Shown piece after piece: positions 1-64,000 of a stretch of DNA of 64,000 bases. Positions within the stretch are counted from its first letter, which is position 1. The number at the start of each line of letters is the position of its first letter. The translations under genes and the position numbers were made by a program. Source of the DNA: a virus; the IMG/VR virus record IMGVR_UViG_3300045988_154248; one strand, written 5' to 3'. The notes under the pieces are model-generated. The model made no database searches, had not been told where the DNA came from, and saw only the letters and a program-made list of their open reading frames with translations.

Positions 1-485
1 CTGTCGGAATCCAAAAACTTACAATTTATCAAGATTTTTGGGATGAACATAGAGATTATATTGAACGTGACGAAAATGGCAAGATTATTGGTATGTATGC
101 TGATTATTATGATTCGTCTGTTATCCCAGTCGAACCATCAACACCTGGAGAAATTGCCGGTATAAATAAAAAAATTATAGCATCTTCTACCAATGTAAAA
201 GTTGGTGGCAGTTATAAATTGTTTACTATAAAAATACTAGACGAGGATCACAATGACATATCTGATCAATATAAAGGCGGAGAATTTACTTGGAAATGCT
301 CCGTAGAAAATAATGAATTATCTGATTATGTATCGTGGTCAAAATCTGGTTGTAAATATAATCAAATTAAAATGAAATTTATCAACGATCGAAATTATTT
401 AGGGAAATTATTATTAATATCATGTGATGTTTCTTTAAATAATAACATTATTCGAGTAGCTGAAAATTTTGAAATTACTGTATAG
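1..485 (+). CDS. virion-module protein, C-terminal part (gene begins upstream of the window)
   Basis: The frame of ORF 93..485 stays open back to nt 3 (VGIQKLTIYQDFWDEH...), so the listed Met is probably internal. No motif recognised. Co-oriented and packed with downstream structural genes. Confidence 0.45.
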   Translation, partial: VGIQKLTIYQDFWDEHRDYIERDENGKIIGMYADYYDSSVIPVEPSTPGEIAGINKKIIASSTNVKVGGSYKLFTIKILDEDHNDISDQYKGGEFTWKCSVENNELSDYVSWSKSGCKYNQIKMKFINDRNYLGKLLLISCDVSLNNNIIRVAENFEITV

Positions 486-496
486 GGGGTATCTGA

Positions 497-1138
497 ATGA
501 ATAAAATAAATGAATACTCCTTTCATACAAAAGATGATATGCTTAATAAATTACGCGCATATACACATAATCCAGATGATGATAATATTCGTATCAAAAA
601 TCAAGTATATCAAATATTATTACACTGTCCAGAATTACTGTATGCAATTCATGATGCAGAGTTGGAATCCGAATTATTTGACGATGATGGAAATTTAAAC
701 GTTGATGCAGATGGAGAACCATTGGGTGAGTGGGATCGTTATTTTGGTGAAAATGCCCATATCCGTCCATACATATTTTTCCCAGAAACAGAAACAGATT
801 CTAGGAATTATGTATGTTATCAAACAAGTTTTAGTGACTTAGCAAGATATAATAATTCTGTAAAAACACTTCTTCTTACTTTTACAATATTTATCCATGA
901 AAAAGATGTTATAGATGATCTTACTGGTTTACCAAGACATGATCTAATTGCTGCAATATTGCGAGATAGATTTGCATGGATTGGAACTGAGGTTGAAAAT
1001 CCGATTCCATCTTTGGATAAAGAATCAACGATGGATAATAATTATCTTGTGCGTACTTTGCAATATCAAATTATTACACCAAACAATATTACAAAAACAG
1101 AGAATGGTAAATCCTTCTATAGTAATAAAAGGTGGTAA
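497..1138 (+). CDS. hypothetical virion-module protein
   Basis: 213-aa ORF starting 12 nt after the previous stop, with GGGGG SD-like purines upstream. No motif recognised. Confidence 0.5.
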   Translation: MNKINEYSFHTKDDMLNKLRAYTHNPDDDNIRIKNQVYQILLHCPELLYAIHDAELESELFDDDGNLNVDADGEPLGEWDRYFGENAHIRPYIFFPETETDSRNYVCYQTSFSDLARYNNSVKTLLLTFTIFIHEKDVIDDLTGLPRHDLIAAILRDRFAWIGTEVENPIPSLDKESTMDNNYLVRTLQYQIITPNNITKTENGKSFYSNKRW

Positions 1139-1141
1139 ATT

Positions 1142-1975
1142 ATGGGGTTTGCGAATAATGATCTTGTACAAAGTGCAATTGAAGCACAGATAGCAAATGA
1201 AGAAAATAAAGAAGAAGAATATTTAGATTTTAATCCTCTTCAACTATATTTTGGAGATGATTATGTAGTGAATGATAAAATCACAATTCATCAGCCATCA
1301 ATTCAAGACTATATAACATACGGAGAAGAAAATATACAATCTGTTATTTATCCATTTATTTCAAATACAACAAAATGTCGTTTACAACTTTGGAACAATG
1401 GAATTGACTGGAATGATATCACAAATCAGCAATTGTTTTCCATTTTAATCAAAAGTATTGATTTGGAATATTCAAAACTGATGTTTGGTGACATTGATTT
1501 TCATGGTTTTTCTTTCTTTACCGAGGAAAAAGATGGAAAAGAAAGTGTTATTTTATATAATCCTATTCAAGACATAAAGATTGACGAACCAACACGAATT
1601 AAAATGTGTAAATATATTCAATATATGTTTCATACATTTCCGCCAGAAGAGGAATTTACTTCTAGTAAGACTCTCAAAAGAGATCTCATTAATAGAGACA
1701 AACAGAATTTGCTGGCGATGAAAAGAGACAGTTCTTTAAAACCACCAAGTCTATTATCCATGATTTCTTTCTATCTGAATCACCCTGGATCGAAATATAA
1801 AAAGAATGAACTACGCAATGTTGGAATTGTGGAATTCTATGATAGTGTACAAAGACTTCAAATTTATGAATCAACACATGCTGTCATTAATGGCAGTTAT
1901 TCTGGATTTGTTGATACATCAAAAATTCCAAAAAATGAATTTAATTTCATGCGAGATCTTAAAGGATCTGCATGA
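1142..1975 (+). CDS. hypothetical virion-module protein
   Basis: 277-aa ORF starting 4 nt after the previous stop, consistent with translational coupling. No motif recognised. Confidence 0.5.
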   Translation: MGFANNDLVQSAIEAQIANEENKEEEYLDFNPLQLYFGDDYVVNDKITIHQPSIQDYITYGEENIQSVIYPFISNTTKCRLQLWNNGIDWNDITNQQLFSILIKSIDLEYSKLMFGDIDFHGFSFFTEEKDGKESVILYNPIQDIKIDEPTRIKMCKYIQYMFHTFPPEEEFTSSKTLKRDLINRDKQNLLAMKRDSSLKPPSLLSMISFYLNHPGSKYKKNELRNVGIVEFYDSVQRLQIYESTHAVINGSYSGFVDTSKIPKNEFNFMRDLKGSA

Positions 1976-2009
1976 TTTTTTTATACAAAATTTTAAGGAG
2001 GAAAAACAA

Positions 2010-2804
2010 ATGAGTTTTAAATTAGGTGACAAAATCTATAAAGAGATTCTATACTTTTATGCAGAAGATAAAGGTACTGGTATTCCACAATATGTACTCA
2101 CTCAATTAAGTGATGCAAATATTGAAATCACTGCTGAATCTACAGATGTTACCGATAAAAATGGTAATCTTGTAAAGAAGATTTGGAAGTCTAAAGCAGG
2201 TACTTTTTCTGCAACAAATGCTTTTGTTAACACCAATATCATTGCTGCATCTTCTGGATCTCAGCCAATCTTCGCATCCAAAAGTGGTAAAGTTAAAATG
2301 CCAAGACTGATGCATGTTAAAAATGGTGTTAAAACCGTTACGATTACCGGATATGTAGAAGGTTCTGTAAAAGTAGCTCAGTATTTTGGCGATGGTTCTA
2401 TTGGAAAAACATATACTATGGATACGACTGCTGCTGCAGATAAATTTTCTATTGCGAAAGAAGATGCTGTACTAACTCTTCCACTAGATGAAGACGCAGA
2501 AATGTTCTTTATTCGTTATGATCGTGAAGTAGAGACAGGTGCCGTAATCCACAATAGAGCAGATAAATTCCCAACATCTGTATACGCAATTATGAAAGCT
2601 ACATACTACAATCCATGTAAGAAAAATGATCTAAAAGCAGATTATATTGTAATGCCATCATTCCAGGTATCCCCGGAAACCACTGTTCCAGTTAGTGCTG
2701 ACACTGCAACCATGGATTTCAAAGGCGATCTAGAGATCGAATATTGTGGAGATGACAAGATTCTGTATAGCGTTTACGATGCTGATGAGGTCGACGAAGA
2801 CTGA
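2010..2804 (+). CDS. major tail (tube) protein candidate
   Basis: AAGGAGG SD at 1995-2001 followed by ATG 2010; the 1806 start in the ORF track overlaps the previous gene. The call rests on size, acidic C-terminus and position upstream of the tape-measure gene, not on a hard motif. Confidence 0.5.
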   Translation: MSFKLGDKIYKEILYFYAEDKGTGIPQYVLTQLSDANIEITAESTDVTDKNGNLVKKIWKSKAGTFSATNAFVNTNIIAASSGSQPIFASKSGKVKMPRLMHVKNGVKTVTITGYVEGSVKVAQYFGDGSIGKTYTMDTTAAADKFSIAKEDAVLTLPLDEDAEMFFIRYDREVETGAVIHNRADKFPTSVYAIMKATYYNPCKKNDLKADYIVMPSFQVSPETTVPVSADTATMDFKGDLEIEYCGDDKILYSVYDADEVDED

Positions 2805-2827
2805 TTCTAATCAGAAGGGAGAAACAA

Positions 2828-3181
2828 ATGGCAAATAACAGAGTATGCCTTACTTGTGGTAAGGCTTATGAGTATTGCGGATATTGTCCTACGAGCAAGA
2901 ATCTCCCGATGTGGATGAATCTGTTTGATACAGAAAATTGCAAAAATGTTTTTGAAACTGTAAGCGATTACGCTCAAGGTGCAATAAGTAAAGAAATAGC
3001 AGCTACAAATCTATCATTGTGTGATTTATCAAAAGTTTCTACCTACAAGGAAAATATCAAAAAACTTGTATCAGAAATTATTGATAATAAGAATGATAAA
3101 AAAGTTACTGCGACTAAAAAAAGAGAACAAGCTGTAAAGATTGTTCCAAAATCTAAAGTGAATAAAAATAGTGTTGATTGA
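2828..3181 (+). CDS. small Cys-rich (CxxC...CxxC) protein in the tail-chaperone position
   Basis: GGGAGA SD then ATG. The N-terminus CLTCGKAYEYCGYC is zinc-ribbon-like. Lies directly after the tube gene. Confidence 0.4.
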   Translation: MANNRVCLTCGKAYEYCGYCPTSKNLPMWMNLFDTENCKNVFETVSDYAQGAISKEIAATNLSLCDLSKVSTYKENIKKLVSEIIDNKNDKKVTATKKREQAVKIVPKSKVNKNSVD

Positions 3182-3193
3182 TATATGAGAATT

Positions 3194-3236
3194 ATAGGGG
3201 TACGTATATATCAATTATACGCACCCCTATTTTTTA
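3194..3236 (+). terminator. rho-independent terminator
   Basis: ATAGGGGTACGTATA / TATACGCACCCCTAT stem followed by a T-run. Confidence 0.7.
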
Positions 3237-3269
3237 CGCTTATATATCAGGAAGGAATAAAAGGAAAAA

Positions 3270-3455
3270 ATGAAGTTTGACAAAGAATACGCGACTTCTT
3301 TTGTTGACGAGTATAAATATCTAAAAGAATACGGTATTCGTTATGAATTCGTAAAGGTCGATGATACCGGAAAAACTGTTTGGAAATATAAAAAGACACC
3401 GGAATTATTTGAAGCATTGAAAAATTTTTACATCAACAATGAATATTATGATTAG
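3270..3455 (+). CDS. small conserved phage protein, paralog of 11110..11286
   Basis: MKFDKEY...YLKEYGI.YEFVK...KYKKTPELFEALKNFY aligns along its whole length with the intron-1 ORF MKKFDKEY...YLQSKGIEYSFVK...KYTKTPELFLALVSFY. Possibly DUF5659-like, from memory only. Confidence 0.5.
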   Translation: MKFDKEYATSFVDEYKYLKEYGIRYEFVKVDDTGKTVWKYKKTPELFEALKNFYINNEYYD

Positions 3456-3466
3456 CAGGTGTGACT

Positions 3467-4573
3467 ATGAAAATTTATTTAGATAATGCTGCCACTACTC
3501 CATTAAATCAAGAGACAAAAGATTATATTATATCTATTTTAGACGATTATTATAATCCATCCAGTGCTTATCAGGAAGGAAGAAATATTCGAAACAAGAT
3601 TAACGAAGCAAGAAAAAATATTGCTGATTTTATTCATGCAGATGAAAGTAATATTTTGTTTACTTCTGGAGGATCGGCTTCTAATGCGTTAGCAGTCAAA
3701 GGATATAAAGACCAAAATGACTGTGTTATTCTGTACTCTCCTATTGCACATAAATCAATTTTAAATTATGTAAAAACAGTTAGAAATGCTATTCCATTAA
3801 AAGTAGATACGCATGGATTTATTGATCTTATGGATTTGAAAGAATTGTTAGCTATATATAATAAAAGAAGTTTTGTAGTTATTGACTATGCCAATAGCGA
3901 GATAGGAACAATTCAATATGTAAAAAAGATAATTGATTTAGTCCATTTTTATAACGGGACAATTTATGTTGATTGTACTGGATCTATTAGTCAAATTCCA
4001 CTGGATGTCAAGAAATTGGATATTGATATTGCAGGGTTTTCTGCGCATAAATTAGGATCTTTAAAAGGGTGTGGGGTTTTATATAAAAAGGATAATATTC
4101 AATTGTCTCCTATTATATATGGTTCACAAGAACATGGACTTTTTGGTGGAACAGAGAACACACTTGGCATCTTAACTCTAGGATACGTTGTAAAGCATTA
4201 TAATTATGATCACTGTACATCAGAAAAACGAAATTATCTCGTGCAAACACTATCAGGATTAGTTCCAAATTTTTTTGTTGTTGGCTCTTATAATAATAGA
4301 CTACCATATAATTTATTTTTGTGTTTTGAAGGAGTATCTGGCGAAGCATTAATGACCTTACTTCATGAATATGGTGTAATTGTATCTACTGGGTCTGCTT
4401 GTAATTCCGGAAGTTTGAAATCATCTGATACCTTACTTGCCATCGGAATGAAAGAAAAATATATTCATAATGGTATCCGTTTAACTTTGTGCGGATCAGA
4501 AACAAAAGAAGAATTAGATTACATATGTAACCAAATAAAAAATTGTGTCATGACATTGAGGAACTTAACGTAG
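3467..4573 (+). CDS. cysteine desulfurase (NifS/IscS-like class V aminotransferase)
   Basis: N-terminal YLDNAATTP; PLP-lysine context FSAHKLGSLKGCG; catalytic Cys loop STGSACNSG. ATG 3467 follows an AGCAGGTG SD; GTG 3461 is the alternative start. Confidence 0.8.
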   Translation: MKIYLDNAATTPLNQETKDYIISILDDYYNPSSAYQEGRNIRNKINEARKNIADFIHADESNILFTSGGSASNALAVKGYKDQNDCVILYSPIAHKSILNYVKTVRNAIPLKVDTHGFIDLMDLKELLAIYNKRSFVVIDYANSEIGTIQYVKKIIDLVHFYNGTIYVDCTGSISQIPLDVKKLDIDIAGFSAHKLGSLKGCGVLYKKDNIQLSPIIYGSQEHGLFGGTENTLGILTLGYVVKHYNYDHCTSEKRNYLVQTLSGLVPNFFVVGSYNNRLPYNLFLCFEGVSGEALMTLLHEYGVIVSTGSACNSGSLKSSDTLLAIGMKEKYIHNGIRLTLCGSETKEELDYICNQIKNCVMTLRNLT

Positions 4574-4645
4574 GTTGCTCATGGTTATGGGCGTAAAAGT
4601 GTATTATCACTCTCCTATCATATCAAAATTATGGAGGGTAAAACT

Positions 4646-4906
4646 ATGAGAAATATTAATTGGCTCGTTAGAGTAAAAAATAAAATGTTCTGGATTTCAT
4701 TAATTCCAGCGGTAATCGTACTTATTCAAACTATTGCTGCAGTATTTGGTTTCACAATTGACTTGAGCGAGTTTGGAGACAATTTAGTTAACGTTGTTAA
4801 TGCAGTGTTCGTAGTATTGGCAATTTTAGGTATTGTAATTGATCCTACGACAGCAGGTGCTGGTGATTCAGAGAATGCTATGACTTATACAGAGCCAAAG
4901 GCTTAG
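4646..4906 (+). CDS. holin (phi-LC3/Dp-1-like class)
   Basis: INWLVRVKNKMFW, two hydrophobic helices, then DPTTAGAGDSENAMTYTEP, a pattern I recognise from Gram-positive phage holins. GGAGGG SD precedes ATG 4646. Confidence 0.65.
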   Translation: MRNINWLVRVKNKMFWISLIPAVIVLIQTIAAVFGFTIDLSEFGDNLVNVVNAVFVVLAILGIVIDPTTAGAGDSENAMTYTEPKA

Positions 4907-4922
4907 AAAGTGTAGGTGTAAC

Positions 4923-5600
4923 GTGGAACCTATACGTGATTTTTTTGGCATAGACTGGAAGGCGTTCGGAATAACAATCTTTGTAGCGTTGCTAGGATTC
5001 CAGGCAATTATTCAAGTATTACATTGGTTTTTATTTGAATTCTTGGGCATTGAAACAAAAGCAATGCGCGAGAAAAAAGAAGAACATGAATTGCTTATAA
5101 ATACAGCAAAAGAGGTAAAAGAACTTTCAAAACAACGTGAAGAAGATGTTGGACAGTCAATAAAACATGATAAAAAAATACAAGAAAATTTAGATCAATA
5201 TATGGAAGAGATCCGTAAAGCTATCACGGATACACAAAATATTGTGAATACATATTCTGAGAATAGAATCCATGATAGAAAGCAAAGTATACAAATCCAG
5301 CAGGAATTAAAAGATAACATATCTCAAATTGTTAAGTCAGACGAAGAAGAACAAGAGCAAATAAAAAATTTAATTCAGGCCCAAAAAGAATCTTTAGCGA
5401 ATCACATTAATCAAAAATATAAATCCTATCTTTCTAATAATGGAATACCAGAAGATGAGGTTGAAGAATTTATTAGCCTTCATGCGACATATAACGCCAT
5501 AGGCGGAAACCATACGGGAGATGCAAAGTTTAATTATTGTATGGAACATCTTCCTGTTGTACCAGTTGAGGTAAAATTAAGATTTAACGAAAAGAAATAA
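4923..5600 (+). CDS. N-terminally membrane-anchored coiled-coil protein
   Basis: GTG start after a GTGTAGGTG purine run. One TM helix (GITIFVALLGFQAIIQVLHWFLF) followed by a Lys/Glu-rich coiled coil. Confidence 0.45.
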   Translation: MEPIRDFFGIDWKAFGITIFVALLGFQAIIQVLHWFLFEFLGIETKAMREKKEEHELLINTAKEVKELSKQREEDVGQSIKHDKKIQENLDQYMEEIRKAITDTQNIVNTYSENRIHDRKQSIQIQQELKDNISQIVKSDEEEQEQIKNLIQAQKESLANHINQKYKSYLSNNGIPEDEVEEFISLHATYNAIGGNHTGDAKFNYCMEHLPVVPVEVKLRFNEKK

Positions 5601-5632
5601 TTTGAAAGATGAATTTCATCGAAAGTAAAAAG

Positions 5633-5663
5633 TGACCGTGAACTATTAAAATGCTCACGGTCA
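5633..5663 (+). terminator. hairpin, possible terminator
   Basis: TGACCGTGA ... TCACGGTCA 9-bp perfect stem 33 nt after the stop. No clean U-tract. Confidence 0.4.
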
Positions 5664-6051
5664 TTAAAAGAAAGAAGGTCTTATATGTTTCGAAAATTAT
5701 ACAACAAATTTATAAACATGATTGTTGAAAAAATAAAACAATCAATATATAAAGACATGAAAAGTGATTATGATAAGTTGTTAATCAAAGATTAATCACC
5801 GTTTGTTTGAGAGGTGAAACAATATATTTGGATTTATAATATGCTTAAAATTTGGAGAAAAAGCAAAAACATTAGGATTTGGAAAAATCCTTAGATATAC
5901 TAACGCTTGCATCCGTAATATGTAAATTAACAGCGGAGAAGATTTCTATAAAAAAAGAATATGTCATATGAAAAAGCTGTAAATTTTATAACAGATAGTA
6001 TCAATGAAGTAAATCTTAAAATAAAAGAATAATTATAATATTTAAAAGGAA

Positions 6052-6522
6052 GTGATTACAATCGCTAGATCTAAATTTAACGTAGATAAGGACACAAGCA
6101 AACGTACTTATAATAACATAACTTTTGATTCAATTTTAGAAATGAAATATTATCGAGATGTGCTTTGCCCATTAGTGGAGAGTGGCGATGTGGTGGATTA
6201 TGAATTACAGAAGCCATATGAGCTACAACCAAAGTTCAAACACGACGGAAAAACTGTTCAGCCAATAAAATATGTGGCTGATTTTTTTATTGTCTATAAG
6301 GATGGACATGAAGAAGTTATTGACACTAAGGGATGCCCTGACAGTGTTGCACTGATTAAAAGAAAACTATTCTGGTACTGCTATCCAGATGTTAACTATA
6401 AATGGATTTGTTATTCCAAGATCGACGGAGGATGGCAGGAATACGAGATCGTGAAAAAGAATCGGGCAGAAAGGAAACGTAAGAAAAAAGAAACTCAAGA
6501 GGTAAACAATGTACTCCAGTGA
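6052..6522 (+). CDS. DUF1064-like PD-(D/E)xK nuclease (RecU/resolvase-like)
   Basis: FDSILEMKYY...IKYVADFFIVYKDGHEEVIDTKG matches the FDS.E...Y / Y.aDF.v / D.KG pattern of DUF1064 proteins. Basic C-terminal tail. Confidence 0.55.
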   Translation: MITIARSKFNVDKDTSKRTYNNITFDSILEMKYYRDVLCPLVESGDVVDYELQKPYELQPKFKHDGKTVQPIKYVADFFIVYKDGHEEVIDTKGCPDSVALIKRKLFWYCYPDVNYKWICYSKIDGGWQEYEIVKKNRAERKRKKKETQEVNNVLQ

Positions 6523-6694
6523 AATAGATGATATTTTAAAAAAGAGAAATTATTGTTTGCCGTCACACTTGTATTTCAAAATAGTAGATAATTCTTCTCA
6601 AATTTGTCAGGTGAAGTATGATGCTTATTCTGATAAATATAGTATTCATACAGATGACGGATATCATTGGGAAGTTAGAGTTTATCAGGAATAA
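6509..6694 (+). CDS. hypothetical protein
   Basis: 61-aa ORF overlapping the previous stop by 14 nt. Confidence 0.4.
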   Translation: MYSSEIDDILKKRNYCLPSHLYFKIVDNSSQICQVKYDAYSDKYSIHTDDGYHWEVRVYQE

Positions 6695-6708
6695 AAAGGA
6701 GAAAATAA

Positions 6709-7311
6709 ATGATTACAAAATATGTAAAAATTAAACCGGTTATTACACTTGCAGATGAGAAAAAAGCAATTGACTTCATTGTAGATTATATGTTTGAAGG
6801 CGGTGAGTATACACCGTGGAATAAGGAAGCTGCACTTATTACTGCTATTGCTGTTTATTTTATTGACGGTGTTGAATTTGAAAAAGACGATGTAATCTAT
6901 GATTGTGTTATGCAAGATCAAAATCTTCATGCGCATGTAAATAAATTTTTCTATAATGTAGATAAATCAGATAAGAAAAATGATATTAATTTTACGTATA
7001 TCAATACCAAAAACCATGTGATGGAAAGTGTACAAAAGATTGTAGATTTTAAACTACAAAAAATGATTCATTGTACGGATGAAAAACATGAAATGTATAC
7101 GGAAATTGCAGAAATGGCAAATGCTGTAGCAAATATTGGACGAAATGTTCAGATTGCTGCAAAACCTGTTCTTGAAAATCCAGAAAGCATTGGAATGATT
7201 ATGAATATTCTTAAAAAAATGAATGAAAGTAAAATGCTTAACGCAAAAGCAATTCGAGATGTGATGGTTGATACCGTAATGGATGTACAGAAAAGAATGA
7301 CAGGAAAATAA
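6709..7311 (+). CDS. hypothetical protein (possible tail assembly chaperone by position)
   Basis: AAAGGAGA SD then ATG. 200 aa, acidic. Lies upstream of the tape-measure gene. Confidence 0.45.
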   Translation: MITKYVKIKPVITLADEKKAIDFIVDYMFEGGEYTPWNKEAALITAIAVYFIDGVEFEKDDVIYDCVMQDQNLHAHVNKFFYNVDKSDKKNDINFTYINTKNHVMESVQKIVDFKLQKMIHCTDEKHEMYTEIAEMANAVANIGRNVQIAAKPVLENPESIGMIMNILKKMNESKMLNAKAIRDVMVDTVMDVQKRMTGK

Positions 7312-7396
7312 TAAATAAAGCAAGAATACATTAAATCTTCTGGCAGTCAAATGCCAGGAGATTTTTTAATTTATCAATATGGAGGTGGTGGTAAAA

Positions 7397-7864
7397 ATGG
7401 GTAATATAACAAAGGAACTACAAAAGCTACTGAAAGATTACAATAAAAAAGTATTACAATCTGTTCCTACAATGGCACGTCAAATTGCAACTGATACAGA
7501 ACCAGAATATAGAAAAATTATTAATGAATCAATTAATCAATATTATGCAACACACAAAGGAGACTTTAGTGAGGGTAGATTAGAAAACATGACTGGCAAT
7601 ATAAGTGCTGAAGGTTCATCTATAATTTTTGAAGATACAGAAGAAAACGTTCCAAATTATCACGGATTCTGGGGACAAGAACTAACAAACGAAGGTGTGT
7701 TTGATTTGATGTATTTAAAGGGTGAACATGGTAATGGTAAGTGGCATCTTGTAGATACTACTCCTCCACCATTTGATTATGTTGAGCAAGAACTGGTCAA
7801 TGGTAGATTAGATAAAATCATTGATAATTCAGTACATAAAGTGCTTGATAATATAGAATTATAA
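7397..7864 (+). CDS. hypothetical protein
   Basis: GGAGGTGGTGG SD then ATG 7397; the track start 7379 lies inside the SD. Confidence 0.5.
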   Translation: MGNITKELQKLLKDYNKKVLQSVPTMARQIATDTEPEYRKIINESINQYYATHKGDFSEGRLENMTGNISAEGSSIIFEDTEENVPNYHGFWGQELTNEGVFDLMYLKGEHGNGKWHLVDTTPPPFDYVEQELVNGRLDKIIDNSVHKVLDNIEL

Positions 7865-7877
7865 AGGTGGTGAAAAA

Positions 7878-10718
7878 ATGCCAAAACAACATACAATTAA
7901 CCTCGAAGCTGTTATAAAAGCTGCACTGGATAAAAATAGCGAAAAAATAATCGATGATTTTGAGAAGAAAATCACTGAACCAAAAGAGATTAATATCAAA
8001 ACAGATAAAGCATCTAAACAGGTTAAGAAGCTGTCTGATGAGATTGAAAAAGAACAAAAGAAACATACTCAAACGTCTAGAAAAAGAAATAAAACTAAAA
8101 CAGCTACTGAACAAAGTACTCCAAAAAACGCAGATAAGTATGTACAATCAACAATATATGATAAAAAAGGACGTCCATCTACTTCTCATTCGTATACGTA
8201 TGCTGATGGAAAACAACAATCTTATAACAAGAATGGTAAGTTAACATCTGAGAAGCAGACCGTTGTTGATCTTCAAAAAGCATATTCTCAGTTAAATAAA
8301 GACGTAACAGAATATTATTCATTAAAGACAAAAGAAGCAAAAGGCAAAGTAGCCACAGAGGATAAACAGTATGTTAAAGGTCGGATTTCTGATTTAGTTA
8401 ATGAAATGTCTGCAAACCGAAAATATATTGCAGATGTAAAAAAGCAAGGTTTTTACAATGATGAATTGGAGCAAAAAGCTTTTAATCATTTTCGTAGAAA
8501 AGCTAATGGCTACAACACGTATGTCGATGAGAAAAATGCTACAATCAAAGCTTATGGAAATGATGACAATACTGCTATTCGTCAGGGACAGCGTTCGAAA
8601 CAACTAAGTAATTATGCTGGACAATCCACAGATGCAATTGAAAGAGCAAGAACGCTTGATACAACTATAACAGGTTTGGAAAAAGAATTATCAAACCTTG
8701 TTTCTTCTGGCGCATCAATGGATCAAATTAAGTCAAAATTTGATGAATGCACTTCTGCTGGTAAAGAATTTAAAAATGTCATGACCCTAGTCAATAGCAC
8801 TATGGAGAAAACATCTAAAAAAGATACCGTTGTTGGAGATTCAAATGCCGCAAAGCTTCAAAATGCCATTGATAAAAAAGTAGCTCAAGCAAAAACACTT
8901 GTATCAGATAGTTCTATAAAACAATTTGACGCAAAAATTGAAAAGATTAAATCTCAGTACGCTGGACAAGATGGTTCTGCAGACGTTTTATCATCTTTAG
9001 AAAAAACAGTGAATACCATACATGACAAACAGGCTAGTATAAAAGCAGAATTAGCAAAAGGATCTTCTGGAAATTTAACACAAATTGCTTCGGATGCTGA
9101 TATTTTGAATGCAAAGCTTAATGAAGTTGAAACTACCGCGAAAACGCTTGGAACTTCACTTTCAAAAAATCTAGATGGTACCACACTTCAGAGAACTATT
9201 GATAAAATTGATAATCTTGTAAAAAATTCCGACGGTTTTGCAAGCAAATCGCAATTAGAAAAATTAAAAACTCTACGAGATTCTTATACTAATAGTGATT
9301 CTGGAATTACAAAAGCTGTCAACTATGATAATTCTAAAATTATTTCTGGCATCGAGCAGGAAATTAATGCTCGTAAAAAATTAGCAGAAGCTCAGAAAGA
9401 ATTGCAAACTGGTACATATTCTGCGAATGAAGCCAATTATAAAAATGCTCTTTCCAAATATGAAGGGCAAACTTCTGAATCTCTAACTCGTGCAAGAGAA
9501 AGTTTAAAACAATTCAAAGAGATCCGTGAAGACTTTGAAAAGTCTATGAAAGACATTAAGGTTTCTGATCTTAGTGACGAAGAGTTTGAACGTTTAAGTA
9601 AGAATCTTCAGAATATGACTGAAGAGGAAGAAAAATATAAGACAGCGATGAAACAGGTCAAGGCAGAGGAAACTGCTACTCTAGCACCTGGTGTCGCCCT
9701 TCGTGCGTCAAACGAGATGCAGTCTTATATTAACAACAACAGCAAGGCATGGAAGAAATATAAGGCACAACTCGAAGAAGTTCGTGATGCCTATAAAAAT
9801 GTAACAACAGAAGGACAAAAGTTAGAAGTTGACGCTAAAGCTAGGGATTTGAAAGCAAAAATTTCTGCTGATGGATTAACAGGTGCAAGTTTTTGGCAAG
9901 ATACAAAACGTGCTGTTAATCAAATTGCTCAATTCACTGGAATTTACGGCATGTTGCAGAATGTCGTTATGGAAATTCCATCAAAGGTTGTTTCTAATGT
10001 AAAGGAAATTAATGATGCTCAAATTGAATTAGCAAAAGTTGCAAGTGATGCATCGGAGAGTCAATTAAGTCAGTACTGGGATAAGGCTGCTGAAAGTGCC
10101 AAGAAATATGGTGCTACAGTTAGTGATGTAATTAGCAGTACTGCGGATTGGAAACGTCTCGGAGCTTCTCTTGATGACGCAAAAGAATTGTCTGACATGA
10201 CTACTCTTCTGCAACGTGTCGGAGATAACATGACCCAGGAAACATCCTCTTCTGGTCTAATTAGTGCATTGAAAGGTTTTCAACTAAAAGCAGATCAAGC
10301 ACAACATATCGTAGATGTGGCAAATGAGGTAGCCAATACGCAGCCTATTGATACAGCAGGTATTTTTGAAGCAATTGAAAGATCTGCATCATCTCTAAAA
10401 GCCGCTGGCAATACGTATGAACAGGGTGTTGCGCTTGCCAGTGCAGCGAATAGTGTAATTCAAAATCCGGAAAAAATCGGGACAGCACTAAAAACGATCT
10501 CAATGCGCATAAGAAGCGCCGAAACAGATCTTGAAGAAGCCGGTCTTGACACTGAAGGAATGGTAACTTCTACTGCCAAGCTTCGAAAAGAAATGCTTGC
10601 ACTTAGTGGCGTAGATATTCTGAAAGACAAAGATACTTTTAAGTCTACTTATCAAATTCTTGATGAGTTAGCAAATAAATGGTCTGATTTAACAGACATC
10701 CAGCAGGCAGACTACACT
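7878..10718 (+). CDS. tail tape-measure protein, coding segment 1 of 4
   Basis: AAAGGTGGTGA SD then ATG. Coiled-coil N-terminus, then a TP901-type TMP core (ADWKRLGASLDDAKELSDMTTLLQRVGDN...GTALKTISMRIRS...WSDLTDIQQA). The frame runs into a stop 27 nt after the conserved sequence ends. The 3' boundary is approximate. Confidence 0.75.
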
Positions 10719-11109
10719 TGCCTGTATGTACAGAAATGTGCATAAGAGAACACATCTAAAACCAGTAAAACCTAATGCTCTATCACTACAATATGGATGA
10801 AACATGCTGATATGAATGTAACGAAAGTAAAACAACGATAGAGATTCTATATGGTCAAAAGCCTAAGTAGAAATTTTGCTAATTATTTTAAATTAGAAAT
10901 GGTAGCTTGGTCGCAAAGTCCCGAATAGGGATGTGTCAAACGAGTACCCCAACGTCAGGGGGGAGAAATCCTTAATGTAGGGCTTAATCGCTAAATGAAG
11001 TCTGAAATGGTGTGACTGCTATTATTCTTAAGATGAATAATGTGGTTAAAAAGTACTCTGATCTTATATGCGAGTATAAGAATTATTATTGAAAAGAGAA
11101 TTTTATTTT

Positions 11110-11286
11110 ATGAAAAAATTTGATAAAGAATACAGTACTCAATACGTACCTGAGATGAAATATCTTCAATCAAAAGGTATTGAATATTCTTTTGTAAAAG
11201 ATATTCAAGGAGTGACGACATATAAATATACGAAGACACCAGAGTTATTTTTGGCTTTGGTGTCTTTTTATATGGAGAATAAATAA
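11110..11286 (+). CDS. small conserved phage protein, paralog of 3270..3455
   Basis: See 3270..3455. Located inside intervening sequence 1. Confidence 0.5.
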   Translation: MKKFDKEYSTQYVPEMKYLQSKGIEYSFVKDIQGVTTYKYTKTPELFLALVSFYMENK

Positions 11287-11319
11287 AAATACGAAAGGAT
11301 AAATAATAGGTGATAAATA

Positions 11320-12687
11320 ATGGCAAGACAAAAATATACATATGAACAAGTTTACAATGAATTTGACAAAAGAGGTTATGATTTAGTATCAGAAGAATAC
11401 CATAACGTTTCTGAACATCTGGAATATATCTGCAGAAAACATAAAGACAAAGGTATCCAGAAGATAACATTTTCAAAACTTCATTCAGTGAATAGAGGTT
11501 GTTATTATTGTGGTAGAGAACGAACTGAAAATGCGCATGTGAAAGAATTAGATCCTGAATATGACAAACAATTGTGTGAATCGAAAAATTTTACATATAT
11601 TGGATCGAGAAAAGAAAATCATATTTTTGTTATTGATTTTATTTGTAATAATCATAAAGATCTTGGGATTCAGTCTATGCGTCGCAATAATATGAAAAGG
11701 CAAATTAAAGGATGTCAGTATTGTTCAGGGAAAAATTTACCAGAATGGTATATTATGAAAAAGAAAGATGAAGTAAATCCAAATATTATATTAATTGATC
11801 CATATAAAAACATGACTACAAGAATGAAATGTCTTTGCAAGAAACATAATTTTTTGCATAATAAAACCATGCAGGAAATTTTAGGTGGAAAAGGTTGCTA
11901 TTATTGTGGTCTTGAAAAACTAAGTAAACAAATGTTTTTGTCAGATGATCAAGTCAATGAAAATATTCATAAGAAAAATCCACATGTTGATGTTATAAAA
12001 TATAATGGCGCAGATATTATTTCTGAATGGTACTGTAATAAGCACCAAAAATCATTCAGTAAGTGCTATGTTACTTTGCTTTATTGTGATAGTGGATGCG
12101 ATGAATGTTATAAAGAATTAATTAGAGATAGATATGGTTTGGGTCAGTTAGAGTTTAAGAAAAAAATAAAAGAAATTCATCCAACATTACAAGTTATAGG
12201 CAAATATATAAATAATACCACTCCAGTAGATTTATATTGTCAAAAACATGATTGTTATTTTTCAACAGATCCATCTTCTGCATACAAAAGATTATCTTGT
12301 TGTCCTAAATCTAGAGTCACTTATAAAGAAGAATATGTATGTAGTTTGTTAGAAAAATGGGGTTATTCTATTACTAGACAAAAGAAATTTGATGACTGTA
12401 AGGATAAAAACGTTCTTCCGTTTGATTGTTATTTAAATGATTTTAATGTATTGGTGGAATATGATGGAGAAGGGCATTACAAACCTGTAATGTTTGGAGA
12501 AGAATCCTATGAAGAAGCCGTAGAAAAATTTCATTATACGCAAAAACATGATCAAATGAAGAATGAATATTGTGAAGTAAATAATATTCCTCTTATTAGA
12601 ATTCCTTATTATGAGTTCGATGATGTAGAATATTATCTATATGATAATTTATGTAAACTTGGTGTTATAGAAGAAAATTTTCAATAA
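11320..12687 (+). CDS. intron-encoded endonuclease candidate (zinc-ribbon repeats plus Vsr/DUF559-like PD-(D/E)xK domain)
   Basis: Four to five repeats of the pattern C.KH......(G)C..C (CRKHKDKG...GCYYCG; CNNHKDLG...GCQYCSG; CKKHNF...GCYYCG; CNKHQKS...GCDEC; CQKHDC). C-terminal FDCYLNDFNVLVEYDGEGHY...NIPLIRIPY resembles Vsr-like nucleases. Confidence 0.55.
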   Translation: MARQKYTYEQVYNEFDKRGYDLVSEEYHNVSEHLEYICRKHKDKGIQKITFSKLHSVNRGCYYCGRERTENAHVKELDPEYDKQLCESKNFTYIGSRKENHIFVIDFICNNHKDLGIQSMRRNNMKRQIKGCQYCSGKNLPEWYIMKKKDEVNPNIILIDPYKNMTTRMKCLCKKHNFLHNKTMQEILGGKGCYYCGLEKLSKQMFLSDDQVNENIHKKNPHVDVIKYNGADIISEWYCNKHQKSFSKCYVTLLYCDSGCDECYKELIRDRYGLGQLEFKKKIKEIHPTLQVIGKYINNTTPVDLYCQKHDCYFSTDPSSAYKRLSCCPKSRVTYKEEYVCSLLEKWGYSITRQKKFDDCKDKNVLPFDCYLNDFNVLVEYDGEGHYKPVMFGEESYEEAVEKFHYTQKHDQMKNEYCEVNNIPLIRIPYYEFDDVEYYLYDNLCKLGVIEENFQ

Positions 12688-12747
12688 TAATTGGTATAGC
12701 TTTAAGCGAGGGCTATATTAACAAAAGAAATATGAAGTGTAACTGAG

Positions 12748-13083
12748 TTGATCGCCGGTAAAAATCAAGGCAATGTAATGAGCGCCCTTATGAGCCAGTA
12801 CGATATTGCTCGTCAAGCGCTTAATACTGCTATGAATGATTCCGAAGGCTCCGCCGAAAGGGAATTAACTAATTACCAAAAGGGTATCGATTACAGTCTT
12901 GAAAGATTCAAGGCTACATTTCAAGAATTTTCAACTTCTGTTCTATCATCAGACACTTTCAAGGCTGTCATAGATAGCGGAACACAATTCTTAGAAATTC
13001 TTACTAAAATTACTGAAACACTTGGGCCACTTGGCACAGCTTTAACAGCACTTGGTGGTTTCAAATTTATATCAAGCATAGGT
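12748..13083 (+). CDS. tail tape-measure protein, coding segment 2 of 4
   Basis: LIAGKNQGNVMSALMSQYDIARQALNTAMNDSEGSAERELTNYQ is the canonical continuation of the TMP core. No SD or credible start of its own. Confidence 0.7.
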
Positions 13084-13904
13084 TAGCCAAAATCCTGGCT
13101 ATAGTTTATCGTAAACTGGCTTATCAATGCGGAGAATATCATAGCAATGGAATGATATTTCAACGTAGGGAGATTAGTGCTTGTAAAAAATAAATAGAGG
13201 ATTAATTCGTCGAATTCGCTATTCTGCAATAATGCAGTGAAATGGATGAAAATTCCGCGAGAACGCACGAGCCAACCTGACTACGTATAGTAATATGTGA
13301 AACGTTAGCAGCAATTATGGAATTAAAGATAATATCATAATGACGAGCGAAACATATGAAAGTTAGGAGGAGTAGAGAGAACACCCTTCCTCCAGCGTAT
13401 ATAATGCCATAGTTTATATGCGTTGAATGCATGTTCCACGGTACGCGAAAGTTGTGATGCTTTCTCATCACACGCCAGCTTCTATCCTATTTCTGGCGTT
13501 GTTGGAAAATAATAGGAAAATTATATAGATATTTATCGTCAAATTACAATAACAATGGGGGATGTGAAAGTATGGGATCTAAATCTAAATTAGTATTTGA
13601 AACATTAGAATCTGATCCAGATGGTATTATTGATGCAAGCGAGCAAATATTAAATGTTCAAGGTACTCAGTTTTTACCGTTTACCTGAAATGTGCCAGTA
13701 AACATTGCATTGAGGAGAGTATGGAAATACAACTTCCCAGCACTCTCCTCTTCCACTTCTATAACATTTTCAACAAAAATGCCACAAAGAATAACAACGC
13801 TATCGCCCACCAGGGCCATGGCTGCATACTTCTTCTGACTCTACCTTTCCATGACATATCTTTTATTTTTTCCTTTGTCTAAAAATAAGTTTTAATGAAA
13901 GCAG

Positions 13905-14228
13905 GTGATTATTATCAATATTCAGCAAACAGCAAACAAGATAGAAACAAGAATTGTGTCTTCAGATAAATTAAATTCACAAAATATGTCATATGTATAT
14001 ATTGATTCAGATAATCAAATATATGTACGAGAAGGAATACTGCAGAATGATATTGATATATTATCTGCTGTATTAATGCAAAGAAAAGTCGATAGTCGTA
14101 TTAAAAAAACATATTTTGATATTGTAGACTCATTGAAAACGAATCAAGTATCTAAAAATCAATTTGAGTCTCTATATAAGATGGTTCTTGTAAAATATTA
14201 TGGTAAGAATGAAGAAAGTACATTGTAG
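13905..14228 (+). CDS. small protein convergent with protease 1 (MIIINIQQTANK N-terminus)
   Basis: 107-aa ORF behind an AGCAGGTGAT SD. Its first ~12 codons and 5' flank are repeated at 14887-14923. The 3' end overlaps the protease ORF by 31 nt. Confidence 0.4.
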   Translation: MIIINIQQTANKIETRIVSSDKLNSQNMSYVYIDSDNQIYVREGILQNDIDILSAVLMQRKVDSRIKKTYFDIVDSLKTNQVSKNQFESLYKMVLVKYYGKNEESTL

Positions 14229-14866
14229 TTTTCGCATTCTCCAAGACCAACTTCTTTTTCTTTATATGAATAGCTTGATTGTTCAATCCCTACTAAATAA
14301 TATTGGCTATCACGATTAATAAATATCGGTGATCCGCTTGATCCACTAAAGCATTCCATATCCACAAGGAAACGTTCCAATCCATTAAATTTTGATTTTA
14401 GAGGTGTCGCAATAACGCCACTTCGAATAAGTGGAGTGATAAAATTATCAGACTGAAATGATAACGGATATCCAATCATTAACGCATATTCAATTGAAGA
14501 TATTGGAAAATCTTCCGTTATAATATCTTCTTTTGTAATCCAAGATATTTTTAGCTTTCCTACATATTCTGGTGAATCGATTAGATCATTTATTCCAATT
14601 ACTGCAACGTCATATTGTGGATGTAAATATGGTTGGATACGTATTTCATTGTTTAGAAGATTCACTTGATCGTTTTGCTCAATAGGGACAGAAAACAAAG
14701 CGTTTTTCATATTCTCAAATATATGCCTATTCGAGACTAATGCATAATTTTCTCGATTATTTGCATGGTATTTATAGAAAAATCCTGTACCAATTTTACA
14801 TTCATCATTTTCTTTTAATACAGTAATTTTTGTTACAGTATGAATCAAATTCTCTTTTGTAAGCAT
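14198..14866 (-). CDS. trypsin-like (S1/chymotrypsin-fold) serine protease 1
   Basis: AAGGAGAAG SD. His in LVSNRHIF, Asp in YDVAVIGI, Ser in FSGSSGSPIF (GxSGxP). Confidence 0.7.
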   Translation of the reverse strand: MLTKENLIHTVTKITVLKENDECKIGTGFFYKYHANNRENYALVSNRHIFENMKNALFSVPIEQNDQVNLLNNEIRIQPYLHPQYDVAVIGINDLIDSPEYVGKLKISWITKEDIITEDFPISSIEYALMIGYPLSFQSDNFITPLIRSGVIATPLKSKFNGLERFLVDMECFSGSSGSPIFINRDSQYYLVGIEQSSYSYKEKEVGLGECENYNVLSSFLP

Positions 14867-14894
14867 ATTTTACTTCTCCTTAATTAGAAAGCAG

Positions 14895-15236
14895 GTGATT
14901 ATTATCAATCAAACAGCAAACAAAACAGATCATCAGGAATCTATACAAACAATACACACAATAGAATTAACCACTAATGAGTATAATACAATCAAATATT
15001 TTTTTGAAAATATGGAGTCTTTATATAACTATGGACTGATTGATAAGGAAATTGTCCCATATAAAATTTTCTCCAATGCAAAAAATCATTTTATGAAAAA
15101 GCCAAAAATTACAATTACTAATTTAAAAATGACAAAAGCTTCAGATACTATTACTCATCTAGTTTGTGGTGATCAAAGTGTTAAATCTGTTTATCAAATA
15201 GCTACTTCTCCGTCACAAGAGGATATTGTTCTCTAA
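14895..15236 (+). CDS. small protein convergent with protease 2 (MIIINQTANK N-terminus)
   Basis: 113-aa ORF behind the same AGCAGGTGAT SD repeat. Overlaps the protease 2 ORF by 35 nt. Confidence 0.4.
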   Translation: MIIINQTANKTDHQESIQTIHTIELTTNEYNTIKYFFENMESLYNYGLIDKEIVPYKIFSNAKNHFMKKPKITITNLKMTKASDTITHLVCGDQSVKSVYQIATSPSQEDIVL

Positions 15237-15936
15237 TAAAATCAAGTATATAAAACGCATATACTTCCTGAGAAAGACCAAGACTTTCTTCATACTTCTT
15301 TTCAAATTCGTCTGTAGTAATTTTAAGAGAACGTATTTTAGCAGAATGATGTATGCCAAGTAGTTTGTATTTTTCATTAACTTTGATATAAACTGGGCAT
15401 CCACTTAAACCTTCTTTGGTATTGGCATAAGTGAAGAATCCGTTTTGAAAGTTGAACTGAATAGATGATGCAGTATTTCCTTTAATAATAAAAGGATACG
15501 CTAAGATTGTGTACCCTAATGCTGCTTGATAGCCAACGAGATAGACATCTTCCAAATCATTAAAACTTGATCTGTCATCATTTAAAATAATGTCTGATTC
15601 TTCTATAAAATGAAAAATTATATTGTATTTATTCAAGGCCTTGATTATTGTATTTGTTATATCGACATAGGCGATATCAAGAGAAGGATGTTTTATAGGA
15701 GAGACAGTTATATTAAAAGTTATACCTGACATTTCTTCGTTTTCGTCTATAGTGGATATAACAAAAGATATATTCATAATATTTTTGTCAAAACAATGAC
15801 CGCAAGAACAAAGGAAATATGATTCTCCTTGAGATGTTGCTAATTTTATGATAAAACCAGTAAAAGAGTGTCTTGGTTCTTCAGTATTATCAGCAATAAA
15901 TACTGTTGTATATTTCAAGTCATTTACACTAATCAT
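15202..15936 (-). CDS. trypsin-like (S1/chymotrypsin-fold) serine protease 2
   Basis: GAGAGGAAAA SD. His in SCGHCF, Asp in LDIAYVDI, Ser in EGLSGCPVY. Confidence 0.65.
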   Translation of the reverse strand: MISVNDLKYTTVFIADNTEEPRHSFTGFIIKLATSQGESYFLCSCGHCFDKNIMNISFVISTIDENEEMSGITFNITVSPIKHPSLDIAYVDITNTIIKALNKYNIIFHFIEESDIILNDDRSSFNDLEDVYLVGYQAALGYTILAYPFIIKGNTASSIQFNFQNGFFTYANTKEGLSGCPVYIKVNEKYKLLGIHHSAKIRSLKITTDEFEKKYEESLGLSQEVYAFYILDFIREQYPLVTEK

Positions 15937-15969
15937 ATCAATTTTCCTCTCTTATGTTTTATGGTTATC

Positions 15970-16533
15970 TTAAAAATCATACCCACAATTCTTACAGTGA
16001 AATTGTTTGCCGATTTTCTCTGATGCAATGCCAAACATATTTGTAGACAGCATACGTTTGAATATACCGATTTTCTCGATATTTGTAGATTGACACACTG
16101 GACAGTGAGGTTGGTTGGCAGATGTTGGATTTTGATAGTTGTTCTTTTCTCTATATTGTTTTAACCGCTCTTCTTCTTCATGACGTCTTTTGTTATATGC
16201 ATTCTCATCAAATTGATTTTCCACATTAAGATCTTTTAGGTCATTAAGAATGCTTTCTTTGTCACACCCGTGATGATTTAACAAATCTACCATTTCATAC
16301 TTAGTTTGTATAAATGGAACGCGACAATATTTACAGTTAACTCTTCTACAATGACCAGCATAATTAATTTCATGAACCCCACATCTCGGACAGATAAAAC
16401 CTCTAGTAAAATCATTAATATTATTTTCTTCTAGATATTTTTTGATTGGTCGTCCACAATGAGGACAAGTTTCAGCATAGATGCTAACTTCTCTATCACA
16501 ATCTGGGCAATATATCAAATTTTGAAATCCCAT
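15970..16533 (-). CDS. multi-zinc-ribbon protein
   Basis: GGAGGA SD then ATG 16533. Four CxxC pairs (CPDC..CPHC, CPRC..CKYC, CPVC..CKNC) separated by an acidic/basic linker. Confidence 0.55.
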   Translation of the reverse strand: MGFQNLIYCPDCDREVSIYAETCPHCGRPIKKYLEENNINDFTRGFICPRCGVHEINYAGHCRRVNCKYCRVPFIQTKYEMVDLLNHHGCDKESILNDLKDLNVENQFDENAYNKRRHEEEERLKQYREKNNYQNPTSANQPHCPVCQSTNIEKIGIFKRMLSTNMFGIASEKIGKQFHCKNCGYDF

Positions 16534-16620
16534 ATTACATCCTCCAATGCACATTAAATTAATTACATTATATCATAATTATTATATAAATCCAACATTA
16601 TACAATAATTTTATTCGCAG

Positions 16621-19600
16621 TTAAAAAATTTAGGTGATTTATTTGGTAGTTTTGGAGAATTAAACTTACTGAGAAATAAATATGGAAAAAACGCAACATT
16701 TGATACATTAAGCAGTACACTACAACAGTCTTTTAACGAGTCTTTTAAAGTTGGGAAAAATGGAATTAGTGAATTTTCCACAGAGCAAATTAAAACTAAA
16801 GCATCTGTAATGGGATTAAATGATGCGTTGACAAAACAAGCATTATCTCTTGCGAATGACGCTGGTTTATATCAAAAAGCTGCGGCAGGTAATCTTACAT
16901 TTAGTAAGGCTATAGAATTAAATATAAATAATGCAAGCGATTTAGTTGATGCCTTGATGAGTAGTAATTCTGAAGTCTTAAAAAAATATAAAGATAACGA
17001 TATTGCTGATATGATAGCTAATTCAGGTGAAAAAGGCAGCGCGGCATATAATGAGTTTGTTAAAGATCTCATCGATAAAAATCAAGATTTAGGGGACTCA
17101 ATCGTTGAATTAGCACCCAAAGTAGAAACTACAAAATCCGCATTTTCTGGTTTATCAAACTATTTTAAAGGACTTTTTGCTACATTTACAAATCCGATTT
17201 TCCTTTTAACGACAGCCGTTACCGTAGGGGTTGCGGCATGGCAAGGCTATAACCAATCTGTCCAGGAATCCATCCAGCACACGAAAGACTCAATAGCAGA
17301 AATAGAGGAACGTAATAAGTCTATTGACGACAATATCAGTAAAGCACAGGAACTAAGGGATTCCCTTGATTCCGGTACTCTTACAGAGCAAGAAGCTTAT
17401 AACACGAAGAGTCAATTGCTTGATATCCAAAGTCAATTATCTGATTCTTATGGAGAACAGGCGGATGGAATTGATCTGGTAAATGGTAAGCTGGATGAGC
17501 AGATCGAGAAGATGCAGCAGCTCAAAGTTGAAAATGCGAAAAGCTGGCTGAATGATTCGGATAATGAGAAGAATTACGAAAAAGCTAAGAAGAAGATGAC
17601 CAAAGATGATTATGAGTCATTCTTTGGAAATACACCTACTTTATCTTTACTTGGTAATGCACCAGAAAAAGCCGACTATACAAATTCAGACGTATATAAA
17701 GATGCACTGAAACGTTATCAAAATAGCAAATCCCAGATCGAAGAAATCCAGAAAGCAGCAGAAAAAGCCGGACTAAAACAGTATACAAGTACAAGCACAG
17801 GTCAGTTCCAGCTTGGTTTTGAAAATGAAACAGTAACAGGAGCAGATGAAAAATTAAACTCCTTCCTCGCTACTGTTAAAGAACTGAAACGGCAGTTTGA
17901 TGATGAGGGTAAAAATACTGATTACTTTGATAATATCATCAGTTCCGCCGAAGATGCCGAATCTTCTTATAAGGATATTTTAGACAAGCATCAAGAAGTA
18001 TATCAAGAGTATCTGAAAAACTCCATGCTTGCAGAGGGTTATGGTAATAATAAGCCAGCCACAGTATACCAGCAATATGCGGATGCTGTAGATAAATATA
18101 ATGAAGCCCTGCAAAGTGGAGATACATCTAAGGTCGAAGCAGCGAAAACTGCATTAGATGGCGTAAAAGATTCCGTAGATAATATTGTCAGTAGAGATTC
18201 CGGAAAAAAATACAAGGAACTGTTTGATGAGATTGCAGATGGTATTGACACAGCATCCGAAAAAACTTATGAGTTCAAAGAACGCTTATCCGGTAAAGGT
18301 ACAGATAAATTAAACAATACTGTGCTTTCTAAGCTCAAAGAGTTGAAGAATTACACAGATATTGACCTCAAGAGTATCAATCTTGATACAAGTGATGTTG
18401 TTGCTGGTAAAGATGCTCTACGCATGGCAGTAAACGAAGCAATGGATCTTGACATTGTTTCCGATGATTCTGCTGAAAGTGTGGCAAAAGTTGTTGATCT
18501 CTTAACGGATATGGGTATGACGGCAACCGTATCCATGAATCAAGTGGATGATTCCTTCTCAGAAGTCAATACTACCATTCAGCAAGCACAAGCAAATCTG
18601 GAAACGCTCAAGACGATTATGTCTGAATCTGTTTCGGGAGCAGGTATTTCTGCCGATAATGTGAAAGCATTTAAAGAAATGTTCGGAGATGATGCTGCGC
18701 GTGCTTTGGAGAAAACCGCAGACGGTTACCATATCAATCGTGAAGAGCTTGCAAAATTACAGGCGCAACAGTCAGAAATGAACAAAGCGGATTATCTTTC
18801 CGGTTTGGCAGATCAGCAGGAAGCTCTGAGACAAATCGAGGAGCAGATCGCCGATGCAATGGTAAAAGGTCAAGATGTCAGCGGCTTACAGGCACAGCGC
18901 GAAGGTATTTTGGATAATATTTCCTCTCTGGAGGATCTAGCATATCAGTATCAAACTGCTACTTCTGCTTATCAACAATGGCAGGATGCTATGTCCGGTG
19001 GTGAAGAAGGTAATATGTATGATTCCATCCAGGGTAACATGGAATCCATCAAAGATCTCTACGACAAAGGACTTGTGGGAGAAAACAAATTCCGAGAGTT
19101 TGTTGACCTTATGTCCAATAAGGATCTGACCAATGCCAGTGTGGATGAAATCGTTGCGGCTTATGAAGAATCCTATCCGAAGATGGAACGTTATTTTACA
19201 GAAGGACAGGAAGGATGTCAAGCATTCTTACAAGATATATCCAACCTTAATTCTGAATGGGCGCACATGAATGAAGATGGTTCATGGGAGATTAATTTCG
19301 GAGTCGGAAACGATCAAGAGATTGCGGATGCATTAGGAATTGATGTGGAAGCTGTACAATCAGTACTAAGAAAACTGCATGATTTTGGCTTTGACATCGA
19401 CCTCGATCAGCCGGTTAAATCTTTGGAACAACTAAAGACAGAAGCTCAATCAGCCAAAGAAGCTCTTGATGGAATGGGTGAAACTTCTCTTGATAGCATC
19501 AATTTGGACACAGATTCATTCAGTGAAATCACAGATGATATTGACAAGGTTAAGGAATATATTCAGCAGATCAATGATGCTGATTTGGAGCCAGAAGTTC

Positions 19601-22492
19601 GGACAGAGAGACTGGAGCAAGCCAATAATATTCTTGATTATCTGGTACAGAAACAGCAAGAGGCTGGACATACAGATATTATCATTGATGCGGATGCAAG
19701 TTCTGTCGATCAAAAGATCTCTGATCTGAAGAGTCAACTGGAGCAATTCAGAAACGAAGACGGTACGATTCCTGTTAATGCCGATACACAAGATGCTGTC
19801 AACAGTCTGCAATCTTTGTATGCTACGAAGCAAAATCTTGAAAATACACCAGCTATTCTACAGGTTGATACTTCGCAGGTTGACGGAGAACTGGGCAATG
19901 CGATCGGAAAATTACAGGAATATCAGAATGCTGTAGAGATTCTGAATGCACAGAACACGATGAAAACACAGGGCATCGACATTGATACCACAGATGCACA
20001 GCAGAAAGTACAACAGTTGGCAGGACAGCTACAGAATCTTGATGCTGATACGACAGCAAAGTTAGGTCTTGACGATACTGATTTTCAGTCGAAACTTTCT
20101 AATATTGCTACTCATCCGATTGATGTAGGAATAGGGGTAAATCTTGATCCGAATGCTCTTGCCGACGTCTCTGCAAAGATTTCTGGAATTACGCCAGAAT
20201 TACTTGTAAAAGCTGGTGTAAACGAAGAGGCGATTGTAAATTATACGCCGAAAGATAAGGACGCTACGGTCAAATACAAAGTTGACCATAGTGCGATTGA
20301 CAGTTATGATCCGGAAGACAAAAATGCTACGGTTACTTACGGTGTGGTTGTTTCTGGACTTGAAAATCTACCAGGTAATAAAACAAGAAGTCTGACTTAC
20401 AATATTAAGACTAATGGTACGGCTCCAAAAGTAAATGGTACGGCACATGCTATAGGAACAGCTCATGCGGCAGGTACTGCAAGCCGTAATTGGGGGCTTG
20501 CTCACAATGAACCACATGCGCTTGTAAATGAATTGAAACCAGAAGCAATCGTTCGGGATGGTAAGGCGTTTATCTTGAATGGCGGAGATCCTACTTTTGC
20601 AAATCTGAAGAAAGATGATGTTGTATTCAACGGTGATCAGACGGAGCAGTTGCTTGAACATGGTTATGTTACCGGTTCTCATGCACAACTTGCAGGTGGT
20701 GGTTATTCTTTAGGTAGTGCGTTCTCTGGAGGATCGGGAAGATTTAATGTTGGAAGTTCTGGAACAAAAGCTGATTCTTCCACATGGGAAGACGAAAAGA
20801 AACAGAATAATACCAGCCCTAACTCATCTTCTGGTAGCAGTAGTCGTAAAAACAGTGGATCATCTTCTGGTGGTTCAACTCGATCACCTTCCGGTGGAAG
20901 TTCTGGTGGCTCTTCATCCTCTTCTGATGCAAAGTCAACAACAGAAGAAGTAGTTGATTTTATCAAAATTATGCTCTCCCGTCTGTCCCGTATGACAGAG
21001 CTTGCAACTAATGCAATCGAACGTGCAGTAGGTCTTGCAAATAAACAAGCAGCCGCAGCAGATGCAATCGGTAAAGCAACGAATGAAATGGTTCATAACC
21101 AACGTGCAGCAGATGCTTATTTGGCAAAAGCTAATAGCATTAGTTTGTCTGATGCTTATAAGAACCAGATCATGAATGGTAGTATTAATATAGATACCAT
21201 CACAGATGAAGATCTGAAAAAGAAAATTAGTGACTTCCAAAGCTATTATGAATCTTACTTATCTGCAAGAGACAATGCGTTAAAGCTCGAAGATAAAATT
21301 ACCGAACTCGCTGAAAAACGTCTGGAAATCATTGAAAAAGAATATGATGCGATCGTAGACATCAACGATGCGATAAAAACCGTAGCCGATTCCAAAATTT
21401 CTCTCAACGATGCGCTGGGCGTGGCGATTGACAATCCAGACAATTATGCTAATCTGAATAATTCAATCAAAGCACAGGAAGATACTTATAATCAGCTGAC
21501 GAAAAAGCTTTCCGATTATCAGAAAGAGATGGAGTCTCAACTTTCCAGCGGCTTGATGCAAAAGGGTTCTGATGCCTATAATTCTGCGCTAAAAAATATT
21601 CAAGATTTTACAGCTAAGATTTATGATGCTTCTACCAGCCTTCTTGAACTACGGGATAAATTGGATCAGATTAAAATTGATACTATCCAGAATGTAATTG
21701 ACGGAATCAAACGTAATTCGGATATTACGGAGAAATATATTTCTTACCTGCAATCTCAGAATCGTGATGTGCCAGAGAATCTATACACTGACCGTATAGA
21801 TAATAATAACGCTCAGGTACAGCAGAATCTAAAGCAGATGGAAATATACCGGAAGAAACAGGCGGTTCTTGATGTCAATTCTAAATCGTATCAAGATTAT
21901 GCAGAAAAGATTCAAACGCTAAAAGAAAATACTTTGGAACTGATTACGGACAATGAATCTCTTCAAGATAGTATCTATGAGCTACGATTTAAGCCACTTG
22001 ACGATGCTATCCAGAAGTACAGTGACCTTGAAGATGAGCTGAAAAGTTTCCGTGACCTTCTGAATGATGATGCATTCCTTGATAAGCAAGGACGTATCAC
22101 GGAAGATGGATTGGCACAGATTGCTCTCTTACAACAGAGTATTGGTACGGCAAAACAAAAAATTGCAGATTATACCACGGGCCTGCAAAAACTAAAAGAG
22201 TCTTATGACAATGGGGTTATTTCCTTAACGGAATATAATGACAAGTCAAAAGATTACCGTGAAGGTATTCAAGGTTCGATTGCAGATGTGAAATCATATC
22301 AGGACAGTCTGGTTGATCTGTATAAGAATGCTATGAGTACAGAGGTTGATTATCTAACCTCTATTGTAACGAAGAGACAAGAGGCGCTTCAAGCAAAAGC
22401 TGACTATTATTCCTATGATAAATCAATATCCAAAAAGAGCAATGATATTAATGTTATTAAAGCACAAATCATGGCTTTAGAAGGGGTGAAAT
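16621..22492 (+). CDS. tail tape-measure protein, coding segment 3 of 4
   Basis: The frame is open from 16609, upstream of the listed Met at 16810, and has no SD. Long coiled-coil with one TM-like segment (IFLLTTAVTVGVAAW), a Gly/Ser-rich stretch (20790-20930) and a conserved LVNELKPEAIVRDGKAFILNGGD block. The 3' boundary is approximate. Confidence 0.7.
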
Positions 22493-23075
22493 ATTTGCTC
22501 CTATAAAATCTATTTAATTGCGGGAAGTCCCCATAAGGTTTAATTGGCTACAACGTAACCAGAAACGGTAGGCGTGAATGCGGTAGAGTTTTAAACTTAC
22601 AGTCCATTATTAGATAGAAACCATAAAAATAATTAAACTAGGGATAACCGAGTGTGCAAGTCACTCAGACGCAGCGAACTTCCTAAGTCAGAAATGATAT
22701 GGAAGACGTTCAGAGACTAACCCATATTGGGTGGCGCAATGCCTTAATGGAAGACTGCAAGCGATTGGCGGTCGAAAAAATATAGACTATTTGAATATTA
22801 AGTGATATTATAATTTTGAGGTGTGTTCTTTCCTATAATTAGTGATGAACAGATAGAACACAGTGTAGATACAACCAAAGAGACTCTCGAACACACATAT
22901 GAGAGAAGTAAGTAGAAGAAAAGACAACGAAATAGAACAATAAAGAAGATTGTGCAAGTTTGTAGAAGTTATACGAACCATCGTTCGCATGTTTGTGAAT
23001 TTTGCGAATAGATTTTTCTCTTGGGATTGCATATAATAAAGTCAAGAAAACCGTAAAGTTTTCTTATAATTAGTG

Positions 23076-23174
23076 GTTACGAAGCCATAAAATCGTATTA
23101 ATAGATGTTACGAAGCATGTAAAAAATCGTATTAATAGATGTTACGAAGCATGTAAAAAATCGTATTAATAGCG
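23076..23174 (+). ncRNA. ToxI/antiQ-like antitoxin RNA: three tandem 31/34/34-nt repeats
   Basis: GTTACGAAGC(C/ATG)...AAAATCGTATTAATAGAT repeated head-to-tail at 23076-23106, 23107-23140 and 23141-23174, immediately upstream of the ToxN-like gene. Confidence 0.7.
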
Positions 23175-23197
23175 GAGCTGGTTACAGCTCCTTTATT
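23174..23197 (+). terminator. terminator between the antitoxin repeats and the toxin gene
   Basis: GGAGCTG-GTTA-CAGCTCC hairpin then TTTATT. This is the position of the attenuating terminator in toxIN/abiQ loci. Confidence 0.6.
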
Positions 23198-23213
23198 ACT
23201 ATTAGGAGAAAAT

Positions 23214-23774
23214 ATGAAGTGGATTAATGTAGACGAAAAGTATACAGATTATCTTAGAAGTCACGAAGGAAGAATTCCTATGACCAATTATGGCACAGAT
23301 AAATACAAGCCATTTTTCGGTGTGCTGTTTGAAACAAATGGTTTGTATTATATTACACAGGTATCACATCCACGGGAAAAACATAAACGCTTGACACAAC
23401 AAAAAGATTTTTACAAAATATTTGATCCAGATAATACAACAAGATTAATAGCGGTTGTTAATCTTAATTACATGTTCCCAATTCCAAAAGAATGTACAAG
23501 TGCATTTGTTAAAAAGAATATAGGAACATATCGTACATTTAAATCAGAGAAAGCAAAAAGTCAATATATTAATTTGCTTGATAAAGAATTAAAAGTAATC
23601 AATAAAATGGATTTAGGAACAAAAGCATTGCAGTTGTATCATTTAAAATATACAGATCCTAACAGTACCGTTTCAAAAAGATGTATTGATTTTAAGGATA
23701 TGGAAAAATGGGCAAAGTTATATATTGAAACGTTAAATAATACAGAAACTACAGAACAACCCAAGGAGCAGTAA
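23214..23774 (+). CDS. toxN: ToxN/AbiQ-family type III toxin (endoribonuclease)
   Basis: MKWINVDEKYTDYLRSHEGRIP...KPFFGVLFETNGLYYITQVSHPREKH...IAVVNLNYMFPIP aligns with ToxN as I recall it: MKFYTISSKYIEYLKEFDDKVP...KAFIGIVLEIQGHKYLAPLTSPKKWH...LGLINLKFMIPI. AGGAGAA SD. Confidence 0.8.
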   Translation: MKWINVDEKYTDYLRSHEGRIPMTNYGTDKYKPFFGVLFETNGLYYITQVSHPREKHKRLTQQKDFYKIFDPDNTTRLIAVVNLNYMFPIPKECTSAFVKKNIGTYRTFKSEKAKSQYINLLDKELKVINKMDLGTKALQLYHLKYTDPNSTVSKRCIDFKDMEKWAKLYIETLNNTETTEQPKEQ

Positions 23775-23928
23775 ATCTACTGCTCTTTTCTTATACCTCA
23801 AATCTTAATTACAATCCCTCAAATAAAATTCAAATAGAAGATATAGTCCCATGCCATACGAAAGTATGGGGAGCAGTTATGCTCTTGTCCACGTAGCGAG
23901 TGGATGAAAAGAAAATGAAATAACCTCG

Positions 23929-25409
23929 ATGCTCAATCTCAAGTTAAGAAATTGAAGCAACAGCTTTCAGAAGCAGAGCAAGATTTAGCCGATACTAAGC
24001 GTGACCATGCAAATGATATGCAGTCTCAAGGTTACGATAAGCTCAGTGAAGATCTGAAAACTTCTCTTGATGATACCGAGTACGAAATTAGTCATAATGC
24101 TGACAAACAGCTTGAGATCATCAATTCTATGCTTGACAAAGCCGTGTCCTCTTATCAAGAAGCATATGGCAAAATCAACTCTATCATCAAAAATACTGGC
24201 TGGGTAGGTAGTACGGATTTTAACAATACCCAGTCTGATCTAAGCACAGAGACAGGTGTTAAGAATCAAAATTCCAACGCATCACAGTCTCAGTCCAGTG
24301 CAAATAAAAATCCATCCAGTACCGCATCTGGTACAAAAACTGATCCAATCAACAGTAATTCAAAAGCAAACAGTGATCTTGCGGATCAATTAGTTAAACC
24401 GGAAGATACAACGAATCGTAAGGTTGCGGAACTAAAGGTGTCTCCTACTTCTACTACACTGAAAGAGGGTAAATCCACAAGTATTACTGCTACAATCAGA
24501 CCGAACGATGCAGCTAATAAGACTCTTGCTTGGAAATCAAGTAATGAATCCATTGCTACTGTATCCAATGGTACGGTAAAAGCAAAGAAAGCAGGTTCCT
24601 GCACGATCACTGCTACTACTACTGACGGCAGCGGTTTATCTGCGAAAGTATCTGTTAAAGTCAATGCGAAACCAAAACCACCAAAGCCACAGCCGAAACC
24701 ACAACCAGCAAAAACTGGTGGAGATGGAATTCCTCGTGTTGGCGATGTCGTAACGTTCACAGGATCTTATTATAATGATTCCTGGGGTATGGCTCCAAAA
24801 GGTAGTAGATTTTCCGGTCAGCCTGGTGCTGTTGTTATTGACTCTTACACGGCTAGGGAATATGGCGGAAATGGACGTACTACTGGTGATTTTAAGATCC
24901 ATATCAAGAGTGCGCATGATCCTAATTATAGTGATCTTGGATGGGTGCGTCTTAGCCAGATTAGTGGTTATGAAAAGGGTACGGATCGTATTCATGGTGA
25001 TCAGCTTGTATGGACAAATGAAAATAAAGACACCAAACATCATGGCGTTTCAGAATTAATCTATCGCAAGAAAGATGGTGCTGTCCTTACACCTGTTCAA
25101 GATGGAGATTCTATTCTACCAGCAGATTTTGTAAGTAATTTGATTAAATTAAGTGCAATTGATCCTAAAGAATTCGGTATGAATGTAAGTACTACGCCAA
25201 ATCTGGTACAGACGAACATTCCTCAAAATATCAGCAATGTTGGAAATGTAACGGTAAAAAATCATTATGATTCATTACTCACAGTTGAAGGTAATGTTGA
25301 TAGGGATGCTCTGCCTGGATTACAGGAAATTCTTGAAAAGTCTTATCAGTATACAAGTAAACAGATCGTGAAAGATGCAAGAAAAGTTGGTATTAGACCA
25401 TCAAGATGA
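23929..25409 (+). CDS. tail tape-measure protein, coding segment 4 of 4
   Basis: The frame is open from 23919 with no SD. A coiled coil continues, then a Big_2-like Ig domain (VSPTSTTLKEGKSTSITATIRPNDAANKTLAWKSSNESIATV), a PKP linker and a C-terminal block typical of TMP ends. The 5' boundary is approximate. Confidence 0.7.
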
Positions 25410-25484
25410 CAAGCTATGGGAGGGTACTGTCAAAGGTACTCTCCTATTTCTATAACTATAACAAAATTTTTTGGAGGTGAGAAA

Positions 25485-26573
25485 ATGGCAAAAGAATTTA
25501 AAGATTTTACGTTTATGGGAAAGAAACTGAGTGATTTAAGTGTGAAATACGTATCTGTGGATTTTGATGGTGATGCAGATGTGAATATGGCAATGGAGAG
25601 GGATATGGAGACTGGAGATGCAAATCGTTATAAAGTGGAGCCGAATTACTTTTACGATAAGTGGAACGATACATTAGAATTCGAGCTTGATATTATTAAA
25701 GATCCATGCAAATTCACGAATCAAAATGATGCAGTAATTACAAAATCCGAACGTCGTGAAATCACGAGATGGCTAACTTCTTCTCACTTTCCAGAATGGT
25801 TAACTTTTTCGGGAACGGGCGATTCAGCAGATGATACAATTCGCTATTTTGGCTGGTTTAATAATATCGAATCTTACTCCGTTAATGCTCAAACATTTGG
25901 ATTAAAATTATATTTTAAATGCACAACGCCCTTTGGTTATACTGATAGTCTCGTAACAAGTGTATCATGTACCACATATAAAAATATTTTAATTGCCAAC
26001 AATAGTGACGAACTGAATAGTTATATCTATCCATCAATTGACATTATTCCAAAAGCAAATGGAGAAATATATATCTGTAATATGTCTGATGCGACAATTA
26101 ATCAGACGGGAACTCTCTCCTCTTCTAATACGAATTATCAGAGTCAACTGGTATCGCTGGTAAACACATATGCAAAATCAAACGCTTGTACCGTAGAATT
26201 CACGATTTCAGATTCTACAAAAGATATCGATTGGCATTGTAATAATACGCTCGCAAATTTTAAATTGGTTGATGTCTATGGTAACGAAACTTATCACACA
26301 GTATTTTACCGTACTGATTCCAAAGTATATTACATAATTGAAAATGGATTAATGCGGATGTCTGTATCCAAAGATTTAAAAGTATATCTTGATTGTCAGA
26401 AACTTACTATTAACGATGAATTAGGGAGAATGGTAACTTACGATAAATTAGGTATTACTGATGTAGCTTATATGTATTGGCTGCAGCTTTTGAACGGGAA
26501 CAATTCTCTTCTATTTTATGGTAATTGTGATTTTAAAGTTAAACATATTGAGTCTCGAAAGGTTGGTGGATAA
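25485..26573 (+). CDS. distal tail protein (Dit) candidate
   Basis: GGAGGTGA SD then ATG 25485. Sits immediately after the TMP and before Tal. The N-terminus (FTFMGKKLSDL...) is typical of siphovirus tail-component proteins. Confidence 0.6.
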   Translation: MAKEFKDFTFMGKKLSDLSVKYVSVDFDGDADVNMAMERDMETGDANRYKVEPNYFYDKWNDTLEFELDIIKDPCKFTNQNDAVITKSERREITRWLTSSHFPEWLTFSGTGDSADDTIRYFGWFNNIESYSVNAQTFGLKLYFKCTTPFGYTDSLVTSVSCTTYKNILIANNSDELNSYIYPSIDIIPKANGEIYICNMSDATINQTGTLSSSNTNYQSQLVSLVNTYAKSNACTVEFTISDSTKDIDWHCNNTLANFKLVDVYGNETYHTVFYRTDSKVYYIIENGLMRMSVSKDLKVYLDCQKLTINDELGRMVTYDKLGITDVAYMYWLQLLNGNNSLLFYGNCDFKVKHIESRKVGG

Positions 26574-26575
26574 AC

Positions 26576-29500
26576 GTGAATATAATTTTTAATCGTTATA
26601 ATGAGCCGATCCAGGGACATGTATATTTAGGAACACCAAATGGTAAAATTCTATGTGCTATTAATGGAATTGAAGAGAGTACGTTTAAGCTCACGTCAAA
26701 ATTTAATAATACATTTGAATTGACGTTTGACTTGAATGAAAATATTCTTATTCAAGATGGAAAAGGTCTTTCTAAATTAGTTCATTCCAATGTATATGAT
26801 CTTGTTGGATGGCTTATGCGTGTTTATGTCGAAAATGTTGGTTGGTTCATCATGGAACATCCGAAAATTACTGACGATGGTATGAAGCAAATCAAAACAA
26901 TCACATGTCAATCCGCAGAAATCGAGATGCAACAACACGATCTCAAGAATTTTAAAATCAACCAGGGAACAACAGATTCCTACGAGATGTTAGCAGATAA
27001 TAATGTGGAGAAAATAGATGATGTAGAATTTGCTAAAGAACAAATCAAATTTCACAATCCTCAAAATCCGCAACTTAGTTTGATTGATTTAGCCCTAAAA
27101 GCCGCTGGCATGAAAGGCTGGTCTGTTGGGGAAATTGATTCAACCCCAAAAACATATCGGACATATAAAGATGGAAAATATGTCGAAACTACTACTCTTC
27201 TATCTAACGAAATTGGTGCGTTTGATGTTGAGAGTCAGGACTTGTATTCTTTCTTTACACAAGATATGGCTAAATATTTTCAGTGTGTATTTGTATTCGA
27301 CTTTTTGCATATGAAAATAAGTGCTTATCATCCTGAGAATTATGGCAAGAGTACAAACGTAAATATTAATTTTCGAAACCTGCAACAATCTCAAGAAATA
27401 ACAGTTGATGATAGCACTTTATTTACACGATATTATGTACAAGGTGCAGATGATCTTGGCATTACTTATGTCAATTTTGGTTCAAATTATATTGAAAATA
27501 TTGATTATTACTTAAACGAAAAATACTTCTCTCCTCTTTTAATTATTAAATATAAACTGTGGAAAGAAGACTATGAAGAAGCTCGTATATTATATATAGA
27601 AGCAACTCGTCAATATAATGAACAAATGAAAGTCGTAACAGAGCTATATGATCGCGTTCCATTGGATGATTGTTCTACGGATTGGAGTACTTTTACAGAT
27701 GATGAATTGAAAGAAGCTCAGGCTAATTACCAGGCACAACTTAAAGGATATGAACAATTTTACGTTGATGACGATGGAAATTTCGATGAGAATGCATTAA
27801 AAAATTCTTCTGATGCTAATGACTATTATCAGATTAAAAATGTTATTCTTCCATCCATTCAGATTGAAATGGATAATCGTCAACTACCAACAGATGATGA
27901 TAATGCCGATTATGTGGATTCTTACAAAACAAATTGGAAATTATATGGTTTGGATGAATTGAAAGTCAAATTGCAAGAATATAAAAACACTATCGAAACT
28001 TGTAAAAAAGGCGGATATGATCAACCATATACAGAGGATTCATCTCATACTAAAGATGTTCACGACACAATGTACGCAAAATATCTTGATGCTCAAAACC
28101 AATTAGATTCAAATTATGTTGGAGGATGTCAAGAGGCATATGATCAGCGACAATCTGAAATTGATGCAGCAAACGAGATATTAAATAGTTATAACAAAAC
28201 TCGTACAGATCTAGTAAAACAGATTTCAAAGGAAACCTGGAGTGGTGTTGTTGCTGCTGATAATTCGGGATATATTCTCGATGAGGCGGGGAATTATATA
28301 ACGGATGAAGCCGGTAGAAGAATATATTGCGACACACAAAAGTTACAATTTACAGAGCGTGATCTTACCGAGTTGTCAAAAGTGTATTATGACGGAGATT
28401 ACTCAAATGAGAATATGTTTTTAACAGATTCAGACGACCAAGTATCTGCTATTGATGAGCAACTTAAGCTTCTAGATGCTGCTATTGACGATTTGTACAT
28501 AGCATCTCATCCCCAATATCAGTTTACCACATCTCTTGATAATTTCTTAGCCTTGGCTGATTACGAAGATTATATAAAAAATATAAATCAGGGTGACTAT
28601 CTATGGTTGACCGTAGATAATAAGGTAGTAAAACTTCGTGTAGTTGAAATACAATATAATCCGCTTATAGCAGATAATAGTATTCAAATAACATTTTCTA
28701 ATATGATACAAGGACGTAGTAGTAGAAATGACTTATCATACGTTCTAAACACACCATCAAATGCAAGTAAATCTTCCGCATCTGGTTCATCTAATAATTT
28801 CTTAAACAATGAAGGGATCACTCTTACAGCAGGCCTCATTCAAAAACTCATTTCCAATGGCGCATTTAAAAATGGCGTTTCTCAAATAATCAATAATGAA
28901 TTTGCTGGTATGTTGGCTGGCGGTTCTATTTCGCTAGAAGAACTTAATGCAAAAATCATTAAAGTAACCGATTTGTACGGTAAAAATGGATATTTCGAAT
29001 ACCTACAAGCAAAACTTATTACAGCAGGAAGAGTCGTTGCCGACAGTGCTGATTTTAAAGAATTATCTGCTCTTGCTGCTACCATCAAATCTGCTATCAT
29101 TGGTGCTTCATCCACGGAGACAGGTATCGTAATTAATCTTACAACTGAAAATGCCACGATGAGCGAAGCGATGATCAAGGATCTTATTGCCAAATATATC
29201 ACCGTTAATGAACTTAAAGCTGGCGACATCTATACAAATAAAATCAAGATTTTATCTGAAAATGGTACGCTCAGAATTCAAGATAATACGTTCTCAATCT
29301 ATGATGAAGATGGTAATGTAGTAGTTCAGCTTGGAGAAGATAAAAACGGAAATTACGGATTAATCATATCAGATTCCAAAGGATCTGTCTTGTTAGATTC
29401 ACAAGGGCTGCACGAGGGTATTGTTCCTGATGATTTCATTAAAACGGATATGATTGCAGATGGTCAAATTACAGAATCTAAGATTGACAAGACCACCATG

Positions 29501-32392
29501 CGTGACTGGACTATGCCTGACGGATCTAAAGTGTTTGATGTATCACATCTTTGGGACGGCGATGATAGTTTCGGAAAATCTTATAACACGATCAAATCAA
29601 CCGTATCTGCGACATCTAAAGAACTTGGAGATTTATCGGACAAAGTAGATCAATTAGGAAATGGTTATACTGTTGTTTTATCTAACGAAACCCAAAATAT
29701 CCCATGTACATCTGACGGAATAACTGCGACTAGTTTTCTTATCGAAATTCCATTCTATGGTTATGAGGGAATTAAACAGGCAGTATGTACCGTGACTGTT
29801 GGTGAATTACCAGATGGAATTACTCTCGCGGAAAATACTGCTGCTACTTCTACTGCACCAGGTAAAATCACCTTGAATGTAGCAAAAGGTAAAACACTTG
29901 GTAACAAATCTCTTCTAACAGGAACGATTGTTTTTACATGTATCGTTTCAGGAAAGAAAATTTCTAAAAAATTCACATGGATTAAATCTCTCGCTGGTAA
30001 AGATGGATCGCAAGGTATTCCAGCGCCTACATACTATACGTGGATTCGTTATGCAGATACTCCGACCAGTGGAATATCATCTGATCCAACCAATAAAACA
30101 TATATTGGTATTGCGTATAATCAGACTTCTCAAACACCTAGTTCAAACTATTCTGATTATCAATGGTCAAAATTTCGCGGAGATGACGGTGCAAGTATAA
30201 AAGGCGATGACGGAAAAACGCTATATGTATGGATTAAATATGCAGATGACGCAAAAGGTACAAATATGTCAGATGCTCCCGAAGGTAAAACTTACATGGG
30301 TATGGCATGGAATAAATCCACATCAAAAGAGAGTACTAATGCTGCGGATTATTCCTGGTCACTAATTAAAGGCGCAGACGGTAAAGATGGAAAAACCCCA
30401 GTAAAAGGCGTTGACTATTTCGATGGCGTGTCTTCCTATGTATGGATTAGATATGCAACGGACGCTAAAGGAACTGGGATGACAGCTATTCCATCCACAA
30501 CAACGGGCTATATCGGAACAGCTACTACTACAACAGCTGTTGCTCCAACAAATGCTAGTGCGTATGTGTGGGCTAAATATATTGGAGAAAAAGGCGCTAA
30601 AGGTGATGGTGGTTATATTCATATTGCTTATGCTAACTCTGCTGATGGAAAGACAGGATTCGATACGACAATCGGTACTGGGAAATCTTATATTGGACAG
30701 TATACGGATAACATCGAAGATGATAGCACGAATCCAAGCAAATATACATGGAGTTTGATCAAAGGTGCTGACGGAAAGACATTATATACATGGCTAAAAT
30801 ATGCTGACTCTCCTACTTCTGGTATGTCAGACAGTCCGGCTGGAAAGACGTACATGGGTATTGCTGTTAATAAAACATCTATAACTGAAAGCAGTAACTA
30901 TTCTGATTATACTTGGTCGCTGATCAAAGGTACAGATGGAATTAGTGTTAAGGGCGATAAAGGTGATACGGTATATATCTGGGTTAAATATGCAGATGAC
31001 GCAAAAGGTAATGGCATGTCTGAATATCCAGATGGCAAAAAATATATTGGTCTTGCCTATAACAAAACCACCGCAACAGAAAGTAATAATGCTTCTGATT
31101 ACATCTGGTCGTTAATTCAGGGTGAAGATGCTGTTCTTTATGAAATCGAACCATCTGTTGCAGTAATCAAAAAATGCACTCTTGATGTATGTTCTATTAC
31201 TGACGAATCTGGAAATCGAATTGTTGATGAACAAGGAAGATTTCTCTCTGCTTATTTCTTGACTGATTCTCTTTCACCGAACAAAATCACATTTACGGCC
31301 TATAAACAAGTCGGAAGTAAAACTCGTGCCATATATGCATGTAGATTTATTATCCAGGAATCTTTAAATGGATTATCTTGGTCAACAAAATACACGTCTT
31401 CCGAAGACGAAACGAGTGTGTCATACACTCCAAGCACCCTTAAATTACAACAAATTAAGTGTGTAATGTATCGTGCTGGCGGCATAACTGAACAGTTAGA
31501 TTCTCAGACTGTGCCTGTTATTCAAGATGCTGAAGGCTATGATTCTGTGATTCAGACATTTACGGATACTTTTGCATCTGTTGAGTTAAAAGTTGATAAC
31601 AATACAAAAGCTATTACATTAAAAGCAGAGCAAAAAGATATAACTAATGCTATTAATAATTATGATAACACAACAGTTAAGGACATTCGCAATCGCCAAA
31701 CAGAACAAAAAGTCAATATCGACGGTATTTCAACAAAAGTATCTGATATTGAAACAACTATTAATGGATCTGTCGATGGCACAAAAACAGGTCTTATAGA
31801 AAAGGTTACGCAAGTAACAACCAAGGCCGGAACAATTGAAGCTAATCTCAAAAATAATTATACCACAACTGCAGGTATGAATACACAGATCAGCAACTCA
31901 ATTGCTGCTAGTGCAGATAAGATTAAGGTCACTCTTGCTGATGGAAAGACGGAATCTACTCTCAAAGCCGCTTTAGGAGAAATTCAGAAGAGTGTAAAAG
32001 ATAATGCAGGAAATATTTCAACAGTCACCCAAAAGGCTAATAGCATTGAAACTAAGGTTGCAAACCAAGGAAATGACATTGCGAATCTTAAAGTTGATGC
32101 AAAAGCCGTCGAGACGTTGGTTGGAAGTTCTGCTGGTACAACTGATGTTGTTCAAAAAGCAACAGATTTTCGAAAGACGATTACAGATGCTGCCGGAAAT
32201 GCAAATCTTGCTCTTAGCACCGCGAATTCAAATAAAAATATTATTTCAAACATGAAAGTTGGAGCTGCAAATACAATTCGCAATTCCAATGATCTTATTT
32301 ACGATTTATATTTTATGGTTGCCAGTCTACGTGACGAAAGTGGTAATCGCATAGTAGCTGAAAATGGCGATTATTTAGTTGCATATTATTAA
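26576..32392 (+). CDS. tail-associated (Tal)/host-recognition protein, 1938 aa
   Basis: The start overlaps the Dit stop region. The N-terminal region resembles phage minor structural protein/anti-receptor N-termini. Long fibrous C-terminal part with internal repeats. Confidence 0.7.
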   Translation: MNIIFNRYNEPIQGHVYLGTPNGKILCAINGIEESTFKLTSKFNNTFELTFDLNENILIQDGKGLSKLVHSNVYDLVGWLMRVYVENVGWFIMEHPKITDDGMKQIKTITCQSAEIEMQQHDLKNFKINQGTTDSYEMLADNNVEKIDDVEFAKEQIKFHNPQNPQLSLIDLALKAAGMKGWSVGEIDSTPKTYRTYKDGKYVETTTLLSNEIGAFDVESQDLYSFFTQDMAKYFQCVFVFDFLHMKISAYHPENYGKSTNVNINFRNLQQSQEITVDDSTLFTRYYVQGADDLGITYVNFGSNYIENIDYYLNEKYFSPLLIIKYKLWKEDYEEARILYIEATRQYNEQMKVVTELYDRVPLDDCSTDWSTFTDDELKEAQANYQAQLKGYEQFYVDDDGNFDENALKNSSDANDYYQIKNVILPSIQIEMDNRQLPTDDDNADYVDSYKTNWKLYGLDELKVKLQEYKNTIETCKKGGYDQPYTEDSSHTKDVHDTMYAKYLDAQNQLDSNYVGGCQEAYDQRQSEIDAANEILNSYNKTRTDLVKQISKETWSGVVAADNSGYILDEAGNYITDEAGRRIYCDTQKLQFTERDLTELSKVYYDGDYSNENMFLTDSDDQVSAIDEQLKLLDAAIDDLYIASHPQYQFTTSLDNFLALADYEDYIKNINQGDYLWLTVDNKVVKLRVVEIQYNPLIADNSIQITFSNMIQGRSSRNDLSYVLNTPSNASKSSASGSSNNFLNNEGITLTAGLIQKLISNGAFKNGVSQIINNEFAGMLAGGSISLEELNAKIIKVTDLYGKNGYFEYLQAKLITAGRVVADSADFKELSALAATIKSAIIGASSTETGIVINLTTENATMSEAMIKDLIAKYITVNELKAGDIYTNKIKILSENGTLRIQDNTFSIYDEDGNVVVQLGEDKNGNYGLIISDSKGSVLLDSQGLHEGIVPDDFIKTDMIADGQITESKIDKTTMRDWTMPDGSKVFDVSHLWDGDDSFGKSYNTIKSTVSATSKELGDLSDKVDQLGNGYTVVLSNETQNIPCTSDGITATSFLIEIPFYGYEGIKQAVCTVTVGELPDGITLAENTAATSTAPGKITLNVAKGKTLGNKSLLTGTIVFTCIVSGKKISKKFTWIKSLAGKDGSQGIPAPTYYTWIRYADTPTSGISSDPTNKTYIGIAYNQTSQTPSSNYSDYQWSKFRGDDGASIKGDDGKTLYVWIKYADDAKGTNMSDAPEGKTYMGMAWNKSTSKESTNAADYSWSLIKGADGKDGKTPVKGVDYFDGVSSYVWIRYATDAKGTGMTAIPSTTTGYIGTATTTTAVAPTNASAYVWAKYIGEKGAKGDGGYIHIAYANSADGKTGFDTTIGTGKSYIGQYTDNIEDDSTNPSKYTWSLIKGADGKTLYTWLKYADSPTSGMSDSPAGKTYMGIAVNKTSITESSNYSDYTWSLIKGTDGISVKGDKGDTVYIWVKYADDAKGNGMSEYPDGKKYIGLAYNKTTATESNNASDYIWSLIQGEDAVLYEIEPSVAVIKKCTLDVCSITDESGNRIVDEQGRFLSAYFLTDSLSPNKITFTAYKQVGSKTRAIYACRFIIQESLNGLSWSTKYTSSEDETSVSYTPSTLKLQQIKCVMYRAGGITEQLDSQTVPVIQDAEGYDSVIQTFTDTFASVELKVDNNTKAITLKAEQKDITNAINNYDNTTVKDIRNRQTEQKVNIDGISTKVSDIETTINGSVDGTKTGLIEKVTQVTTKAGTIEANLKNNYTTTAGMNTQISNSIAASADKIKVTLADGKTESTLKAALGEIQKSVKDNAGNISTVTQKANSIETKVANQGNDIANLKVDAKAVETLVGSSAGTTDVVQKATDFRKTITDAAGNANLALSTANSNKNIISNMKVGAANTIRNSNDLIYDLYFMVASLRDESGNRIVAENGDYLVAYY
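30030..31130 (+). repeat. six tandem ~55-aa coding repeats within Tal
   Basis: Repeats of Y.W(I/L)(K/R)YAD...G(M/I)S..P.GK.Y(I/M)G(I/M/L)A.NK....ES.N..DY.WSLIKG.DG, e.g. LYVWIKYADDAKGTNMSDAPEGKTYMGMAWNK... and LYTWLKYADSPTSGMSDSPAGKTYMGIAVNK... Confidence 0.75.
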
Positions 32393-32397
32393 TTTTA

Positions 32398-32430
32398 TTA
32401 CTCCTCATTGATTTGAGGAGTAACTTTTAT
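32398..32430 (+). terminator. rho-independent terminator after Tal
   Basis: Perfect 10-bp stem TTACTCCTCA / TGAGGAGTAA with a 6-nt loop, then CTTTTAT. Confidence 0.65.
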
Positions 32431-32447
32431 AAGGAGGTAATACACTT

Positions 32448-32933
32448 ATGGCAAGTGATAAAATGTTAGGTAGTTTTGATCAAAAATCTGCACCAGAAGA
32501 TAATGATCTTTTGGTAGAATACGATGCTGCTGCATCGAAAGTTAAGAATGTGAAGTTCGGAGGTGTGTGGAACTGGATAGTTAAGAAATTGACATCCGCC
32601 GTAATTAATGAGTTACAAACATCAAGTAAGAATGTAGTGGGGGCTATTAATGAATTAAATAGTAAGAAAGCGATTTGCACCACTGGTTGGGAAAACGGTA
32701 ATGCAAAATCTATTTTTGAAATATTTTCGCCAACTTCTCCAAATGGTATTTATAGTTATTATAATATTAAAGATATTCCATTTTATCATTCTCCTACAGA
32801 TGCCTATGTAACAATAATAAAAGGACATGAGTTAATTATTGCTTTTAATGAACAGAGTATTTTTATAACAGGAAGTTCAAGAAATACATGGACAAAGGAA
32901 TGGCATTCTATCAAGCTTGGTATCCTATCTTAA
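32448..32933 (+). CDS. tail fibre / receptor-binding protein: constant N-terminus (to 32666) fused to the currently expressed variable cassette V1
   Basis: AAGGAGG SD then ATG. Constant part ...VVGAINELNSK ends exactly in the crossover motif AAATAGTAAG (32657-32666). V1 (32667-32933) ends ...RNTWTKEWHSIKLGILS. Confidence 0.75.
   Translation: MASDKMLGSFDQKSAPEDNDLLVEYDAAASKVKNVKFGGVWNWIVKKLTSAVINELQTSSKNVVGAINELNSKKAICTTGWENGNAKSIFEIFSPTSPNGIYSYYNIKDIPFYHSPTDAYVTIIKGHELIIAFNEQSIFITGSSRNTWTKEWHSIKLGILS
32657..32666 (+). repeat. crossover site 1 (end of the constant region)
   Basis: gaaTTAAATAGTAAGaaa, read as L-N-S-K in the fibre frame. Confidence 0.7.
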
Positions 32934-32941
32934 ATAGTAAG
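32932..32941 (+). repeat. crossover site 2 (direct orientation, head of cassette V2)
   Basis: tatCTTAAATAGTAAGaca. It supplies the TAA stop of V1 and, in the +1 frame, N-S-K of V2. Confidence 0.7.
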
Positions 32942-33664
32942 ACATTATTACATAATGCAGGTGGTCATAACTCTATCTTCAGAGGTAAGAACTTAGGTAC
33001 ATCTTACACATCTGCGATGTCTAAGGCTATTCAGGCGGGTACATTTGATGACCTGTATGTAGGTGATTACCTTACAATCAACGGTACTGTATATCGAATC
33101 GCTGGATTCAATCTTGGAAAACAGATTGGAGGCAACGCATCTATGGGTAACTGCATGTGCCTCGTTCCTGACTCTGCTCTGTATAGCGCACAGATGCACA
33201 ATACGGATAGTGGTCAGTATACAGAAGGTTCTGCTGCAAATACAACAACCGGTGCATATGCAAATTCTGATATGAGAACCACCAACCTTGCACAGGCAAC
33301 TCAGAAGATTGTGAACGACTTCGGTTCTACTCATGTAATGTCTTACAGAGATATCCTGCCGAACGCAACCGCTAACGGACAGGCTTCTGGATGGGCTTGG
33401 TATGACTGTAAAGTTGAACTGATGTCTGAGGTTATGGTGTACGGAACAACTGTATGGGCTAATAGCGGATATGAAGTTGGATGTATCAACTCTCAGCTCC
33501 CACTGTTCGCTCTCGCTCCTGAATATATTCACCGTCGCTTCGTCTATTGGCTCCGTGGTGTTGGGAGTGCGACTTCCTTCGCTTCTGTGAGCAACGCCGG
33601 TTATGCGACCAACACCAACGCTTCTTTTTCTTATGGTGTTCGTCCGTTTTTCTTCGTTAATTAA
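32932..33664 (+). CDS. silent fibre C-terminal cassette V2 (244 aa, lectin-like)
   Basis: The in-frame N-S-K entry (LNSKTLLHNAGG...) has no SD; the Met at 32888 lies inside V1. The C-terminus ...YWLRGVGSATSFASVSNAGYATNTNASFSYGVRPFFFVN resembles the WLRS...GVRP signature of DUF6273-type domains, from memory. Confidence 0.6.
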
Positions 33665-33803
33665 GATTTTTACGTGCATAGAAACGGGAATAATAGCTAT
33701 TGACTGCGGATTTAATTGGTTTATATTTTTCAAGTATTTGATGAGAGAATATGGGAATGTGGTAATAGAAATTGCCAAAATTTCCCAAGGAGGTAGGTTA
33801 ATA

Positions 33804-34802
33804 TTGACAAAATTAGAAAATATTCTCGAGCAAATACTTGAAAAATTACAGGATAGCTTAACGCATGAACAGCTTTCGGAATTAGAAAGCACTATGGTTA
33901 TTGCATTCCACGGAATCGAGGTACAAGAAGAACACACTCAGTTAGTAACATCAGAGCGTACATGGGAGAAGATTCTTCGGATGTATTGTGCCGCAAAGCG
34001 TGTTGAAAATTGCTCCGAAAGAACTATTAAAGGTTACAGTCGATGCATTATTCAGTTTTTCACGCAGATCAACAAGAAAATAAATAACATAACTACGAAT
34101 GATATTAGATATTATTTGGCATTTTTTCAAGAAACGCATCATACTTCTATTGTATATCTTGATAACATACGTAGGTATCTTAATTCATTTTTTACATGGG
34201 CTGCGGATGAAGGATATATACAATCAAATCCTATGCGAAAACTCAAGAAAATGAGAGTACCTACTAAACTTAAAAAAACATTTTCAGCAGCAGAGATGGA
34301 AGAACTTCGTTGCAGTGCAAACTCTCAGAGAGATATTGCAATTATGGAATTTTTATATTGTACTGCTACTCGTATTGGAGAGGCAGTTAGCGTTAATCGC
34401 TCGGATATTGATTGGCAAAGAAAAGAATTAATTGTTTATGGAGAAAAGGGCAAGAAAGAACGTACTGTTTATTTGACAGATCGCTGCATTTATCATCTTA
34501 AAAAATATCTTGATGAAAGAAAAGATACAAATGAAGCTTTATTTGTATCCTCAAAATCTCCACATAAGCGACTTGGAGTTCAGGCAATTCAGTCTATGTT
34601 GGCAGCGTTAGGTAAAAAGACAAATATTCACGTACATGCTCATAAATTTCGAAGGACGTTACTTACGGATGCAGGAAAACGTGGTATGCCATTACAAGAG
34701 ATTCAGGTCTATGCAGGACACGCCAAGCCAGATACAACGATGCAATATGTAATGGTTCAACAAGAACGTGTTAAATCGAATTTTATGAAAAATATTGCAT
34801 AA
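33804..34802 (+). CDS. tyrosine recombinase (XerC/D-Rci-like), candidate shufflon invertase
   Basis: CAAGGAGGT SD then TTG 33804. Core-binding domain (ERTIKGYSRCIIQFF...YLNSFFTWAADEGYIQSNP). Catalytic residues: ATRIGE (Arg), HKFRRT (HxxR), GHAKPDTTMQY (His...Tyr). Confidence 0.8.
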   Translation: MTKLENILEQILEKLQDSLTHEQLSELESTMVIAFHGIEVQEEHTQLVTSERTWEKILRMYCAAKRVENCSERTIKGYSRCIIQFFTQINKKINNITTNDIRYYLAFFQETHHTSIVYLDNIRRYLNSFFTWAADEGYIQSNPMRKLKKMRVPTKLKKTFSAAEMEELRCSANSQRDIAIMEFLYCTATRIGEAVSVNRSDIDWQRKELIVYGEKGKKERTVYLTDRCIYHLKKYLDERKDTNEALFVSSKSPHKRLGVQAIQSMLAALGKKTNIHVHAHKFRRTLLTDAGKRGMPLQEIQVYAGHAKPDTTMQYVMVQQERVKSNFMKNIA

Positions 34803-34956
34803 TTTTTATAAATAGTCTAATAAAAATACCCTTATTTTTTGATCGCCCATTGGACGGTCTATTTATCGTGTATGTATATATTGATATTTTGCAATTTTGT
34901 AGGTTGCATGTTTTTATTCTTGTATTTATATTAAATCCGCAGTCTATAGAATTATT

Positions 34957-35266
34957 TTAACCAAATAATAATCCATTCACTTTGTAAAAGGACTCCAATT
35001 TGGAGTTTCCGTTAAAAGTAATTTTACCCAAATCTGTATTAATAGCAATACTTGACGTATCGGTATTTGACGCAGTGAAAGAAAGTAGTTTCATAGACCA
35101 TTTTGTTCCATAATTGATAACAATCGAAAAATACACACCACTTCCAATATTACCGGAAATCAATAATAAACCGATAGCGGTGTCCGATATATTATATTTG
35201 ATCGTTGCTGTTTTGTCATTTATTGTCGTATTAACGTCTATTGGTTTGATTCTTGTCTTACTATTT
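34957..35266 (-). CDS. silent fibre C-terminal cassette A
   Basis: Minus-strand reading from the site: AAT AGT AAG ACA AGA... gives NSKTRIKPIDVNTTINDKTATIKYNISDTAIGLLLISGNIGSG...NGLLFG*, open in the N-S-K frame. No SD or start. Confidence 0.6.
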
Positions 35267-35524
35267 TATTGAGCTGTAAAATATTTCCATTCAGTCCAAC
35301 TGTCAGTATTTCTTTTTCTTCTGATGGCAATCTTATCATGTCCAAAAGAAAATGCTAATTGAGCGGTGTAATTACCGGTACCTAAATTCTGTTGGATAAC
35401 AAAACATGCGTTTGACCCAAGTCCACTTGGTAATCCTATTGGATTAATTTTTGTATCTAATATGGGGCATTTCGGCGGATTGTTTAGATCAGTGATATTG
35501 TTCACATATATTGCCTTACTATTT
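35266..35524 (-). CDS. silent fibre C-terminal cassette B
   Basis: NSKAIYVNNITDLNNPPKCPILD...NTDSWTEWKYFTAQ*, in frame with the site. The stop abuts site A. Confidence 0.6.
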
Positions 35525-35834
35525 AATTAACACTGCAGCAGAAAATCTATATAAAGTATTTTGTGTCGAACTTCCAATTGTTATTTGACCATCCAGCTCA
35601 ATTGAACCAAACATACAATACGGATCAGTTGGCATACTTCCTACTTGAAATATGATCTGTGTTACATTGATGGCATTAATATCATTTATCTTAGCTAAAA
35701 CATACTGGATGCCTGTATTTTGTGCAGTCACATAACCTTCTACTATTAATACTTTTCCGTATGAAACAGCAGATATATGCCCTTGGTTTGATCCATACAA
35801 AATGTCATAACTTTTAATTTCCGTTTTACTATTT
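35519..35834 (-). CDS. silent fibre C-terminal cassette C
   Basis: NSKTEIKSYDILYGSNQGHISAV...AAVLIK*. The stop is the TAG of the AAA-TAG-TAA reading of site B. Confidence 0.6.
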
Positions 35835-36104
35835 TATCTATACGTATATACATAACAACAGAATGTAAAGTTAATGCTAGTATTCATAATGAGTTTATTG
35901 CCATTCAACGTTACAGAATTTATCCTTGAATTTTCTTTTATTGAATAAATATGTCCAGCCGATGCATCATAAAATGTTGAAAATAAATATAAAGCACATC
36001 CATCATATGGATGAGAAAAAGATAGTAATCCACATGAAAGAGGAACTAATTCTATTTCTTTCACTCCGTTTTCGAAAGTCGTTCCGATAACAGTTTTACT
36101 ATTT
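35834..36104 (-). CDS. silent fibre C-terminal cassette D
   Basis: NSKTVIGTTFENGVKEIELVPLSCG...CYVYTYR*, in frame with the site. Confidence 0.6.
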
Positions 36105-36422
36105 TATTCTTCTTTCACGATTGCATTTTTTATGTTTTCATAATAGATAATGATAACAGCATTTGCATACTGTGGAAAATTTGAAAACTTTACATTTTGT
36201 ATAGAATCATTATCGTTACACTTTATTGTGACATCACCTGTTTTTAATGTATTATTTATTTTCCCAATAGTACCTGTTAAAAATGTTGAACCTCCGAATA
36301 ACGCGAATGGAGCATATGATATGTCGTTATTTCCTTCTTTATTTATAGAAATAGTTACCGACTTTATATTGGCTCCAGAAGTTCTATATATCAATAAATT
36401 ATTAAAGACTTGATTACTATTT
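36104..36422 (-). CDS. silent fibre C-terminal cassette E
   Basis: NSNQVFNNLLIYRTSGANIKSVT...NAIVKEE*. The site variant is AAATAGTAAT. Confidence 0.6.
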
Positions 36423-36679
36423 AATGCCAATTGCCCCACGTACCATCACTAAAATCATATATTCTTATGCTAACATTCCATACAATAGAATATCTCACGG
36501 CATATTGTATTTTAATTCCGTCTTGCATAGATCCAATGCAAAATATAAAATACATATTAGCGTCTGGTTTGTTTAAAGCAGAAGAAAATGCAATAGCAGA
36601 TTCTCCGATAGGTAAATCATTACAATCTTTATATTTTCCTTCGCCATAAATTTGTTGTAAACACAATCTCTTACTATTT
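36421..36679 (-). CDS. silent fibre C-terminal cassette F
   Basis: NSKRLCLQQIYGEGKYKDCNDLP...YDFSDGTWGNWH*, in frame with the site. Confidence 0.6.
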
Positions 36680-36975
36680 AACTTATAGTCACAAGATCAA
36701 GGCAGATTAAAAATGCTGCGCTCCATGGACCAAGTGTCACTTTTAATGTTGCCAAAGAAGCATCAAGTACGGGTGGTGCTGCAGATCCAGTTCCTTTTGA
36801 TATTTCTGCCACTCCCGATATCCTTCCTGTTATGTATGCAGAGGTATTGCGGTTGTTATCAATTAGTAAAAACGAAGTCATATGACTGTTTACACCACCC
36901 CACTTTACGCTTACTGTTTTGGCAGAGTCATTACTATATATAATATAACTATTGGCATTGAACCGCTTACTATTT
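36678..36975 (-). CDS. silent fibre C-terminal cassette G
   Basis: NSKRFNANSYIIYSNDSAKTVSVKWGGVNSHMTSFLLIDNN...LVTIS*, checked codon by codon with no stop. Confidence 0.6.
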
Positions 36976-37006
36976 AATTAAAGTGAACGAAAATCTGGAA
37001 AATTCA

Positions 37007-37282
37007 TTATATTTTCTTCCAAGTACACCAATTGTTTATGTCTGTAATCATGGATCGATAGAAAATATTCTCATGGTTTCCAGGTAGGATAATTTGTGTT
37101 ACTCTACCAATAGATTCTGCAAAAATGAAAACAAAACAATTAGTACAATGTTGTTCTGTTGGCTCGTTCTTTACTCGTAGATTACCTGATAAATAATATA
37201 CGTTCGAAGATGTTAAATTGTTAATCAATATCATGCAACGCAATTGCATTTTTCAAAATCTTTTGAAAACATCTTACTATTT
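37007..37282 (-). pseudogene. fibre C-terminal cassette H, frameshifted relative to its crossover site
   Basis: The N-S-K frame reads NSKMFSKDFEKCNCVA* and stops. The 80-codon ORF (MQLRCMILINN...NNWCTWKKI*) is in another frame, and one extra A in the A5 run (plus-strand T-run 37249-37253) would join them. Confidence 0.55.
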
Positions 37283-37286
37283 TTAT

Positions 37287-37590
37287 TTATTGCATTGCAA
37301 AAAAGAATATCTTTGTTATTGTTTCATCATTAGTAATATGAGATGTAAAGTTCCACCCATTTCCATCGAGTGAAAAAATAATACCGGATATCTTAATTGA
37401 TGATTGATCATAAACAATTTTTTGCACTATAGCAGAATAGCCTTTAAGGTGATTTTTCCAACTTCCGCAGATGTTAAAGATCCCGTTGTTTTGCCATCTT
37501 GTCTTAGATATAATCAAATTAATAAGTGATTCAATATCATTGCTTTCCTGTTGTGGAATATTTTTTGTTTTTGCTTGGAGATTACTATTT
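37287..37590 (-). CDS. silent fibre C-terminal cassette I
   Basis: NSNLQAKTKNIPQQESNDIESL...ITKIFFFAMQ*, in frame with the site (variant AAATAGTAAT). Confidence 0.6.
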
Positions 37591-37741
37591 AACATCATAT
37601 ATGCCAATTTTTTGCGTTTCTTTATTAAATATAACCTGTATATTTCCTGCCTTTTCGGTATAAAAAACAAAACCAAATTGATTATCATTCCAAGACTGTA
37701 TAATGATTTTTTTTATATTAAAGAATGCCGTCTTACTATTT
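37585..37741 (-). CDS. silent fibre C-terminal cassette J (short, 51 aa)
   Basis: NSKTAFFNIKKIIIQSWNDNQFGFVFYTEKAGNIQVIFNKETQKIGIYDVK*. The stop is the TAG inside site I. Confidence 0.5.
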
Positions 37742-37859
37742 AATCCACCAGATGAAACTCTGCTTTCATCCTATTTTTGTTCCTCAATTTTCCTTGAAAA
37801 CACTGGGTTTTTTTGAAACCCGTGAAAGATAATATTGACCATTTTCAATCACTAAGGAG

Positions 37860-38771
37860 GTGATTACTATTTATACTTTAATTCAAGAATCTGTTACTGG
37901 TCTAAATGGCGAAAAAGTAACTTGTGGACATCTCAGCTGTAATGAAAAAAGCACACTACGTTTAAATGATGTTCTTCGGAATTCAGGAGATTATACATTC
38001 CAGATGAAAATCAAGGCGAAAGCTGCATCTACTGTTCAACTAAGTATTGGGACATTAACAGAAAACTTTTCAGTCACTACTTCTTTTCAACAATTTAATA
38101 GAGTATGCAAAAATATCAACACTGCTACACATAAATATATCGAAATCACATTTCCTTCAGGTGATTATTGGTTCTACAATATGCAACTTGAAATGGGAAA
38201 CCTCCCAACTGCTTGGTCTTTATGCTTAGACGATTTAAACGATGCAATTGGAGCGCAATCTACATGGATCGAACAGACTACGCAAAAAATAAGTTTGTTT
38301 GCACAAAAAAATGATGTAAACGAAGCAAAGGCTGAAATGAGGGTCGAAGCAGATGGAATGATTTCAGAAGCTTTAAAATCTTATGTTACAAGTGATGATT
38401 TTGGAGACTATAAAACAGAAACAAAAACAAGATTTGAACAAACGGATAACCAGTTCGGATTTTATGTACAAAAAGATACATATGACGGGCTGAACAGTAC
38501 AGTCAATAATTTGAAATCGAATCAGGAAAATTATTTTCAATTTGATGCAAATGGTTTAAAAATAGGAAAGAAAAATAATCCATACCAGGTTGTTATAGAT
38601 AATGAAAAATATCAGATGTTAGGAAATGGACAGCCACTTATGTACATTCAATATGGTGAGCTTAACATTCCTGATGTTATTATTACCCATCAGCTTAGAA
38701 TGTTAGGATATTCTTTTACTCTTGATTCAGCTGGAAATACGAATTGTCAGTTTGTCGGAACGGGAGGTTGA
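37860..38771 (+). CDS. tail/baseplate protein (303 aa)
   Basis: AAGGAGGTGAT SD overlaps the GTG at 37860. N-terminal beta-rich domain, then a coiled segment. Co-oriented with the downstream fibre-like gene. Confidence 0.5.
   Translation: MITIYTLIQESVTGLNGEKVTCGHLSCNEKSTLRLNDVLRNSGDYTFQMKIKAKAASTVQLSIGTLTENFSVTTSFQQFNRVCKNINTATHKYIEITFPSGDYWFYNMQLEMGNLPTAWSLCLDDLNDAIGAQSTWIEQTTQKISLFAQKNDVNEAKAEMRVEADGMISEALKSYVTSDDFGDYKTETKTRFEQTDNQFGFYVQKDTYDGLNSTVNNLKSNQENYFQFDANGLKIGKKNNPYQVVIDNEKYQMLGNGQPLMYIQYGELNIPDVIITHQLRMLGYSFTLDSAGNTNCQFVGTGG
37863..37872 (-). repeat. outermost crossover-like site K, overlapping the translation start region of the next gene
   Basis: ggtgATTACTATTTAtac is identical over 11 nt to sites E and I. 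Read from the fibre frame it gives only NSNHLLSD*. Confidence 0.4.
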
Positions 38772-38774
38772 TAA

Positions 38775-40619
38775 ATGGGATCATTTTCTACAAACGCTTA
38801 TGGTGAAGGTCGTTATTATACCTTTACATATTCTACAAGCCAGGATCAAGTCAAAAACACAACAACTTTAAACTGGACGTTATCGTGTGCAGGTGGTGTA
38901 TCTTGGTATGCTGAAAGAACTTTAATTCTAACAATTGATGGAAGTAATGTCGTAAGCAAAACAGATCGTGTAGCTCGTTATGCAGGAAATATCGCGTCAG
39001 GTTCTAAAACATTTACACACGATGCAAATGGAAATAAATCTATTTCGGTAAAAATTCAAGCAGCTGTTGAGACTTCAAGTATCACATGTTCTGGTAGTTC
39101 CACTATTACTTTTCCACAGATTAAAAGGAAATCAACTTTTGGAACTGTAAGTGGAAATACAATTGGCGGTACAGTAACGATTAATATTAATAGAAACAAT
39201 TCTTCATTTACACATTCTCTTTGGTATAAAGTTAAAGAAAATGGAAGTTGGGTTGAGGCGGTTAAAAACGTAGCAACTTCTGGCTCCTTTACTCTTCCAA
39301 TGTCTATTTGTTCGAGTATACCAAATGATAATAGTGTGTATATCGGCTTATGTATTCAGACATTTAACGGAAGTACGGAGATAGGAAACTCCTACTCCTC
39401 TATTACTGCTTATGTTCCATTATCTGCTGCACCAACAGTATCATTTACATTAAGCGATAATAAAGGATATTCTGGTACATATGGTGGATATGTACAAAAC
39501 AACTCTGCATTACATATAGCCACTACAGCCACAGCAAATAATTCTGCGACTATCAAAACAATCACAGTTAAAGCCACCATTAGTGGAACTACGTATACAT
39601 ATTATGGAAGTAGTGTTAATATATCTCTTCCAACATCCGGTACTTGGACAATATCCGTTTCTGCTACGGATAGCAGAGGAAAATCAACAACAGCGGCTTC
39701 TCAATCAATTACAGTTCTCGCATATAGCAATCCAACAATTACAGCTTTATCGGCAAGACGAACGGATTCTTCTGGAAATGCAACATCAAACGGCTCATAT
39801 TTACAAGTTATATTCTCAGCCACTGCAACAAGTCTGAATAGTAAAAACACAACAACGTTTCAGATAAAATATAAAAAGAAAAGCGTTTCTTCTTACACTT
39901 CCGCCACCCTATCTTCTTATCAAAATAAATATTCAGTTTCTGGTGGTTCATATATTTTCCAAGCAGAAACATCTTCTGGTTATGATATTCAATTAGTTGT
40001 CACAGATAAATTCAAAACAGTAATTTCTCAAACAACTGGTAATTCCGTTTCAAAGGTATTCTCTTTCTTTAAAAACGGATTAGGTATAGCTTTTGGAAAA
40101 GTTGCTGAAGCTGAGGCTATTGCCGAATTTGATTGGAAAATCAAAGCGAATAAAGGATTAACAGTCAGTGGAACCGATATTAATGTGTTAATTAATAATG
40201 CCGTACAGAAATTATATCCTGTAGGGCATATTTTAATGTCTACCAATTCTGCCAATCCATCTACTTATTTAGGTTTTGGAACTTGGGTTGCATGGGGATC
40301 TGGACGAGTACCTGTCGGTGTCAATTCTTCTGACACTGATTTTAGTACAGTAGAGAAAACAGGTGGTGCAAAAACTGTTAATGTATCACACTATCATACT
40401 GAATCAATCGGAGCAGATTCTGGTTATATGTATTTGTCTGCTGGAGCGAACGGTGGTTTGTTTGGATCAGGAGTAAGATCCAATGTTGGGAACATGAGCT
40501 GGAAAGGAACTGTCAATACTAGTGCTGTGCGTTTAAATAATACTAATACAGCTGGAAGTACGACATTAAATAACTTGCAGCCATACGTAACATGTTACAT
40601 GTGGAAAAGGACTGCATAG
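38775..40619 (+). CDS. tail fibre/baseplate protein (DUF859-like N-terminus, tail-collar-like C-terminus)
   Basis: N-terminus ...YYTFTYSTSQDQVKNTTTLNWTLSCAGG..YAERTLILTIDG resembles siphovirus DUF859. C-terminus LYPVGHILMSTNSANPSTYLGFGTWVAWGSGRVPVG...LQPYVTCYMWKRTA fits the phage tail-collar pattern. Confidence 0.6.
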   Translation: MGSFSTNAYGEGRYYTFTYSTSQDQVKNTTTLNWTLSCAGGVSWYAERTLILTIDGSNVVSKTDRVARYAGNIASGSKTFTHDANGNKSISVKIQAAVETSSITCSGSSTITFPQIKRKSTFGTVSGNTIGGTVTININRNNSSFTHSLWYKVKENGSWVEAVKNVATSGSFTLPMSICSSIPNDNSVYIGLCIQTFNGSTEIGNSYSSITAYVPLSAAPTVSFTLSDNKGYSGTYGGYVQNNSALHIATTATANNSATIKTITVKATISGTTYTYYGSSVNISLPTSGTWTISVSATDSRGKSTTAASQSITVLAYSNPTITALSARRTDSSGNATSNGSYLQVIFSATATSLNSKNTTTFQIKYKKKSVSSYTSATLSSYQNKYSVSGGSYIFQAETSSGYDIQLVVTDKFKTVISQTTGNSVSKVFSFFKNGLGIAFGKVAEAEAIAEFDWKIKANKGLTVSGTDINVLINNAVQKLYPVGHILMSTNSANPSTYLGFGTWVAWGSGRVPVGVNSSDTDFSTVEKTGGAKTVNVSHYHTESIGADSGYMYLSAGANGGLFGSGVRSNVGNMSWKGTVNTSAVRLNNTNTAGSTTLNNLQPYVTCYMWKRTA

Positions 40620-40847
40620 TTATTGTGGTTTATTTAGATACCATTTCATTTCGTTCCAATAATACATTAATTGGATTTGATATGATTGATCTTCGATTTC
40701 ACATTTACATACAAAGCAAATATGAGAAATATATTTATTTTGTGAAATCAAATTCACTGGAATTGCTCCATAATCTTTGTAACGAAAATATAATGGGATA
40801 ATCTTCCCGTTGGTATCAAACGATGCAATAACTGGTATAGAAATCAT
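40620..40847 (-). CDS. small opposite-strand protein (moron-like)
   Basis: AAAGGAG SD then ATG 40847 (MISIPVIASFDTNGK...). The longer track ORF has no SD. Confidence 0.4.
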   Translation of the reverse strand: MISIPVIASFDTNGKIIPLYFRYKDYGAIPVNLISQNKYISHICFVCKCEIEDQSYQIQLMYYWNEMKWYLNKPQ

Positions 40848-40978
40848 ATTATAACTCCTTTGTTTATATGTAAAATCAGATATTTGAAAATATTTTACTA
40901 CCATTATAACAGAAAAGAATGTTAATGTCTCTATTATGATAACTTCAGTTATTGCATAACTTAATAAAAGGAGAACAT

Positions 40979-41923
40979 ATGAATACGCAAATTTTAAGAT
41001 TGCCGAATGGCACAACAAAAAATATGTATGTATATCTTATTGGTGAAGATGAAAGTACAATTCAATTTATTGACCAAGACTATGCCGACATAAAACAATT
41101 TTTTGGAACAGAAATTATTGATTATATAGATATTGTTGACGAAGACAATAAACTTCTTGATTCTTTTAACATTTATCAAAAAGTATCTTCTATCATATGT
41201 ACTACGGATGTAGTTACAGAATATGAGCCACGTTTGGTACAAGAAGCATATGATGAAACAGTAACAGACAAAAATGAAGAAACGGATACAATTACAGAAA
41301 CAGTTATTCATCATGATGCGATATATCAGGATGTAGCAAAATACAGAACTACAGATGTGATTATTGTAAAATTAGCAAAACCGTCTATTCGTGAAGAAGT
41401 TGAAAATATCAAATCTGTTGTTGGTATCGTAAATACCAATAGCATGAGCCTTGAAGAGTTTCGTGATTATTATAAGGAACAAATCGGCAAACAATGTACT
41501 GCTGCTATTGAGAGTGGATTAGCTATCGAAACGAGTCTAGGAAAGCAACACTTTTCGTATACTATTGAAGATCAGAGTAATATGAAAGATCTTGTTATGA
41601 CGGCTGAATTGACGGATTTTACTCTTCCACTTCCTTATCATGCAAATGGCGAACTTTGTGCTTTATATCAACCTACGGACATTTTAAAAATTTATATGTC
41701 TTTAAGTGCTAATAAAACATATCATACAACATATTGCAATGTGTTAAACGCAATGATTAAAGATGCGAAAGATATTGAGTCTATTAAAAAGATTACATAT
41801 GGTATGGAAATTACGGATGAGAAATATACAGATATTATCAAGACGGTGACTGATTCAAAAGACGCTCTGCTTGCAGCAGTTGAAAAGAAACTTGAGTCTC
41901 TCACTAAAACGGACGTTGCATGA
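40979..41923 (+). CDS. hypothetical tail-module protein (DUF4376/XkdW-like C-terminal region, from memory)
   Basis: AAAGGAGAA SD then ATG 40979. Acidic, 314 aa. Confidence 0.45.
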   Translation: MNTQILRLPNGTTKNMYVYLIGEDESTIQFIDQDYADIKQFFGTEIIDYIDIVDEDNKLLDSFNIYQKVSSIICTTDVVTEYEPRLVQEAYDETVTDKNEETDTITETVIHHDAIYQDVAKYRTTDVIIVKLAKPSIREEVENIKSVVGIVNTNSMSLEEFRDYYKEQIGKQCTAAIESGLAIETSLGKQHFSYTIEDQSNMKDLVMTAELTDFTLPLPYHANGELCALYQPTDILKIYMSLSANKTYHTTYCNVLNAMIKDAKDIESIKKITYGMEITDEKYTDIIKTVTDSKDALLAAVEKKLESLTKTDVA

Positions 41924-42396
41924 TGAGGAAATTAAATCGTATATTTTCTAAAATTCTATGTCATATCTTTATTTTTCTCCTTTCTGGAACAGTCTATTAT
42001 GGAATGGAAATCTTATTTAAAAAATCTCATACATCACATTGGTCTATGTTCTTACTCGCAGGTTTTGCGGGTTTATTTTTTATTGATGGATTAAATGACT
42101 TATTTTCATTCGAAATGGATTACTTGCTGCAAATTTTAATCTGTACTATTGCTATCACGGCAGGTGAATATGTAGTCGGTATTACTCTTAATCAGAATTA
42201 TACTATATGGGATTACAGAAACATGCCATTTAACATTAGTGGACAAGTATGTCTGCCGTTTTGTTTTATATGGATGTTTTTGTCTGCGATTTTTATTCCA
42301 TTTTTAGACTGGGTAGAATGGGCAATCTTTGATCATAAACAATCTGAAAAACCTTATTATAAGATTTTCGGAAAAACAGTTTTTACATTTAAATAA
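41920..42396 (+). CDS. multi-pass membrane protein upstream of the endolysin (holin-like or accessory)
   Basis: Start overlaps the previous stop (ATGA). Four hydrophobic helices. Resembles DUF1113/CmpB-like membrane proteins often found next to clostridial lysins, from memory. Confidence 0.5.
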   Translation: MMRKLNRIFSKILCHIFIFLLSGTVYYGMEILFKKSHTSHWSMFLLAGFAGLFFIDGLNDLFSFEMDYLLQILICTIAITAGEYVVGITLNQNYTIWDYRNMPFNISGQVCLPFCFIWMFLSAIFIPFLDWVEWAIFDHKQSEKPYYKIFGKTVFTFK

Positions 42397-42452
42397 TTTG
42401 ATGGGAGGTATCTATATTGGCATCTCCCATTTTTTATGTTGGAGGTGATTTT

Positions 42453-44210
42453 GTGACAGAAAAAGAATTCGTTGAAAAAATAGGTAAGCTTGCCGCCGAA
42501 GATATGAAGACAAGTGGAATTTTAGCATCAGTTACTACTGCCCAGGCTTGCTTGGAATCTGGATACGGAACAACAGAATTGGCAAAGAATGCAAATAATT
42601 TATTCGGAATGAAAACAAGTCTCTCTGGTAACACATGGACTTCTGCTTGGGATGGAAAGAGTAAATATACGAAGAAAACAAATGAGCAAACCAAAGATGG
42701 GAAAGTTTATGTTGTAACTGCTGATTTTCGAAAGTATGCAGATATCCTGACTAGTATCAAAGACCATTCCTATTATCTCAATGGAGCGATGAATGGAAAA
42801 GTAAAAAGATATGCGGGTTTATCTGGTTGCAAAGACTACAAAACAGCAACGCAGATCATAAAAAATGGTAGATATGCAACAGATGTTAAATATGTAGATA
42901 AAATTTGTAGTTTGATCGAACGATGGGATTTAACTCGTTTTGATAAACTCGGAAGGGAGAATTCGAATATGAATATTATTGACGTTACAAATGCAAGCAG
43001 ACCTTATGTCCCACAATGGGGAAATCAAAAACAATATATTGTAGTTCATTATCTTGGAGTAGCAGGGCAAAATAATAAAATTAATTCAGATGGATGTGGC
43101 GCGCATTACTATATTTATTGGGATGGTACGATTTATAAAGCAGCAGACCATAATGCTATCCTTTGGCAAGTAGGCACTGCAGGATACTATACTCAAAAAC
43201 ATCCATATGCAAGGAATAGTAACTGTATCGGAATCGAGATGTGTCCTAAGTGTGATGGATCTGGAAAATATGCAGAAGATCCAACATGGTATTTTACAGA
43301 AGCAACGCAAAATGCTTGCGTACAATTAGTAAAATATTTGATGGGACAACTTGGTGTAGGTGCGGATCATGTACTTAGACATTATGATGTTGTTAACAAA
43401 TATTGTCCTGCTCCATATGTTACTAACAATAAATATAAAACTTCTTGGACATGGAGCGAATTTAAAGCAAAGCTAGGTTCTACTTCTACTCCTACTGTTG
43501 CACCGTCCACACCAGCACAAACAAAAACATATAAAGTTGGTATGTATAAGGTAAATTGTGATCTTCATATCAGATCGGATGCAACTGTTAATTCAAAAGT
43601 TGTCAATACTATTCGAGATCGTGGCGAGTATACTATAACAGAGATTAAGAATAATTGTTGGGGTAAACTAAAATCTGGAGCTGGCTGGATCAATGTTTCG
43701 GATGAATATTGTACGTATGTTGGTGTAGTAGCCACTGCAAATAAACCAGTGCCTAAACCAACCGTAAAGCCAGCTACACCTGTATACAAAGTAGGAAAAT
43801 ATAAAGTTAATTGTGATGCTTTAACAATTAGAAGCGATGCATCCAGCAAGGCAAGCGCAACTGGAAGCATTCGTGACAAAGGAACTTATAATATCACTGA
43901 AATCAAAAATACATACTGGGGTAAGCTAAAATCAGGTGCAGGTTGGATTTGCATTGACAAAGATTTTTGTACCTATGTCGGTGTTTTGGATAAGCATAGC
44001 ACTGTTGTAAATAAAGAATTTCAAATTGCAGTTAAGGAAAATGGCATCAGAGTTCGTGCTTCTGCTGGTCTAAGCGCTAGAATTGCTATTGGTTCTTGCC
44101 CTATTGGAACATATACTATCACAGAAACAAAAACTGCTGATGGATATACATGGGGTAAATTGAAATCTGGTGCAGGATGGATAGCAATTGAATGCTGTGT
44201 TAGATTATAA
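42453..44210 (+). CDS. bifunctional endolysin: glucosaminidase + N-acetylmuramoyl-L-alanine amidase + three SH3 repeats
   Basis: GGAGGTGAT SD then GTG 42453. AQACLESGYGTTELAKNANNLFGMK (glucosaminidase). IVVHYLGVAG...GIEMC...LRHYDVVNKYCPAPY (amidase_2). Three repeats of YKV..(Y)KVNCD.L.IRSDA...WGKLKSGAGWI. Confidence 0.85.
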   Translation: MTEKEFVEKIGKLAAEDMKTSGILASVTTAQACLESGYGTTELAKNANNLFGMKTSLSGNTWTSAWDGKSKYTKKTNEQTKDGKVYVVTADFRKYADILTSIKDHSYYLNGAMNGKVKRYAGLSGCKDYKTATQIIKNGRYATDVKYVDKICSLIERWDLTRFDKLGRENSNMNIIDVTNASRPYVPQWGNQKQYIVVHYLGVAGQNNKINSDGCGAHYYIYWDGTIYKAADHNAILWQVGTAGYYTQKHPYARNSNCIGIEMCPKCDGSGKYAEDPTWYFTEATQNACVQLVKYLMGQLGVGADHVLRHYDVVNKYCPAPYVTNNKYKTSWTWSEFKAKLGSTSTPTVAPSTPAQTKTYKVGMYKVNCDLHIRSDATVNSKVVNTIRDRGEYTITEIKNNCWGKLKSGAGWINVSDEYCTYVGVVATANKPVPKPTVKPATPVYKVGKYKVNCDALTIRSDASSKASATGSIRDKGTYNITEIKNTYWGKLKSGAGWICIDKDFCTYVGVLDKHSTVVNKEFQIAVKENGIRVRASAGLSARIAIGSCPIGTYTITETKTADGYTWGKLKSGAGWIAIECCVRL

Positions 44211-44354
44211 TAAATACATGCGTGAAATAAGAAAAGCCACCCTCATCAGGCAGCCAGAAAAGAAATTTTTCTTTTTTCACCATCATATGAAACAACCGTT
44301 TCATCAGTGCAAAAATAGTATATCATATAAGATAAAATGATGCAATAATTTTAT

Positions 44355-44392
44355 GGGGAATATCAATTAATTTTGGTATTCCCCATTTTTTT
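44355..44392 (+). terminator. terminator hairpin (possibly bidirectional)
   Basis: GGGGAATA ... TATTCCCC stem followed by ATTTTTTT. It abuts the tniQ stop codon. Confidence 0.55.
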
Positions 44393-45875
44393 ACGCTTTT
44401 TTATTATTTTTCTGTATTTTTAGATACGTTTCAGGATATCTGTATTGTAGTATATTCATGGCTTTTATCATATTTTTTTCTATTACGTGTACCATACCCT
44501 TTAATTCGCTATATGAAATATAATCGCTGTCAATTTGATCGACAATATATTTTATTTTATCGACCCAATAATCCTCTATTGGTTTTTCTTTTGTTTTAAT
44601 ATACTTATAGCATTGTGGCATATAATAAAAATCATTTCTTCTGATGTCTTGACAAATTTGTTGCATGAAAGCATTAAATCCTCCTACAGTTAATCTTCTA
44701 ACTTTGTCAGAATTCTTAAAATATAAGTCAATATAATATTCAATTTTAGGATAATACTTTTTATCTAATTCAGAATACCTCTTTCCTTTAGGCGGTATAT
44801 TCCTACTGCTACTATGTGCATAATTTTGGCTTATTATTTTTTGTTTTTCAACTTCATATTGACCGTTAATTATTTTACTTACATTACAAGGTAAAATATG
44901 ATATTGTTTTGCAAGCTTGTTTATGCCGTTATCTTTTGTATACTCTGATCGAATTCTTTCGACTAATTCCGAATCAATTTGTTTCGCCGTTTTGCATACA
45001 AAAATATCAGATATTTGTATATCTAAAAATAATAATATATGAATTGTTCTAAGTGGATTCGCTTTATTTGAAAATATATCTTGCATTTTCTTAATCTGAG
45101 AATTCTTTTCTATACTATTCTCTAACAAGTATTGTTCAAAATCATTAATAAATGCTGACTTATGTTGTAGCCACGAAAGTTGATTTATATACCGTTTTTG
45201 AATTAATTTTTTATAGAATACATCAAACATCGTAATACCGTTTTTAAGACTCTGTTTTCTTACTACTAATTGATATAGGTATTTTGCGGTATTTATTTCA
45301 CCGATGGTTCCCATATTATACGAATAATCATCATCAATACAATTTTCAGCTGCATGAAAATTAATTATTCTTGAATTATTAACATTAATTGACGAATCTT
45401 TAAGTTTACATCCGTGAATTACACAAACATTAATTTCTGGAATTTGATGAAAAGCATTCCAATATGTTTCGTGATATTGCTCTCTATTTTCTTTTGCACA
45501 TAATGGACAATATTTTAGAAATATTTTTTGATGTTTATGTTTTGGTCTTAATGGAAGATATTCTGTAAAACTCTTGTCATTTGATATGAACTTTCTCAAC
45601 GCATCTTCTTTGTTTGATTTGTTTAAAAATAAAGACCAATAGAAAAACATAGTGTGATTATAATATAAATCATTAACTATATAATTTTTCGACATAAAGG
45701 AATACAATGTGTCACTCGGTTCATTCACATAAAATATTTCGATGTATTCATGCGGTTGTTTAAACACGATTTCTTTAAAAGATTGATTATTCTGTACATT
45801 TATATCTTGTTTCAATCTTGAATACACGCTATAGAATAATTCATGTTCATATATTTTTGGAAAGTAATTTATCAT
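44391..45875 (-). CDS. tniQ: TniQ/TnsD-family target selector
   Basis: N-terminal FPKIYEHELFYSVYSRL (TniQ signature). Zn motif CPLCAKEN...CVIHGC. C-terminal HTH-like GINKLAKQYHILPCNVSKII. Start overlaps the tnsC stop. Confidence 0.75.
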   Translation of the reverse strand: MINYFPKIYEHELFYSVYSRLKQDINVQNNQSFKEIVFKQPHEYIEIFYVNEPSDTLYSFMSKNYIVNDLYYNHTMFFYWSLFLNKSNKEDALRKFISNDKSFTEYLPLRPKHKHQKIFLKYCPLCAKENREQYHETYWNAFHQIPEINVCVIHGCKLKDSSINVNNSRIINFHAAENCIDDDYSYNMGTIGEINTAKYLYQLVVRKQSLKNGITMFDVFYKKLIQKRYINQLSWLQHKSAFINDFEQYLLENSIEKNSQIKKMQDIFSNKANPLRTIHILLFLDIQISDIFVCKTAKQIDSELVERIRSEYTKDNGINKLAKQYHILPCNVSKIINGQYEVEKQKIISQNYAHSSSRNIPPKGKRYSELDKKYYPKIEYYIDLYFKNSDKVRRLTVGGFNAFMQQICQDIRRNDFYYMPQCYKYIKTKEKPIEDYWVDKIKYIVDQIDSDYISYSELKGMVHVIEKNMIKAMNILQYRYPETYLKIQKNNKKA

Positions 45876-47077
45876 AATTCTACCTCTTCTACAGTAAAAG
45901 TATTTTTAATAAGAGTTAAAAGATTACAATTATTAGACTGCGAATGATCATACAAATTCGCAATACTAATTCCGTCTGGATGTTTAATTATTATATTTTC
46001 AACGGGTTTCTTCATGGACGATTTAATCTTTTTTTGTATTCTTTCTGGATGCATGGACGCCGTTTCATTATATGATGCATTGAAAATATTAATGTTTAAT
46101 TCTTCTGTGCCACTCATAATAGCTAGTTCTTGAGCCTTGTAGAATAGCGATACAACCGTTGACGTTACTCCATTAGAATGTGAATATAACCAATTTATAA
46201 GCTTCTCAGATGGTTCTGTATACTGCTGTACATATTGAAAATGCAACAACTTATTACAGAAATGTATAAAAGCATCATCGTAATCCGTTTGTAGATATCG
46301 CAATCCAATTGTCCTTCTCTCTAAATGAGGAGCGCTTTCGAACCAATGCAAACATTCCGGTGTTCCCACCATACAGATACTAATTCCGCTGCTATTGATG
46401 ATTTGTGTCAACGATCCAATAAGCTTTTCGCCATTTTTATTGTTGACAACATTCTGAATTTCGTCAACAATTAATACGCCAACATGATTTAAACATATTT
46501 GACTAACAAAACCAATCAGTCTATCTATTGTATATCGTTGTGCTATTTGCAAATAATCTCCGTCTAGTGTAGCATCAAGAATACGAACAATTTCTAATAA
46601 CAGACTTTTTACAGATGAGTCAAATGGGCATTGTACGAGTATAAATGGAGCAATTCTTTGGTACGGATCAGTTGTTTCAATAAATTTGTTTCCAGAAATC
46701 AATGATATTGCTCTGGTAATAGCACTACTCTTCCCTATGCCAGAAACTCCAATGATTGTAAACGAATCAGCACCACCTATAATACCATTATACGTTTGTA
46801 TGGTGTTTGTTGTATTTTCGATTCTTTGCTGTTTTACCATCATATCATTTTCTTTTTTCTTAATCGACCTGAGTAATGCCATATACAATTTATTATATAC
46901 ATCAACAGATAATTGTGATGGAATATAAATATCATATAATTCTGATAACGCCAGAAGACGAGTTGGCATTGTTTCATTGGCAATGTTTATATTATAGTTT
47001 GGTAATATCTGCAATTGATTTATCAGCTTATCGCCACATAAAAAATCAGGCAATTGTGAAAGTAATTTACCGTTCAT
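45872..47077 (-). CDS. tnsC: TnsC/TniB-like AAA+ ATPase
   Basis: Walker A GVSGIGKSS, Walker B VLIVDEIQ. ATGA overlap with the tnsB stop. Confidence 0.8.
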   Translation of the reverse strand: MNGKLLSQLPDFLCGDKLINQLQILPNYNINIANETMPTRLLALSELYDIYIPSQLSVDVYNKLYMALLRSIKKKENDMMVKQQRIENTTNTIQTYNGIIGGADSFTIIGVSGIGKSSAITRAISLISGNKFIETTDPYQRIAPFILVQCPFDSSVKSLLLEIVRILDATLDGDYLQIAQRYTIDRLIGFVSQICLNHVGVLIVDEIQNVVNNKNGEKLIGSLTQIINSSGISICMVGTPECLHWFESAPHLERRTIGLRYLQTDYDDAFIHFCNKLLHFQYVQQYTEPSEKLINWLYSHSNGVTSTVVSLFYKAQELAIMSGTEELNINIFNASYNETASMHPERIQKKIKSSMKKPVENIIIKHPDGISIANLYDHSQSNNCNLLTLIKNTFTVEEVEL

Positions 47078-48807
47078 CTTTTAACTCCTCCCCTAGCAAT
47101 CAATTCAATCTCATTCATCAGATCAATCTTCGCCTGTCGTGCATTGATTTGTTCAGAACGTAGTGTTGTTTTGCTCTGTTCTTTGATCTGTTCCACTTCA
47201 TCCAATTTTCTATTCTTATATCTGCTTTCAACCAATTCAAAAGGAATAAACTCGCCCTTCTCTACTGTCCATACTACAGATACATCATCTGGATCGTAAG
47301 CAACCTTAACATCTCCACCTTGCAGGAATCTTTCGGCGCAATCATCCCGTTTATACCGCATCCCATTTACCACTAGACCACGCCTAGTGAATGTCCCAAT
47401 GGTACGTGGGAGCAGATATAGGATTATTTTCGCGGTGTCATGCGGGAATGGAATTAAATTTGCGCCTGGTTGCTGTCTTCCCCATTCCCATATACTGGCT
47501 GCATATGGCTTTACTCCGTCTTCGATCATGGATTGTGTGTAAGGGAATCTTTCTATGAGCCGTTGGCTGTTGTAGTAGATAATACAACGCAGGATGATCT
47601 TTTCGAAATCAAACATTGTCAAACAGGCATCCAATCTGTAATCTCTTGCACCTCGTTCTTGGAAGTCTGGATCAATCACGCCTTTACCCTTAAGAAGAGG
47701 TTTATACATGGATTGAATGATGTCAAAGAATTTCTCTACTGCTCCTTTTAACTCTGGCCTGTAAGGTGGAAGATTTACCATAGTCACACCTGTTTCTGTA
47801 ATCTGTGCAAAGGATTCTGAAGTATACTCGCGTCCCATATCTGTTACAAAGATAGCTGGCAACTCTTGCACGTTCCACTGGGATTTTTCTAGTGAGATGC
47901 CGAACTTTCTACACCATTCTGTTTTGTCTGTAAGGATATTTTGGAGCAGATGACATAAACTCTTTGTATCGTTATTCCATGAGAGAACATAGCCATAACA
48001 CATACTGCTGTAAGCATCAATACAAGTAGTTAGGATCGGGCGACCTTTTAAGGTTCCTGTCTCGTCTATGAGGTAGATGTCACATACAGTTGAATCGAAC
48101 ATACCCGTCCCTATGTTGGTTGCAAACTCACGGATACCATCTCCTAGCAAGGGACGATTGTTCCGCTGATAATTTGACAGTCCATCTCTGGAAATATAAT
48201 AAGTTTGGAGCTTCTTGGTTTTCCGGTAAAAGTATCGAAACTGATAAAAGGATGGATGATCGGATAGTAACTGTCCCATGCTGTCACAATACTTTTCTTT
48301 CAGCATCATCTCATATGCTGTAACAAGACTGTTTTGTCTGCGTGTATAGAAGAACTTATTCAATGCCCATCTCATGTTTTTCTCATCTTTAGTCAGTACC
48401 TTTTCTTTCGTATGAACTTTTGGTGCAAGTACAGTGACGGTCTGAAAGATTAGATACTGATACAGATAGCGGCGGATGGTCTGCTTACTAATGTTATGCT
48501 CCTCTGAGATGGAAGAGATGATGTTTGCAGTTGCTGTACTGTCTCCTAAGTGGTACAGGATTGGTGCAATCAGAGTGTATCTCTCATGCGCAATGCGCAT
48601 TTGATCAGATGTAAGCTCCTGTTCGGCTGGTGGAGTGATGTTAAGCGCGTCATATAAATGCTTCTCTGGCAATGGGGTATATTGCGTTCTGAGCGTCCAG
48701 AATGGCATTTTCGGATGGAGACAGTCAATTACAAGGGTCTGGTTATCTGATGTCTTTAAAATTCTGTAGAACGTGTTATTGATATAGGCTATTTCAGCTT
48801 TCTGCAT
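47074..48807 (-). CDS. tnsB: TnsB-like DDE (Mu/rve-type) transposase
   Basis: HTH N-terminus. Catalytic core CDIYLIDE...IFVTDMGREY...PYRPELKGAVEKFF. Confidence 0.85.
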   Translation of the reverse strand: MQKAEIAYINNTFYRILKTSDNQTLVIDCLHPKMPFWTLRTQYTPLPEKHLYDALNITPPAEQELTSDQMRIAHERYTLIAPILYHLGDSTATANIISSISEEHNISKQTIRRYLYQYLIFQTVTVLAPKVHTKEKVLTKDEKNMRWALNKFFYTRRQNSLVTAYEMMLKEKYCDSMGQLLSDHPSFYQFRYFYRKTKKLQTYYISRDGLSNYQRNNRPLLGDGIREFATNIGTGMFDSTVCDIYLIDETGTLKGRPILTTCIDAYSSMCYGYVLSWNNDTKSLCHLLQNILTDKTEWCRKFGISLEKSQWNVQELPAIFVTDMGREYTSESFAQITETGVTMVNLPPYRPELKGAVEKFFDIIQSMYKPLLKGKGVIDPDFQERGARDYRLDACLTMFDFEKIILRCIIYYNSQRLIERFPYTQSMIEDGVKPYAASIWEWGRQQPGANLIPFPHDTAKIILYLLPRTIGTFTRRGLVVNGMRYKRDDCAERFLQGGDVKVAYDPDDVSVVWTVEKGEFIPFELVESRYKNRKLDEVEQIKEQSKTTLRSEQINARQAKIDLMNEIELIARGGVKR

Positions 48808-49138
48808 CTGTTACAATCCCCCAATCTTGAACGTGATGGGCAAGCCAGTAGGAATGTGATATGTCCAGAAGTTTAATTGTAAGTGGCTTGGGCTTGGTCA
48901 GATGACTTCGTTCTACGCACTCTCGGACATATTGTGTACCATCCTGTCGGGTGATAAGGAAGTCTGTGGTATAGTCTTCATCTTCGAGTGGCGCATTGCA
49001 TTGGAAAGATTGAACAGATGGATCGGTTTCCAGTTTGTCTGCATAAACAGATTGGATGGTATTGTAGCATCGGCAGATCGTGTCACATTTAGAGAGAGAC
49101 TTTTTCTCACAGCGTCCTTTGTAGTTTTTCTTGTACAT
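48794..49138 (-). CDS. tnsA: short TnsA-like endonuclease (N-terminal catalytic domain only)
   Basis: 114 aa. SVQSFQCNA...YTTDFLITRQDGTQYVRECVERSHL fits the TnsA N-domain layout (E...D...E/QxK region), though the expected Lys is not obvious. Overlaps the tnsB start by 14 nt. Confidence 0.55.
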   Translation of the reverse strand: MYKKNYKGRCEKKSLSKCDTICRCYNTIQSVYADKLETDPSVQSFQCNAPLEDEDYTTDFLITRQDGTQYVRECVERSHLTKPKPLTIKLLDISHSYWLAHHVQDWGIVTDAES

Positions 49139-49160
49139 AGTGTACCTCCTTTGATTTTAT

Positions 49161-49340
49161 GTGTCGAAAAAGTTACCCAAAAATGAATTATGTGTGTTTC
49201 GAAAAGTACCCAAAAATGCTTGTTTTTGGGCGTGTGTAAGAATAAGTACCCAAATCCTGTTGTTTTTGGTAAAATCTGGGAAAGCACGAATCCAGTGTTT
49301 ATGCGGGTTCCCAGATTTTTTAATATTTATCATTACACAT
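49161..49340 (-). repeat. Tn7-like right-end: 3-4 TnsB-binding-site-like repeats and a TGTGT tip
   Basis: Direct repeats TGTGT..CGAAAA(A)GT(T)ACCCAAAAATG at 49161-86 and 49193-219. A related copy TGTGTAAGAATAAGTACCCAAATCC lies at 49233-58 and a degenerate GGGTTCCCAGATTTTTT at ~49303-20. The sequence ends ...CATTACACA at 49340, which reads TGTGTAATG inward. Confidence 0.5.
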
Positions 49341-49644
49341 CCCCAAAAATAGAGTAAAAAATATACTATGTTTCAAGGCAACCTCCTTGAGCCTAAAAAG
49401 GGCAAAACTGTTGGTTCTGCCGCTGATATGACTATAGAATATTTAATAGATATTTTGACATATATTTTCGTGTAAACTTTTCCGACCGGAAGGTTTTGTC
49501 TATGTTTGGAAAGGGCTGATGAGAAATGGATATGGGATAGATACAAGCAGATGAAATCACAGTTTCATCGGAAAATTTCAAAATTGCCAATCCCAAAAAC
49601 CCAGTATTTAAGCCTTTTTATCTGTGCATAATTTGTTATTAACG

Positions 49645-49700
49645 TAAAAAAAGACCTCATAACCACATTTCTATGGTTACAAGGTCTTCATTTTGTTATT
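49645..49700. terminator. bidirectional terminator
   Basis: AAGACCTCATAACCA ... TGGTTACAAGGTCTT stem flanked by an A-run upstream and a T-rich run downstream. Confidence 0.7.
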
Positions 49701-49889
49701 TTTCAATTACTCCGGCTTGTGTCCGGGCTGATGATCGGGGTAAGGGACAGTTGGAAGCTGGTCGGTGATCTGTTAGCGAACGGCTAGAGGATCAGTGACT
49801 TTGCCCTTTTGAGGATCAACTGGATTGCCCTGGGACATAGAGAAAACCTTGTATGGGGATATTATAACCTTGGATTCTCTCCATGTCAA

Positions 49890-50555
49890 CTATCCTACCA
49901 CTCTAACATCGGCATAATACATACCGGAATTAAGAGCTTCTGAATGGCTGTCAACATAAATATCAACGCATCCACTTGGCACTCCACGATCTTCTACAGT
50001 GTAGATCTGACCGTTAATTTCTACTTTAGTTCCAAACGGTAAATCAGCCATGGCAACTGTTCTGCCAGCTACAGGATATGTACCAGATGCCGTTGGACTG
50101 CCAGCCCAGGAACCATTGCAGTTTGCACATCCGCAGTAATGAGTGATTCGATATGCACCAAGACTGTAGCAGGAATAAGAAGTTGTCTCTACGAATTCCG
50201 TCTCAATTGGTTCAGCCTGTTGAATAGGCTCTGAGATAAGCGGGGTATCAGAAAGATATTCATTTGACATATAGAATACATTATCACCAATCTGTACTTT
50301 TGCCCAGTTGCCCTCTGTGATGTCAAGCACCTCTACTGATGCTCCATATGGAAGAGCGCCAATTTTCTGAGACTCAACAGAATCACCTGTTCGATAATTA
50401 AGACCGATGCTAGGTTCAACATATTTAGTCTCTGCATTAGCCAGTGTTGGAGTGAGTAATACGGTTAGTAGAGTTACAGTAGTTGTTAGTTTTTTCTTAA
50501 AATTATTCAATGGTTTAGACCTCCTGACTTTCGTATACTTGGACTTCTTTCGCAA
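49890..50555 (-). CDS. secreted SH3 + 3D-domain cell-wall-binding/hydrolase protein
   Basis: Signal peptide (...LLTPTLANA/ETK). SH3-like GDSVESQKIGALPYGASVEVLDITEGNWAKVQ. 3D-domain-like C-terminus YRITHYCGCANCNG...GRTVAMADLPFGTKVEINGQIYTVEDRG. Confidence 0.7.
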   Translation of the reverse strand: MRKKSKYTKVRRSKPLNNFKKKLTTTVTLLTVLLTPTLANAETKYVEPSIGLNYRTGDSVESQKIGALPYGASVEVLDITEGNWAKVQIGDNVFYMSNEYLSDTPLISEPIQQAEPIETEFVETTSYSCYSLGAYRITHYCGCANCNGSWAGSPTASGTYPVAGRTVAMADLPFGTKVEINGQIYTVEDRGVPSGCVDIYVDSHSEALNSGMYYADVRVVG

Positions 50556-50754
50556 GCTCTGCTGCTAGTTCACCTTCATAGGTAAAATCAATTGGCTGAT
50601 TTAGAGCAAGGCTGAAGATACCCATAATGGATTTTGCATCAACAACATATCTTCCAGATACAAGTGTTGCATCTCCTGGATATTTGCTGACAGTTACGAC
50701 AAACGCTTTTACTTTATCAACGTTGTCAAGAACGATTTGTTTTTGTAGTTTCAT
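50515..50754 (-). CDS. HPr/Crh-like protein lacking the His15 site
   Basis: AAAGGAGAA SD then ATG 50754. VVDAKSIMGIFSL matches the HPr Ser46 region (NLKSIMGVMSL). The position equivalent to GIHARPA reads NVDKVKA. Confidence 0.6.
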   Translation of the reverse strand: MKLQKQIVLDNVDKVKAFVVTVSKYPGDATLVSGRYVVDAKSIMGIFSLALNQPIDFTYEGELAAELAKEVQVYESQEV

Positions 50755-50777
50755 TGTTTTGTTCTCCTTTGCATAAT

Positions 50778-50978
50778 TTATATTTTGCAACAATACCCAC
50801 ATGAGGTATTGGTACATTCATACCATTCTTCCCATCCAGCTCCCATGTAATCATATTTTTGGAACTGAGGAAGCATAATTGATTCGCAGCGTGGACAAGT
50901 TAATATTCTCTCATCCACTGCTGCACATTGAGCATCCCATGCCCAATTTTCTTCTCTATATTGTAGATCGTCGTCCAT
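50778..50978 (-). CDS. small zinc-ribbon protein
   Basis: ATG 50978 lies one nt after the dUTPase stop. CPRC...CTNTSCGYCC. Confidence 0.4.
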   Translation of the reverse strand: MDDDLQYREENWAWDAQCAAVDERILTCPRCESIMLPQFQKYDYMGAGWEEWYECTNTSCGYCCKI

Positions 50979-50979
50979 A

Positions 50980-51735
50980 TTAGTTTTTACCTGTACTTCC
51001 AAAACCACCACGACTTTTTCCACTTAGCTCTTTAACAGTTTCGAAATGAATTTCTGGCTGTTTTTTCATAATACGGAATTGGCAGATACGATCATTTTTA
51101 TGAATAACTGTATCTTCCATAGCAATTACTGGATATTTCCAACAGTCCTGTGGCCCACTGTAAGAGTTATCAACGATCCCAATCGAGTTACATTGCATAA
51201 TCTTAAAATTCTTATATGTACTGCTTCTAGGTGCAATGTGCGCTTCATATCCATCAGGAAGTTTCATTCCAACGCCAAGAGAAATAAGTCTAAATTCACC
51301 TTTTTTGAGATGTACGTCTTCTGCAGCTCTTAGGTCAATCCAATCACCATTTTGAATAGGTGCGATTGGTTCTATATCTGCAAAGTATTTAATTTTAATT
51401 GTTTCTGTATCCATAGTATTTTTCTCCTCTTCTTTTGTTTTCTTTAGGATTTTTTGATTCATCATAGTTTTTATGATACGATTAATTTTTCTATCAATCT
51501 CTTTTACGATCTTGTTATTACCATATTCTCTGTTGTAATAAGGAACGTAAAGCTGATTGTGGTCTGAGTCGAACACTTGATAGAATACGTCCTGTTCCTC
51601 AAGATCAATATATAGACGAAACTCAATCGTATTTTTATATACACTCCTTCGATAACAGCCAAAGGAGAATCCATTCTTTCTGAGCTTATTATTGGAGAGA
51701 TCTGCTACCAATTGATAATTGTTTAAGTCAAGCAT
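50980..51735 (-). CDS. dut: dUTPase with in-frame 107-aa N-terminal extension (or internal start at 51414)
   Basis: The C-terminal 144 aa carry trimeric dUTPase motifs (APRSSTYKNF, GIVDNSYSGP, RGGFGSTG). GAGGAGAA SD precedes the internal ATG 51414. The upstream 107 codons are open and in frame. Confidence 0.8.
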   Translation of the reverse strand: MLDLNNYQLVADLSNNKLRKNGFSFGCYRRSVYKNTIEFRLYIDLEEQDVFYQVFDSDHNQLYVPYYNREYGNNKIVKEIDRKINRIIKTMMNQKILKKTKEEEKNTMDTETIKIKYFADIEPIAPIQNGDWIDLRAAEDVHLKKGEFRLISLGVGMKLPDGYEAHIAPRSSTYKNFKIMQCNSIGIVDNSYSGPQDCWKYPVIAMEDTVIHKNDRICQFRIMKKQPEIHFETVKELSGKSRGGFGSTGKN

Positions 51736-52406
51736 ATAGATACCTCCTTGCTTAGATACTTGAGAAAATCATCCCATTGTTCCTCAGAATGGATAAATTC
51801 TTTACCTTTAAGCATCTTTTTACACATCAGTTTTTTAATTGTCTCAGACTTATATTGTTTCATTTTTTGCATACGCTCAAAGATGTAATTGGATGTAGCA
51901 CGGGATATGATAAGAAATTTATCTTTTGGTACATCTTTTACAACCTGTTTATACTGTTCCAGATCCGATTCTGGGATTTCATATTTTTGTTTTGGAAGAT
52001 TTCTGGTTGAGAATGGAGAAATATCTGCTCCATGTGTAGACGCTTTAAGAAGTGTTGCAATGTAAGAAATGTCTCTTGGATGAAAATGAAATTCAATTTC
52101 TTCATCATTTTCCATGATATGTTTTACTGTTCCTTCGGACAATAGTTGAGGATAAAGTTCTTCGTATGGGATTTTATCTTCAATTTGAAGTTTATCTAAC
52201 GCAATTGCTCTAAGAATGTTATGACCTCTTCCAATTGATGGAATGTATGCAACAAGGTCATTTCTGCCATAATAATAGATTTGATTACCGTATTGACACT
52301 TAATATAAATATCATCCGTATCAAGATTTCCTTTATCGTCTCGTGGAAAATCATTTGTATCATGATCCAGATTAGCCATTAGACGATATGTTCCTTTGTA
52401 TTTCAT
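51723..52406 (-). CDS. hypothetical protein
   Basis: 227-aa ORF, co-oriented and overlapping the next gene by 13 nt. Confidence 0.5.
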   Translation of the reverse strand: MKYKGTYRLMANLDHDTNDFPRDDKGNLDTDDIYIKCQYGNQIYYYGRNDLVAYIPSIGRGHNILRAIALDKLQIEDKIPYEELYPQLLSEGTVKHIMENDEEIEFHFHPRDISYIATLLKASTHGADISPFSTRNLPKQKYEIPESDLEQYKQVVKDVPKDKFLIISRATSNYIFERMQKMKQYKSETIKKLMCKKMLKGKEFIHSEEQWDDFLKYLSKEVSICLT

Positions 52407-52432
52407 TAGTGGACTTGGCGTAATATCACCTC

Positions 52433-52708
52433 CTAATATTCTTCGTACAGTGTTTCGCTGCTAACTGGAATTTTATTCTTTTCAGATTGTTTAACTGCTT
52501 TAAGAGCTTCTTTTCGATCAAAGAAAATCGTCTTGCCAATATTATCATAGCTGAAAAGATATGCTATTTTAGTACGTTTTTCCATGCCACAGAACCATCT
52601 ATTTTCTTCATCAATAGTACGAATTTTAAGCTCGTATACATCGTATAAGCCTAATGTTGGCATGATTCTGGCGTAGTATAAAATGTCGTTTTTATGTAGT
52701 TGTGTCAT
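52433..52708 (-). CDS. hypothetical protein
   Basis: 91-aa ORF whose start abuts the nrdG stop. Confidence 0.45.
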   Translation of the reverse strand: MTQLHKNDILYYARIMPTLGLYDVYELKIRTIDEENRWFCGMEKRTKIAYLFSYDNIGKTIFFDRKEALKAVKQSEKNKIPVSSETLYEEY

Positions 52709-53256
52709 TAGTTATCCTCATATAAAATAATTTTATTTTGAGCAAGAGTTTTTTGTACATCAATTACTCTTTGGTTTGATGATCCACACCAATGTAAAGA
52801 GACATCACGTAGTTCTTTTTTGTACCGACCGTCAACAATGACATCACATAAAGAGATTAGTTTTCTTGTTTGTTTCAGACGTTTATCTCTTTCTGGATTA
52901 AAATCACCAGTTATAACAGGCCAGATTAATTGTTCAAATTTGTAGCCTGTGTATAACCATATCGTTTTATTCGGATATTGTTTTTTGATTTTTTGTGTAA
53001 TATCTAATACAGTTTCAATATTAGATTCAAACATTGGATCTCCACCACTCCAAGTAATGCCACTAATATAGTCTTTTGATATTTGATCCATAACTTCTTG
53101 TTCTGCATCATTATTAAATTCAATGCCACCGTGTGGATTCCAGGTTTGAGGATTTTGGCATTCTGAACAATGATGGCTACATCCAGATACCCACACAACA
53201 ACTCTTAATCCGTCTCCATTATTTTGGTCTGGATATGTAATATTGTGATAATTCAT
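52708..53256 (-). CDS. nrdG: anaerobic ribonucleotide reductase activating protein (radical SAM)
   Basis: DGLRVVVWVSGCSHHCSECQN (CxxxCxxC cluster). Size and position downstream of nrdD. Confidence 0.85.
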   Translation of the reverse strand: MNYHNITYPDQNNGDGLRVVVWVSGCSHHCSECQNPQTWNPHGGIEFNNDAEQEVMDQISKDYISGITWSGGDPMFESNIETVLDITQKIKKQYPNKTIWLYTGYKFEQLIWPVITGDFNPERDKRLKQTRKLISLCDVIVDGRYKKELRDVSLHWCGSSNQRVIDVQKTLAQNKIILYEDN

Positions 53257-53310
53257 ATTTCTCCTAACAGGGCTGGAAATAATACATCCAGCCCATATAA
53301 TATTTAATGA

Positions 53311-55473
53311 TTACATGCTTACCCTGTCCTTGATTTCTGCATTCTTTGCTTCGTTATAGCGAGTTTGACCGTGAACTCTTGTAAATCCTAAGTACCCGTT
53401 CATTCTGTCAATCTTTGTGATCATCTTACTACCACATTTTGGACAAATATCCATTTCTACTTGCTGATATCCGCAATCTTCGCAATAACACATTGCAAGA
53501 TTTACGCCTTCGTAGAAACCTTTATCCATTGCTCTAAGCACAAGTGTCTTAATTGCTTGTTTGTTGTATCCAAGATTATATCTGCAATATTGAATCTTGC
53601 CGCCATTAAATAGATTCCAGAATCTTCCTTCCTTATCTTGTTTTTCAATCGGATTCATATCTTCTGATACATGGCAATGGAAACTATTGCTTACATATTC
53701 TTTGTCGGATACGTTTTCAATAATCCCATAAATTTTACGGAATTGCTCTACCTGCAAACCACAAAGTGACTCTGCGGGCGTACCGTAAATTGCATATAAA
53801 ATATGGTCTTCTTCCTTGATTCTGTTTGTGTAATCATTGATATACTGCATGACCTCTAAGGCAAATTGCCCATCTTCTCTAATAGATTTTCCATTATAAA
53901 GCCTCTGAAGTTCATTCAGTGCAGTGATACCATAACTCATTGTCATTGGAGGAAGAATAGATTTAATTTTATCATCTGGATTTAGATGTCCACCTAAAAA
54001 ACCACCTTCACAGAAAGCAACCGGATTAACACTGGCATGAAGCTCTCCAATGTAATCATAGGTTCTTTTATGTAATCCACGAACAAGTTCAAGATAGTAA
54101 TCTAATACTTCATAAAAATCTTTTGACTCTCTACGAGCTTTTGCAAGAATCATTGGAAGATGCAAGGAAACAACCCCAAGATTAAATCTTCCTTTAAAAA
54201 TTGGTGTATCATTTTCATCTGCTGGATGCATACCACCACGTTCATACCATGGACTAAGAAAAGCCCTACACCCCATAGGACTAACCACTTTTTTATATTT
54301 TTTATACATTTCTGCTACATATCCATCGCCAGTTAAAGATAACCAATCCGGATACATAGTTTTTGCGCTGCAATCAATTCCTGCATTAAACACATCTGCA
54401 CTCGGATATTTATCCGATCCATCACCATGCAATTCTTTGTCATATAGAAATACGATTTTAGGGAACAATACAGGACGTTTAAATCCTTTTTTACCCTGTC
54501 CGTCCTTATGTACATTAAGAAGCGTAATTGCAGCCATTTTGCCGAATTTAGACGTAGCAAGACCAATAGTTATCGTAACGAATGGATAATCCCCTCGACT
54601 CGAAGAAACCGAGTTCAATTTATATTCAATTCCTTGCCAACCTTGTTCAAAGTCACGATGTACTTTATTGGTTGCATATTTATCTGCTATATCATTGAGT
54701 AAATCATTATCGAATTCTGAATCTACACAAAAAGATATGTCTTTAAATTCATCAAAATATTTTCTATATGATTTTTCTGCATATGGTTCAAGAATCTTAT
54801 CTGCTTCTGGAACGGTAAAACCACCATATTGTTGCGCTGCTGTTGATAAAATAATATCTCCCATAACATCAAAAGCCGTATCCAAATAGTTTGGCTCATT
54901 ATACCAAATGTTACCCATTTCAAAACCGTTTTTCATAACATCCCCTACGTTAAAAAGGCAACAATTAATCGTATCGAGTCGAGCAGACCTATCATGGATA
55001 TAAATATATCCATCTTTTGCTGCTTGTTTTTCTGCATATGTTAAAAAGAATTTTTTATATAATTCACTATTCAGCTCGTTGAAAATCAGGCTTCGCTTCG
55101 TTGCAACAAGGGCGCTGTCTGTGTTGGCATTGCTCTTGTCTCCGATGTAGCGGATGGACTGGCTACGCTCATATACTTTATCCATCATATGTACAAAATC
55201 TTTTTTGTAATTCCGATATTCTTTATACATTTTGGCTACTTTTGGGTAGTCTTCTTCCAATACAGCTTCGACGATATTATGCATATCATAAATTTCGATG
55301 CTTGTATCATCATCGTAGTTTTCTTCGATTTCTTCCCAAACATCATTCAGGATTTTTTCATAGTCTTGATTACTTAGTTCAACCATTGCTCTTCTTGCAG
55401 CTTTATTGCAAGCATCAATGATTTTTTGCTCTTGATATTCTTCAATTGTTCCATCTTTCTTTACTACTCTCAT
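53311..55473 (-). CDS. nrdD: anaerobic ribonucleoside-triphosphate reductase
   Basis: ATP-cone N-terminus (VVKKDGTIEEYQEQKI). C-terminal Zn site CEDCGY...CPKCGS and glycyl-radical motif RMNGYLG. Confidence 0.9.
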   Translation of the reverse strand: MRVVKKDGTIEEYQEQKIIDACNKAARRAMVELSNQDYEKILNDVWEEIEENYDDDTSIEIYDMHNIVEAVLEEDYPKVAKMYKEYRNYKKDFVHMMDKVYERSQSIRYIGDKSNANTDSALVATKRSLIFNELNSELYKKFFLTYAEKQAAKDGYIYIHDRSARLDTINCCLFNVGDVMKNGFEMGNIWYNEPNYLDTAFDVMGDIILSTAAQQYGGFTVPEADKILEPYAEKSYRKYFDEFKDISFCVDSEFDNDLLNDIADKYATNKVHRDFEQGWQGIEYKLNSVSSSRGDYPFVTITIGLATSKFGKMAAITLLNVHKDGQGKKGFKRPVLFPKIVFLYDKELHGDGSDKYPSADVFNAGIDCSAKTMYPDWLSLTGDGYVAEMYKKYKKVVSPMGCRAFLSPWYERGGMHPADENDTPIFKGRFNLGVVSLHLPMILAKARRESKDFYEVLDYYLELVRGLHKRTYDYIGELHASVNPVAFCEGGFLGGHLNPDDKIKSILPPMTMSYGITALNELQRLYNGKSIREDGQFALEVMQYINDYTNRIKEEDHILYAIYGTPAESLCGLQVEQFRKIYGIIENVSDKEYVSNSFHCHVSEDMNPIEKQDKEGRFWNLFNGGKIQYCRYNLGYNKQAIKTLVLRAMDKGFYEGVNLAMCYCEDCGYQQVEMDICPKCGSKMITKIDRMNGYLGFTRVHGQTRYNEAKNAEIKDRVSM

Positions 55474-55640
55474 TTCTCCACCTCCTCATGAATTTCTTCT
55501 TTCTTCCAAGTGTAATTGCAGCAGTTATTCATTTGCTCCAATTCTTCATCAGCACTCTTGGAAATTTTACACAACGACATTACAGTTGTGCAAAACCCAA
55601 TCCCAAGAACTGCTCCAAGTACCACATAAAGTACACTCAT
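55470..55640 (-). CDS. small membrane protein (56 aa), not in the ORF track
   Basis: AGGAGGT SD then ATG 55640. MSVLYVVLGAVLGIGFCTTVMSLC... has one TM helix. Its TGA overlaps the nrdD ATG (ATGA). Confidence 0.45.
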   Translation of the reverse strand: MSVLYVVLGAVLGIGFCTTVMSLCKISKSADEELEQMNNCCNYTWKKEEIHEEVEK

Positions 55641-55653
55641 TATTAGTTACCTC

Positions 55654-55851
55654 CTACCTTTTGATATATCCTTGACCACCATCTCTGCATTTAATACAGA
55701 TATGGCTACAAGGCGATTCACTGTAATTTGATTGTCTTGTTACAGCTTCAATGATATATTCTCTGTCTTGTCCTTCGATTTCTACAGTAATAAAATCATC
55801 TCCCATTTGTTTTAGTGTACGGCATAGCTCGCCGCTTGTTCCAATATACAA
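55654..55851 (-). CDS. hypothetical protein
   Basis: 65-aa ORF in operon context. Confidence 0.4.
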   Translation of the reverse strand: MYIGTSGELCRTLKQMGDDFITVEIEGQDREYIIEAVTRQSNYSESPCSHICIKCRDGGQGYIKR

Positions 55852-55869
55852 TGTCTAATTTTCTTCCTT

Positions 55870-56433
55870 TCATAATAGTAAATGTGCAATATCCGTCCAA
55901 TTCATTAACCTCTTTCCAGCCCAATCTTTATTCCAACTATAAATATCCCCAAAACAATATTTTTCTTGAGCATTACTTGTTTCTAACATATGTACCGAAT
56001 CATCAATAAGAATGCCATCGCTCATATCTATATGTGATTTATCTTTGTATTTTTTCATATTTACACCAATAAATTCTGGATAGAAAAGATACTGATTAAT
56101 CCACTGTTCTTTTTGTTTTAAGTTTGGAGAATAACCCATGCTAACAATTTTTACCTGATATACTTTTCCAAGTTCATCAATAATTTCATGTGCATCTGGC
56201 ATAAATTCCAGTTCATAAAAGAATCGTGGTGTGTTAAAGTATGTATTAATGTATTCCTTAGATGTACAGGTCAATTCTTTAAAATCATATGAGTTAATCT
56301 CCCACCAATTAACATGATGGAATTTCTTATAATATTCAAAGTCTTCGTTGTATAGGGACACAATCGTTTTGATCGTGTCCACTAGCGTATTATCGAAGTC
56401 AATATAGATCGTTTTAATATCTGGTCTATACAT
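55870..56433 (-). CDS. HAD-family 5'(3')-deoxyribonucleotidase-like protein
   Basis: IYIDFDNTLVD (DxDxT nucleophile motif) and C-terminal GILIDDS. NT5C-like size. Confidence 0.6.
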   Translation of the reverse strand: MYRPDIKTIYIDFDNTLVDTIKTIVSLYNEDFEYYKKFHHVNWWEINSYDFKELTCTSKEYINTYFNTPRFFYELEFMPDAHEIIDELGKVYQVKIVSMGYSPNLKQKEQWINQYLFYPEFIGVNMKKYKDKSHIDMSDGILIDDSVHMLETSNAQEKYCFGDIYSWNKDWAGKRLMNWTDIAHLLL

Positions 56434-56983
56434 TGTTTTTATTCAAATCCTTTCGAATAATGTTTATCATTTTTTCTACAGAAGTTTCCAATGACCTGTC
56501 ATTGAGAATACGATAATCAATTAGATTAGATTTTTCAAAATTGCTGAACGAATCATTTTCTGCAGCATAGTTCTGTTTCCATGAATCATAGTCACCACGT
56601 TTCTTTGCACGTTCTTCTGCAGTTGTATATGGGGTTGTAATATAGATAGATACTAGACGGACATCTATATCTCTTGTTTTGAGTTTAAGTGTATATAATC
56701 CGACTGGATCAATGATATAGAAATTAGAATTTAAGATTTGCTCTTTTGTTGCAAAACTGCAATATCCAACTCGATCTGTATATGCCACCATGTTTGGTTT
56801 ATATTTTTCAACGTCATCAGGTGAAATAAAAATATGATCTGAATTATCAACTGTTTCGCCTGGTCGTATAGATCTGGTTGTATAAGATTTAAGAACCGTC
56901 ATATTTAATTTCTTAGCAGCTTCTTTGGCAATAGAGGATTTGCCAGAAGAAGTTCTGCCAAGGATACAATATAGTGTGTGCAA
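56426..56983 (-). CDS. guanylate kinase-like (d)NMP kinase
   Basis: P-loop GRTSSGKSS and SYTTRSIRPGE..D...HIFISPDD (the guanylate kinase S.TTR..R.GE pattern). Confidence 0.6.
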   Translation of the reverse strand: MHTLYCILGRTSSGKSSIAKEAAKKLNMTVLKSYTTRSIRPGETVDNSDHIFISPDDVEKYKPNMVAYTDRVGYCSFATKEQILNSNFYIIDPVGLYTLKLKTRDIDVRLVSIYITTPYTTAEERAKKRGDYDSWKQNYAAENDSFSNFEKSNLIDYRILNDRSLETSVEKMINIIRKDLNKNNV

Positions 56984-56989
56984 AAGGAA

Positions 56990-57610
56990 TCACTCCTCTC
57001 CATGTAAACTGTAGAAGTATTCGTTATATAAATCATATCTTTTCTGAATATTTAGCCAATCCATTTCTTTGTTGTTCTCTCTGAGCCATTTCTGAAAACG
57101 GGAAAAGAATCCACACTGTGTAAATTCAGGGCATCCTGCTCTATAAATACAATTTGGAACAAGAATATTTGATTCGAGTGGATGATTTTTATGTAATTCA
57201 ATCTTAAAATCTTCCGCCAATTCTTTTGCTTCATCAGTTGCTGCTCCACATAATCTTTTTCTCCAAGAATCAATAACATTTTGCATATTTGCATATCCAT
57301 CAAAATTAACAGGCGCATCTTGTGGTTTTCCTGATCTTGGAATATCATCTTTTAATCTATCATCTCGTTGAGTACTAATAAATTTTTCAAACTTATGTCT
57401 GCTCCATTCTGTACTAACCCAGTATGGAATTTTTTTCCACGACCAATCAAATTCAAGTAATCTAATTGGCGAATGTTCAGACACAAGTAGTTTACTCATC
57501 CATTTTTCTGTGGCATCTTTGTCAGTAAACTCTTTGTTATCTGTAGTTCTGCAATGATTTTTCACTCGTTTCCAGTCATCATTAATCCAATTAAAAATTG
57601 TTATTCCCAT
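56990..57610 (-). CDS. ThyX-like flavin-dependent thymidylate synthase (divergent)
   Basis: GGAGGT SD then ATG 57610. EHSPIRLLEF...WSRHKFEKFISTQRDD resembles the ThyX H.S..E and RHR(x7)S.R motifs, with Lys replacing the second Arg. Confidence 0.5.
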   Translation of the reverse strand: MGITIFNWINDDWKRVKNHCRTTDNKEFTDKDATEKWMSKLLVSEHSPIRLLEFDWSWKKIPYWVSTEWSRHKFEKFISTQRDDRLKDDIPRSGKPQDAPVNFDGYANMQNVIDSWRKRLCGAATDEAKELAEDFKIELHKNHPLESNILVPNCIYRAGCPEFTQCGFFSRFQKWLRENNKEMDWLNIQKRYDLYNEYFYSLHGEE

Positions 57611-57612
57611 TT

Positions 57613-57867
57613 TTATACCTCCCATAATGTCATATCATTTTTAAAATTATCAAGAACTTTTTCATCATCTGTTAAAATCTCCACATACGCAGGTGCGTCA
57701 ATCGCAACGCTTAGTACACCCATCAGAGATTTAGCATCAAGAACAAGTCTTCCGTGAATATAATTGATATCCCAATCTTTATATTCTCCACATTTAGCTA
57801 CGAATAAACTTGCATTGTTTACTGTTTTAAGACAGATTTTAATTTTGCGATCATTCATATTTTTCAC
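57613..57867 (-). CDS. second HPr/Crh-like protein lacking the His15 site
   Basis: LVLDAKSLMGVLSV (Ser46 region). The His15-equivalent region reads TVNNASL. Confidence 0.55.
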   Translation of the reverse strand: MKNMNDRKIKICLKTVNNASLFVAKCGEYKDWDINYIHGRLVLDAKSLMGVLSVAIDAPAYVEILTDDEKVLDNFKNDMTLWEV

Positions 57868-57875
57868 CTTCTTTC

Positions 57876-59909
57876 TTAGCTGATGTATTCTAGGAATTCA
57901 TCTTCACTCATAATTTTTACACCAAGGCTCTTTGCTTTCGTATTTTTACTTGACGTAGAATTAACATCATTATTGATCAATGCAGTAACCTTCTTCGAAA
58001 TCGATCCAGATACTTTTCCACCTAGAGATTCAATCTTCTCTTTGAGTGCATCTCGATTCTCGAAATGTTTCAAACTACCGGTAACAACAAATGTTTGTCC
58101 CGTCAAATCTTGTCCGCTACTTGTTTTGAGAGATACTTTCTTTGGCGTTTCGAATGTAAATTCTTTACCAAGTTCCCACACGTTACTACATTCTCTATTG
58201 AAATATTCATCAAGTGAATTAATAATAGAATCTCCAATGCCAGGAATATGAGAAAAGAATTTTGCACCTGGATGCGTCATATCTCGTACAAAACTTTCGA
58301 ATTGATAATCTTCCGCCTCGGCAATAACTTTACTTGCTGTTTTGCCAACAAGAGGAATTGATAATGCATATAAAAATCTATCCAGTGTGGTATTTCTGCT
58401 CTTTTCAATTGAATCAAATAGTTTGGAAACTGATTTCGAACCGAAACCATCAAGATTTTTCATTTGTTTTTCGTACTTGGTGAGATAATAGATGTCTTGG
58501 ATAGAATTTAACCATCCTAGAGAAATGAATTTTTGAATTGTCGCTTCAGATAAACCATCAATATTCAGTGTGTTTCTACTAACTGCATGAGTTAGTTTGC
58601 CAAGTAATTTGCCCTTACATTCAGGGTTTGTACACCATAGAACTTCTGAATCGTTTTCTTTAATGATTTTAGTTGGTTCGCCGCATACTGGACATTTATC
58701 AGGAATATGAATAAAAGATTTTTCCATATCCTTTTCAAATCCATCTGAAATGAACTCTTCTGCCCAACGCAATTGGGGAATTATAAGATTGGCTTTAAAT
58801 ACGCCAATTCTTTGTCCTCTGAATGGACGAGGCATTAGTTCTCGCATGACAGAAATATTATGTAAAGAAGCTCTCTCTACAGTACTCCCTTCAGTTTCCA
58901 CAGGTTCAAATACTGCAGTCGGTGTTAGAATACCCGTCTTACCCATTGTGAATTCGATATCTTTCAATGTAGTTTCTACGGAATCGTTTTTTACTTTAAA
59001 TGCGATACCATTCCTGTTGTGGTGTTCTGTACTACCAAGAGACTTACCGTATTCTACATCTTCAAATTTAAATACAACCCCATCTTGTGGAAGGTGCTTT
59101 TCTGCAGCAAGACTAATAAAATTATCAATTTTACATTGTAGCTCTTCATTTTGATAATACTTTAAACCTAATACTTCACACGGAACAATACTAAACCCTA
59201 GCTTCCCTGCTTCAAGTAATCTGAAATAAAAACTATCATGTGCTTCATAATCGTTATTGCTAATTGCTAGAATAGGATCAACTTCTTCTACCACTTCCCA
59301 GGCATACCAACTTAGTTTTCTGTCTTTGACGACCGATGTATCCAAACTTGAAAGTGTTCCTGCAGTAAGATTACGGCTATTTTTATATTCTCCATTTTTA
59401 TTGATCTCTTCAAAGTCATCAAGCTTGATTAAAGCTTCACCATCGATAACATATTTGCCCTTTTTATTAATACGTAGTGGAACATTCATAAACTGTTTTA
59501 CATGCTGTAAAATATCATTTCCTTCTGTACCATTGCCACGAGATTCCGCCCCGATTAATTCACCATCTTGGTAAATCAATCTACAACTAATACCATCAAG
59601 TTTAATAGAAGCTACAATATCGTGTCCTGCTGCAAATTTTTTGATTTCTTCTACAGAGTGGCATTTGTCAAGACTTAACATAGGAGTCTCATGTTTTACT
59701 TTGATAAGTGATTTTAGTACTGCTCCACCAACTCTATTGACTGGGCTGTTCGGAAATACTGTATTTGCTTCTTCTTCCAATTGCTTTAATTCAAGTAACT
59801 TTGAATCAAATTCGGCGTCACTCATAAGTGTTGTTCCTGATCCATAATAAGAATCTGATGCCCTATTCAGATCATGAATCAGTTCTTTCATTCGTTTGAT
59901 CTTATCCAT
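57876..59909 (-). CDS. ligA: NAD-dependent DNA ligase
   Basis: Adenylation motif KLDGIS. Zn finger CPVCGEP...CTNPECKGK. HhH region. BRCT C-terminus GQTFVVTGSL. Confidence 0.9.
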   Translation of the reverse strand: MDKIKRMKELIHDLNRASDSYYGSGTTLMSDAEFDSKLLELKQLEEEANTVFPNSPVNRVGGAVLKSLIKVKHETPMLSLDKCHSVEEIKKFAAGHDIVASIKLDGISCRLIYQDGELIGAESRGNGTEGNDILQHVKQFMNVPLRINKKGKYVIDGEALIKLDDFEEINKNGEYKNSRNLTAGTLSSLDTSVVKDRKLSWYAWEVVEEVDPILAISNNDYEAHDSFYFRLLEAGKLGFSIVPCEVLGLKYYQNEELQCKIDNFISLAAEKHLPQDGVVFKFEDVEYGKSLGSTEHHNRNGIAFKVKNDSVETTLKDIEFTMGKTGILTPTAVFEPVETEGSTVERASLHNISVMRELMPRPFRGQRIGVFKANLIIPQLRWAEEFISDGFEKDMEKSFIHIPDKCPVCGEPTKIIKENDSEVLWCTNPECKGKLLGKLTHAVSRNTLNIDGLSEATIQKFISLGWLNSIQDIYYLTKYEKQMKNLDGFGSKSVSKLFDSIEKSRNTTLDRFLYALSIPLVGKTASKVIAEAEDYQFESFVRDMTHPGAKFFSHIPGIGDSIINSLDEYFNRECSNVWELGKEFTFETPKKVSLKTSSGQDLTGQTFVVTGSLKHFENRDALKEKIESLGGKVSGSISKKVTALINNDVNSTSSKNTKAKSLGVKIMSEDEFLEYIS

Positions 59910-60111
59910 TTACCGATTTCTCCCCACACATTTCTTTTAAATATTCAAGCAATTCATTGTCTTCCAGATAATAAATATCAATATGTTTACATCCATCCAG
60001 CCATTTTTTAAAACCATCCCAAAATTGACCAATTCTCCAATCTGGTCTATATGTCATGTGTAATCTTGTTACTTCATTATAAAAATTATATAATCTATTT
60101 GGATCTCTCAT
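59902..60111 (-). CDS. hypothetical protein
   Basis: 69-aa ORF overlapping the ligA start. Confidence 0.45.
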   Translation of the reverse strand: MRDPNRLYNFYNEVTRLHMTYRPDWRIGQFWDGFKKWLDGCKHIDIYYLEDNELLEYLKEMCGEKSVNG

Positions 60112-60128
60112 ATTTTCTTTCCTCTCGA

Positions 60129-60446
60129 CTATTCTGTGATTTCTACAAATGTATTTGTTTCTGGTTCATACTTATATGGAAGACCATTTGGCGCAAAATA
60201 TGGTGATGGTGTTGTTGAAGCTCGACCATATCCAATTGATCCGTTCCAAAAATACACGATTTTTGTTGTACTATCATAATATAAATATCCACCAATGTTA
60301 ATTAAATTATCGGTTCCAAGAGATTTTACTGTTACAGTATCGTTCGTTTTTACATTTGCTTGTGCTGATTCTACTCTACATCCTGAAAATGATAGTAAAA
60401 TACTGACACACAAAAATATTAGTAATTTGTTTTTCATAGATTTCAC
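60129..60446 (-). CDS. lipoprotein
   Basis: Signal peptide with lipobox LLSFSGC. Confidence 0.55.
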   Translation of the reverse strand: MKSMKNKLLIFLCVSILLSFSGCRVESAQANVKTNDTVTVKSLGTDNLINIGGYLYYDSTTKIVYFWNGSIGYGRASTTPSPYFAPNGLPYKYEPETNTFVEITE

Positions 60447-60727
60447 CCATTTTCAAAACTGCTTTTTAACACACTTTTTTTAATTAATTCATAAACAATA
60501 TCAAGATAATCTCTTTTATCGCTATATCTGCAATTGACATTTTTATGGATTCTTGGATCGTCCTTTATCCAATCATTTTCCCCAAAGTATACATTACTCA
60601 CAAAAAGCATCTTAGACCCTCGTGCTACACAAAGATAATAACACTCTGTATCTCTTGGCATTCCTTTACATTTTTTAAATCCGAATTTTTCAAATTCTTT
60701 TGCTGGTACTGTCGGAATTAGCATCAT
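60443..60727 (-). CDS. hypothetical protein
   Basis: 94-aa ORF with ATGA-type overlap with the downstream gene. Confidence 0.45.
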   Translation of the reverse strand: MMLIPTVPAKEFEKFGFKKCKGMPRDTECYYLCVARGSKMLFVSNVYFGENDWIKDDPRIHKNVNCRYSDKRDYLDIVYELIKKSVLKSSFENG

Positions 60728-61190
60728 CTATTACCTTTCTTGTAAATTTATATTCTTCACCAAATTGATCAGTTGATTTATAATTCCATCGTCCTAAATT
60801 AAACAACTGCTCTTTGTACCCATAACGTTTAAGCCATTTTTTATTAATTCTCTTCTTATGATGTTTTCTTGCTTGGATTTTCTTGACATACAAAATATTA
60901 ACTTGATCTGGCGTCTTAGAAAGATCAGCGCTAAGAATTGCTGGATTGATCTTTGATATATTTGCTGAAAACGAAAGAGTTCTTTCATCTTTTGTAATGA
61001 TTGGTTTATACCTTATATAATCATGACATTGTTCGACTGTATTTCGTGTTATATTGATCTCTTGTATGTCATCAAAGAAACCTATTTTTTTCTTTGATTT
61101 TGGGTCTACTATGGTAATCCCACCACATACACGCTCATTCATGCAATAATTAATATTCATTATTCTCTCCGTCATCTTCTGGTGGAGCAA
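60690..61190 (-). CDS. hypothetical protein
   Basis: 166-aa ORF. The start is uncertain; internal Met codons exist. Confidence 0.4.
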   Translation of the reverse strand: MLHQKMTERIMNINYCMNERVCGGITIVDPKSKKKIGFFDDIQEINITRNTVEQCHDYIRYKPIITKDERTLSFSANISKINPAILSADLSKTPDQVNILYVKKIQARKHHKKRINKKWLKRYGYKEQLFNLGRWNYKSTDQFGEEYKFTRKVIDDANSDSTSKRI

Positions 61191-61365
61191 GCTCCAAACC
61201 TAAGATTTGTCCTACTTCATATGCAGCATACGATGTGCCACAAGATTCTCCATCAAAGAAACAATCATAATAATTTCCTTCTGAACGCTGTGGTGTAAAT
61301 CCACATGCATATGGATCATAGTTTTTATTGACCCATTCTTTTAATTTTTCAATAATTTCTTCCAT
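61150..61365 (-). CDS. hypothetical protein
   Basis: 71-aa acidic ORF. Confidence 0.4.
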   Translation of the reverse strand: MEEIIEKLKEWVNKNYDPYACGFTPQRSEGNYYDCFFDGESCGTSYAAYEVGQILGLELAPPEDDGENNEY

Positions 61366-61433
61366 AGTCGATTCCTCAGTGTATTACCTTATTTTGATTA
61401 TAATAGTAAAGATAAATGAAACCAAAAATTCAT

Positions 61434-61763
61434 CTAGTCATTACTTAATTTACTTCCTCTCATAATCCTATAGTATTTTGGCTCATTGTTTGAGTTCCAT
61501 TGTGTTACATATGGATCTATACACAAATATGCAATCGTGTCAAATTCATCTTTTGTGATTTCTTTGAAATTATCTTTCTCAATAAATGATGCAAGCATCT
61601 TTGATTTTAATTCGAGTGTTGAAAATCCTAAGTACAATCCATATTTTGTTACAATAAAATGCTCTCCATCAAACCTCTCGACTTTAAATACTTCTGCTTC
61701 CCCATCTTCTCTGTTGAGTTCTCTTTCAAAATATCTTCCTACGTAATTTTCAAAATTTTTCAT
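61434..61763 (-). CDS. hypothetical protein
   Basis: 109-aa ORF behind a GGAGAT SD. Confidence 0.45.
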   Translation of the reverse strand: MKNFENYVGRYFERELNREDGEAEVFKVERFDGEHFIVTKYGLYLGFSTLELKSKMLASFIEKDNFKEITKDEFDTIAYLCIDPYVTQWNSNNEPKYYRIMRGSKLSND

Positions 61764-61776
61764 CGTTTTATCTCCT

Positions 61777-62775
61777 TTACTTGTTCTCCATCATTTTTCT
61801 GAATTCATAATATTTTTTTGTGTATTCATAAGAATCCTTAAAAATATTTGTTACAGCTTTATATAATTTTGGTTCATACTTTTGGATTATTTCTAATTCA
61901 TTCTCAAAATCTCTGCCATAAGGACAGCCACAGCAACCAGTGCGTTTTAAACCATATTCCAAGTAACAATCACTATGAATAATTCCATATGCTTTCTCAT
62001 AATCTTCTTTATCTGAATTTTTATACCAGAACAAAGGTCTATAATTGTCAATGTCGTTATTATCATCAAAGCATGATTTGTATGCTGTTGATCTAGCACC
62101 ACCTTCAGCTTTCCTGATACCTATAATCTGTAAGTCAAATAATTTGCCATCTATTCCATACTTTACAATGTTATGCGCAACATTTTTCTTTGCATATTTA
62201 CAACACTTGTTTGAAATATTAAACGTTGGAGGATTTGCAATCATAAATTCTTTCAACCATTTGTTTCTTGTAATATTGAAACAACTGTCGTTACCTTTGC
62301 TGCAACACCACCATTCCAAGGCAGACTTACATTTTGGATATTTCTTATATAATGTGTCAAAATCTTCATCTTCCCATTGAAAATTATGTTTTTGTAATCT
62401 TTGGATAAATTCACTGACTTGTTTTGATAAAAACGGTTGTCCATATTCCTTGCAGGACGTTGGAATAGGTTTTATAGCCCTATAAGAATGAAACGTAATA
62501 TCATATTTTTCTTCAAGATATTTTAAATGTTCTTTTGTGGCTTGATATTCTAATCCAGTATCAAACCATACATAATCTACTTTATTGTCTTTGTCACATC
62601 TCCAAACGATATCTAACATCACATCACTGTCTGAACCGCCTGAAATTGAACAAATGATTTTCTCATACTTATCATTGTTGATAATTGCCCATGCACGAAT
62701 CAAATTATCACAAATCGTTTGATTTACAGGACAACCATTTAATAGTTCCTCAATTGTATTAGCTTTCTGTACCAA
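61777..62775 (-). CDS. PP-loop ATP pyrophosphatase of the PAPS-reductase/DndC-like family
   Basis: SISGGSDSDVM (SGGxDS PP-loop). C-terminal Cys cluster TGCCGCPYG. TTG start behind a GAGGAAAG SD. Confidence 0.7.
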   Translation of the reverse strand: MVQKANTIEELLNGCPVNQTICDNLIRAWAIINNDKYEKIICSISGGSDSDVMLDIVWRCDKDNKVDYVWFDTGLEYQATKEHLKYLEEKYDITFHSYRAIKPIPTSCKEYGQPFLSKQVSEFIQRLQKHNFQWEDEDFDTLYKKYPKCKSALEWWCCSKGNDSCFNITRNKWLKEFMIANPPTFNISNKCCKYAKKNVAHNIVKYGIDGKLFDLQIIGIRKAEGGARSTAYKSCFDDNNDIDNYRPLFWYKNSDKEDYEKAYGIIHSDCYLEYGLKRTGCCGCPYGRDFENELEIIQKYEPKLYKAVTNIFKDSYEYTKKYYEFRKMMENK

Positions 62776-62981
62776 TATGTACTTTCCTCACTGAAAAATA
62801 TTTCATTTCAATGAGGTAAAGCCATACTCTTTAAAAATGAGTCTTGTTCATTTTTTCGTGGGTGTCTTTTTACGCCACTACCACATCACTTTTTCGATTT
62901 ATATTAACCAATGATCCGTCTTTTATAAATCATCGTGACAACCTTCGCTGCACAAAGGTATTAAATACATATGGTGAAAAG

Positions 62982-63338
62982 CTAACCAATTGGTAGTACA
63001 GCTTCGCAAAATCTTTCTATGTTGTTTATTTCACAATTTACCATCTTGTGATTTGGATTATCATTATTATAATCTCTCATAAACATATCGAGCCAGAAAT
63101 CAAAATACTCATCATCTGCACTTGAATCCATTACTGCATATCTATCAACTGTTTTATAATTACCTTTTTCTGTAAGATAAGATAAATTGACTTTATATAC
63201 CGGCAATGTAATTTTTGTTTTCAAGAAATTCTTTGGATGTATATTTCTTAGTTTTTCTTTTAAATCTGAATCATAAATTTCAAATACGTCAATTCCTGTC
63301 CTTAGAGAACAGTTTTTAAAAAACTCACTCGGATGCAC
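62982..63338 (-). CDS. hypothetical protein
   Basis: 118-aa ORF with GTG start behind an AAAGGTGGTGA SD. Flanked by two long non-coding spacers. Confidence 0.45.
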   Translation of the reverse strand: MHPSEFFKNCSLRTGIDVFEIYDSDLKEKLRNIHPKNFLKTKITLPVYKVNLSYLTEKGNYKTVDRYAVMDSSADDEYFDFWLDMFMRDYNNDNPNHKMVNCEINNIERFCEAVLPIG

Positions 63339-63594
63339 TACTTTTCACCACCTTTCAAACTGAATGAAAAATTAATTTCATAATTAGAAGCACGTTCATT
63401 TCCGTACTTCATGAGAGCATCCTTATCCCTGACTACGTGAGGGTTGCGGTTTGTTCCAGAGTATTATATTCTGAATTCACAGGTTCAACTCATACACCCA
63501 TCGGTTGACTGAAATATTGCTAACAGTCTTCACCTTTACCTTTTCACCATCTCAGACTTTCAGTTCCTTTCACCGCATTTATCTTTTTATTATT

Positions 63595-63780
63595 TTATTT
63601 CCAATTAAAATACGGAGTATATCTTCCACAGAAAAGATTGCAGCATCTTTCCTTATATACAAACTTATTATTCTCTAACACACATTCTCTAACCATAGAT
63701 TTTCCGCACATCGGACATTTCTTTGTGATTTTACTATTTTTATTGCCAATCTTTACTTCATATCCAAGTAATTCATGCAT
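63595..63780 (-). CDS. small zinc-ribbon protein
   Basis: CPMCGK...CCNLFCGRY. Confidence 0.4.
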   Translation of the reverse strand: MHELLGYEVKIGNKNSKITKKCPMCGKSMVRECVLENNKFVYKERCCNLFCGRYTPYFNWK

Positions 63781-63802
63781 AAATTAATTACCCCCATGAC
63801 AT

Positions 63803-64000
63803 TTATTCTCTTATCTCAAATAATTTTTCCACTGCTTTTACACGCTTGTTATTATCAATTGTTCTTTTTACTTCTTGTTCCCAAATACAATCCCATCCTG
63901 AAGGTGCTTTATGTTCACTAACCAGAACAATATTCTTTTCGCTCATTTTTTCCGCCCAATTCCAAAATCTATCATAATCAAAGTTTTTGCTTGTACCATA
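63803..64000 (-). CDS. DNA adenine methyltransferase-like protein, C-terminal fragment (continues beyond the window)
   Basis: The minus frame is open from the window edge: ...NIVLVSEHKAPSGWDCIWEQEVKRTIDNNKRVKAVEKLFEIRE*. This resembles the V.SEY.AP.DF..IW..E.....EKLF tail of phage Dam-type enzymes, from memory. Confidence 0.45.
   Translation of the reverse strand, partial: YGTSKNFDYDRFWNWAEKMSEKNIVLVSEHKAPSGWDCIWEQEVKRTIDNNKRVKAVEKLFEIRE

Follow-up and report, generated by a model that had tools for sequence, protein, structure and literature searches.

Rin, a shufflon in which a tyrosine recombinase varies a receptor-binding protein, was described in the Bifidobacterium prophages Bb423phi1, Bl157phi1 and Bl30698phi1 (Mavrich et al. 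2018, PMC6109161); a later report places it in Eggerthella lenta prophages as well (PMC8778435). The locus considered here forms part of a tail module, that of an uncultivated phage from the human gut, and was analysed within a stretch of 64,000 nt (the window). It has much in common with Rin. Both systems are phage-encoded and possess an invertase of the armless, XerD-like tyrosine type (the recombinases are likened by description), both combine a constant N-terminal part with alternative tips (about 95-100 aa in the receptor-binding protein of Rin), both use a short asymmetric crossover repeat (11 bp in Rin), and in both the inverted sites come after two direct ones. Rin isomers are known both from comparison of prophages and from virion DNA. 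However, Rin comprises five cassettes with the site TTCCCTAACCC, whereas the present locus has 11 usable cassettes and a dead one, with a different core. The Rin recombinase is located at the edge of the array, whereas here it lies at the pivot, on an invertible segment of its own bounded by a second class of site. The hosts of Rin are Actinobacteria, while the endolysin of the present phage is of the Gram-positive type and has its nearest named relative in a Clostridium sp. MAG. A sequence-only reading of the window had held that this was not a described system. Rin follows the same logic and was published in 2018, but one part of the claim survives: a double-digit cassette array is undescribed in the literature searched.

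The pilV shufflon of R64 (recombinase Rci, sites sfx) is likewise a tyrosine-recombinase system in which multiple inversion provides one constant 5' part with alternative 3' ends; there, too, the sites are asymmetric and solely inversion is observed. It consists of four segments and seven sites, each segment being flanked by inverted sites and carrying convergent ends. An sfx site spans 31 bp, of which 7 bp form the core and 12 bp a conserved arm, whereas only about 12-14 bp are conserved here. Rci has an extra C-terminal domain, but the present recombinase ends 17 residues past its catalytic tyrosine. Moreover, rci lies outside the shufflon while this array pivots around its recombinase gene, and the target in R64 is a pilus adhesin instead of a phage tail protein.

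Gin of Mu, Cin of P1 and Min of p15B are serine recombinases, in contrast to the enzyme found here, and serve few alternatives (two for Gin and Cin); Min has six crossover sites. As at the present locus, their inversions swap the C-termini of a tail protein, in their case tail fibres with resulting variation in host range, and Min is also a multiple-inversion system (PMC6109161). A tail-fibre shufflon of BV01-like Phocaeicola phages, for which all configurations were detected in reads (2026 preprint, PMC13596623), again belongs to gut phages (temperate ones) and has directional motifs of 10 bp between cassettes that form the 3' end of a tail-fibre gene. Its three cassettes give six isoforms, the motif is a different one (TGGGAGAACT), the host belongs to the Bacteroidota, and the recombinase flanks the array at the edge and not, as here, at the pivot.

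Organisation of the variable tail gene

The tail gene, its cassettes and the main crossover sites are arranged as follows. Cassette lengths refer to the open frame read in the N-S-K frame.

32398-32423, terminator-like hairpin 5' of the constant part
32431-32437, Shine-Dalgarno sequence AAGGAGG of the constant part
32448..32657, + strand, constant N-terminal part (aa 1-70, ending ...GAINEL), from the ORF list
32655..32666, + strand, main crossover site 1 (TTAAATAGTAAG), the expression site within the tail gene
32658..32933, + strand, cassette A, the tip now expressed, 91 aa, ending WTKEWHSIKLGILS
32930..32941, + strand, main site 2, in direct orientation, providing the TAA stop of cassette A
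32933..33664, + strand, cassette B, 243 aa, anchored to the recombinase segment
34957..35268, - strand, cassette C, 102 aa, site 35257-35268, anchored to the recombinase segment
35266..35526, - strand, cassette D, 85 aa, ending WTEWKYFTAQ, site 35515-35526 (fusion P0087)
35519..35836, - strand, cassette E, 104 aa, site 35825-35836 (fusions P0066-P0091)
35834..36106, - strand, cassette F, 89 aa, site 36095-36106 (fusion P0018)
36104..36424, - strand, cassette G, 105 aa, site 36413-36424
36421..36681, - strand, cassette H, 85 aa, ending GTWGNWH, site 36670-36681 (fusion P0034)
36678..36977, - strand, cassette I, 98 aa, site 36966-36977
36910-36919, look-alike with a core mismatch within cassette I, not a working site
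36978..37282, - strand, cassette J, pseudogene owing to a frameshift, preceded by a degenerate site
37287..37592, - strand, cassette K, 100 aa, site 37581-37592 (fusion P0039)
37585..37743, - strand, cassette L, 51 aa, site 37732-37743, right-hand end of the shufflon (fusion P0081)
37744..37872, no strand, fixed right flank, unchanged in 45/45
37821-37805, - strand, terminator-like hairpin in the right flank
37863-37872, never-used look-alike site, overlapping the GTG with which the following tail gene (37860-38771) starts

The main sites are confined to this region. All 11 matches to TWAAATAGTAAD fall within 32655-37743, packed into 5.1 kb, although 0.24 would be expected in the whole window, and none of 100 shuffled windows contained more than two. 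If AAATAGTAAG is allowed up to one mismatch, 14 copies are found in 32657-37872 (two on the + strand, 12 on the - strand) as against just five, weaker, matches across the rest of the 64 kb. The conserved part of a main site measures about 12-14 bp, which is short to hold two recombinase monomers. The sequence-only reading had correctly placed the core at codons N71-S72-K73 of the 161-aa ORF 32448-32933 and had recognised clustered copies in both orientations; three of the copies that it counted, at 36910, 37273 and 37863, are not working sites, the first owing to its core mismatch and the others to an A at position -2.

Eleven usable cassettes and one dead cassette are present. As had been read from the sequence, the cassettes are open in the N-S-K frame (A-I, K and L, 51-243 aa), while in shuffled sequence just 0.03% of frames stay open for at least 85 codons. 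Cassette J is open for 16 codons before its frameshift. A W-x-x-W ending noticed earlier does recur, in A, D, H and J; the tips of the locus are mutually unrelated. Cassette B gave a weak match to the Pfam family DUF6273 (E 0.017).

Natural isomers and their breakpoints

For comparison we used 42 related contigs with a complete locus, whose segments are 99-100% identical. They presented 37 arrangements of the same cassettes. Breakpoints always lay inside the invariant AAATAGTAA, and every one of 322 cassette placements obeyed the orientation rule for inversion. A polymorphic base at -1 segregated with the left flank (30/30) and another at +10 with the right flank (29/33); because these bases stay with their own flanks, the exchange must occur within the nine invariant bases. 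In related sequences 17 different cassette starts follow the left flank of site 1, and the related genomes together contain at least 33 distinct starts, a number that includes some alleles of a single cassette.

In public proteins the same 70 residues, 99-100% identical, carry many different tips, joined at L-N-S-K/N. Among the best 120 of 333 matches the constant part was present in 108, and 61 of these 108 match a cassette of the window. The silent cassettes C, E, F, G and L were found fused to it with 97-100% identity (P0056 and others for C; P0114, which is the constant part plus cassette G, at 100%), and the fusions of D, H and K represent diverged alleles (79-81%). Cassette B is expressed as a 313-aa gene with the constant part in contig L120, and 4018 homologues were found, most of 310-313 aa. 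Cassette A, on the other hand, follows other flanks in a silent state in further contigs (P0006-P0012), including reciprocal junctions with the upstream flank of K (P0009, P0011). The fusion proteins, the reciprocal junctions and the permuted contigs with breakpoints in the core bear out the earlier suggestion that inversion between site 1 and an inverted site fuses new tips to the constant part.

Two sites take no part in this. The degenerate site of J at 37273 (AAAAATAGTAAG) and the look-alike at 37863 both have A in place of T at position -2, and in related genomes they keep the same partner in 26/26 and 45/45 cases, respectively, all 26 showing J next to the end of K. No site with A at -2 recombines. 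A natural knockout is provided by five loci from different samples in which the recombinase is cut to residues ~215-332 and lacks R189. These five share one arrangement, whereas the 37 intact loci show 36. It may be, however, that a single recent clone accounts for all five frozen loci.

It might be thought that the cassette orders are assembly artefacts of short repeats, since every isomer is a metagenome assembly and many contigs stop in or close to the locus. However, the shared 12-bp core is shorter than assembler k-mers and so cannot cause mis-joins, and the contigs, each from a different sample, were produced by several pipelines and drawn from several sources (ENA, Logan, IMG/VR and NCBI). 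An artefact would also have to reproduce the inversion topology in all 322 placements and the clean segregation of flanking polymorphisms at the core, and the lineage with the truncated recombinase, which has the same repeats, always gives one assembly. We consider the chance of an artefact practically negligible. Another explanation is homologous recombination or modular exchange between phages, the recombinase being an integrase or a Xer-type enzyme with another job. Cassette content does vary by lineage, a second constant region (MAKFTDY...) also bears A and B tips, and the recombinase resembles Xer proteins; the first two observations indicate that lateral exchange also occurs. As the source of the cassette orders it is very improbable. 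RecA-type exchange requires far more than 9 bp of identity, solely inversions were seen and the wrong orientation never, arrangements differ among genomes that are otherwise 99-100% identical, and it is precisely the loci with a truncated recombinase whose order is frozen. Furthermore, the recombinase lacks an arm-binding domain and its gene belongs to the tail module; another part of the genome encodes a Mu-like transposase along with TniB and TniQ.

The locus is thus very probably an active multiple-inversion system. It has one expression site, at which the 70-aa constant N-terminus is fused in frame to one of the 11 usable cassettes, the fusion point being the N-S-K codons inside the 12-bp site T-W-AAATAGTAA-D. 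The main sites left of the recombinase gene are oriented opposite to those on its right. We propose that the locus-encoded recombinase would swap strands within the AAATAGTAA cores of a left and a right site and so invert all DNA between them, which would place a new tip behind the constant part and re-deal the silent cassettes. The core supplies stop codons in the other frames, so that cassettes can abut without spacers. Each such inversion would also flip the central recombinase segment.

The invertible recombinase segment

The recombinase gene sits between the two orientation blocks of main sites, together with these elements.

33700-33727, promoter-like TTGACT-16-TATATT overlapping site x, from a promoter scan
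33702..33716, + strand, second-class site x (GACTGCGGATTTAAT), inverted repeat with x'
33705-33716, core of x kept across the population, TGCGGATTTAAT
33790-33794, Shine-Dalgarno sequence GGAGG of the recombinase
33804..34802, + strand, tyrosine recombinase, 332 aa, TTG start
34930..34944, - strand, second-class site x' (ATTAAATCCGCAGTC on the + strand), inverted partner of x

The recombinase had been identified before by its catalytic residues, and R189, H280-x-x-R283, H306 and Y315 are indeed present, but its start is TTG 33804 and not the ATG of the long ORF. It matched Phage_integrase (1e-30) and Phage_int_SAM_4 in Pfam, XerA in NCBIfam (8e-59, below the cutoff) and 4a8e in the PDB (8e-23). 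Judged by these matches it is Xer-like, without an arm-binding domain and without a C-terminal extension.

The sequence-only reading overlooked that every inversion between site 1 and an inverted site flips the recombinase gene, and that a separate pair of sites handles this flip. Two matches to the second-class pattern were found versus 0.18 expected. This pair, x/x' (ATTAAATCCGCA), flanks the recombinase gene, and segment 33717-34929 inverts as one unit. Five different outer-flank pairs occur in both configurations around an unchanged recombinase, with exchange within the 12-bp core, and in a sister lineage 100% identical phages differ by an in-place inversion of the segment. The pair inverts independently of the main sites. 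Since x/x' recombines solely with itself, the recombinase gene can be turned back.

ATTAAATCCGCA has TTAAAT in common with the main site and differs from it at positions 5-9, and x and x' occupy positions where relatives have main-type sites. Both features suggest that one enzyme serves the two site classes, and catalysis of both reactions is most readily attributed to the recombinase encoded here. In the engineered pairs loxP/lox2272 and FRT/F3 the protein-binding part is shared, the overlap differs and each site recombines with its own kind. They offer an analogy to x/x' and the main sites; unlike those engineered pairs, the present one seems to be of natural origin within a single locus.

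In 41 of the 42 contigs the recombinase gene points the same way as the tail operon, and we infer that there is a reason for which this orientation is held. Alternatively, the orientation is unmaintained and reflects sampling or purifying selection only, the second repeat pair being incidental or the property of another enzyme. This fits the sole anti-oriented variant, L113, whose recombinase gene is intact; state 1 and the full flip are locally identical, so that no local site asymmetry should be able to set the direction, and no mechanism is readable from the sequence. Yet 41/42 is far from chance at equal odds, the five flank pairs occur in both configurations with exchange inside the core, and x/x' correspond to main-type sites of relatives, in which inversion of the segment is seen directly. 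An unmaintained orientation therefore appears unlikely.

The variable protein and the significance of the switch

The variable protein is encoded amid a 1938-aa tail protein, a DUF859/Gp10_C tail protein and an endolysin. Its tip variants comprise 211 non-synonymous versus 35 synonymous changes, and by codon position (93/96/57) third positions are depleted. Context and non-synonymous excess suggest a receptor-binding role. It is conceivable instead that the shufflon is real but varies another distal tail or accessory protein, for instance in order to evade a host defence that senses it. No homology to a known receptor-binding domain was detected, searches of Pfam and PHROGs gave no match, no annotated phage relative was found, both AlphaFold models were too poor to be used (pLDDT 52 and 48), and other large tail proteins adjoin (1938, 303 and 614 aa, the last with Gp10_C). 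We nevertheless regard this as unlikely, because the gene is located among distal tail genes, the short N-terminal anchor with a tip of 85-105 aa matches Rin Rc/Rv and TP901-1-type proteins (PMC6109161), the tips are mutually unrelated, and the non-synonymous excess is what is expected of a host-contact surface.

Apparently new in this locus are its scale (11 usable tips plus one dead, and at least 33 distinct cassette starts over relatives), the recombinase at the pivot of the array and the second, independently inverting site class around the recombinase gene. In other words, a widespread phage of the human gut flips DNA to exchange the outer part of a small tail protein among some dozen stored variants, with a larger and differently wired version of the Bifidobacterium prophage switch.

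Organisation of the locus and its recombinase

The locus is set in a siphovirus-type tail module and combines a tail protein gene with a tyrosine recombinase gene and a series of alternative C-terminal cassettes (tips). The tail protein currently expressed consists of a constant N-terminus of 70 aa followed by tip A. Cassettes A and B lie to the left of the recombinase gene on the plus strand and cassettes C to L to its right on the minus strand.

Features of the locus and its surroundings
Upstream of the locus: Big_2 protein, DUF6558 tail protein and 1938-aa tail protein
32448-32933, plus strand: 161-aa ORF, constant part (32448-32657) fused to tip A
32655 and 32930, plus strand: two main crossover sites
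33702-33716: site x, GACTGCGGATTTAAT
33804-34802: tyrosine recombinase, TTG start, 332 aa, with R189, H280-x-x-R283, H306 and Y315
34930-34944, complement: site x', forming an inverted repeat with x
35257 to 37732, minus strand: nine main crossover sites
Downstream of the locus: 303-aa tail protein, 614-aa DUF859/Gp10_C protein, holin-like protein and glucosaminidase-amidase endolysin

The recombinase is composed of a SAM-like core-binding domain and a catalytic domain and is closest to proteins of the XerA/XerC type. It has neither an arm-binding domain nor a C-terminal extension: Tyr315 is followed by the last residues of the 332, and the Pfam domains stop at the catalytic domain. A phage integrase acting in integration and excision was ruled out by the missing arm-binding domain, the position of the gene within the tail module and the presence of the recombining sites inside the locus. 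A serine-invertase switch of the Gin/Cin/Min kind was ruled out likewise, since the sole recombinase in the locus is of the tyrosine type. Cultured phages of Clostridium perfringens (phiCp-D, 21639-22616) and Terrisporobacter (TPELB_ph1, 17645-18640) encode a Xer-like 'integrase' of 29-30% identity between the last tail gene and the holin gene, and TPELB_ph1 possesses a separate integrase elsewhere in its genome. Around these homologous tail-module recombinases of phiCp-D and TPELB_ph1 no convincing inverted repeats were found.

A third-party-annotated Caudoviricetes MAG matches the window, and there the genes of the locus are labelled 'hypothetical'. Among 50,697 deposited phage genomes, megablast of the locus gave no match and tblastn of the tail protein gave three unannotated faecal contigs only. 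A scan of genome contigs with the recombinase returned only distant matches from Verrucomicrobia, and Rfam contained no RNA family matching the window. The exact recombinase sequence is present in 148 contigs and indexed in 310 blocks of the collection; judged by this occurrence the phage is common. Contigs with the exact recombinase (L113-L122, L127 and L131) cluster at 200-212 kb across more than 10 independent samples, and that of the TPA record measures 206,292 bp. From these lengths the element is probably the genome of a jumbo phage, about 206 kb long.

Several other modules were seen in the window. A ToxIN-like type III toxin-antitoxin system is located inside the tail module (23076-23774): a 34-nt tandem repeat of 2.5-2.9 copies (23076-23172), for which Rfam gave no match, directly precedes a ToxN ORF (23214-23774; Pfam ToxN_toxin, 5.8e-43). 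Directly after the endolysin gene, genes for TniQ, TniB/AAA_22 and a protein with rve and Mu-transposase-C domains stand in a row on the minus strand (44391-48807). This row is conserved in the related contigs L005 and L109-L111 and may represent a Tn7/Mu-like transposition module, either used by the phage or inserted into it. Genes for NrdD, NAD-dependent ligase, dUTPase, NT5C and a weakly ThyX-like protein are found at 50-60 kb.

Crossover sites and their use in natural isomers

The core AAATAGTAAG, allowing one mismatch, occurs 14 times in 32657-37872, and the remaining 59 kb contain five weaker matches. Alignment of the sites gave T-W-AAATAGTAA-D, i.e. TWAAATAGTAAD, as the working pattern; it has 11 matches, where 0.24 were expected and no shuffled sequence had more than two. 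Two of these main sites are on the plus strand and nine on the minus strand. The information in the site is confined to positions -3 to +12, and there is no conserved 12-bp arm. In the 161-aa ORF the core forms codons N71-S72-K73. The N-S-K frame is open in all 11 cassettes, nine of which have 85-105 codons, while B has 243 and L has 51; in the shuffled-sequence control only 0.03% of frames were open across 85 codons. The repeated core and in-frame cassettes noticed in the sequence-only reading were thus confirmed. Every cassette terminates at the next site. The core together with the two preceding bases supplies stops in all three frames (T-A-A at -2 to +1 or at -1 to +2, and TAG at 4-6), which explains why abutting cassettes require no spacers.

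Three look-alikes are not working sites: that at 36910, within cassette I, carries a mismatch in the core, while those at 37273 (in front of cassette J) and 37863 have A instead of T at position -2. The J site with A at -2 was joined to the end of K in 26 of 26 cases, and a proper site in front of a J-related cassette start had at least six partners. J is also the sole frameshifted cassette. The flank of the look-alike at 37863 was constant (45/45). A second expression site at the right edge was ruled out, there being no upstream ORF on the minus strand and the right flank being invariant.

When the 161-aa ORF was searched against public proteins, 333 matches were obtained, of which 120 were listed. 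The constant 70 aa are present at 99-100% identity in 108 of the listed matches, and 61 of these 108 match a cassette of the window. Among the public fusions, identities of 97-100% are reached for the silent cassettes C, E, F, G and L, and D, H and K are represented by diverged alleles (79-81%). The constant part fused to B forms a 313-aa gene in contig L120. Reciprocal products exist as well: in the proteins P0009 and P0011 the sequence upstream of site K is fused to cassette A.

The inter-site segments of the window were then mapped onto the encoding contigs and onto further contigs bearing the recombinase. The mapped segments are 99-100% identical, they vary in order and orientation, and the 10-bp core lies exactly between them. 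Among 42 loci spanning the whole region there are 37 arrangements. Cassettes left of the recombinase gene code rightwards and those right of it code leftwards, a rule obeyed by all 322 placements (322/322), which is the outcome required if inversion repeatedly takes place between a site on the left and a site on the right. Cassette loss has also occurred over evolutionary time. Seventeen different cassette starts were seen next to the flank of the constant part. At least three partners were recorded for each of 33 cassette starts, which include alleles of a single cassette. The number of arrangements, the breakpoints at the sites and the consistency of the placements support the interpretation as a tail-fibre shufflon that had been proposed from the sequence.

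The point of exchange can be narrowed by the bases bordering the core. Base -1 (T or A) was kept with the left flank in 30 of the 30 flanks having at least three partners, and at +10, where G, A or T occurs, the base followed the right flank in 29 of 33. Because these bases segregate with the left and right flanks, respectively, strand exchange must take place within the nine invariant bases AAATAGTAA. The overlap region of tyrosine recombinases typically comprises 6-8 bp, and the mapped nine-base interval fits this size.

In five loci from different samples, including the NCBI assembly GCA_008680665.1, the recombinase is truncated to approximately residues 215-332 and R189 is lost. All five show one arrangement, whereas the 37 intact loci show 36. 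This frozen order would support a need for the recombinase but, as the five loci might be one clone, is supportive rather than decisive. The five contigs (L088 and L109-L112) belong to a widespread lineage in which the remaining 118 residues or so (e.g. L109, 10559-10915) lie directly behind a 166-aa fusion gene, and all of them have the cassette order D-F-E-G. This locus is apparently a decayed, locked shufflon.

A second site class around the recombinase gene

It might be thought surprising that the recombinase gene is co-directional with the tail operon in 41 of the 42 loci, since each productive inversion spans the pivot and must flip the gene. The explanation may lie in the second inverted pair, x/x', whose population-wide core is TGCGGATTTAAT. 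The window and contig L001 have the order B-x-rec-x'-C and L002-L004 the order C'-x-rec-x'-B', and the flanking mismatch stays with the outer DNA. Both configurations were seen for five different outer-flank pairs, and from this it follows that the 1.2-kb segment 33717-34929 inverts independently. Aligned in the same orientation, the main site reads TTAAAT-AGTAA-G and x reads TTAAAT-CCGCA-G. The first six bases are common and positions 5-9 differ, a mismatch which should block cross-reaction between the two classes. In relatives with a 56-59% identical recombinase, ordinary main-type sites hold the equivalent positions around the gene, which suggests that x/x' diverged from a copy of the main site. 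In one sister lineage two contigs of 100% identity, L072 and L067, differ in that all three segments, including the recombinase segment, are inverted in place.

The sister lineages with the 56-59% identical recombinase (L025, 7424-9715; L058, 7025-9097) possess small R64-style versions: site, two convergent tips, site, recombinase, site, two convergent tips, site. Their cores are AAATAGTAAG or AAATAGTGATA (N-S-D).

State 1 and the complete flip are locally identical, and for this reason the sites cannot be the source of the orientation preference, which must be imposed by the wider context through either the direction of transcription or selection on phage function. The sole exception is L113 (with four similar places or contigs), where the recombinase gene runs against the tail operon and the segment contains an IS. 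This element (L113, 8251-9492; Transposase_mut family, 413 aa) is located between the recombinase gene and x', and here it is the transposase gene that is co-directional with the operon. We regard as evenly balanced the proposal that a single tyrosine recombinase acts on two site classes that are naturally heterospecific: the main sites would shuffle the tips, and the derived pair x/x', bracketing the enzyme's gene, would serve only to re-turn that gene after each shuffle and so keep it co-directional with the late operon. If true, the locus would contain a self-righting recombinase gene nested within a shufflon and would offer a ready-made orthogonal site pair for a single enzyme. The nested, apparently heterospecific switch is the part of the system most worth experiment.

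Site x is overlapped by a promoter-like sequence, TTGACT-16-TATATT (33700-33727), whose -35 element takes its first two bases from the outer flank, giving TTGACT beside B and TAGACT beside C, so expression of the recombinase might depend on which cassette adjoins the segment. A candidate promoter leading out of the segment (TTGCAT-17-TATATT) was dropped, since its -35 element matches at three of six positions and it was absent from the promoter scan.

The tips, known systems and significance

Pfam, PHROGs and NCBIfam searches with the tail protein and the tips gave nothing except a weak DUF6273 match for B, and a PDB sequence search with tip B gave nothing. AlphaFold2 models of the constant part with A (23-sequence alignment, pLDDT 52) and with B (25 sequences, pLDDT 48) were too poor for a fold search. 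The layout is a short conserved N-terminus with a tip of 85-105 aa, encoded among distal tail genes, and the tips are mutually unrelated. Their alleles show 211 non-synonymous and 35 synonymous distinct variants (rough counts, the alleles not being independent), distributed over the codon positions as 93/96/57, i.e. with the third position depleted, and with almost no stops. Taken together, the position, the layout, the unrelated tips with a shared junction and the excess of non-synonymous variants point to a host-contact surface under diversifying selection. A diversity-generating retroelement was rejected on the substitution pattern: the variant spectrum is dominated by transitions rather than by changes at A, and diversity consists of whole-cassette exchange.

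A second constant region (MAKFTDY...) has the same GAINELNSK junction and carries A and B tips. This N-terminus (MAKFTDYTEK... in proteins P0002-P0005 and P0182 onwards) is about 45% identical by eye in the alignment and is followed by A-type or B-type tips; the 310-aa form with a B-type tip is very abundant and forms clusters of about 2,800 members. Since two N-termini share one junction and common tips, cassettes seem to pass between phage lineages through the shared site.

The claim that such a system was undescribed proved wrong. The Rin shufflon of Bifidobacterium prophages (PMC6109161) has the same logic, with an armless tyrosine invertase, five cassettes and an 11-bp site, and was reported later in Eggerthella prophages (PMC8778435). 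BV01-like Phocaeicola phages carry a three-cassette tail-fibre shufflon (PMC13596623), and a systematic survey also lists programmed inversions in prophage tail fibres. As far as the published description of Rin goes, both systems have a phage-encoded tyrosine invertase without an arm-binding domain beside a putative receptor-binding tail gene in an Rc/Rv layout, but the rix site is TTCCCTAACCC whereas the core at our locus is TWAAATAGTAAD. The sfx site of R64 has 31 bp, with a 7-bp core and a conserved 12-bp right arm (PMC11852207). By comparison with this description the sites of our locus lack the conserved arm, and the recombinase lacks the extra C-terminal domain of Rci; on site structure and the missing domain the locus is judged not to be a member of the Rci/sfx group. 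It differs from all these systems in the size of the array, the topology with the recombinase at the pivot and the second site class around the recombinase gene; the literature searched contained no description of any of these three.

For armless tyrosine invertases the system offers natural contrasts: working and dead sites (position -2), two site classes (positions 5-9) and intact and truncated recombinases. These address how a short asymmetric site is recognised, why inversion is the only outcome and what determines site specificity. Synthetic biology seeks faster, orthogonal pairs of shufflon invertases and sites (PMC11852207); here a natural system shuffles 11 modules, possibly with two orthogonal classes of site. 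Provided that the tips are receptor-binding domains, a single genome could present any of about a dozen specificities; the phage also has access to a pool in the population that comprises at least 33 cassette starts, among them alleles of one cassette. This would bear on host range, on phage-host dynamics in the gut and on how microdiversity of tail genes in metagenomes is read.

Follow-up and report, generated by a model that had tools for sequence, protein, structure and literature searches.

A Tn7-like transposition module with an adjacent two-ended unit as a probable integration system of a temperate phage

The window analyzed here, a 64,000-nucleotide stretch of viral DNA (IMG/VR record IMGVR_UViG_3300045988_154248), contains four consecutive Tn7-like genes on its minus strand (Table 1). 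Their reading frames overlap by 4 nt (tniQ/tnsC and tnsC/tnsB) or 14 nt (tnsB/tnsA). The tniQ product matched Pfam TniQ (5e-11), and a CxxC...CxxHxC zinc-finger motif is seen in its translation. TnsC matched the Pfam families TniB (1.7e-11) and AAA_22 (1.1e-13) as well as phrog_296, a DNA transposition protein, and its translation carries Walker A (GVSGIGKS) and Walker B (LIVDE) motifs. TnsB matched rve (1e-7), Mu-transpos_C (1e-5) and HTH_TnsB in Pfam, and comparison of Tn7 TnsB (7pik) with the TnsB profile gave E = 2.2e-57. In this alignment the DDE triad of TnsB is intact: D238, D323 and E358 line up with the catalytic D, D and E of Tn7 TnsB and are invariant in the family. Because of the intact triad and a match of the TnsA fold to 1F1Z/1T0F, we conclude that this is a genuine Tn7-family tnsA-tnsB-tnsC-tniQ module, so that the four coupled genes named in a preliminary description of the locus are borne out by frame overlaps, Pfam matches, the 7pik profile and the TnsA fold.

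Table 1. Positions of the genes and other features at the tns locus in the window
Feature	Coordinates	Strand	Description
Bidirectional terminator	44353..44386	+	Between the endolysin stop (44210) and the tniQ stop (44391)
tniQ	44391..45875	-	494 aa; target selector
tnsC	45872..47077	-	401 aa; AAA+ adaptor
tnsB	47074..48807	-	577 aa; DDE transposase, catalytic D238, D323, E358
Short tnsA-like gene	48794..49138	-	114 aa; TnsA catalytic-domain fold, no C-terminal domain
Repeat array, TTTTTGGG(T/A)A-type	49159..49351	both orientations	Between the ACA tip of the unit and tnsA
Mobile unit	49369..49837	-	469 bp; both Tn7-type termini as inverted arms
ACA-side arm	49369..49421	-	Adjoins tnsA; in the distal copy, adjoins host DNA
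Palindromic box GATGAAA-n6-TTTCATC	49550..49569	-	Conserved, inside the unit
Intrinsic terminator hairpin	49650..49689	-	Strong; 18-bp stem and T-run, inside the unit
TGT-side arm	49789..49837	-	In the prophage, adjoins the host att gene
Phage-side flank of the unit	49838..49889	-	Promoter and leader ...ACAAGGTTTTCTCTA, firing into the TGT tip

The dN/dS ratios were 0.15-0.17 for tniQ, 0.08-0.10 for tnsC, 0.04-0.06 for tnsB and 0.04-0.16 for tnsA, indicating from codon comparison that purifying selection acts on all four genes. The GC content falls along the operon from 0.438 (tnsA) and 0.416 (tnsB) to 0.327 (tnsC) and 0.262 (tniQ), with 0.343 for the window, confirming the impression that tnsB-tnsA is less AT-rich than tnsC-tniQ. 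On the tniQ side, about 180 bp separate the gene from the endolysin stop; as originally noted, no inverted copies of the repeats occur there. The bidirectional terminator is the far boundary of the tns operon, with no transposon end between the endolysin and tniQ stops, and no further terminus was found within ~7 kb past tniQ in ~50 loci. The module and its surroundings contain no Cas domains, Cas12k, CRISPR array or guide RNA, in agreement with the earlier reading, and an Rfam search of positions 44000-50600 at E ≤ 1 returned nothing except a chance osmY match. No resolvase gene lies in or beside the operon.

The short TnsA-like protein matched the TnsA N-terminal domain in Pfam at 9e-5, below the curated cutoff. 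Its AF2 model (pLDDT 94.9) had 1t0f/1f1z as the best Foldseek matches (E ~ 3e-5, TMq 0.74), placing it in the PD-(D/E)xK fold. An hhalign alignment to Tn7 TnsA, with the Tn7 sequence verified against 1F1Z, gave E = 0.0027 and a probability of 11%; in it, E63, D114, Q130 and K132 of Tn7 TnsA correspond to Q29, D59, E73 and V75. Q29, D59, R72, E73 and C74 are invariant in 35 homologs, and across the family the E63 equivalent is Q and the K132 equivalent is V or I. The protein stops where the C-terminal, TnsC-binding domain of Tn7 TnsA would start, and both this truncation and the missing catalytic Lys had been recognized correctly at the outset. Judging from this single profile alignment (E = 0.0027, probability 11%) and the fold match, the TnsA-like protein is probably a pseudo-nuclease.

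Upstream of tnsA and outside the tns operon lies a 469-bp unit detected as an inverted repeat, which reads 5'-TGTCCCAGGGCAATCC...GGTTGCCTTGAAACA-3' on the minus strand. Its junction-defined tips are TGTCCCAGGGCAA... and ...CCTTGAAACA, with TGT at 49837 and ACA at 49369, and the TGTCGTAGGGCA.../...TGCCCTACGACA pair is kept in ~50 bacterial loci. Each arm carries two GGGCAA(A/T) motifs ~27 nt apart, which are candidate TnsB-binding sites of Tn7-type inverted ends. Homology to L040 stops at 49369. Contigs stop 30 or 141 nt beyond the TGT tip and begin ~53-55, 77 or 127-128 nt ahead of the ACA tip; these breaks fall roughly at assembler k-mer lengths, indicating that the unit is a repeat with exact boundaries. 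The preliminary description had placed a right end with its tip at 49340 and saw no recognizable left end. Although TGTGTAATG is present at 49340, the transposon does not end there: from prophage/host junctions, solo copies and assembly break-points, the termini map to 49837 and 49369, the former 497 bp from the proposed position, and both ends sit back to back in the unit. The position of the hairpin inside the unit is conserved in L009, L012 and the bacterial units, and the hairpin would be expected to block read-through from the host att gene or the leader promoter. The stem of the palindromic box co-varies between phage groups.

The array of ~26-bp direct repeats that had been taken for the transposon end does exist, but it sits outside the mobile unit. 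It includes three direct repeats of about 33-40 nt each at 49159-49269, and within the 64 kb the exact 13-mer core GTACCCAAAAATG or a one-mismatch copy occurs only in these repeats. Divergent relatives among phages and bacteria retain this motif class upstream of tnsA, the only place where it clusters; the array is missing from solo units and is co-inherited with the unit, tnsA and tnsB. It probably acts as an operator or enhancer of the tnsA-tnsB module. On the other side of the unit, the flank carries a perfect sigma-70 consensus promoter (TTGACA-17-TATAAT, 49889-49861), and other phage groups, as well as L040, L043, L072 and L121, likewise have the promoter/ACAAGGT/CTA leader ahead of the distal unit.

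In the phage form, the order is phage promoter/leader, unit, tnsA; the window, L123 and at least 10 metagenome contigs all show this arrangement, with the sequence conserved and unbroken across the unit. From 49837 to the end of tnsA, two contigs (L124 and L128) match the window at 100% identity, and beyond 49837 they carry bacterial genes, the last of which encodes a SPOUT/RlmH methyltransferase. A metagenome scan yielded 10 phage-form contigs, 3 host|unit|tnsA contigs, 5 leader|unit|host contigs and 4 solo units, along with a possible fifth solo unit (L171) whose left flank is unexplained; contigs with identical DNA cover all four junction types. In the prophage, host rlmH is followed by the unit, tnsABCQ, the phage, the leader, a second unit and host DNA. 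The outer flanks of occupied sites carry GCGTG on both sides (att1) or CCCGC on both sides (att2), and empty att1 sites carry GCGTG once (n = 9); the empty-site comparison covers att1 (rlmH), the att2 duplication being read from occupied flanks. This comparison, which had been suggested as a check, defines both ends and shows a 5-bp target-site duplication, as in Tn7. In lysogens the phage begins 28-33 nt downstream of host rlmH; the TGT tip was placed 33 nt past the rlmH stop and, at att2, 33 nt past the pflB stop, and the tnsA-proximal side faces the host gene in every case.

Two contigs contain both units, spaced 27 and 41 kb, and the L058 element has a unit copy at each side, 26 kb apart. 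For the phage in the window, no single contig covers an entire att1 prophage, and its two junctions are on different contigs. The junction evidence comes from assemblies, in which a 469-bp repeat can be mis-joined, but this risk is eased by the large number of independent samples and assemblers involved, the existence of empty sites and the fact that contigs break instead of joining. The unit pair in OGZV is 100% identical over 461 bp, compared with 87-96% between elements. In OOCW01000017.1 the pair is 96.5% identical, and the differences cluster centrally and match another solo allele; unit 1 of L072 is likewise mosaic. These mosaic units clearly point to homologous recombination between units.

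The choice of target follows tnsC-tniQ. In a sister element, the unit, tnsA and tnsB are 93% identical to those of the window and tnsC-tniQ is swapped; this element integrates downstream of pflB, not rlmH, with the duplication CCCGC. In the sister (att2-type) elements, TnsA and TnsB are 95-97% identical and TniQ just 22%. Homology breaks exactly at the tnsB stop and coincides with the GC step, which we attribute to the tnsC-tniQ swap. All junctions lie at two specific sites that correlate with TniQ type, and the att site changes together with tnsC-tniQ. By this correlation, TniQ appears to be the selector that sets the attachment site.

On this evidence, tnsA-tnsB-tnsC-tniQ and the 469-bp unit very probably form the phage's transposition-based integration system, with the tips of the unit as its ends. 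That TnsA has Q in place of E63 and V in place of K132 favors replicative transposition and a cointegrate-type prophage, and we lean, with some reserve, toward integration via replicative cointegrate formation. TniQ would recognize the 3' end of the host gene and bring in TnsC. On the circular phage genome, TnsB would pair both tips of the single unit, nick the 3' ends and join them to the target, while the 5' strands would stay uncut because the short TnsA lacks E63 and K132 equivalents. Replication of the strand-transfer intermediate would produce a cointegrate, and this would be the prophage: att, unit, tnsABCQ, phage, leader, unit. Unit x unit recombination would then excise the phage and leave a solo unit; no excision function was found for the phage. 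Type V-K CASTs, which lack TnsA, make cointegrates, and TnsA-defective Tn7 reportedly does so as well (May & Craig 1996). Overall, a lysogeny/integration module of a temperate phage operating by such a replicative mechanism is the probable reading of the locus. The absence of cargo that had been remarked on holds only for the interval described; once integrated, the element carries the whole phage as its cargo.

Homologous recombination between units could itself be the integration step. In that case, the Tns proteins would move only the 469-bp unit into att as a simple insertion, and the phage would enter and leave by recombination with a resident solo unit, making the unit a portable attP/attB. 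The final product would be identical to the structure observed, and the mosaic flanking units (the central block of the proximal OOCW copy matching a solo allele, and the chimeric unit 1 of L072) would fit as well. Solo units bearing perfect 5-bp duplications occur often, in 4-5 of the 23 contigs that show both flanks, although excision scars would explain them equally well. Simple insertion, however, requires the 5' strands to be cut, and two of the three catalytic residues are missing from the TnsA-like protein. Moreover, excision of the unit would linearize the phage genome, RecA-type recombination across 469 bp would be inefficient for a lysogeny decision, and the complete identity of the OGZV pair is what replication of a single unit would give. 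We consider this route unlikely. Another source of the same structure, with its 5-bp duplication, would be a TnsA that is active via non-canonical residues; the invariant R72 and E73 could build such an active site, and strong purifying selection on tnsA and the invariance of D59, R72 and E73 agree with this. On concatemeric or terminally redundant phage DNA, TnsAB would cut one unit at its TGT tip and the following unit at its ACA tip, and would paste the unit-phage-unit segment into att, resembling the non-replicative integration of infecting Mu DNA. Phage replication normally yields concatemers, but the transposase would have to bypass a correctly oriented tip 469 bp away for one ~100 kb away, and the E63/K132 equivalents are Q and V or I family-wide, which makes this explanation decidedly improbable.

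Domestication by the phage, one of three readings offered originally, comes closest to our interpretation. The other two, a minimal Tn7-like transposon inserted downstream of the lysis cassette or an immobilized remnant with one end lost, are in keeping with a phage-form sequence without a terminus beyond tniQ and with a tnsA/B GC content unlike the phage. The tnsC-tniQ swap nevertheless accounts for the GC step, the module is syntenic across phage groups with purifying selection on all genes, and both termini exist and are used. We regard insertion or a remnant as extremely improbable because identical copies of the DNA form prophage junctions with 5-bp duplications at two sites, beside empty sites. 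The only recombinase found within the 64-kb window is a tyrosine recombinase (33603-34802) that matches phrog_1 integrase (7.8e-50) and might integrate the phage, leaving the tns module unrelated to lysogeny. However, its gene lies within the tail-fibre region, where a 16-17-nt site is present at least 7 times, in both orientations, alongside numerous short alternative ORFs, a shufflon layout; the prophage boundaries coincide with the unit tips, at a distance of 15 kb, and lack an attL/attR core, so there is hardly any probability left for it. Instead of the junctions of an integrase-type (attP x attB) phage, we observed unit duplication and 5-bp target duplication.

The likeness to Tn7 includes the TnsA fold, DDE TnsB, AAA+ TnsC, TniQ and gene order; 5'-TGT...ACA-3' termini with a 5-bp target duplication; and orientation-specific insertion a short, constant distance past a conserved housekeeping gene, which the tnsA-proximal end adjoins (in Tn7, attTn7 downstream of glmS). 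In Tn7, cutting of both strands by TnsA-TnsB makes transposition cut-and-paste (PMC8188705). Here, TnsB is only ~27% identical to classical Tn7-like TnsB, and the 114-aa TnsA has no C-terminal domain and no counterparts of E63 and K132. Whereas Tn7 holds its genes and cargo between one left and one right end, here the ends are 469 bp apart in one cassette with the tns genes outside, and after integration the two-ended cassette is present as two complete direct copies, with the entire phage as cargo. The target-selector module is also exchangeable in Tn7-like elements (compare Faure et al. 2023, PMC10293859). As in type V-K CASTs, the donor backbone would be co-integrated between two transposon copies without 5'-strand cleavage, but a TnsA-fold protein is kept here, and the cointegrates regarded as a by-product in those systems appear to be the biological purpose here.

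Like Mu, this phage would lysogenize by DDE transposition with a 5-bp duplication, and its TnsB and TnsC are homologous to MuA and MuB (Mu-transpos_C; phrog_310, phrog_296). Mu has its ends at the genome termini, its target choice is near-random and host sequence flanks the DNA in its virions; in contrast, the ends here lie next to each other inside a continuous phage-form sequence, and integration is site-specific through TniQ, with the prophage between duplicated cassettes. Tn5053/Tn402 elements (TniA, TniB, TniQ) are likewise TniQ-dependent, replicative, cointegrate-forming Tn7 relatives, but they have no TnsA and resolve the cointegrate with the TniR serine resolvase and a res site, whereas a TnsA-fold gene is present here. 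Replicon fusion by IS/Tn elements (gamma-delta, IS26) also involves a small two-ended element on a circular replicon that is duplicated during fusion and later resolved by recombination between its copies. Such fusions are incidental and not site-specific, while here integration is TniQ-targeted to one host site and apparently a regular lysogeny route.

In the literature we found no description of lysogeny by this route, and a 2021 survey reported Tn7-like transposases to be absent from viruses. An inside-out Tn7-like system of a temperate phage and related Firmicutes islands would, on a modest balance of the evidence, represent an unrecognized lysogeny mechanism and class of integrative element. 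If so, a cassette would carry both ends with the tns operon beside it rather than inside, and TniQ-targeted replicative transposition would deliberately co-integrate the entire circular genome (~100 kb as estimated from the lengths of contigs) at one host site, which could be re-programmed by a swap of the tnsC-tniQ module.

The proposed comparison with relatives, in which syntenic copies would speak for a resident phage module, came out positive, with the four genes at a matching module boundary. In three divergent phage groups, the module lies at the boundary of lysis and nucleotide-metabolism genes, even where proteins are only 30-60% identical. Among the best 80 of 152 relatives from 185,579 representative genomes scanned, no prophage copy was >57% identical in TnsB. 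Chromosomal relatives in Firmicutes share the unit, repeats and tnsA layout and are located downstream of prfA or, at a spacing of 5-25 nt, behind guaA or a ppdK-like gene. The phage copies cluster apart from the bacterial ones in the TnsB tree.

The sequence data point to a temperate phage with an inside-out Tn7-like lysogeny module, and the junctions between phage, module and host were found in related loci (L-numbers denote loci and contigs retrieved from databases). Two contigs obtained by exact TnsA protein look-up, L124 and L128, matched the DNA of the window at 100% identity, beginning at 49837 and including tnsA. Their left flanks were bacterial, with genes for YjeF, PemK, YebC, ClpP, BacA, FtsK, a glutamate-synthase-like protein and the SPOUT/RlmH methyltransferase replacing the phage SH3/dUTPase/Nrd block, and the TGT tip of the two-ended cassette upstream of tnsA (the unit) lay 33 nt past the rlmH stop codon, at the site termed att1. 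When metagenomes were scanned with the final 25 nt of the unit, 37 loci matched. Ten showed the phage form, in which the unit is preceded by the phage promoter segment (the leader) and followed by TAGTATATT...tnsA. Host sequence was joined to the unit and the tnsA side in L153 at att1 and in L146 and L174 at att2, a host site 33 nt past the pflB stop codon and within the pflB terminator stem. The leader-unit-host junction was present in L152, L155 and L165 (att1) and in L151 and L177 (att2), and L040, found before the scan, contained a further one at att2. Solo units, with host sequence on both sides, occurred in L158 and L168 (att1) and in L157 and L159 (att2). The outer flanks of occupied sites were GCGTG at att1 and CCCGC at att2, and nine independent empty att1 sites (...GATTGCGATGCGTGAAATGCG...) had a single GCGTG. 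RlmH P0290 belongs to another host strain, in which a different gene lies downstream.

Several loci departed from this pattern. A fifth solo-like contig, L171, had the att1 right flank together with an unrelated and unexplained left flank, L176 carried GCGTATATTTT in place of TAGTATATTTT to the right of the ACA tip, and L147 diverged 25 nt past that tip. Imprecise recombination may have left these variants as footprints, or they may represent further element types. Two loci from a 19-mer scan (L037 and L041) had no BLAST homology to the window and were set aside as apparent chance matches.

Both units of one element were recovered on single contigs. They were 27.4 kb apart on OGZV01000038.1 (L146/L177), where the pair was 100% identical over 461 bp, and 40.9 kb apart on OOCW01000017.1 (L151/L174); units of different elements were 87-96% identical. 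The unit of element L058 recurred 26 kb downstream on a contig from a Lachnospiraceae MAG, where the copy was preceded by the promoter leader and abutted the next element. Contigs with the phage SH3 gene ended 30 nt (Logan assemblies) or 141 nt (k141-named contigs) past the TGT tip, and for contigs with tnsA the start lay about 53-55, 77 or 127-128 nt ahead of the ACA tip. We take these distances to be roughly the k-mer lengths of the assemblers. Breaks at such distances from the unit tips recurred in many assemblies, as a collapsed repeat would produce, and the same distances ruled out an invertible segment or a physical genome end as the explanation for the breaks of L003, L007 and L004 at 49421-49496. 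The att2 elements between two units measured only ~27 and ~41 kb, and the tail genes of L040, beside its distal unit, were 93-96% identical to the window at 17-25 kb. These att2 elements could be relatives that are smaller or have undergone deletion, or else satellites that share modules with the large phage.

In the sense of tnsA, the order of parts was promoter, CTA, TGT-side arm, terminator, ACA-side arm, TAG, TTTTTGGG repeats and tnsA, a layout like that of the bacterial termini described below. The direct repeats noted in the preliminary description are real, and, as it stated, no inverted copies are present on the tniQ side. The TTTTTGGG repeats travel together with tnsA and tnsB, and their absence from solo units places them outside the mobile unit; as a matter of speculation, they could serve as an operator or enhancer, loosely like the operator/enhancer region of Mu. 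The promoter is a perfect sigma-70 consensus (TTGACA-17-TATAAT) that points into the TGT tip, and the strong terminator ~200 nt past it predicts a ~205-nt transcript over the TGT-side arm, for which regulatory RNA, insulation and control of the distal end are possible roles. Conservation of the promoter, the ACAAGGT/CTA leader and the terminator extends to other phage groups and to some bacterial elements. The loop of a palindromic box within the unit varies among close relatives, and its stem has compensatory changes in the L009 and L012 groups (ATAAAAT...ATTTTAT and TGAAAT...ATTTCA); the box could be a protein-binding or resolution site. We rejected the idea that the segment bounded by inverted repeats is a structured ncRNA gene with promoter, terminator and long closing helix: Rfam gave no match, the topology of the GGGCAA motif differs between phage groups, and the junctions show that the arms are transposon termini.

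Coordinates of the features discussed in the text
Feature	Coordinates	Strand	Remarks
HNH/homing-endonuclease-like gene	11320-12687		phrog_559, 3e-51
Shufflon-like tail-fibre switching region	32651-37747
Tyrosine recombinase	33603-34802		phrog_1 integrase, 7.8e-50
tnsA, tnsB, tnsC and tniQ (four ORFs)	44391-49138	minus	start/stop overlaps of 4, 4 and 14 nt
Direct repeats (three)	49159-49269
Partial inverted copy of the repeat	49324-49349
Unit	49369-49837	minus	469 bp; defined by junctions
Palindromic box	49550-49569		GATGAAA-n6-TTTCATC; within the unit
TTTTTGGG copy inside the unit	49591-49600
Terminator hairpin	49689-49650	minus	between TGT-side and ACA-side arms
Promoter	49889-49861	minus	before the flanking CTA and TGT-side arm
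Promoter through predicted transcript	49645-49889	minus

The four coupled genes of the preliminary description were borne out by the ORFs and by Pfam assignments: rve (1.2e-7) and Mu-transpos_C (1.3e-5) for the tnsB product, TniB (1.7e-11) and AAA_22 (1.1e-13) for the tnsC product, TniQ (5e-11) for the last gene, and a weak match to the TnsA-like N-terminal domain (9.2e-5, under the curated cutoff). TnsB residues D238, D323 and E358 align with the DDE triad of Tn7 TnsB. A sequence search of the PDB with the TnsA profile gave no real match, and a fold search was needed: the 114-aa protein has the fold of the Tn7 TnsA catalytic domain (AF2 pLDDT 94.9; top Foldseek matches 1t0f and 1f1z, E~3e-5) and has no C-terminal domain. 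The contrast in GC content also held, with 0.42-0.44 in tnsB and tnsA compared with 0.33 in tnsC and 0.26 in tniQ. All four genes are under purifying selection (dN/dS 0.04-0.17), and the module is at an unchanged position in all close IMG/VR relatives (90-95% nucleotide identity). Thus, the genes, repeats and GC step reported earlier stand; the possibility of a transposon that landed in a phage was contradicted by the syntenic relatives and the purifying selection. Overall, the preliminary description was confirmed in part, and its interpretation was supported in part.

We propose that the prophage is a cointegrate. Without 5′-strand cleavage, a unit transposing from the circular genome of the phage would pass through a Shapiro intermediate and give a cointegrate with the order target duplication, unit, tnsABCQ, phage, leader, unit and target duplication. 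Recombination between both units would excise the phage and leave solo units, and the internal terminator of the unit would replace that of the host gene and insulate the tns operon. TnsA-mutant Tn7 is a precedent for cointegrates, and another is provided by the TnsA-less type V-K CASTs (PMC8188705). Those who engineer type V-K CASTs regard cointegrates as undesired side products, and the phage system suggests that here they are the selected outcome.

Two other routes have to be weighed against the cointegrate. The unit alleles are mosaic, which shows that recombination between units is real, and it could be the integration step itself if the Tns proteins moved only the unit, as a landing pad, and the phage then recombined with it. 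Alternatively, the composite element might move by cut-and-paste if TnsA were catalytic through non-canonical residues. In an hhalign alignment, in which the Tn7 TnsA sequence was verified against 1F1Z, Q29, D59, E73 and V75 occupy the positions of Tn7 E63, D114, Q130 and K132, and these four residues are invariant or near-invariant across 35 homologs. A reading of the entire phage as one simple transposon whose ends abut was rejected on geometry: the arm sequences sit inside the 469-bp segment, not outside it.

The att2-type elements matched the window at 93% nucleotide identity along exactly 47074-49837, a stretch bounded by the tnsB stop codon and the TGT tip. Past the tnsB stop, their TnsC was 46-52% and their TniQ 22% identical to those of the window. 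This break in identity therefore separates two modules, one of unit, repeats, tnsA and tnsB and the other of tnsC and tniQ, and the breakpoint coincides with the GC step. The attachment site changes with tnsC-tniQ, and the precise swap at the tnsB stop codon is a clean natural case of re-targeting by module exchange. Between close relatives, dS was 0.24-0.84 in the tns genes and 0.01-0.25 in the endolysin, SH3 and dUTPase genes (3-8 times higher in the former), which fits frequent module exchange. The history of the integration module differs from that of the phage backbone and is more recombinogenic.

The window is a portion of a large phage of an anaerobe, with genes for tape-measure, tail, holin-like and endolysin proteins, NrdD/NrdG, NAD-dependent ligase, dUTPase and guanylate kinase. 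The four tns genes were also found in phage groups with only 30-60% identity in the Nrd, ligase, guanylate kinase, dUTPase and holin proteins; there, the module lies where the lysis block meets the nucleotide-metabolism block, with inverted orientation in one group. Metagenomes contained 4014 TnsB relatives at E<=1e-10. Isolates and MAGs of Clostridia and Negativicutes carry the four-gene module with a ~115-aa TnsA and a TnsB that is 51-57% identical, the complete chromosomes of Sporomusa ovata and S. aerivorans among them, and TnsB-family copies were present in Sporomusa, Pelosinus, Parablautia, Ruminiclostridium and Pectinatus genomes. A neighbor-joining tree of TnsB separated phage from bacterial copies, with the phage copies grouped on deep branches. 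INPHARED phages (best identity 21%, tniA of Acinetobacter records) and PLSDB plasmids (at most 29%) held no close relatives.

In bacteria, the module was located just downstream of guaA in 17 loci, of prfA in L180, and of another gene, ending ...RVPIARLAAAQAAI-stop, which we take to be ppdK. In about 50 bacterial loci, inverted termini (TGTCGTAGGGCA... / ...TGCCCTACGACA) formed a pair ~190 bp apart that starts 5-25 nt past the host-gene stop and ends about 190 bp before tnsA, and in these loci no third terminus or second TTTTGGGAA cluster was found within ~7 kb beyond tniQ. The phage module is a member of a large family of integrative elements, so far unrecognised, in gut Firmicutes, and the inside-out layout would explain the whole, very abundant TnsB family. 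Such elements would be mis-delimited by boundary-finding methods built on the assumption that a single left end and a single right end enclose the genes.

The phage system shares proteins, termini, 5-bp duplication and TniQ-type targeting with the Tn7 family, but it lacks a catalytically canonical TnsA, and its genes and cargo are not enclosed by a single left and a single right end. It differs from Mu in end placement and target choice, and it is neither a CAST, nor a Tn5053-type element, nor a case of integrase-based integration. A 2021 survey stated that viruses have no Tn7-like transposase homologs (PMC8649781), which the phage system contradicts; phages other than Mu go unmentioned in Faure et al. 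2023 and in a 2025 archaeal survey. The searchable full-text literature contained no description of Tn7-like modules in phages or of similar systems. If true, this would be a third route to lysogeny beside integrases and Mu-type random transposition: site-specific, TniQ-directed and of the Tn7 family. Judging from single contigs, elements of at least 27-41 kb appear to be brought to a defined chromosomal site by four small proteins and a 469-bp cassette, which probably also deliver a phage of roughly 100 kb. Cargo outside the ends would suffice, which is relevant to large-payload genome engineering.

Other mobile or recombining sequences were seen in these phages. In several close relatives (L125, L126, L127 and L130), the endolysin (~42417-44210 in the window) is split into separate Glucosaminidase and C-terminal ORFs by an IS605-family TnpB (OrfB_IS605/Cas12f1-like_TNB, 372 aa). 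An HNH/homing-endonuclease-like gene lies between the tape-measure and downstream structural genes. The tyrosine recombinase was considered as a phage integrase and rejected, since it is part of a shufflon-like array. Around it, the 16-17-nt site (T)CTTACTATTTAA is repeated at least 7 times and in both orientations, and about 10 short minus-strand ORFs follow the large tail genes; inversions in this region probably diversify host range.
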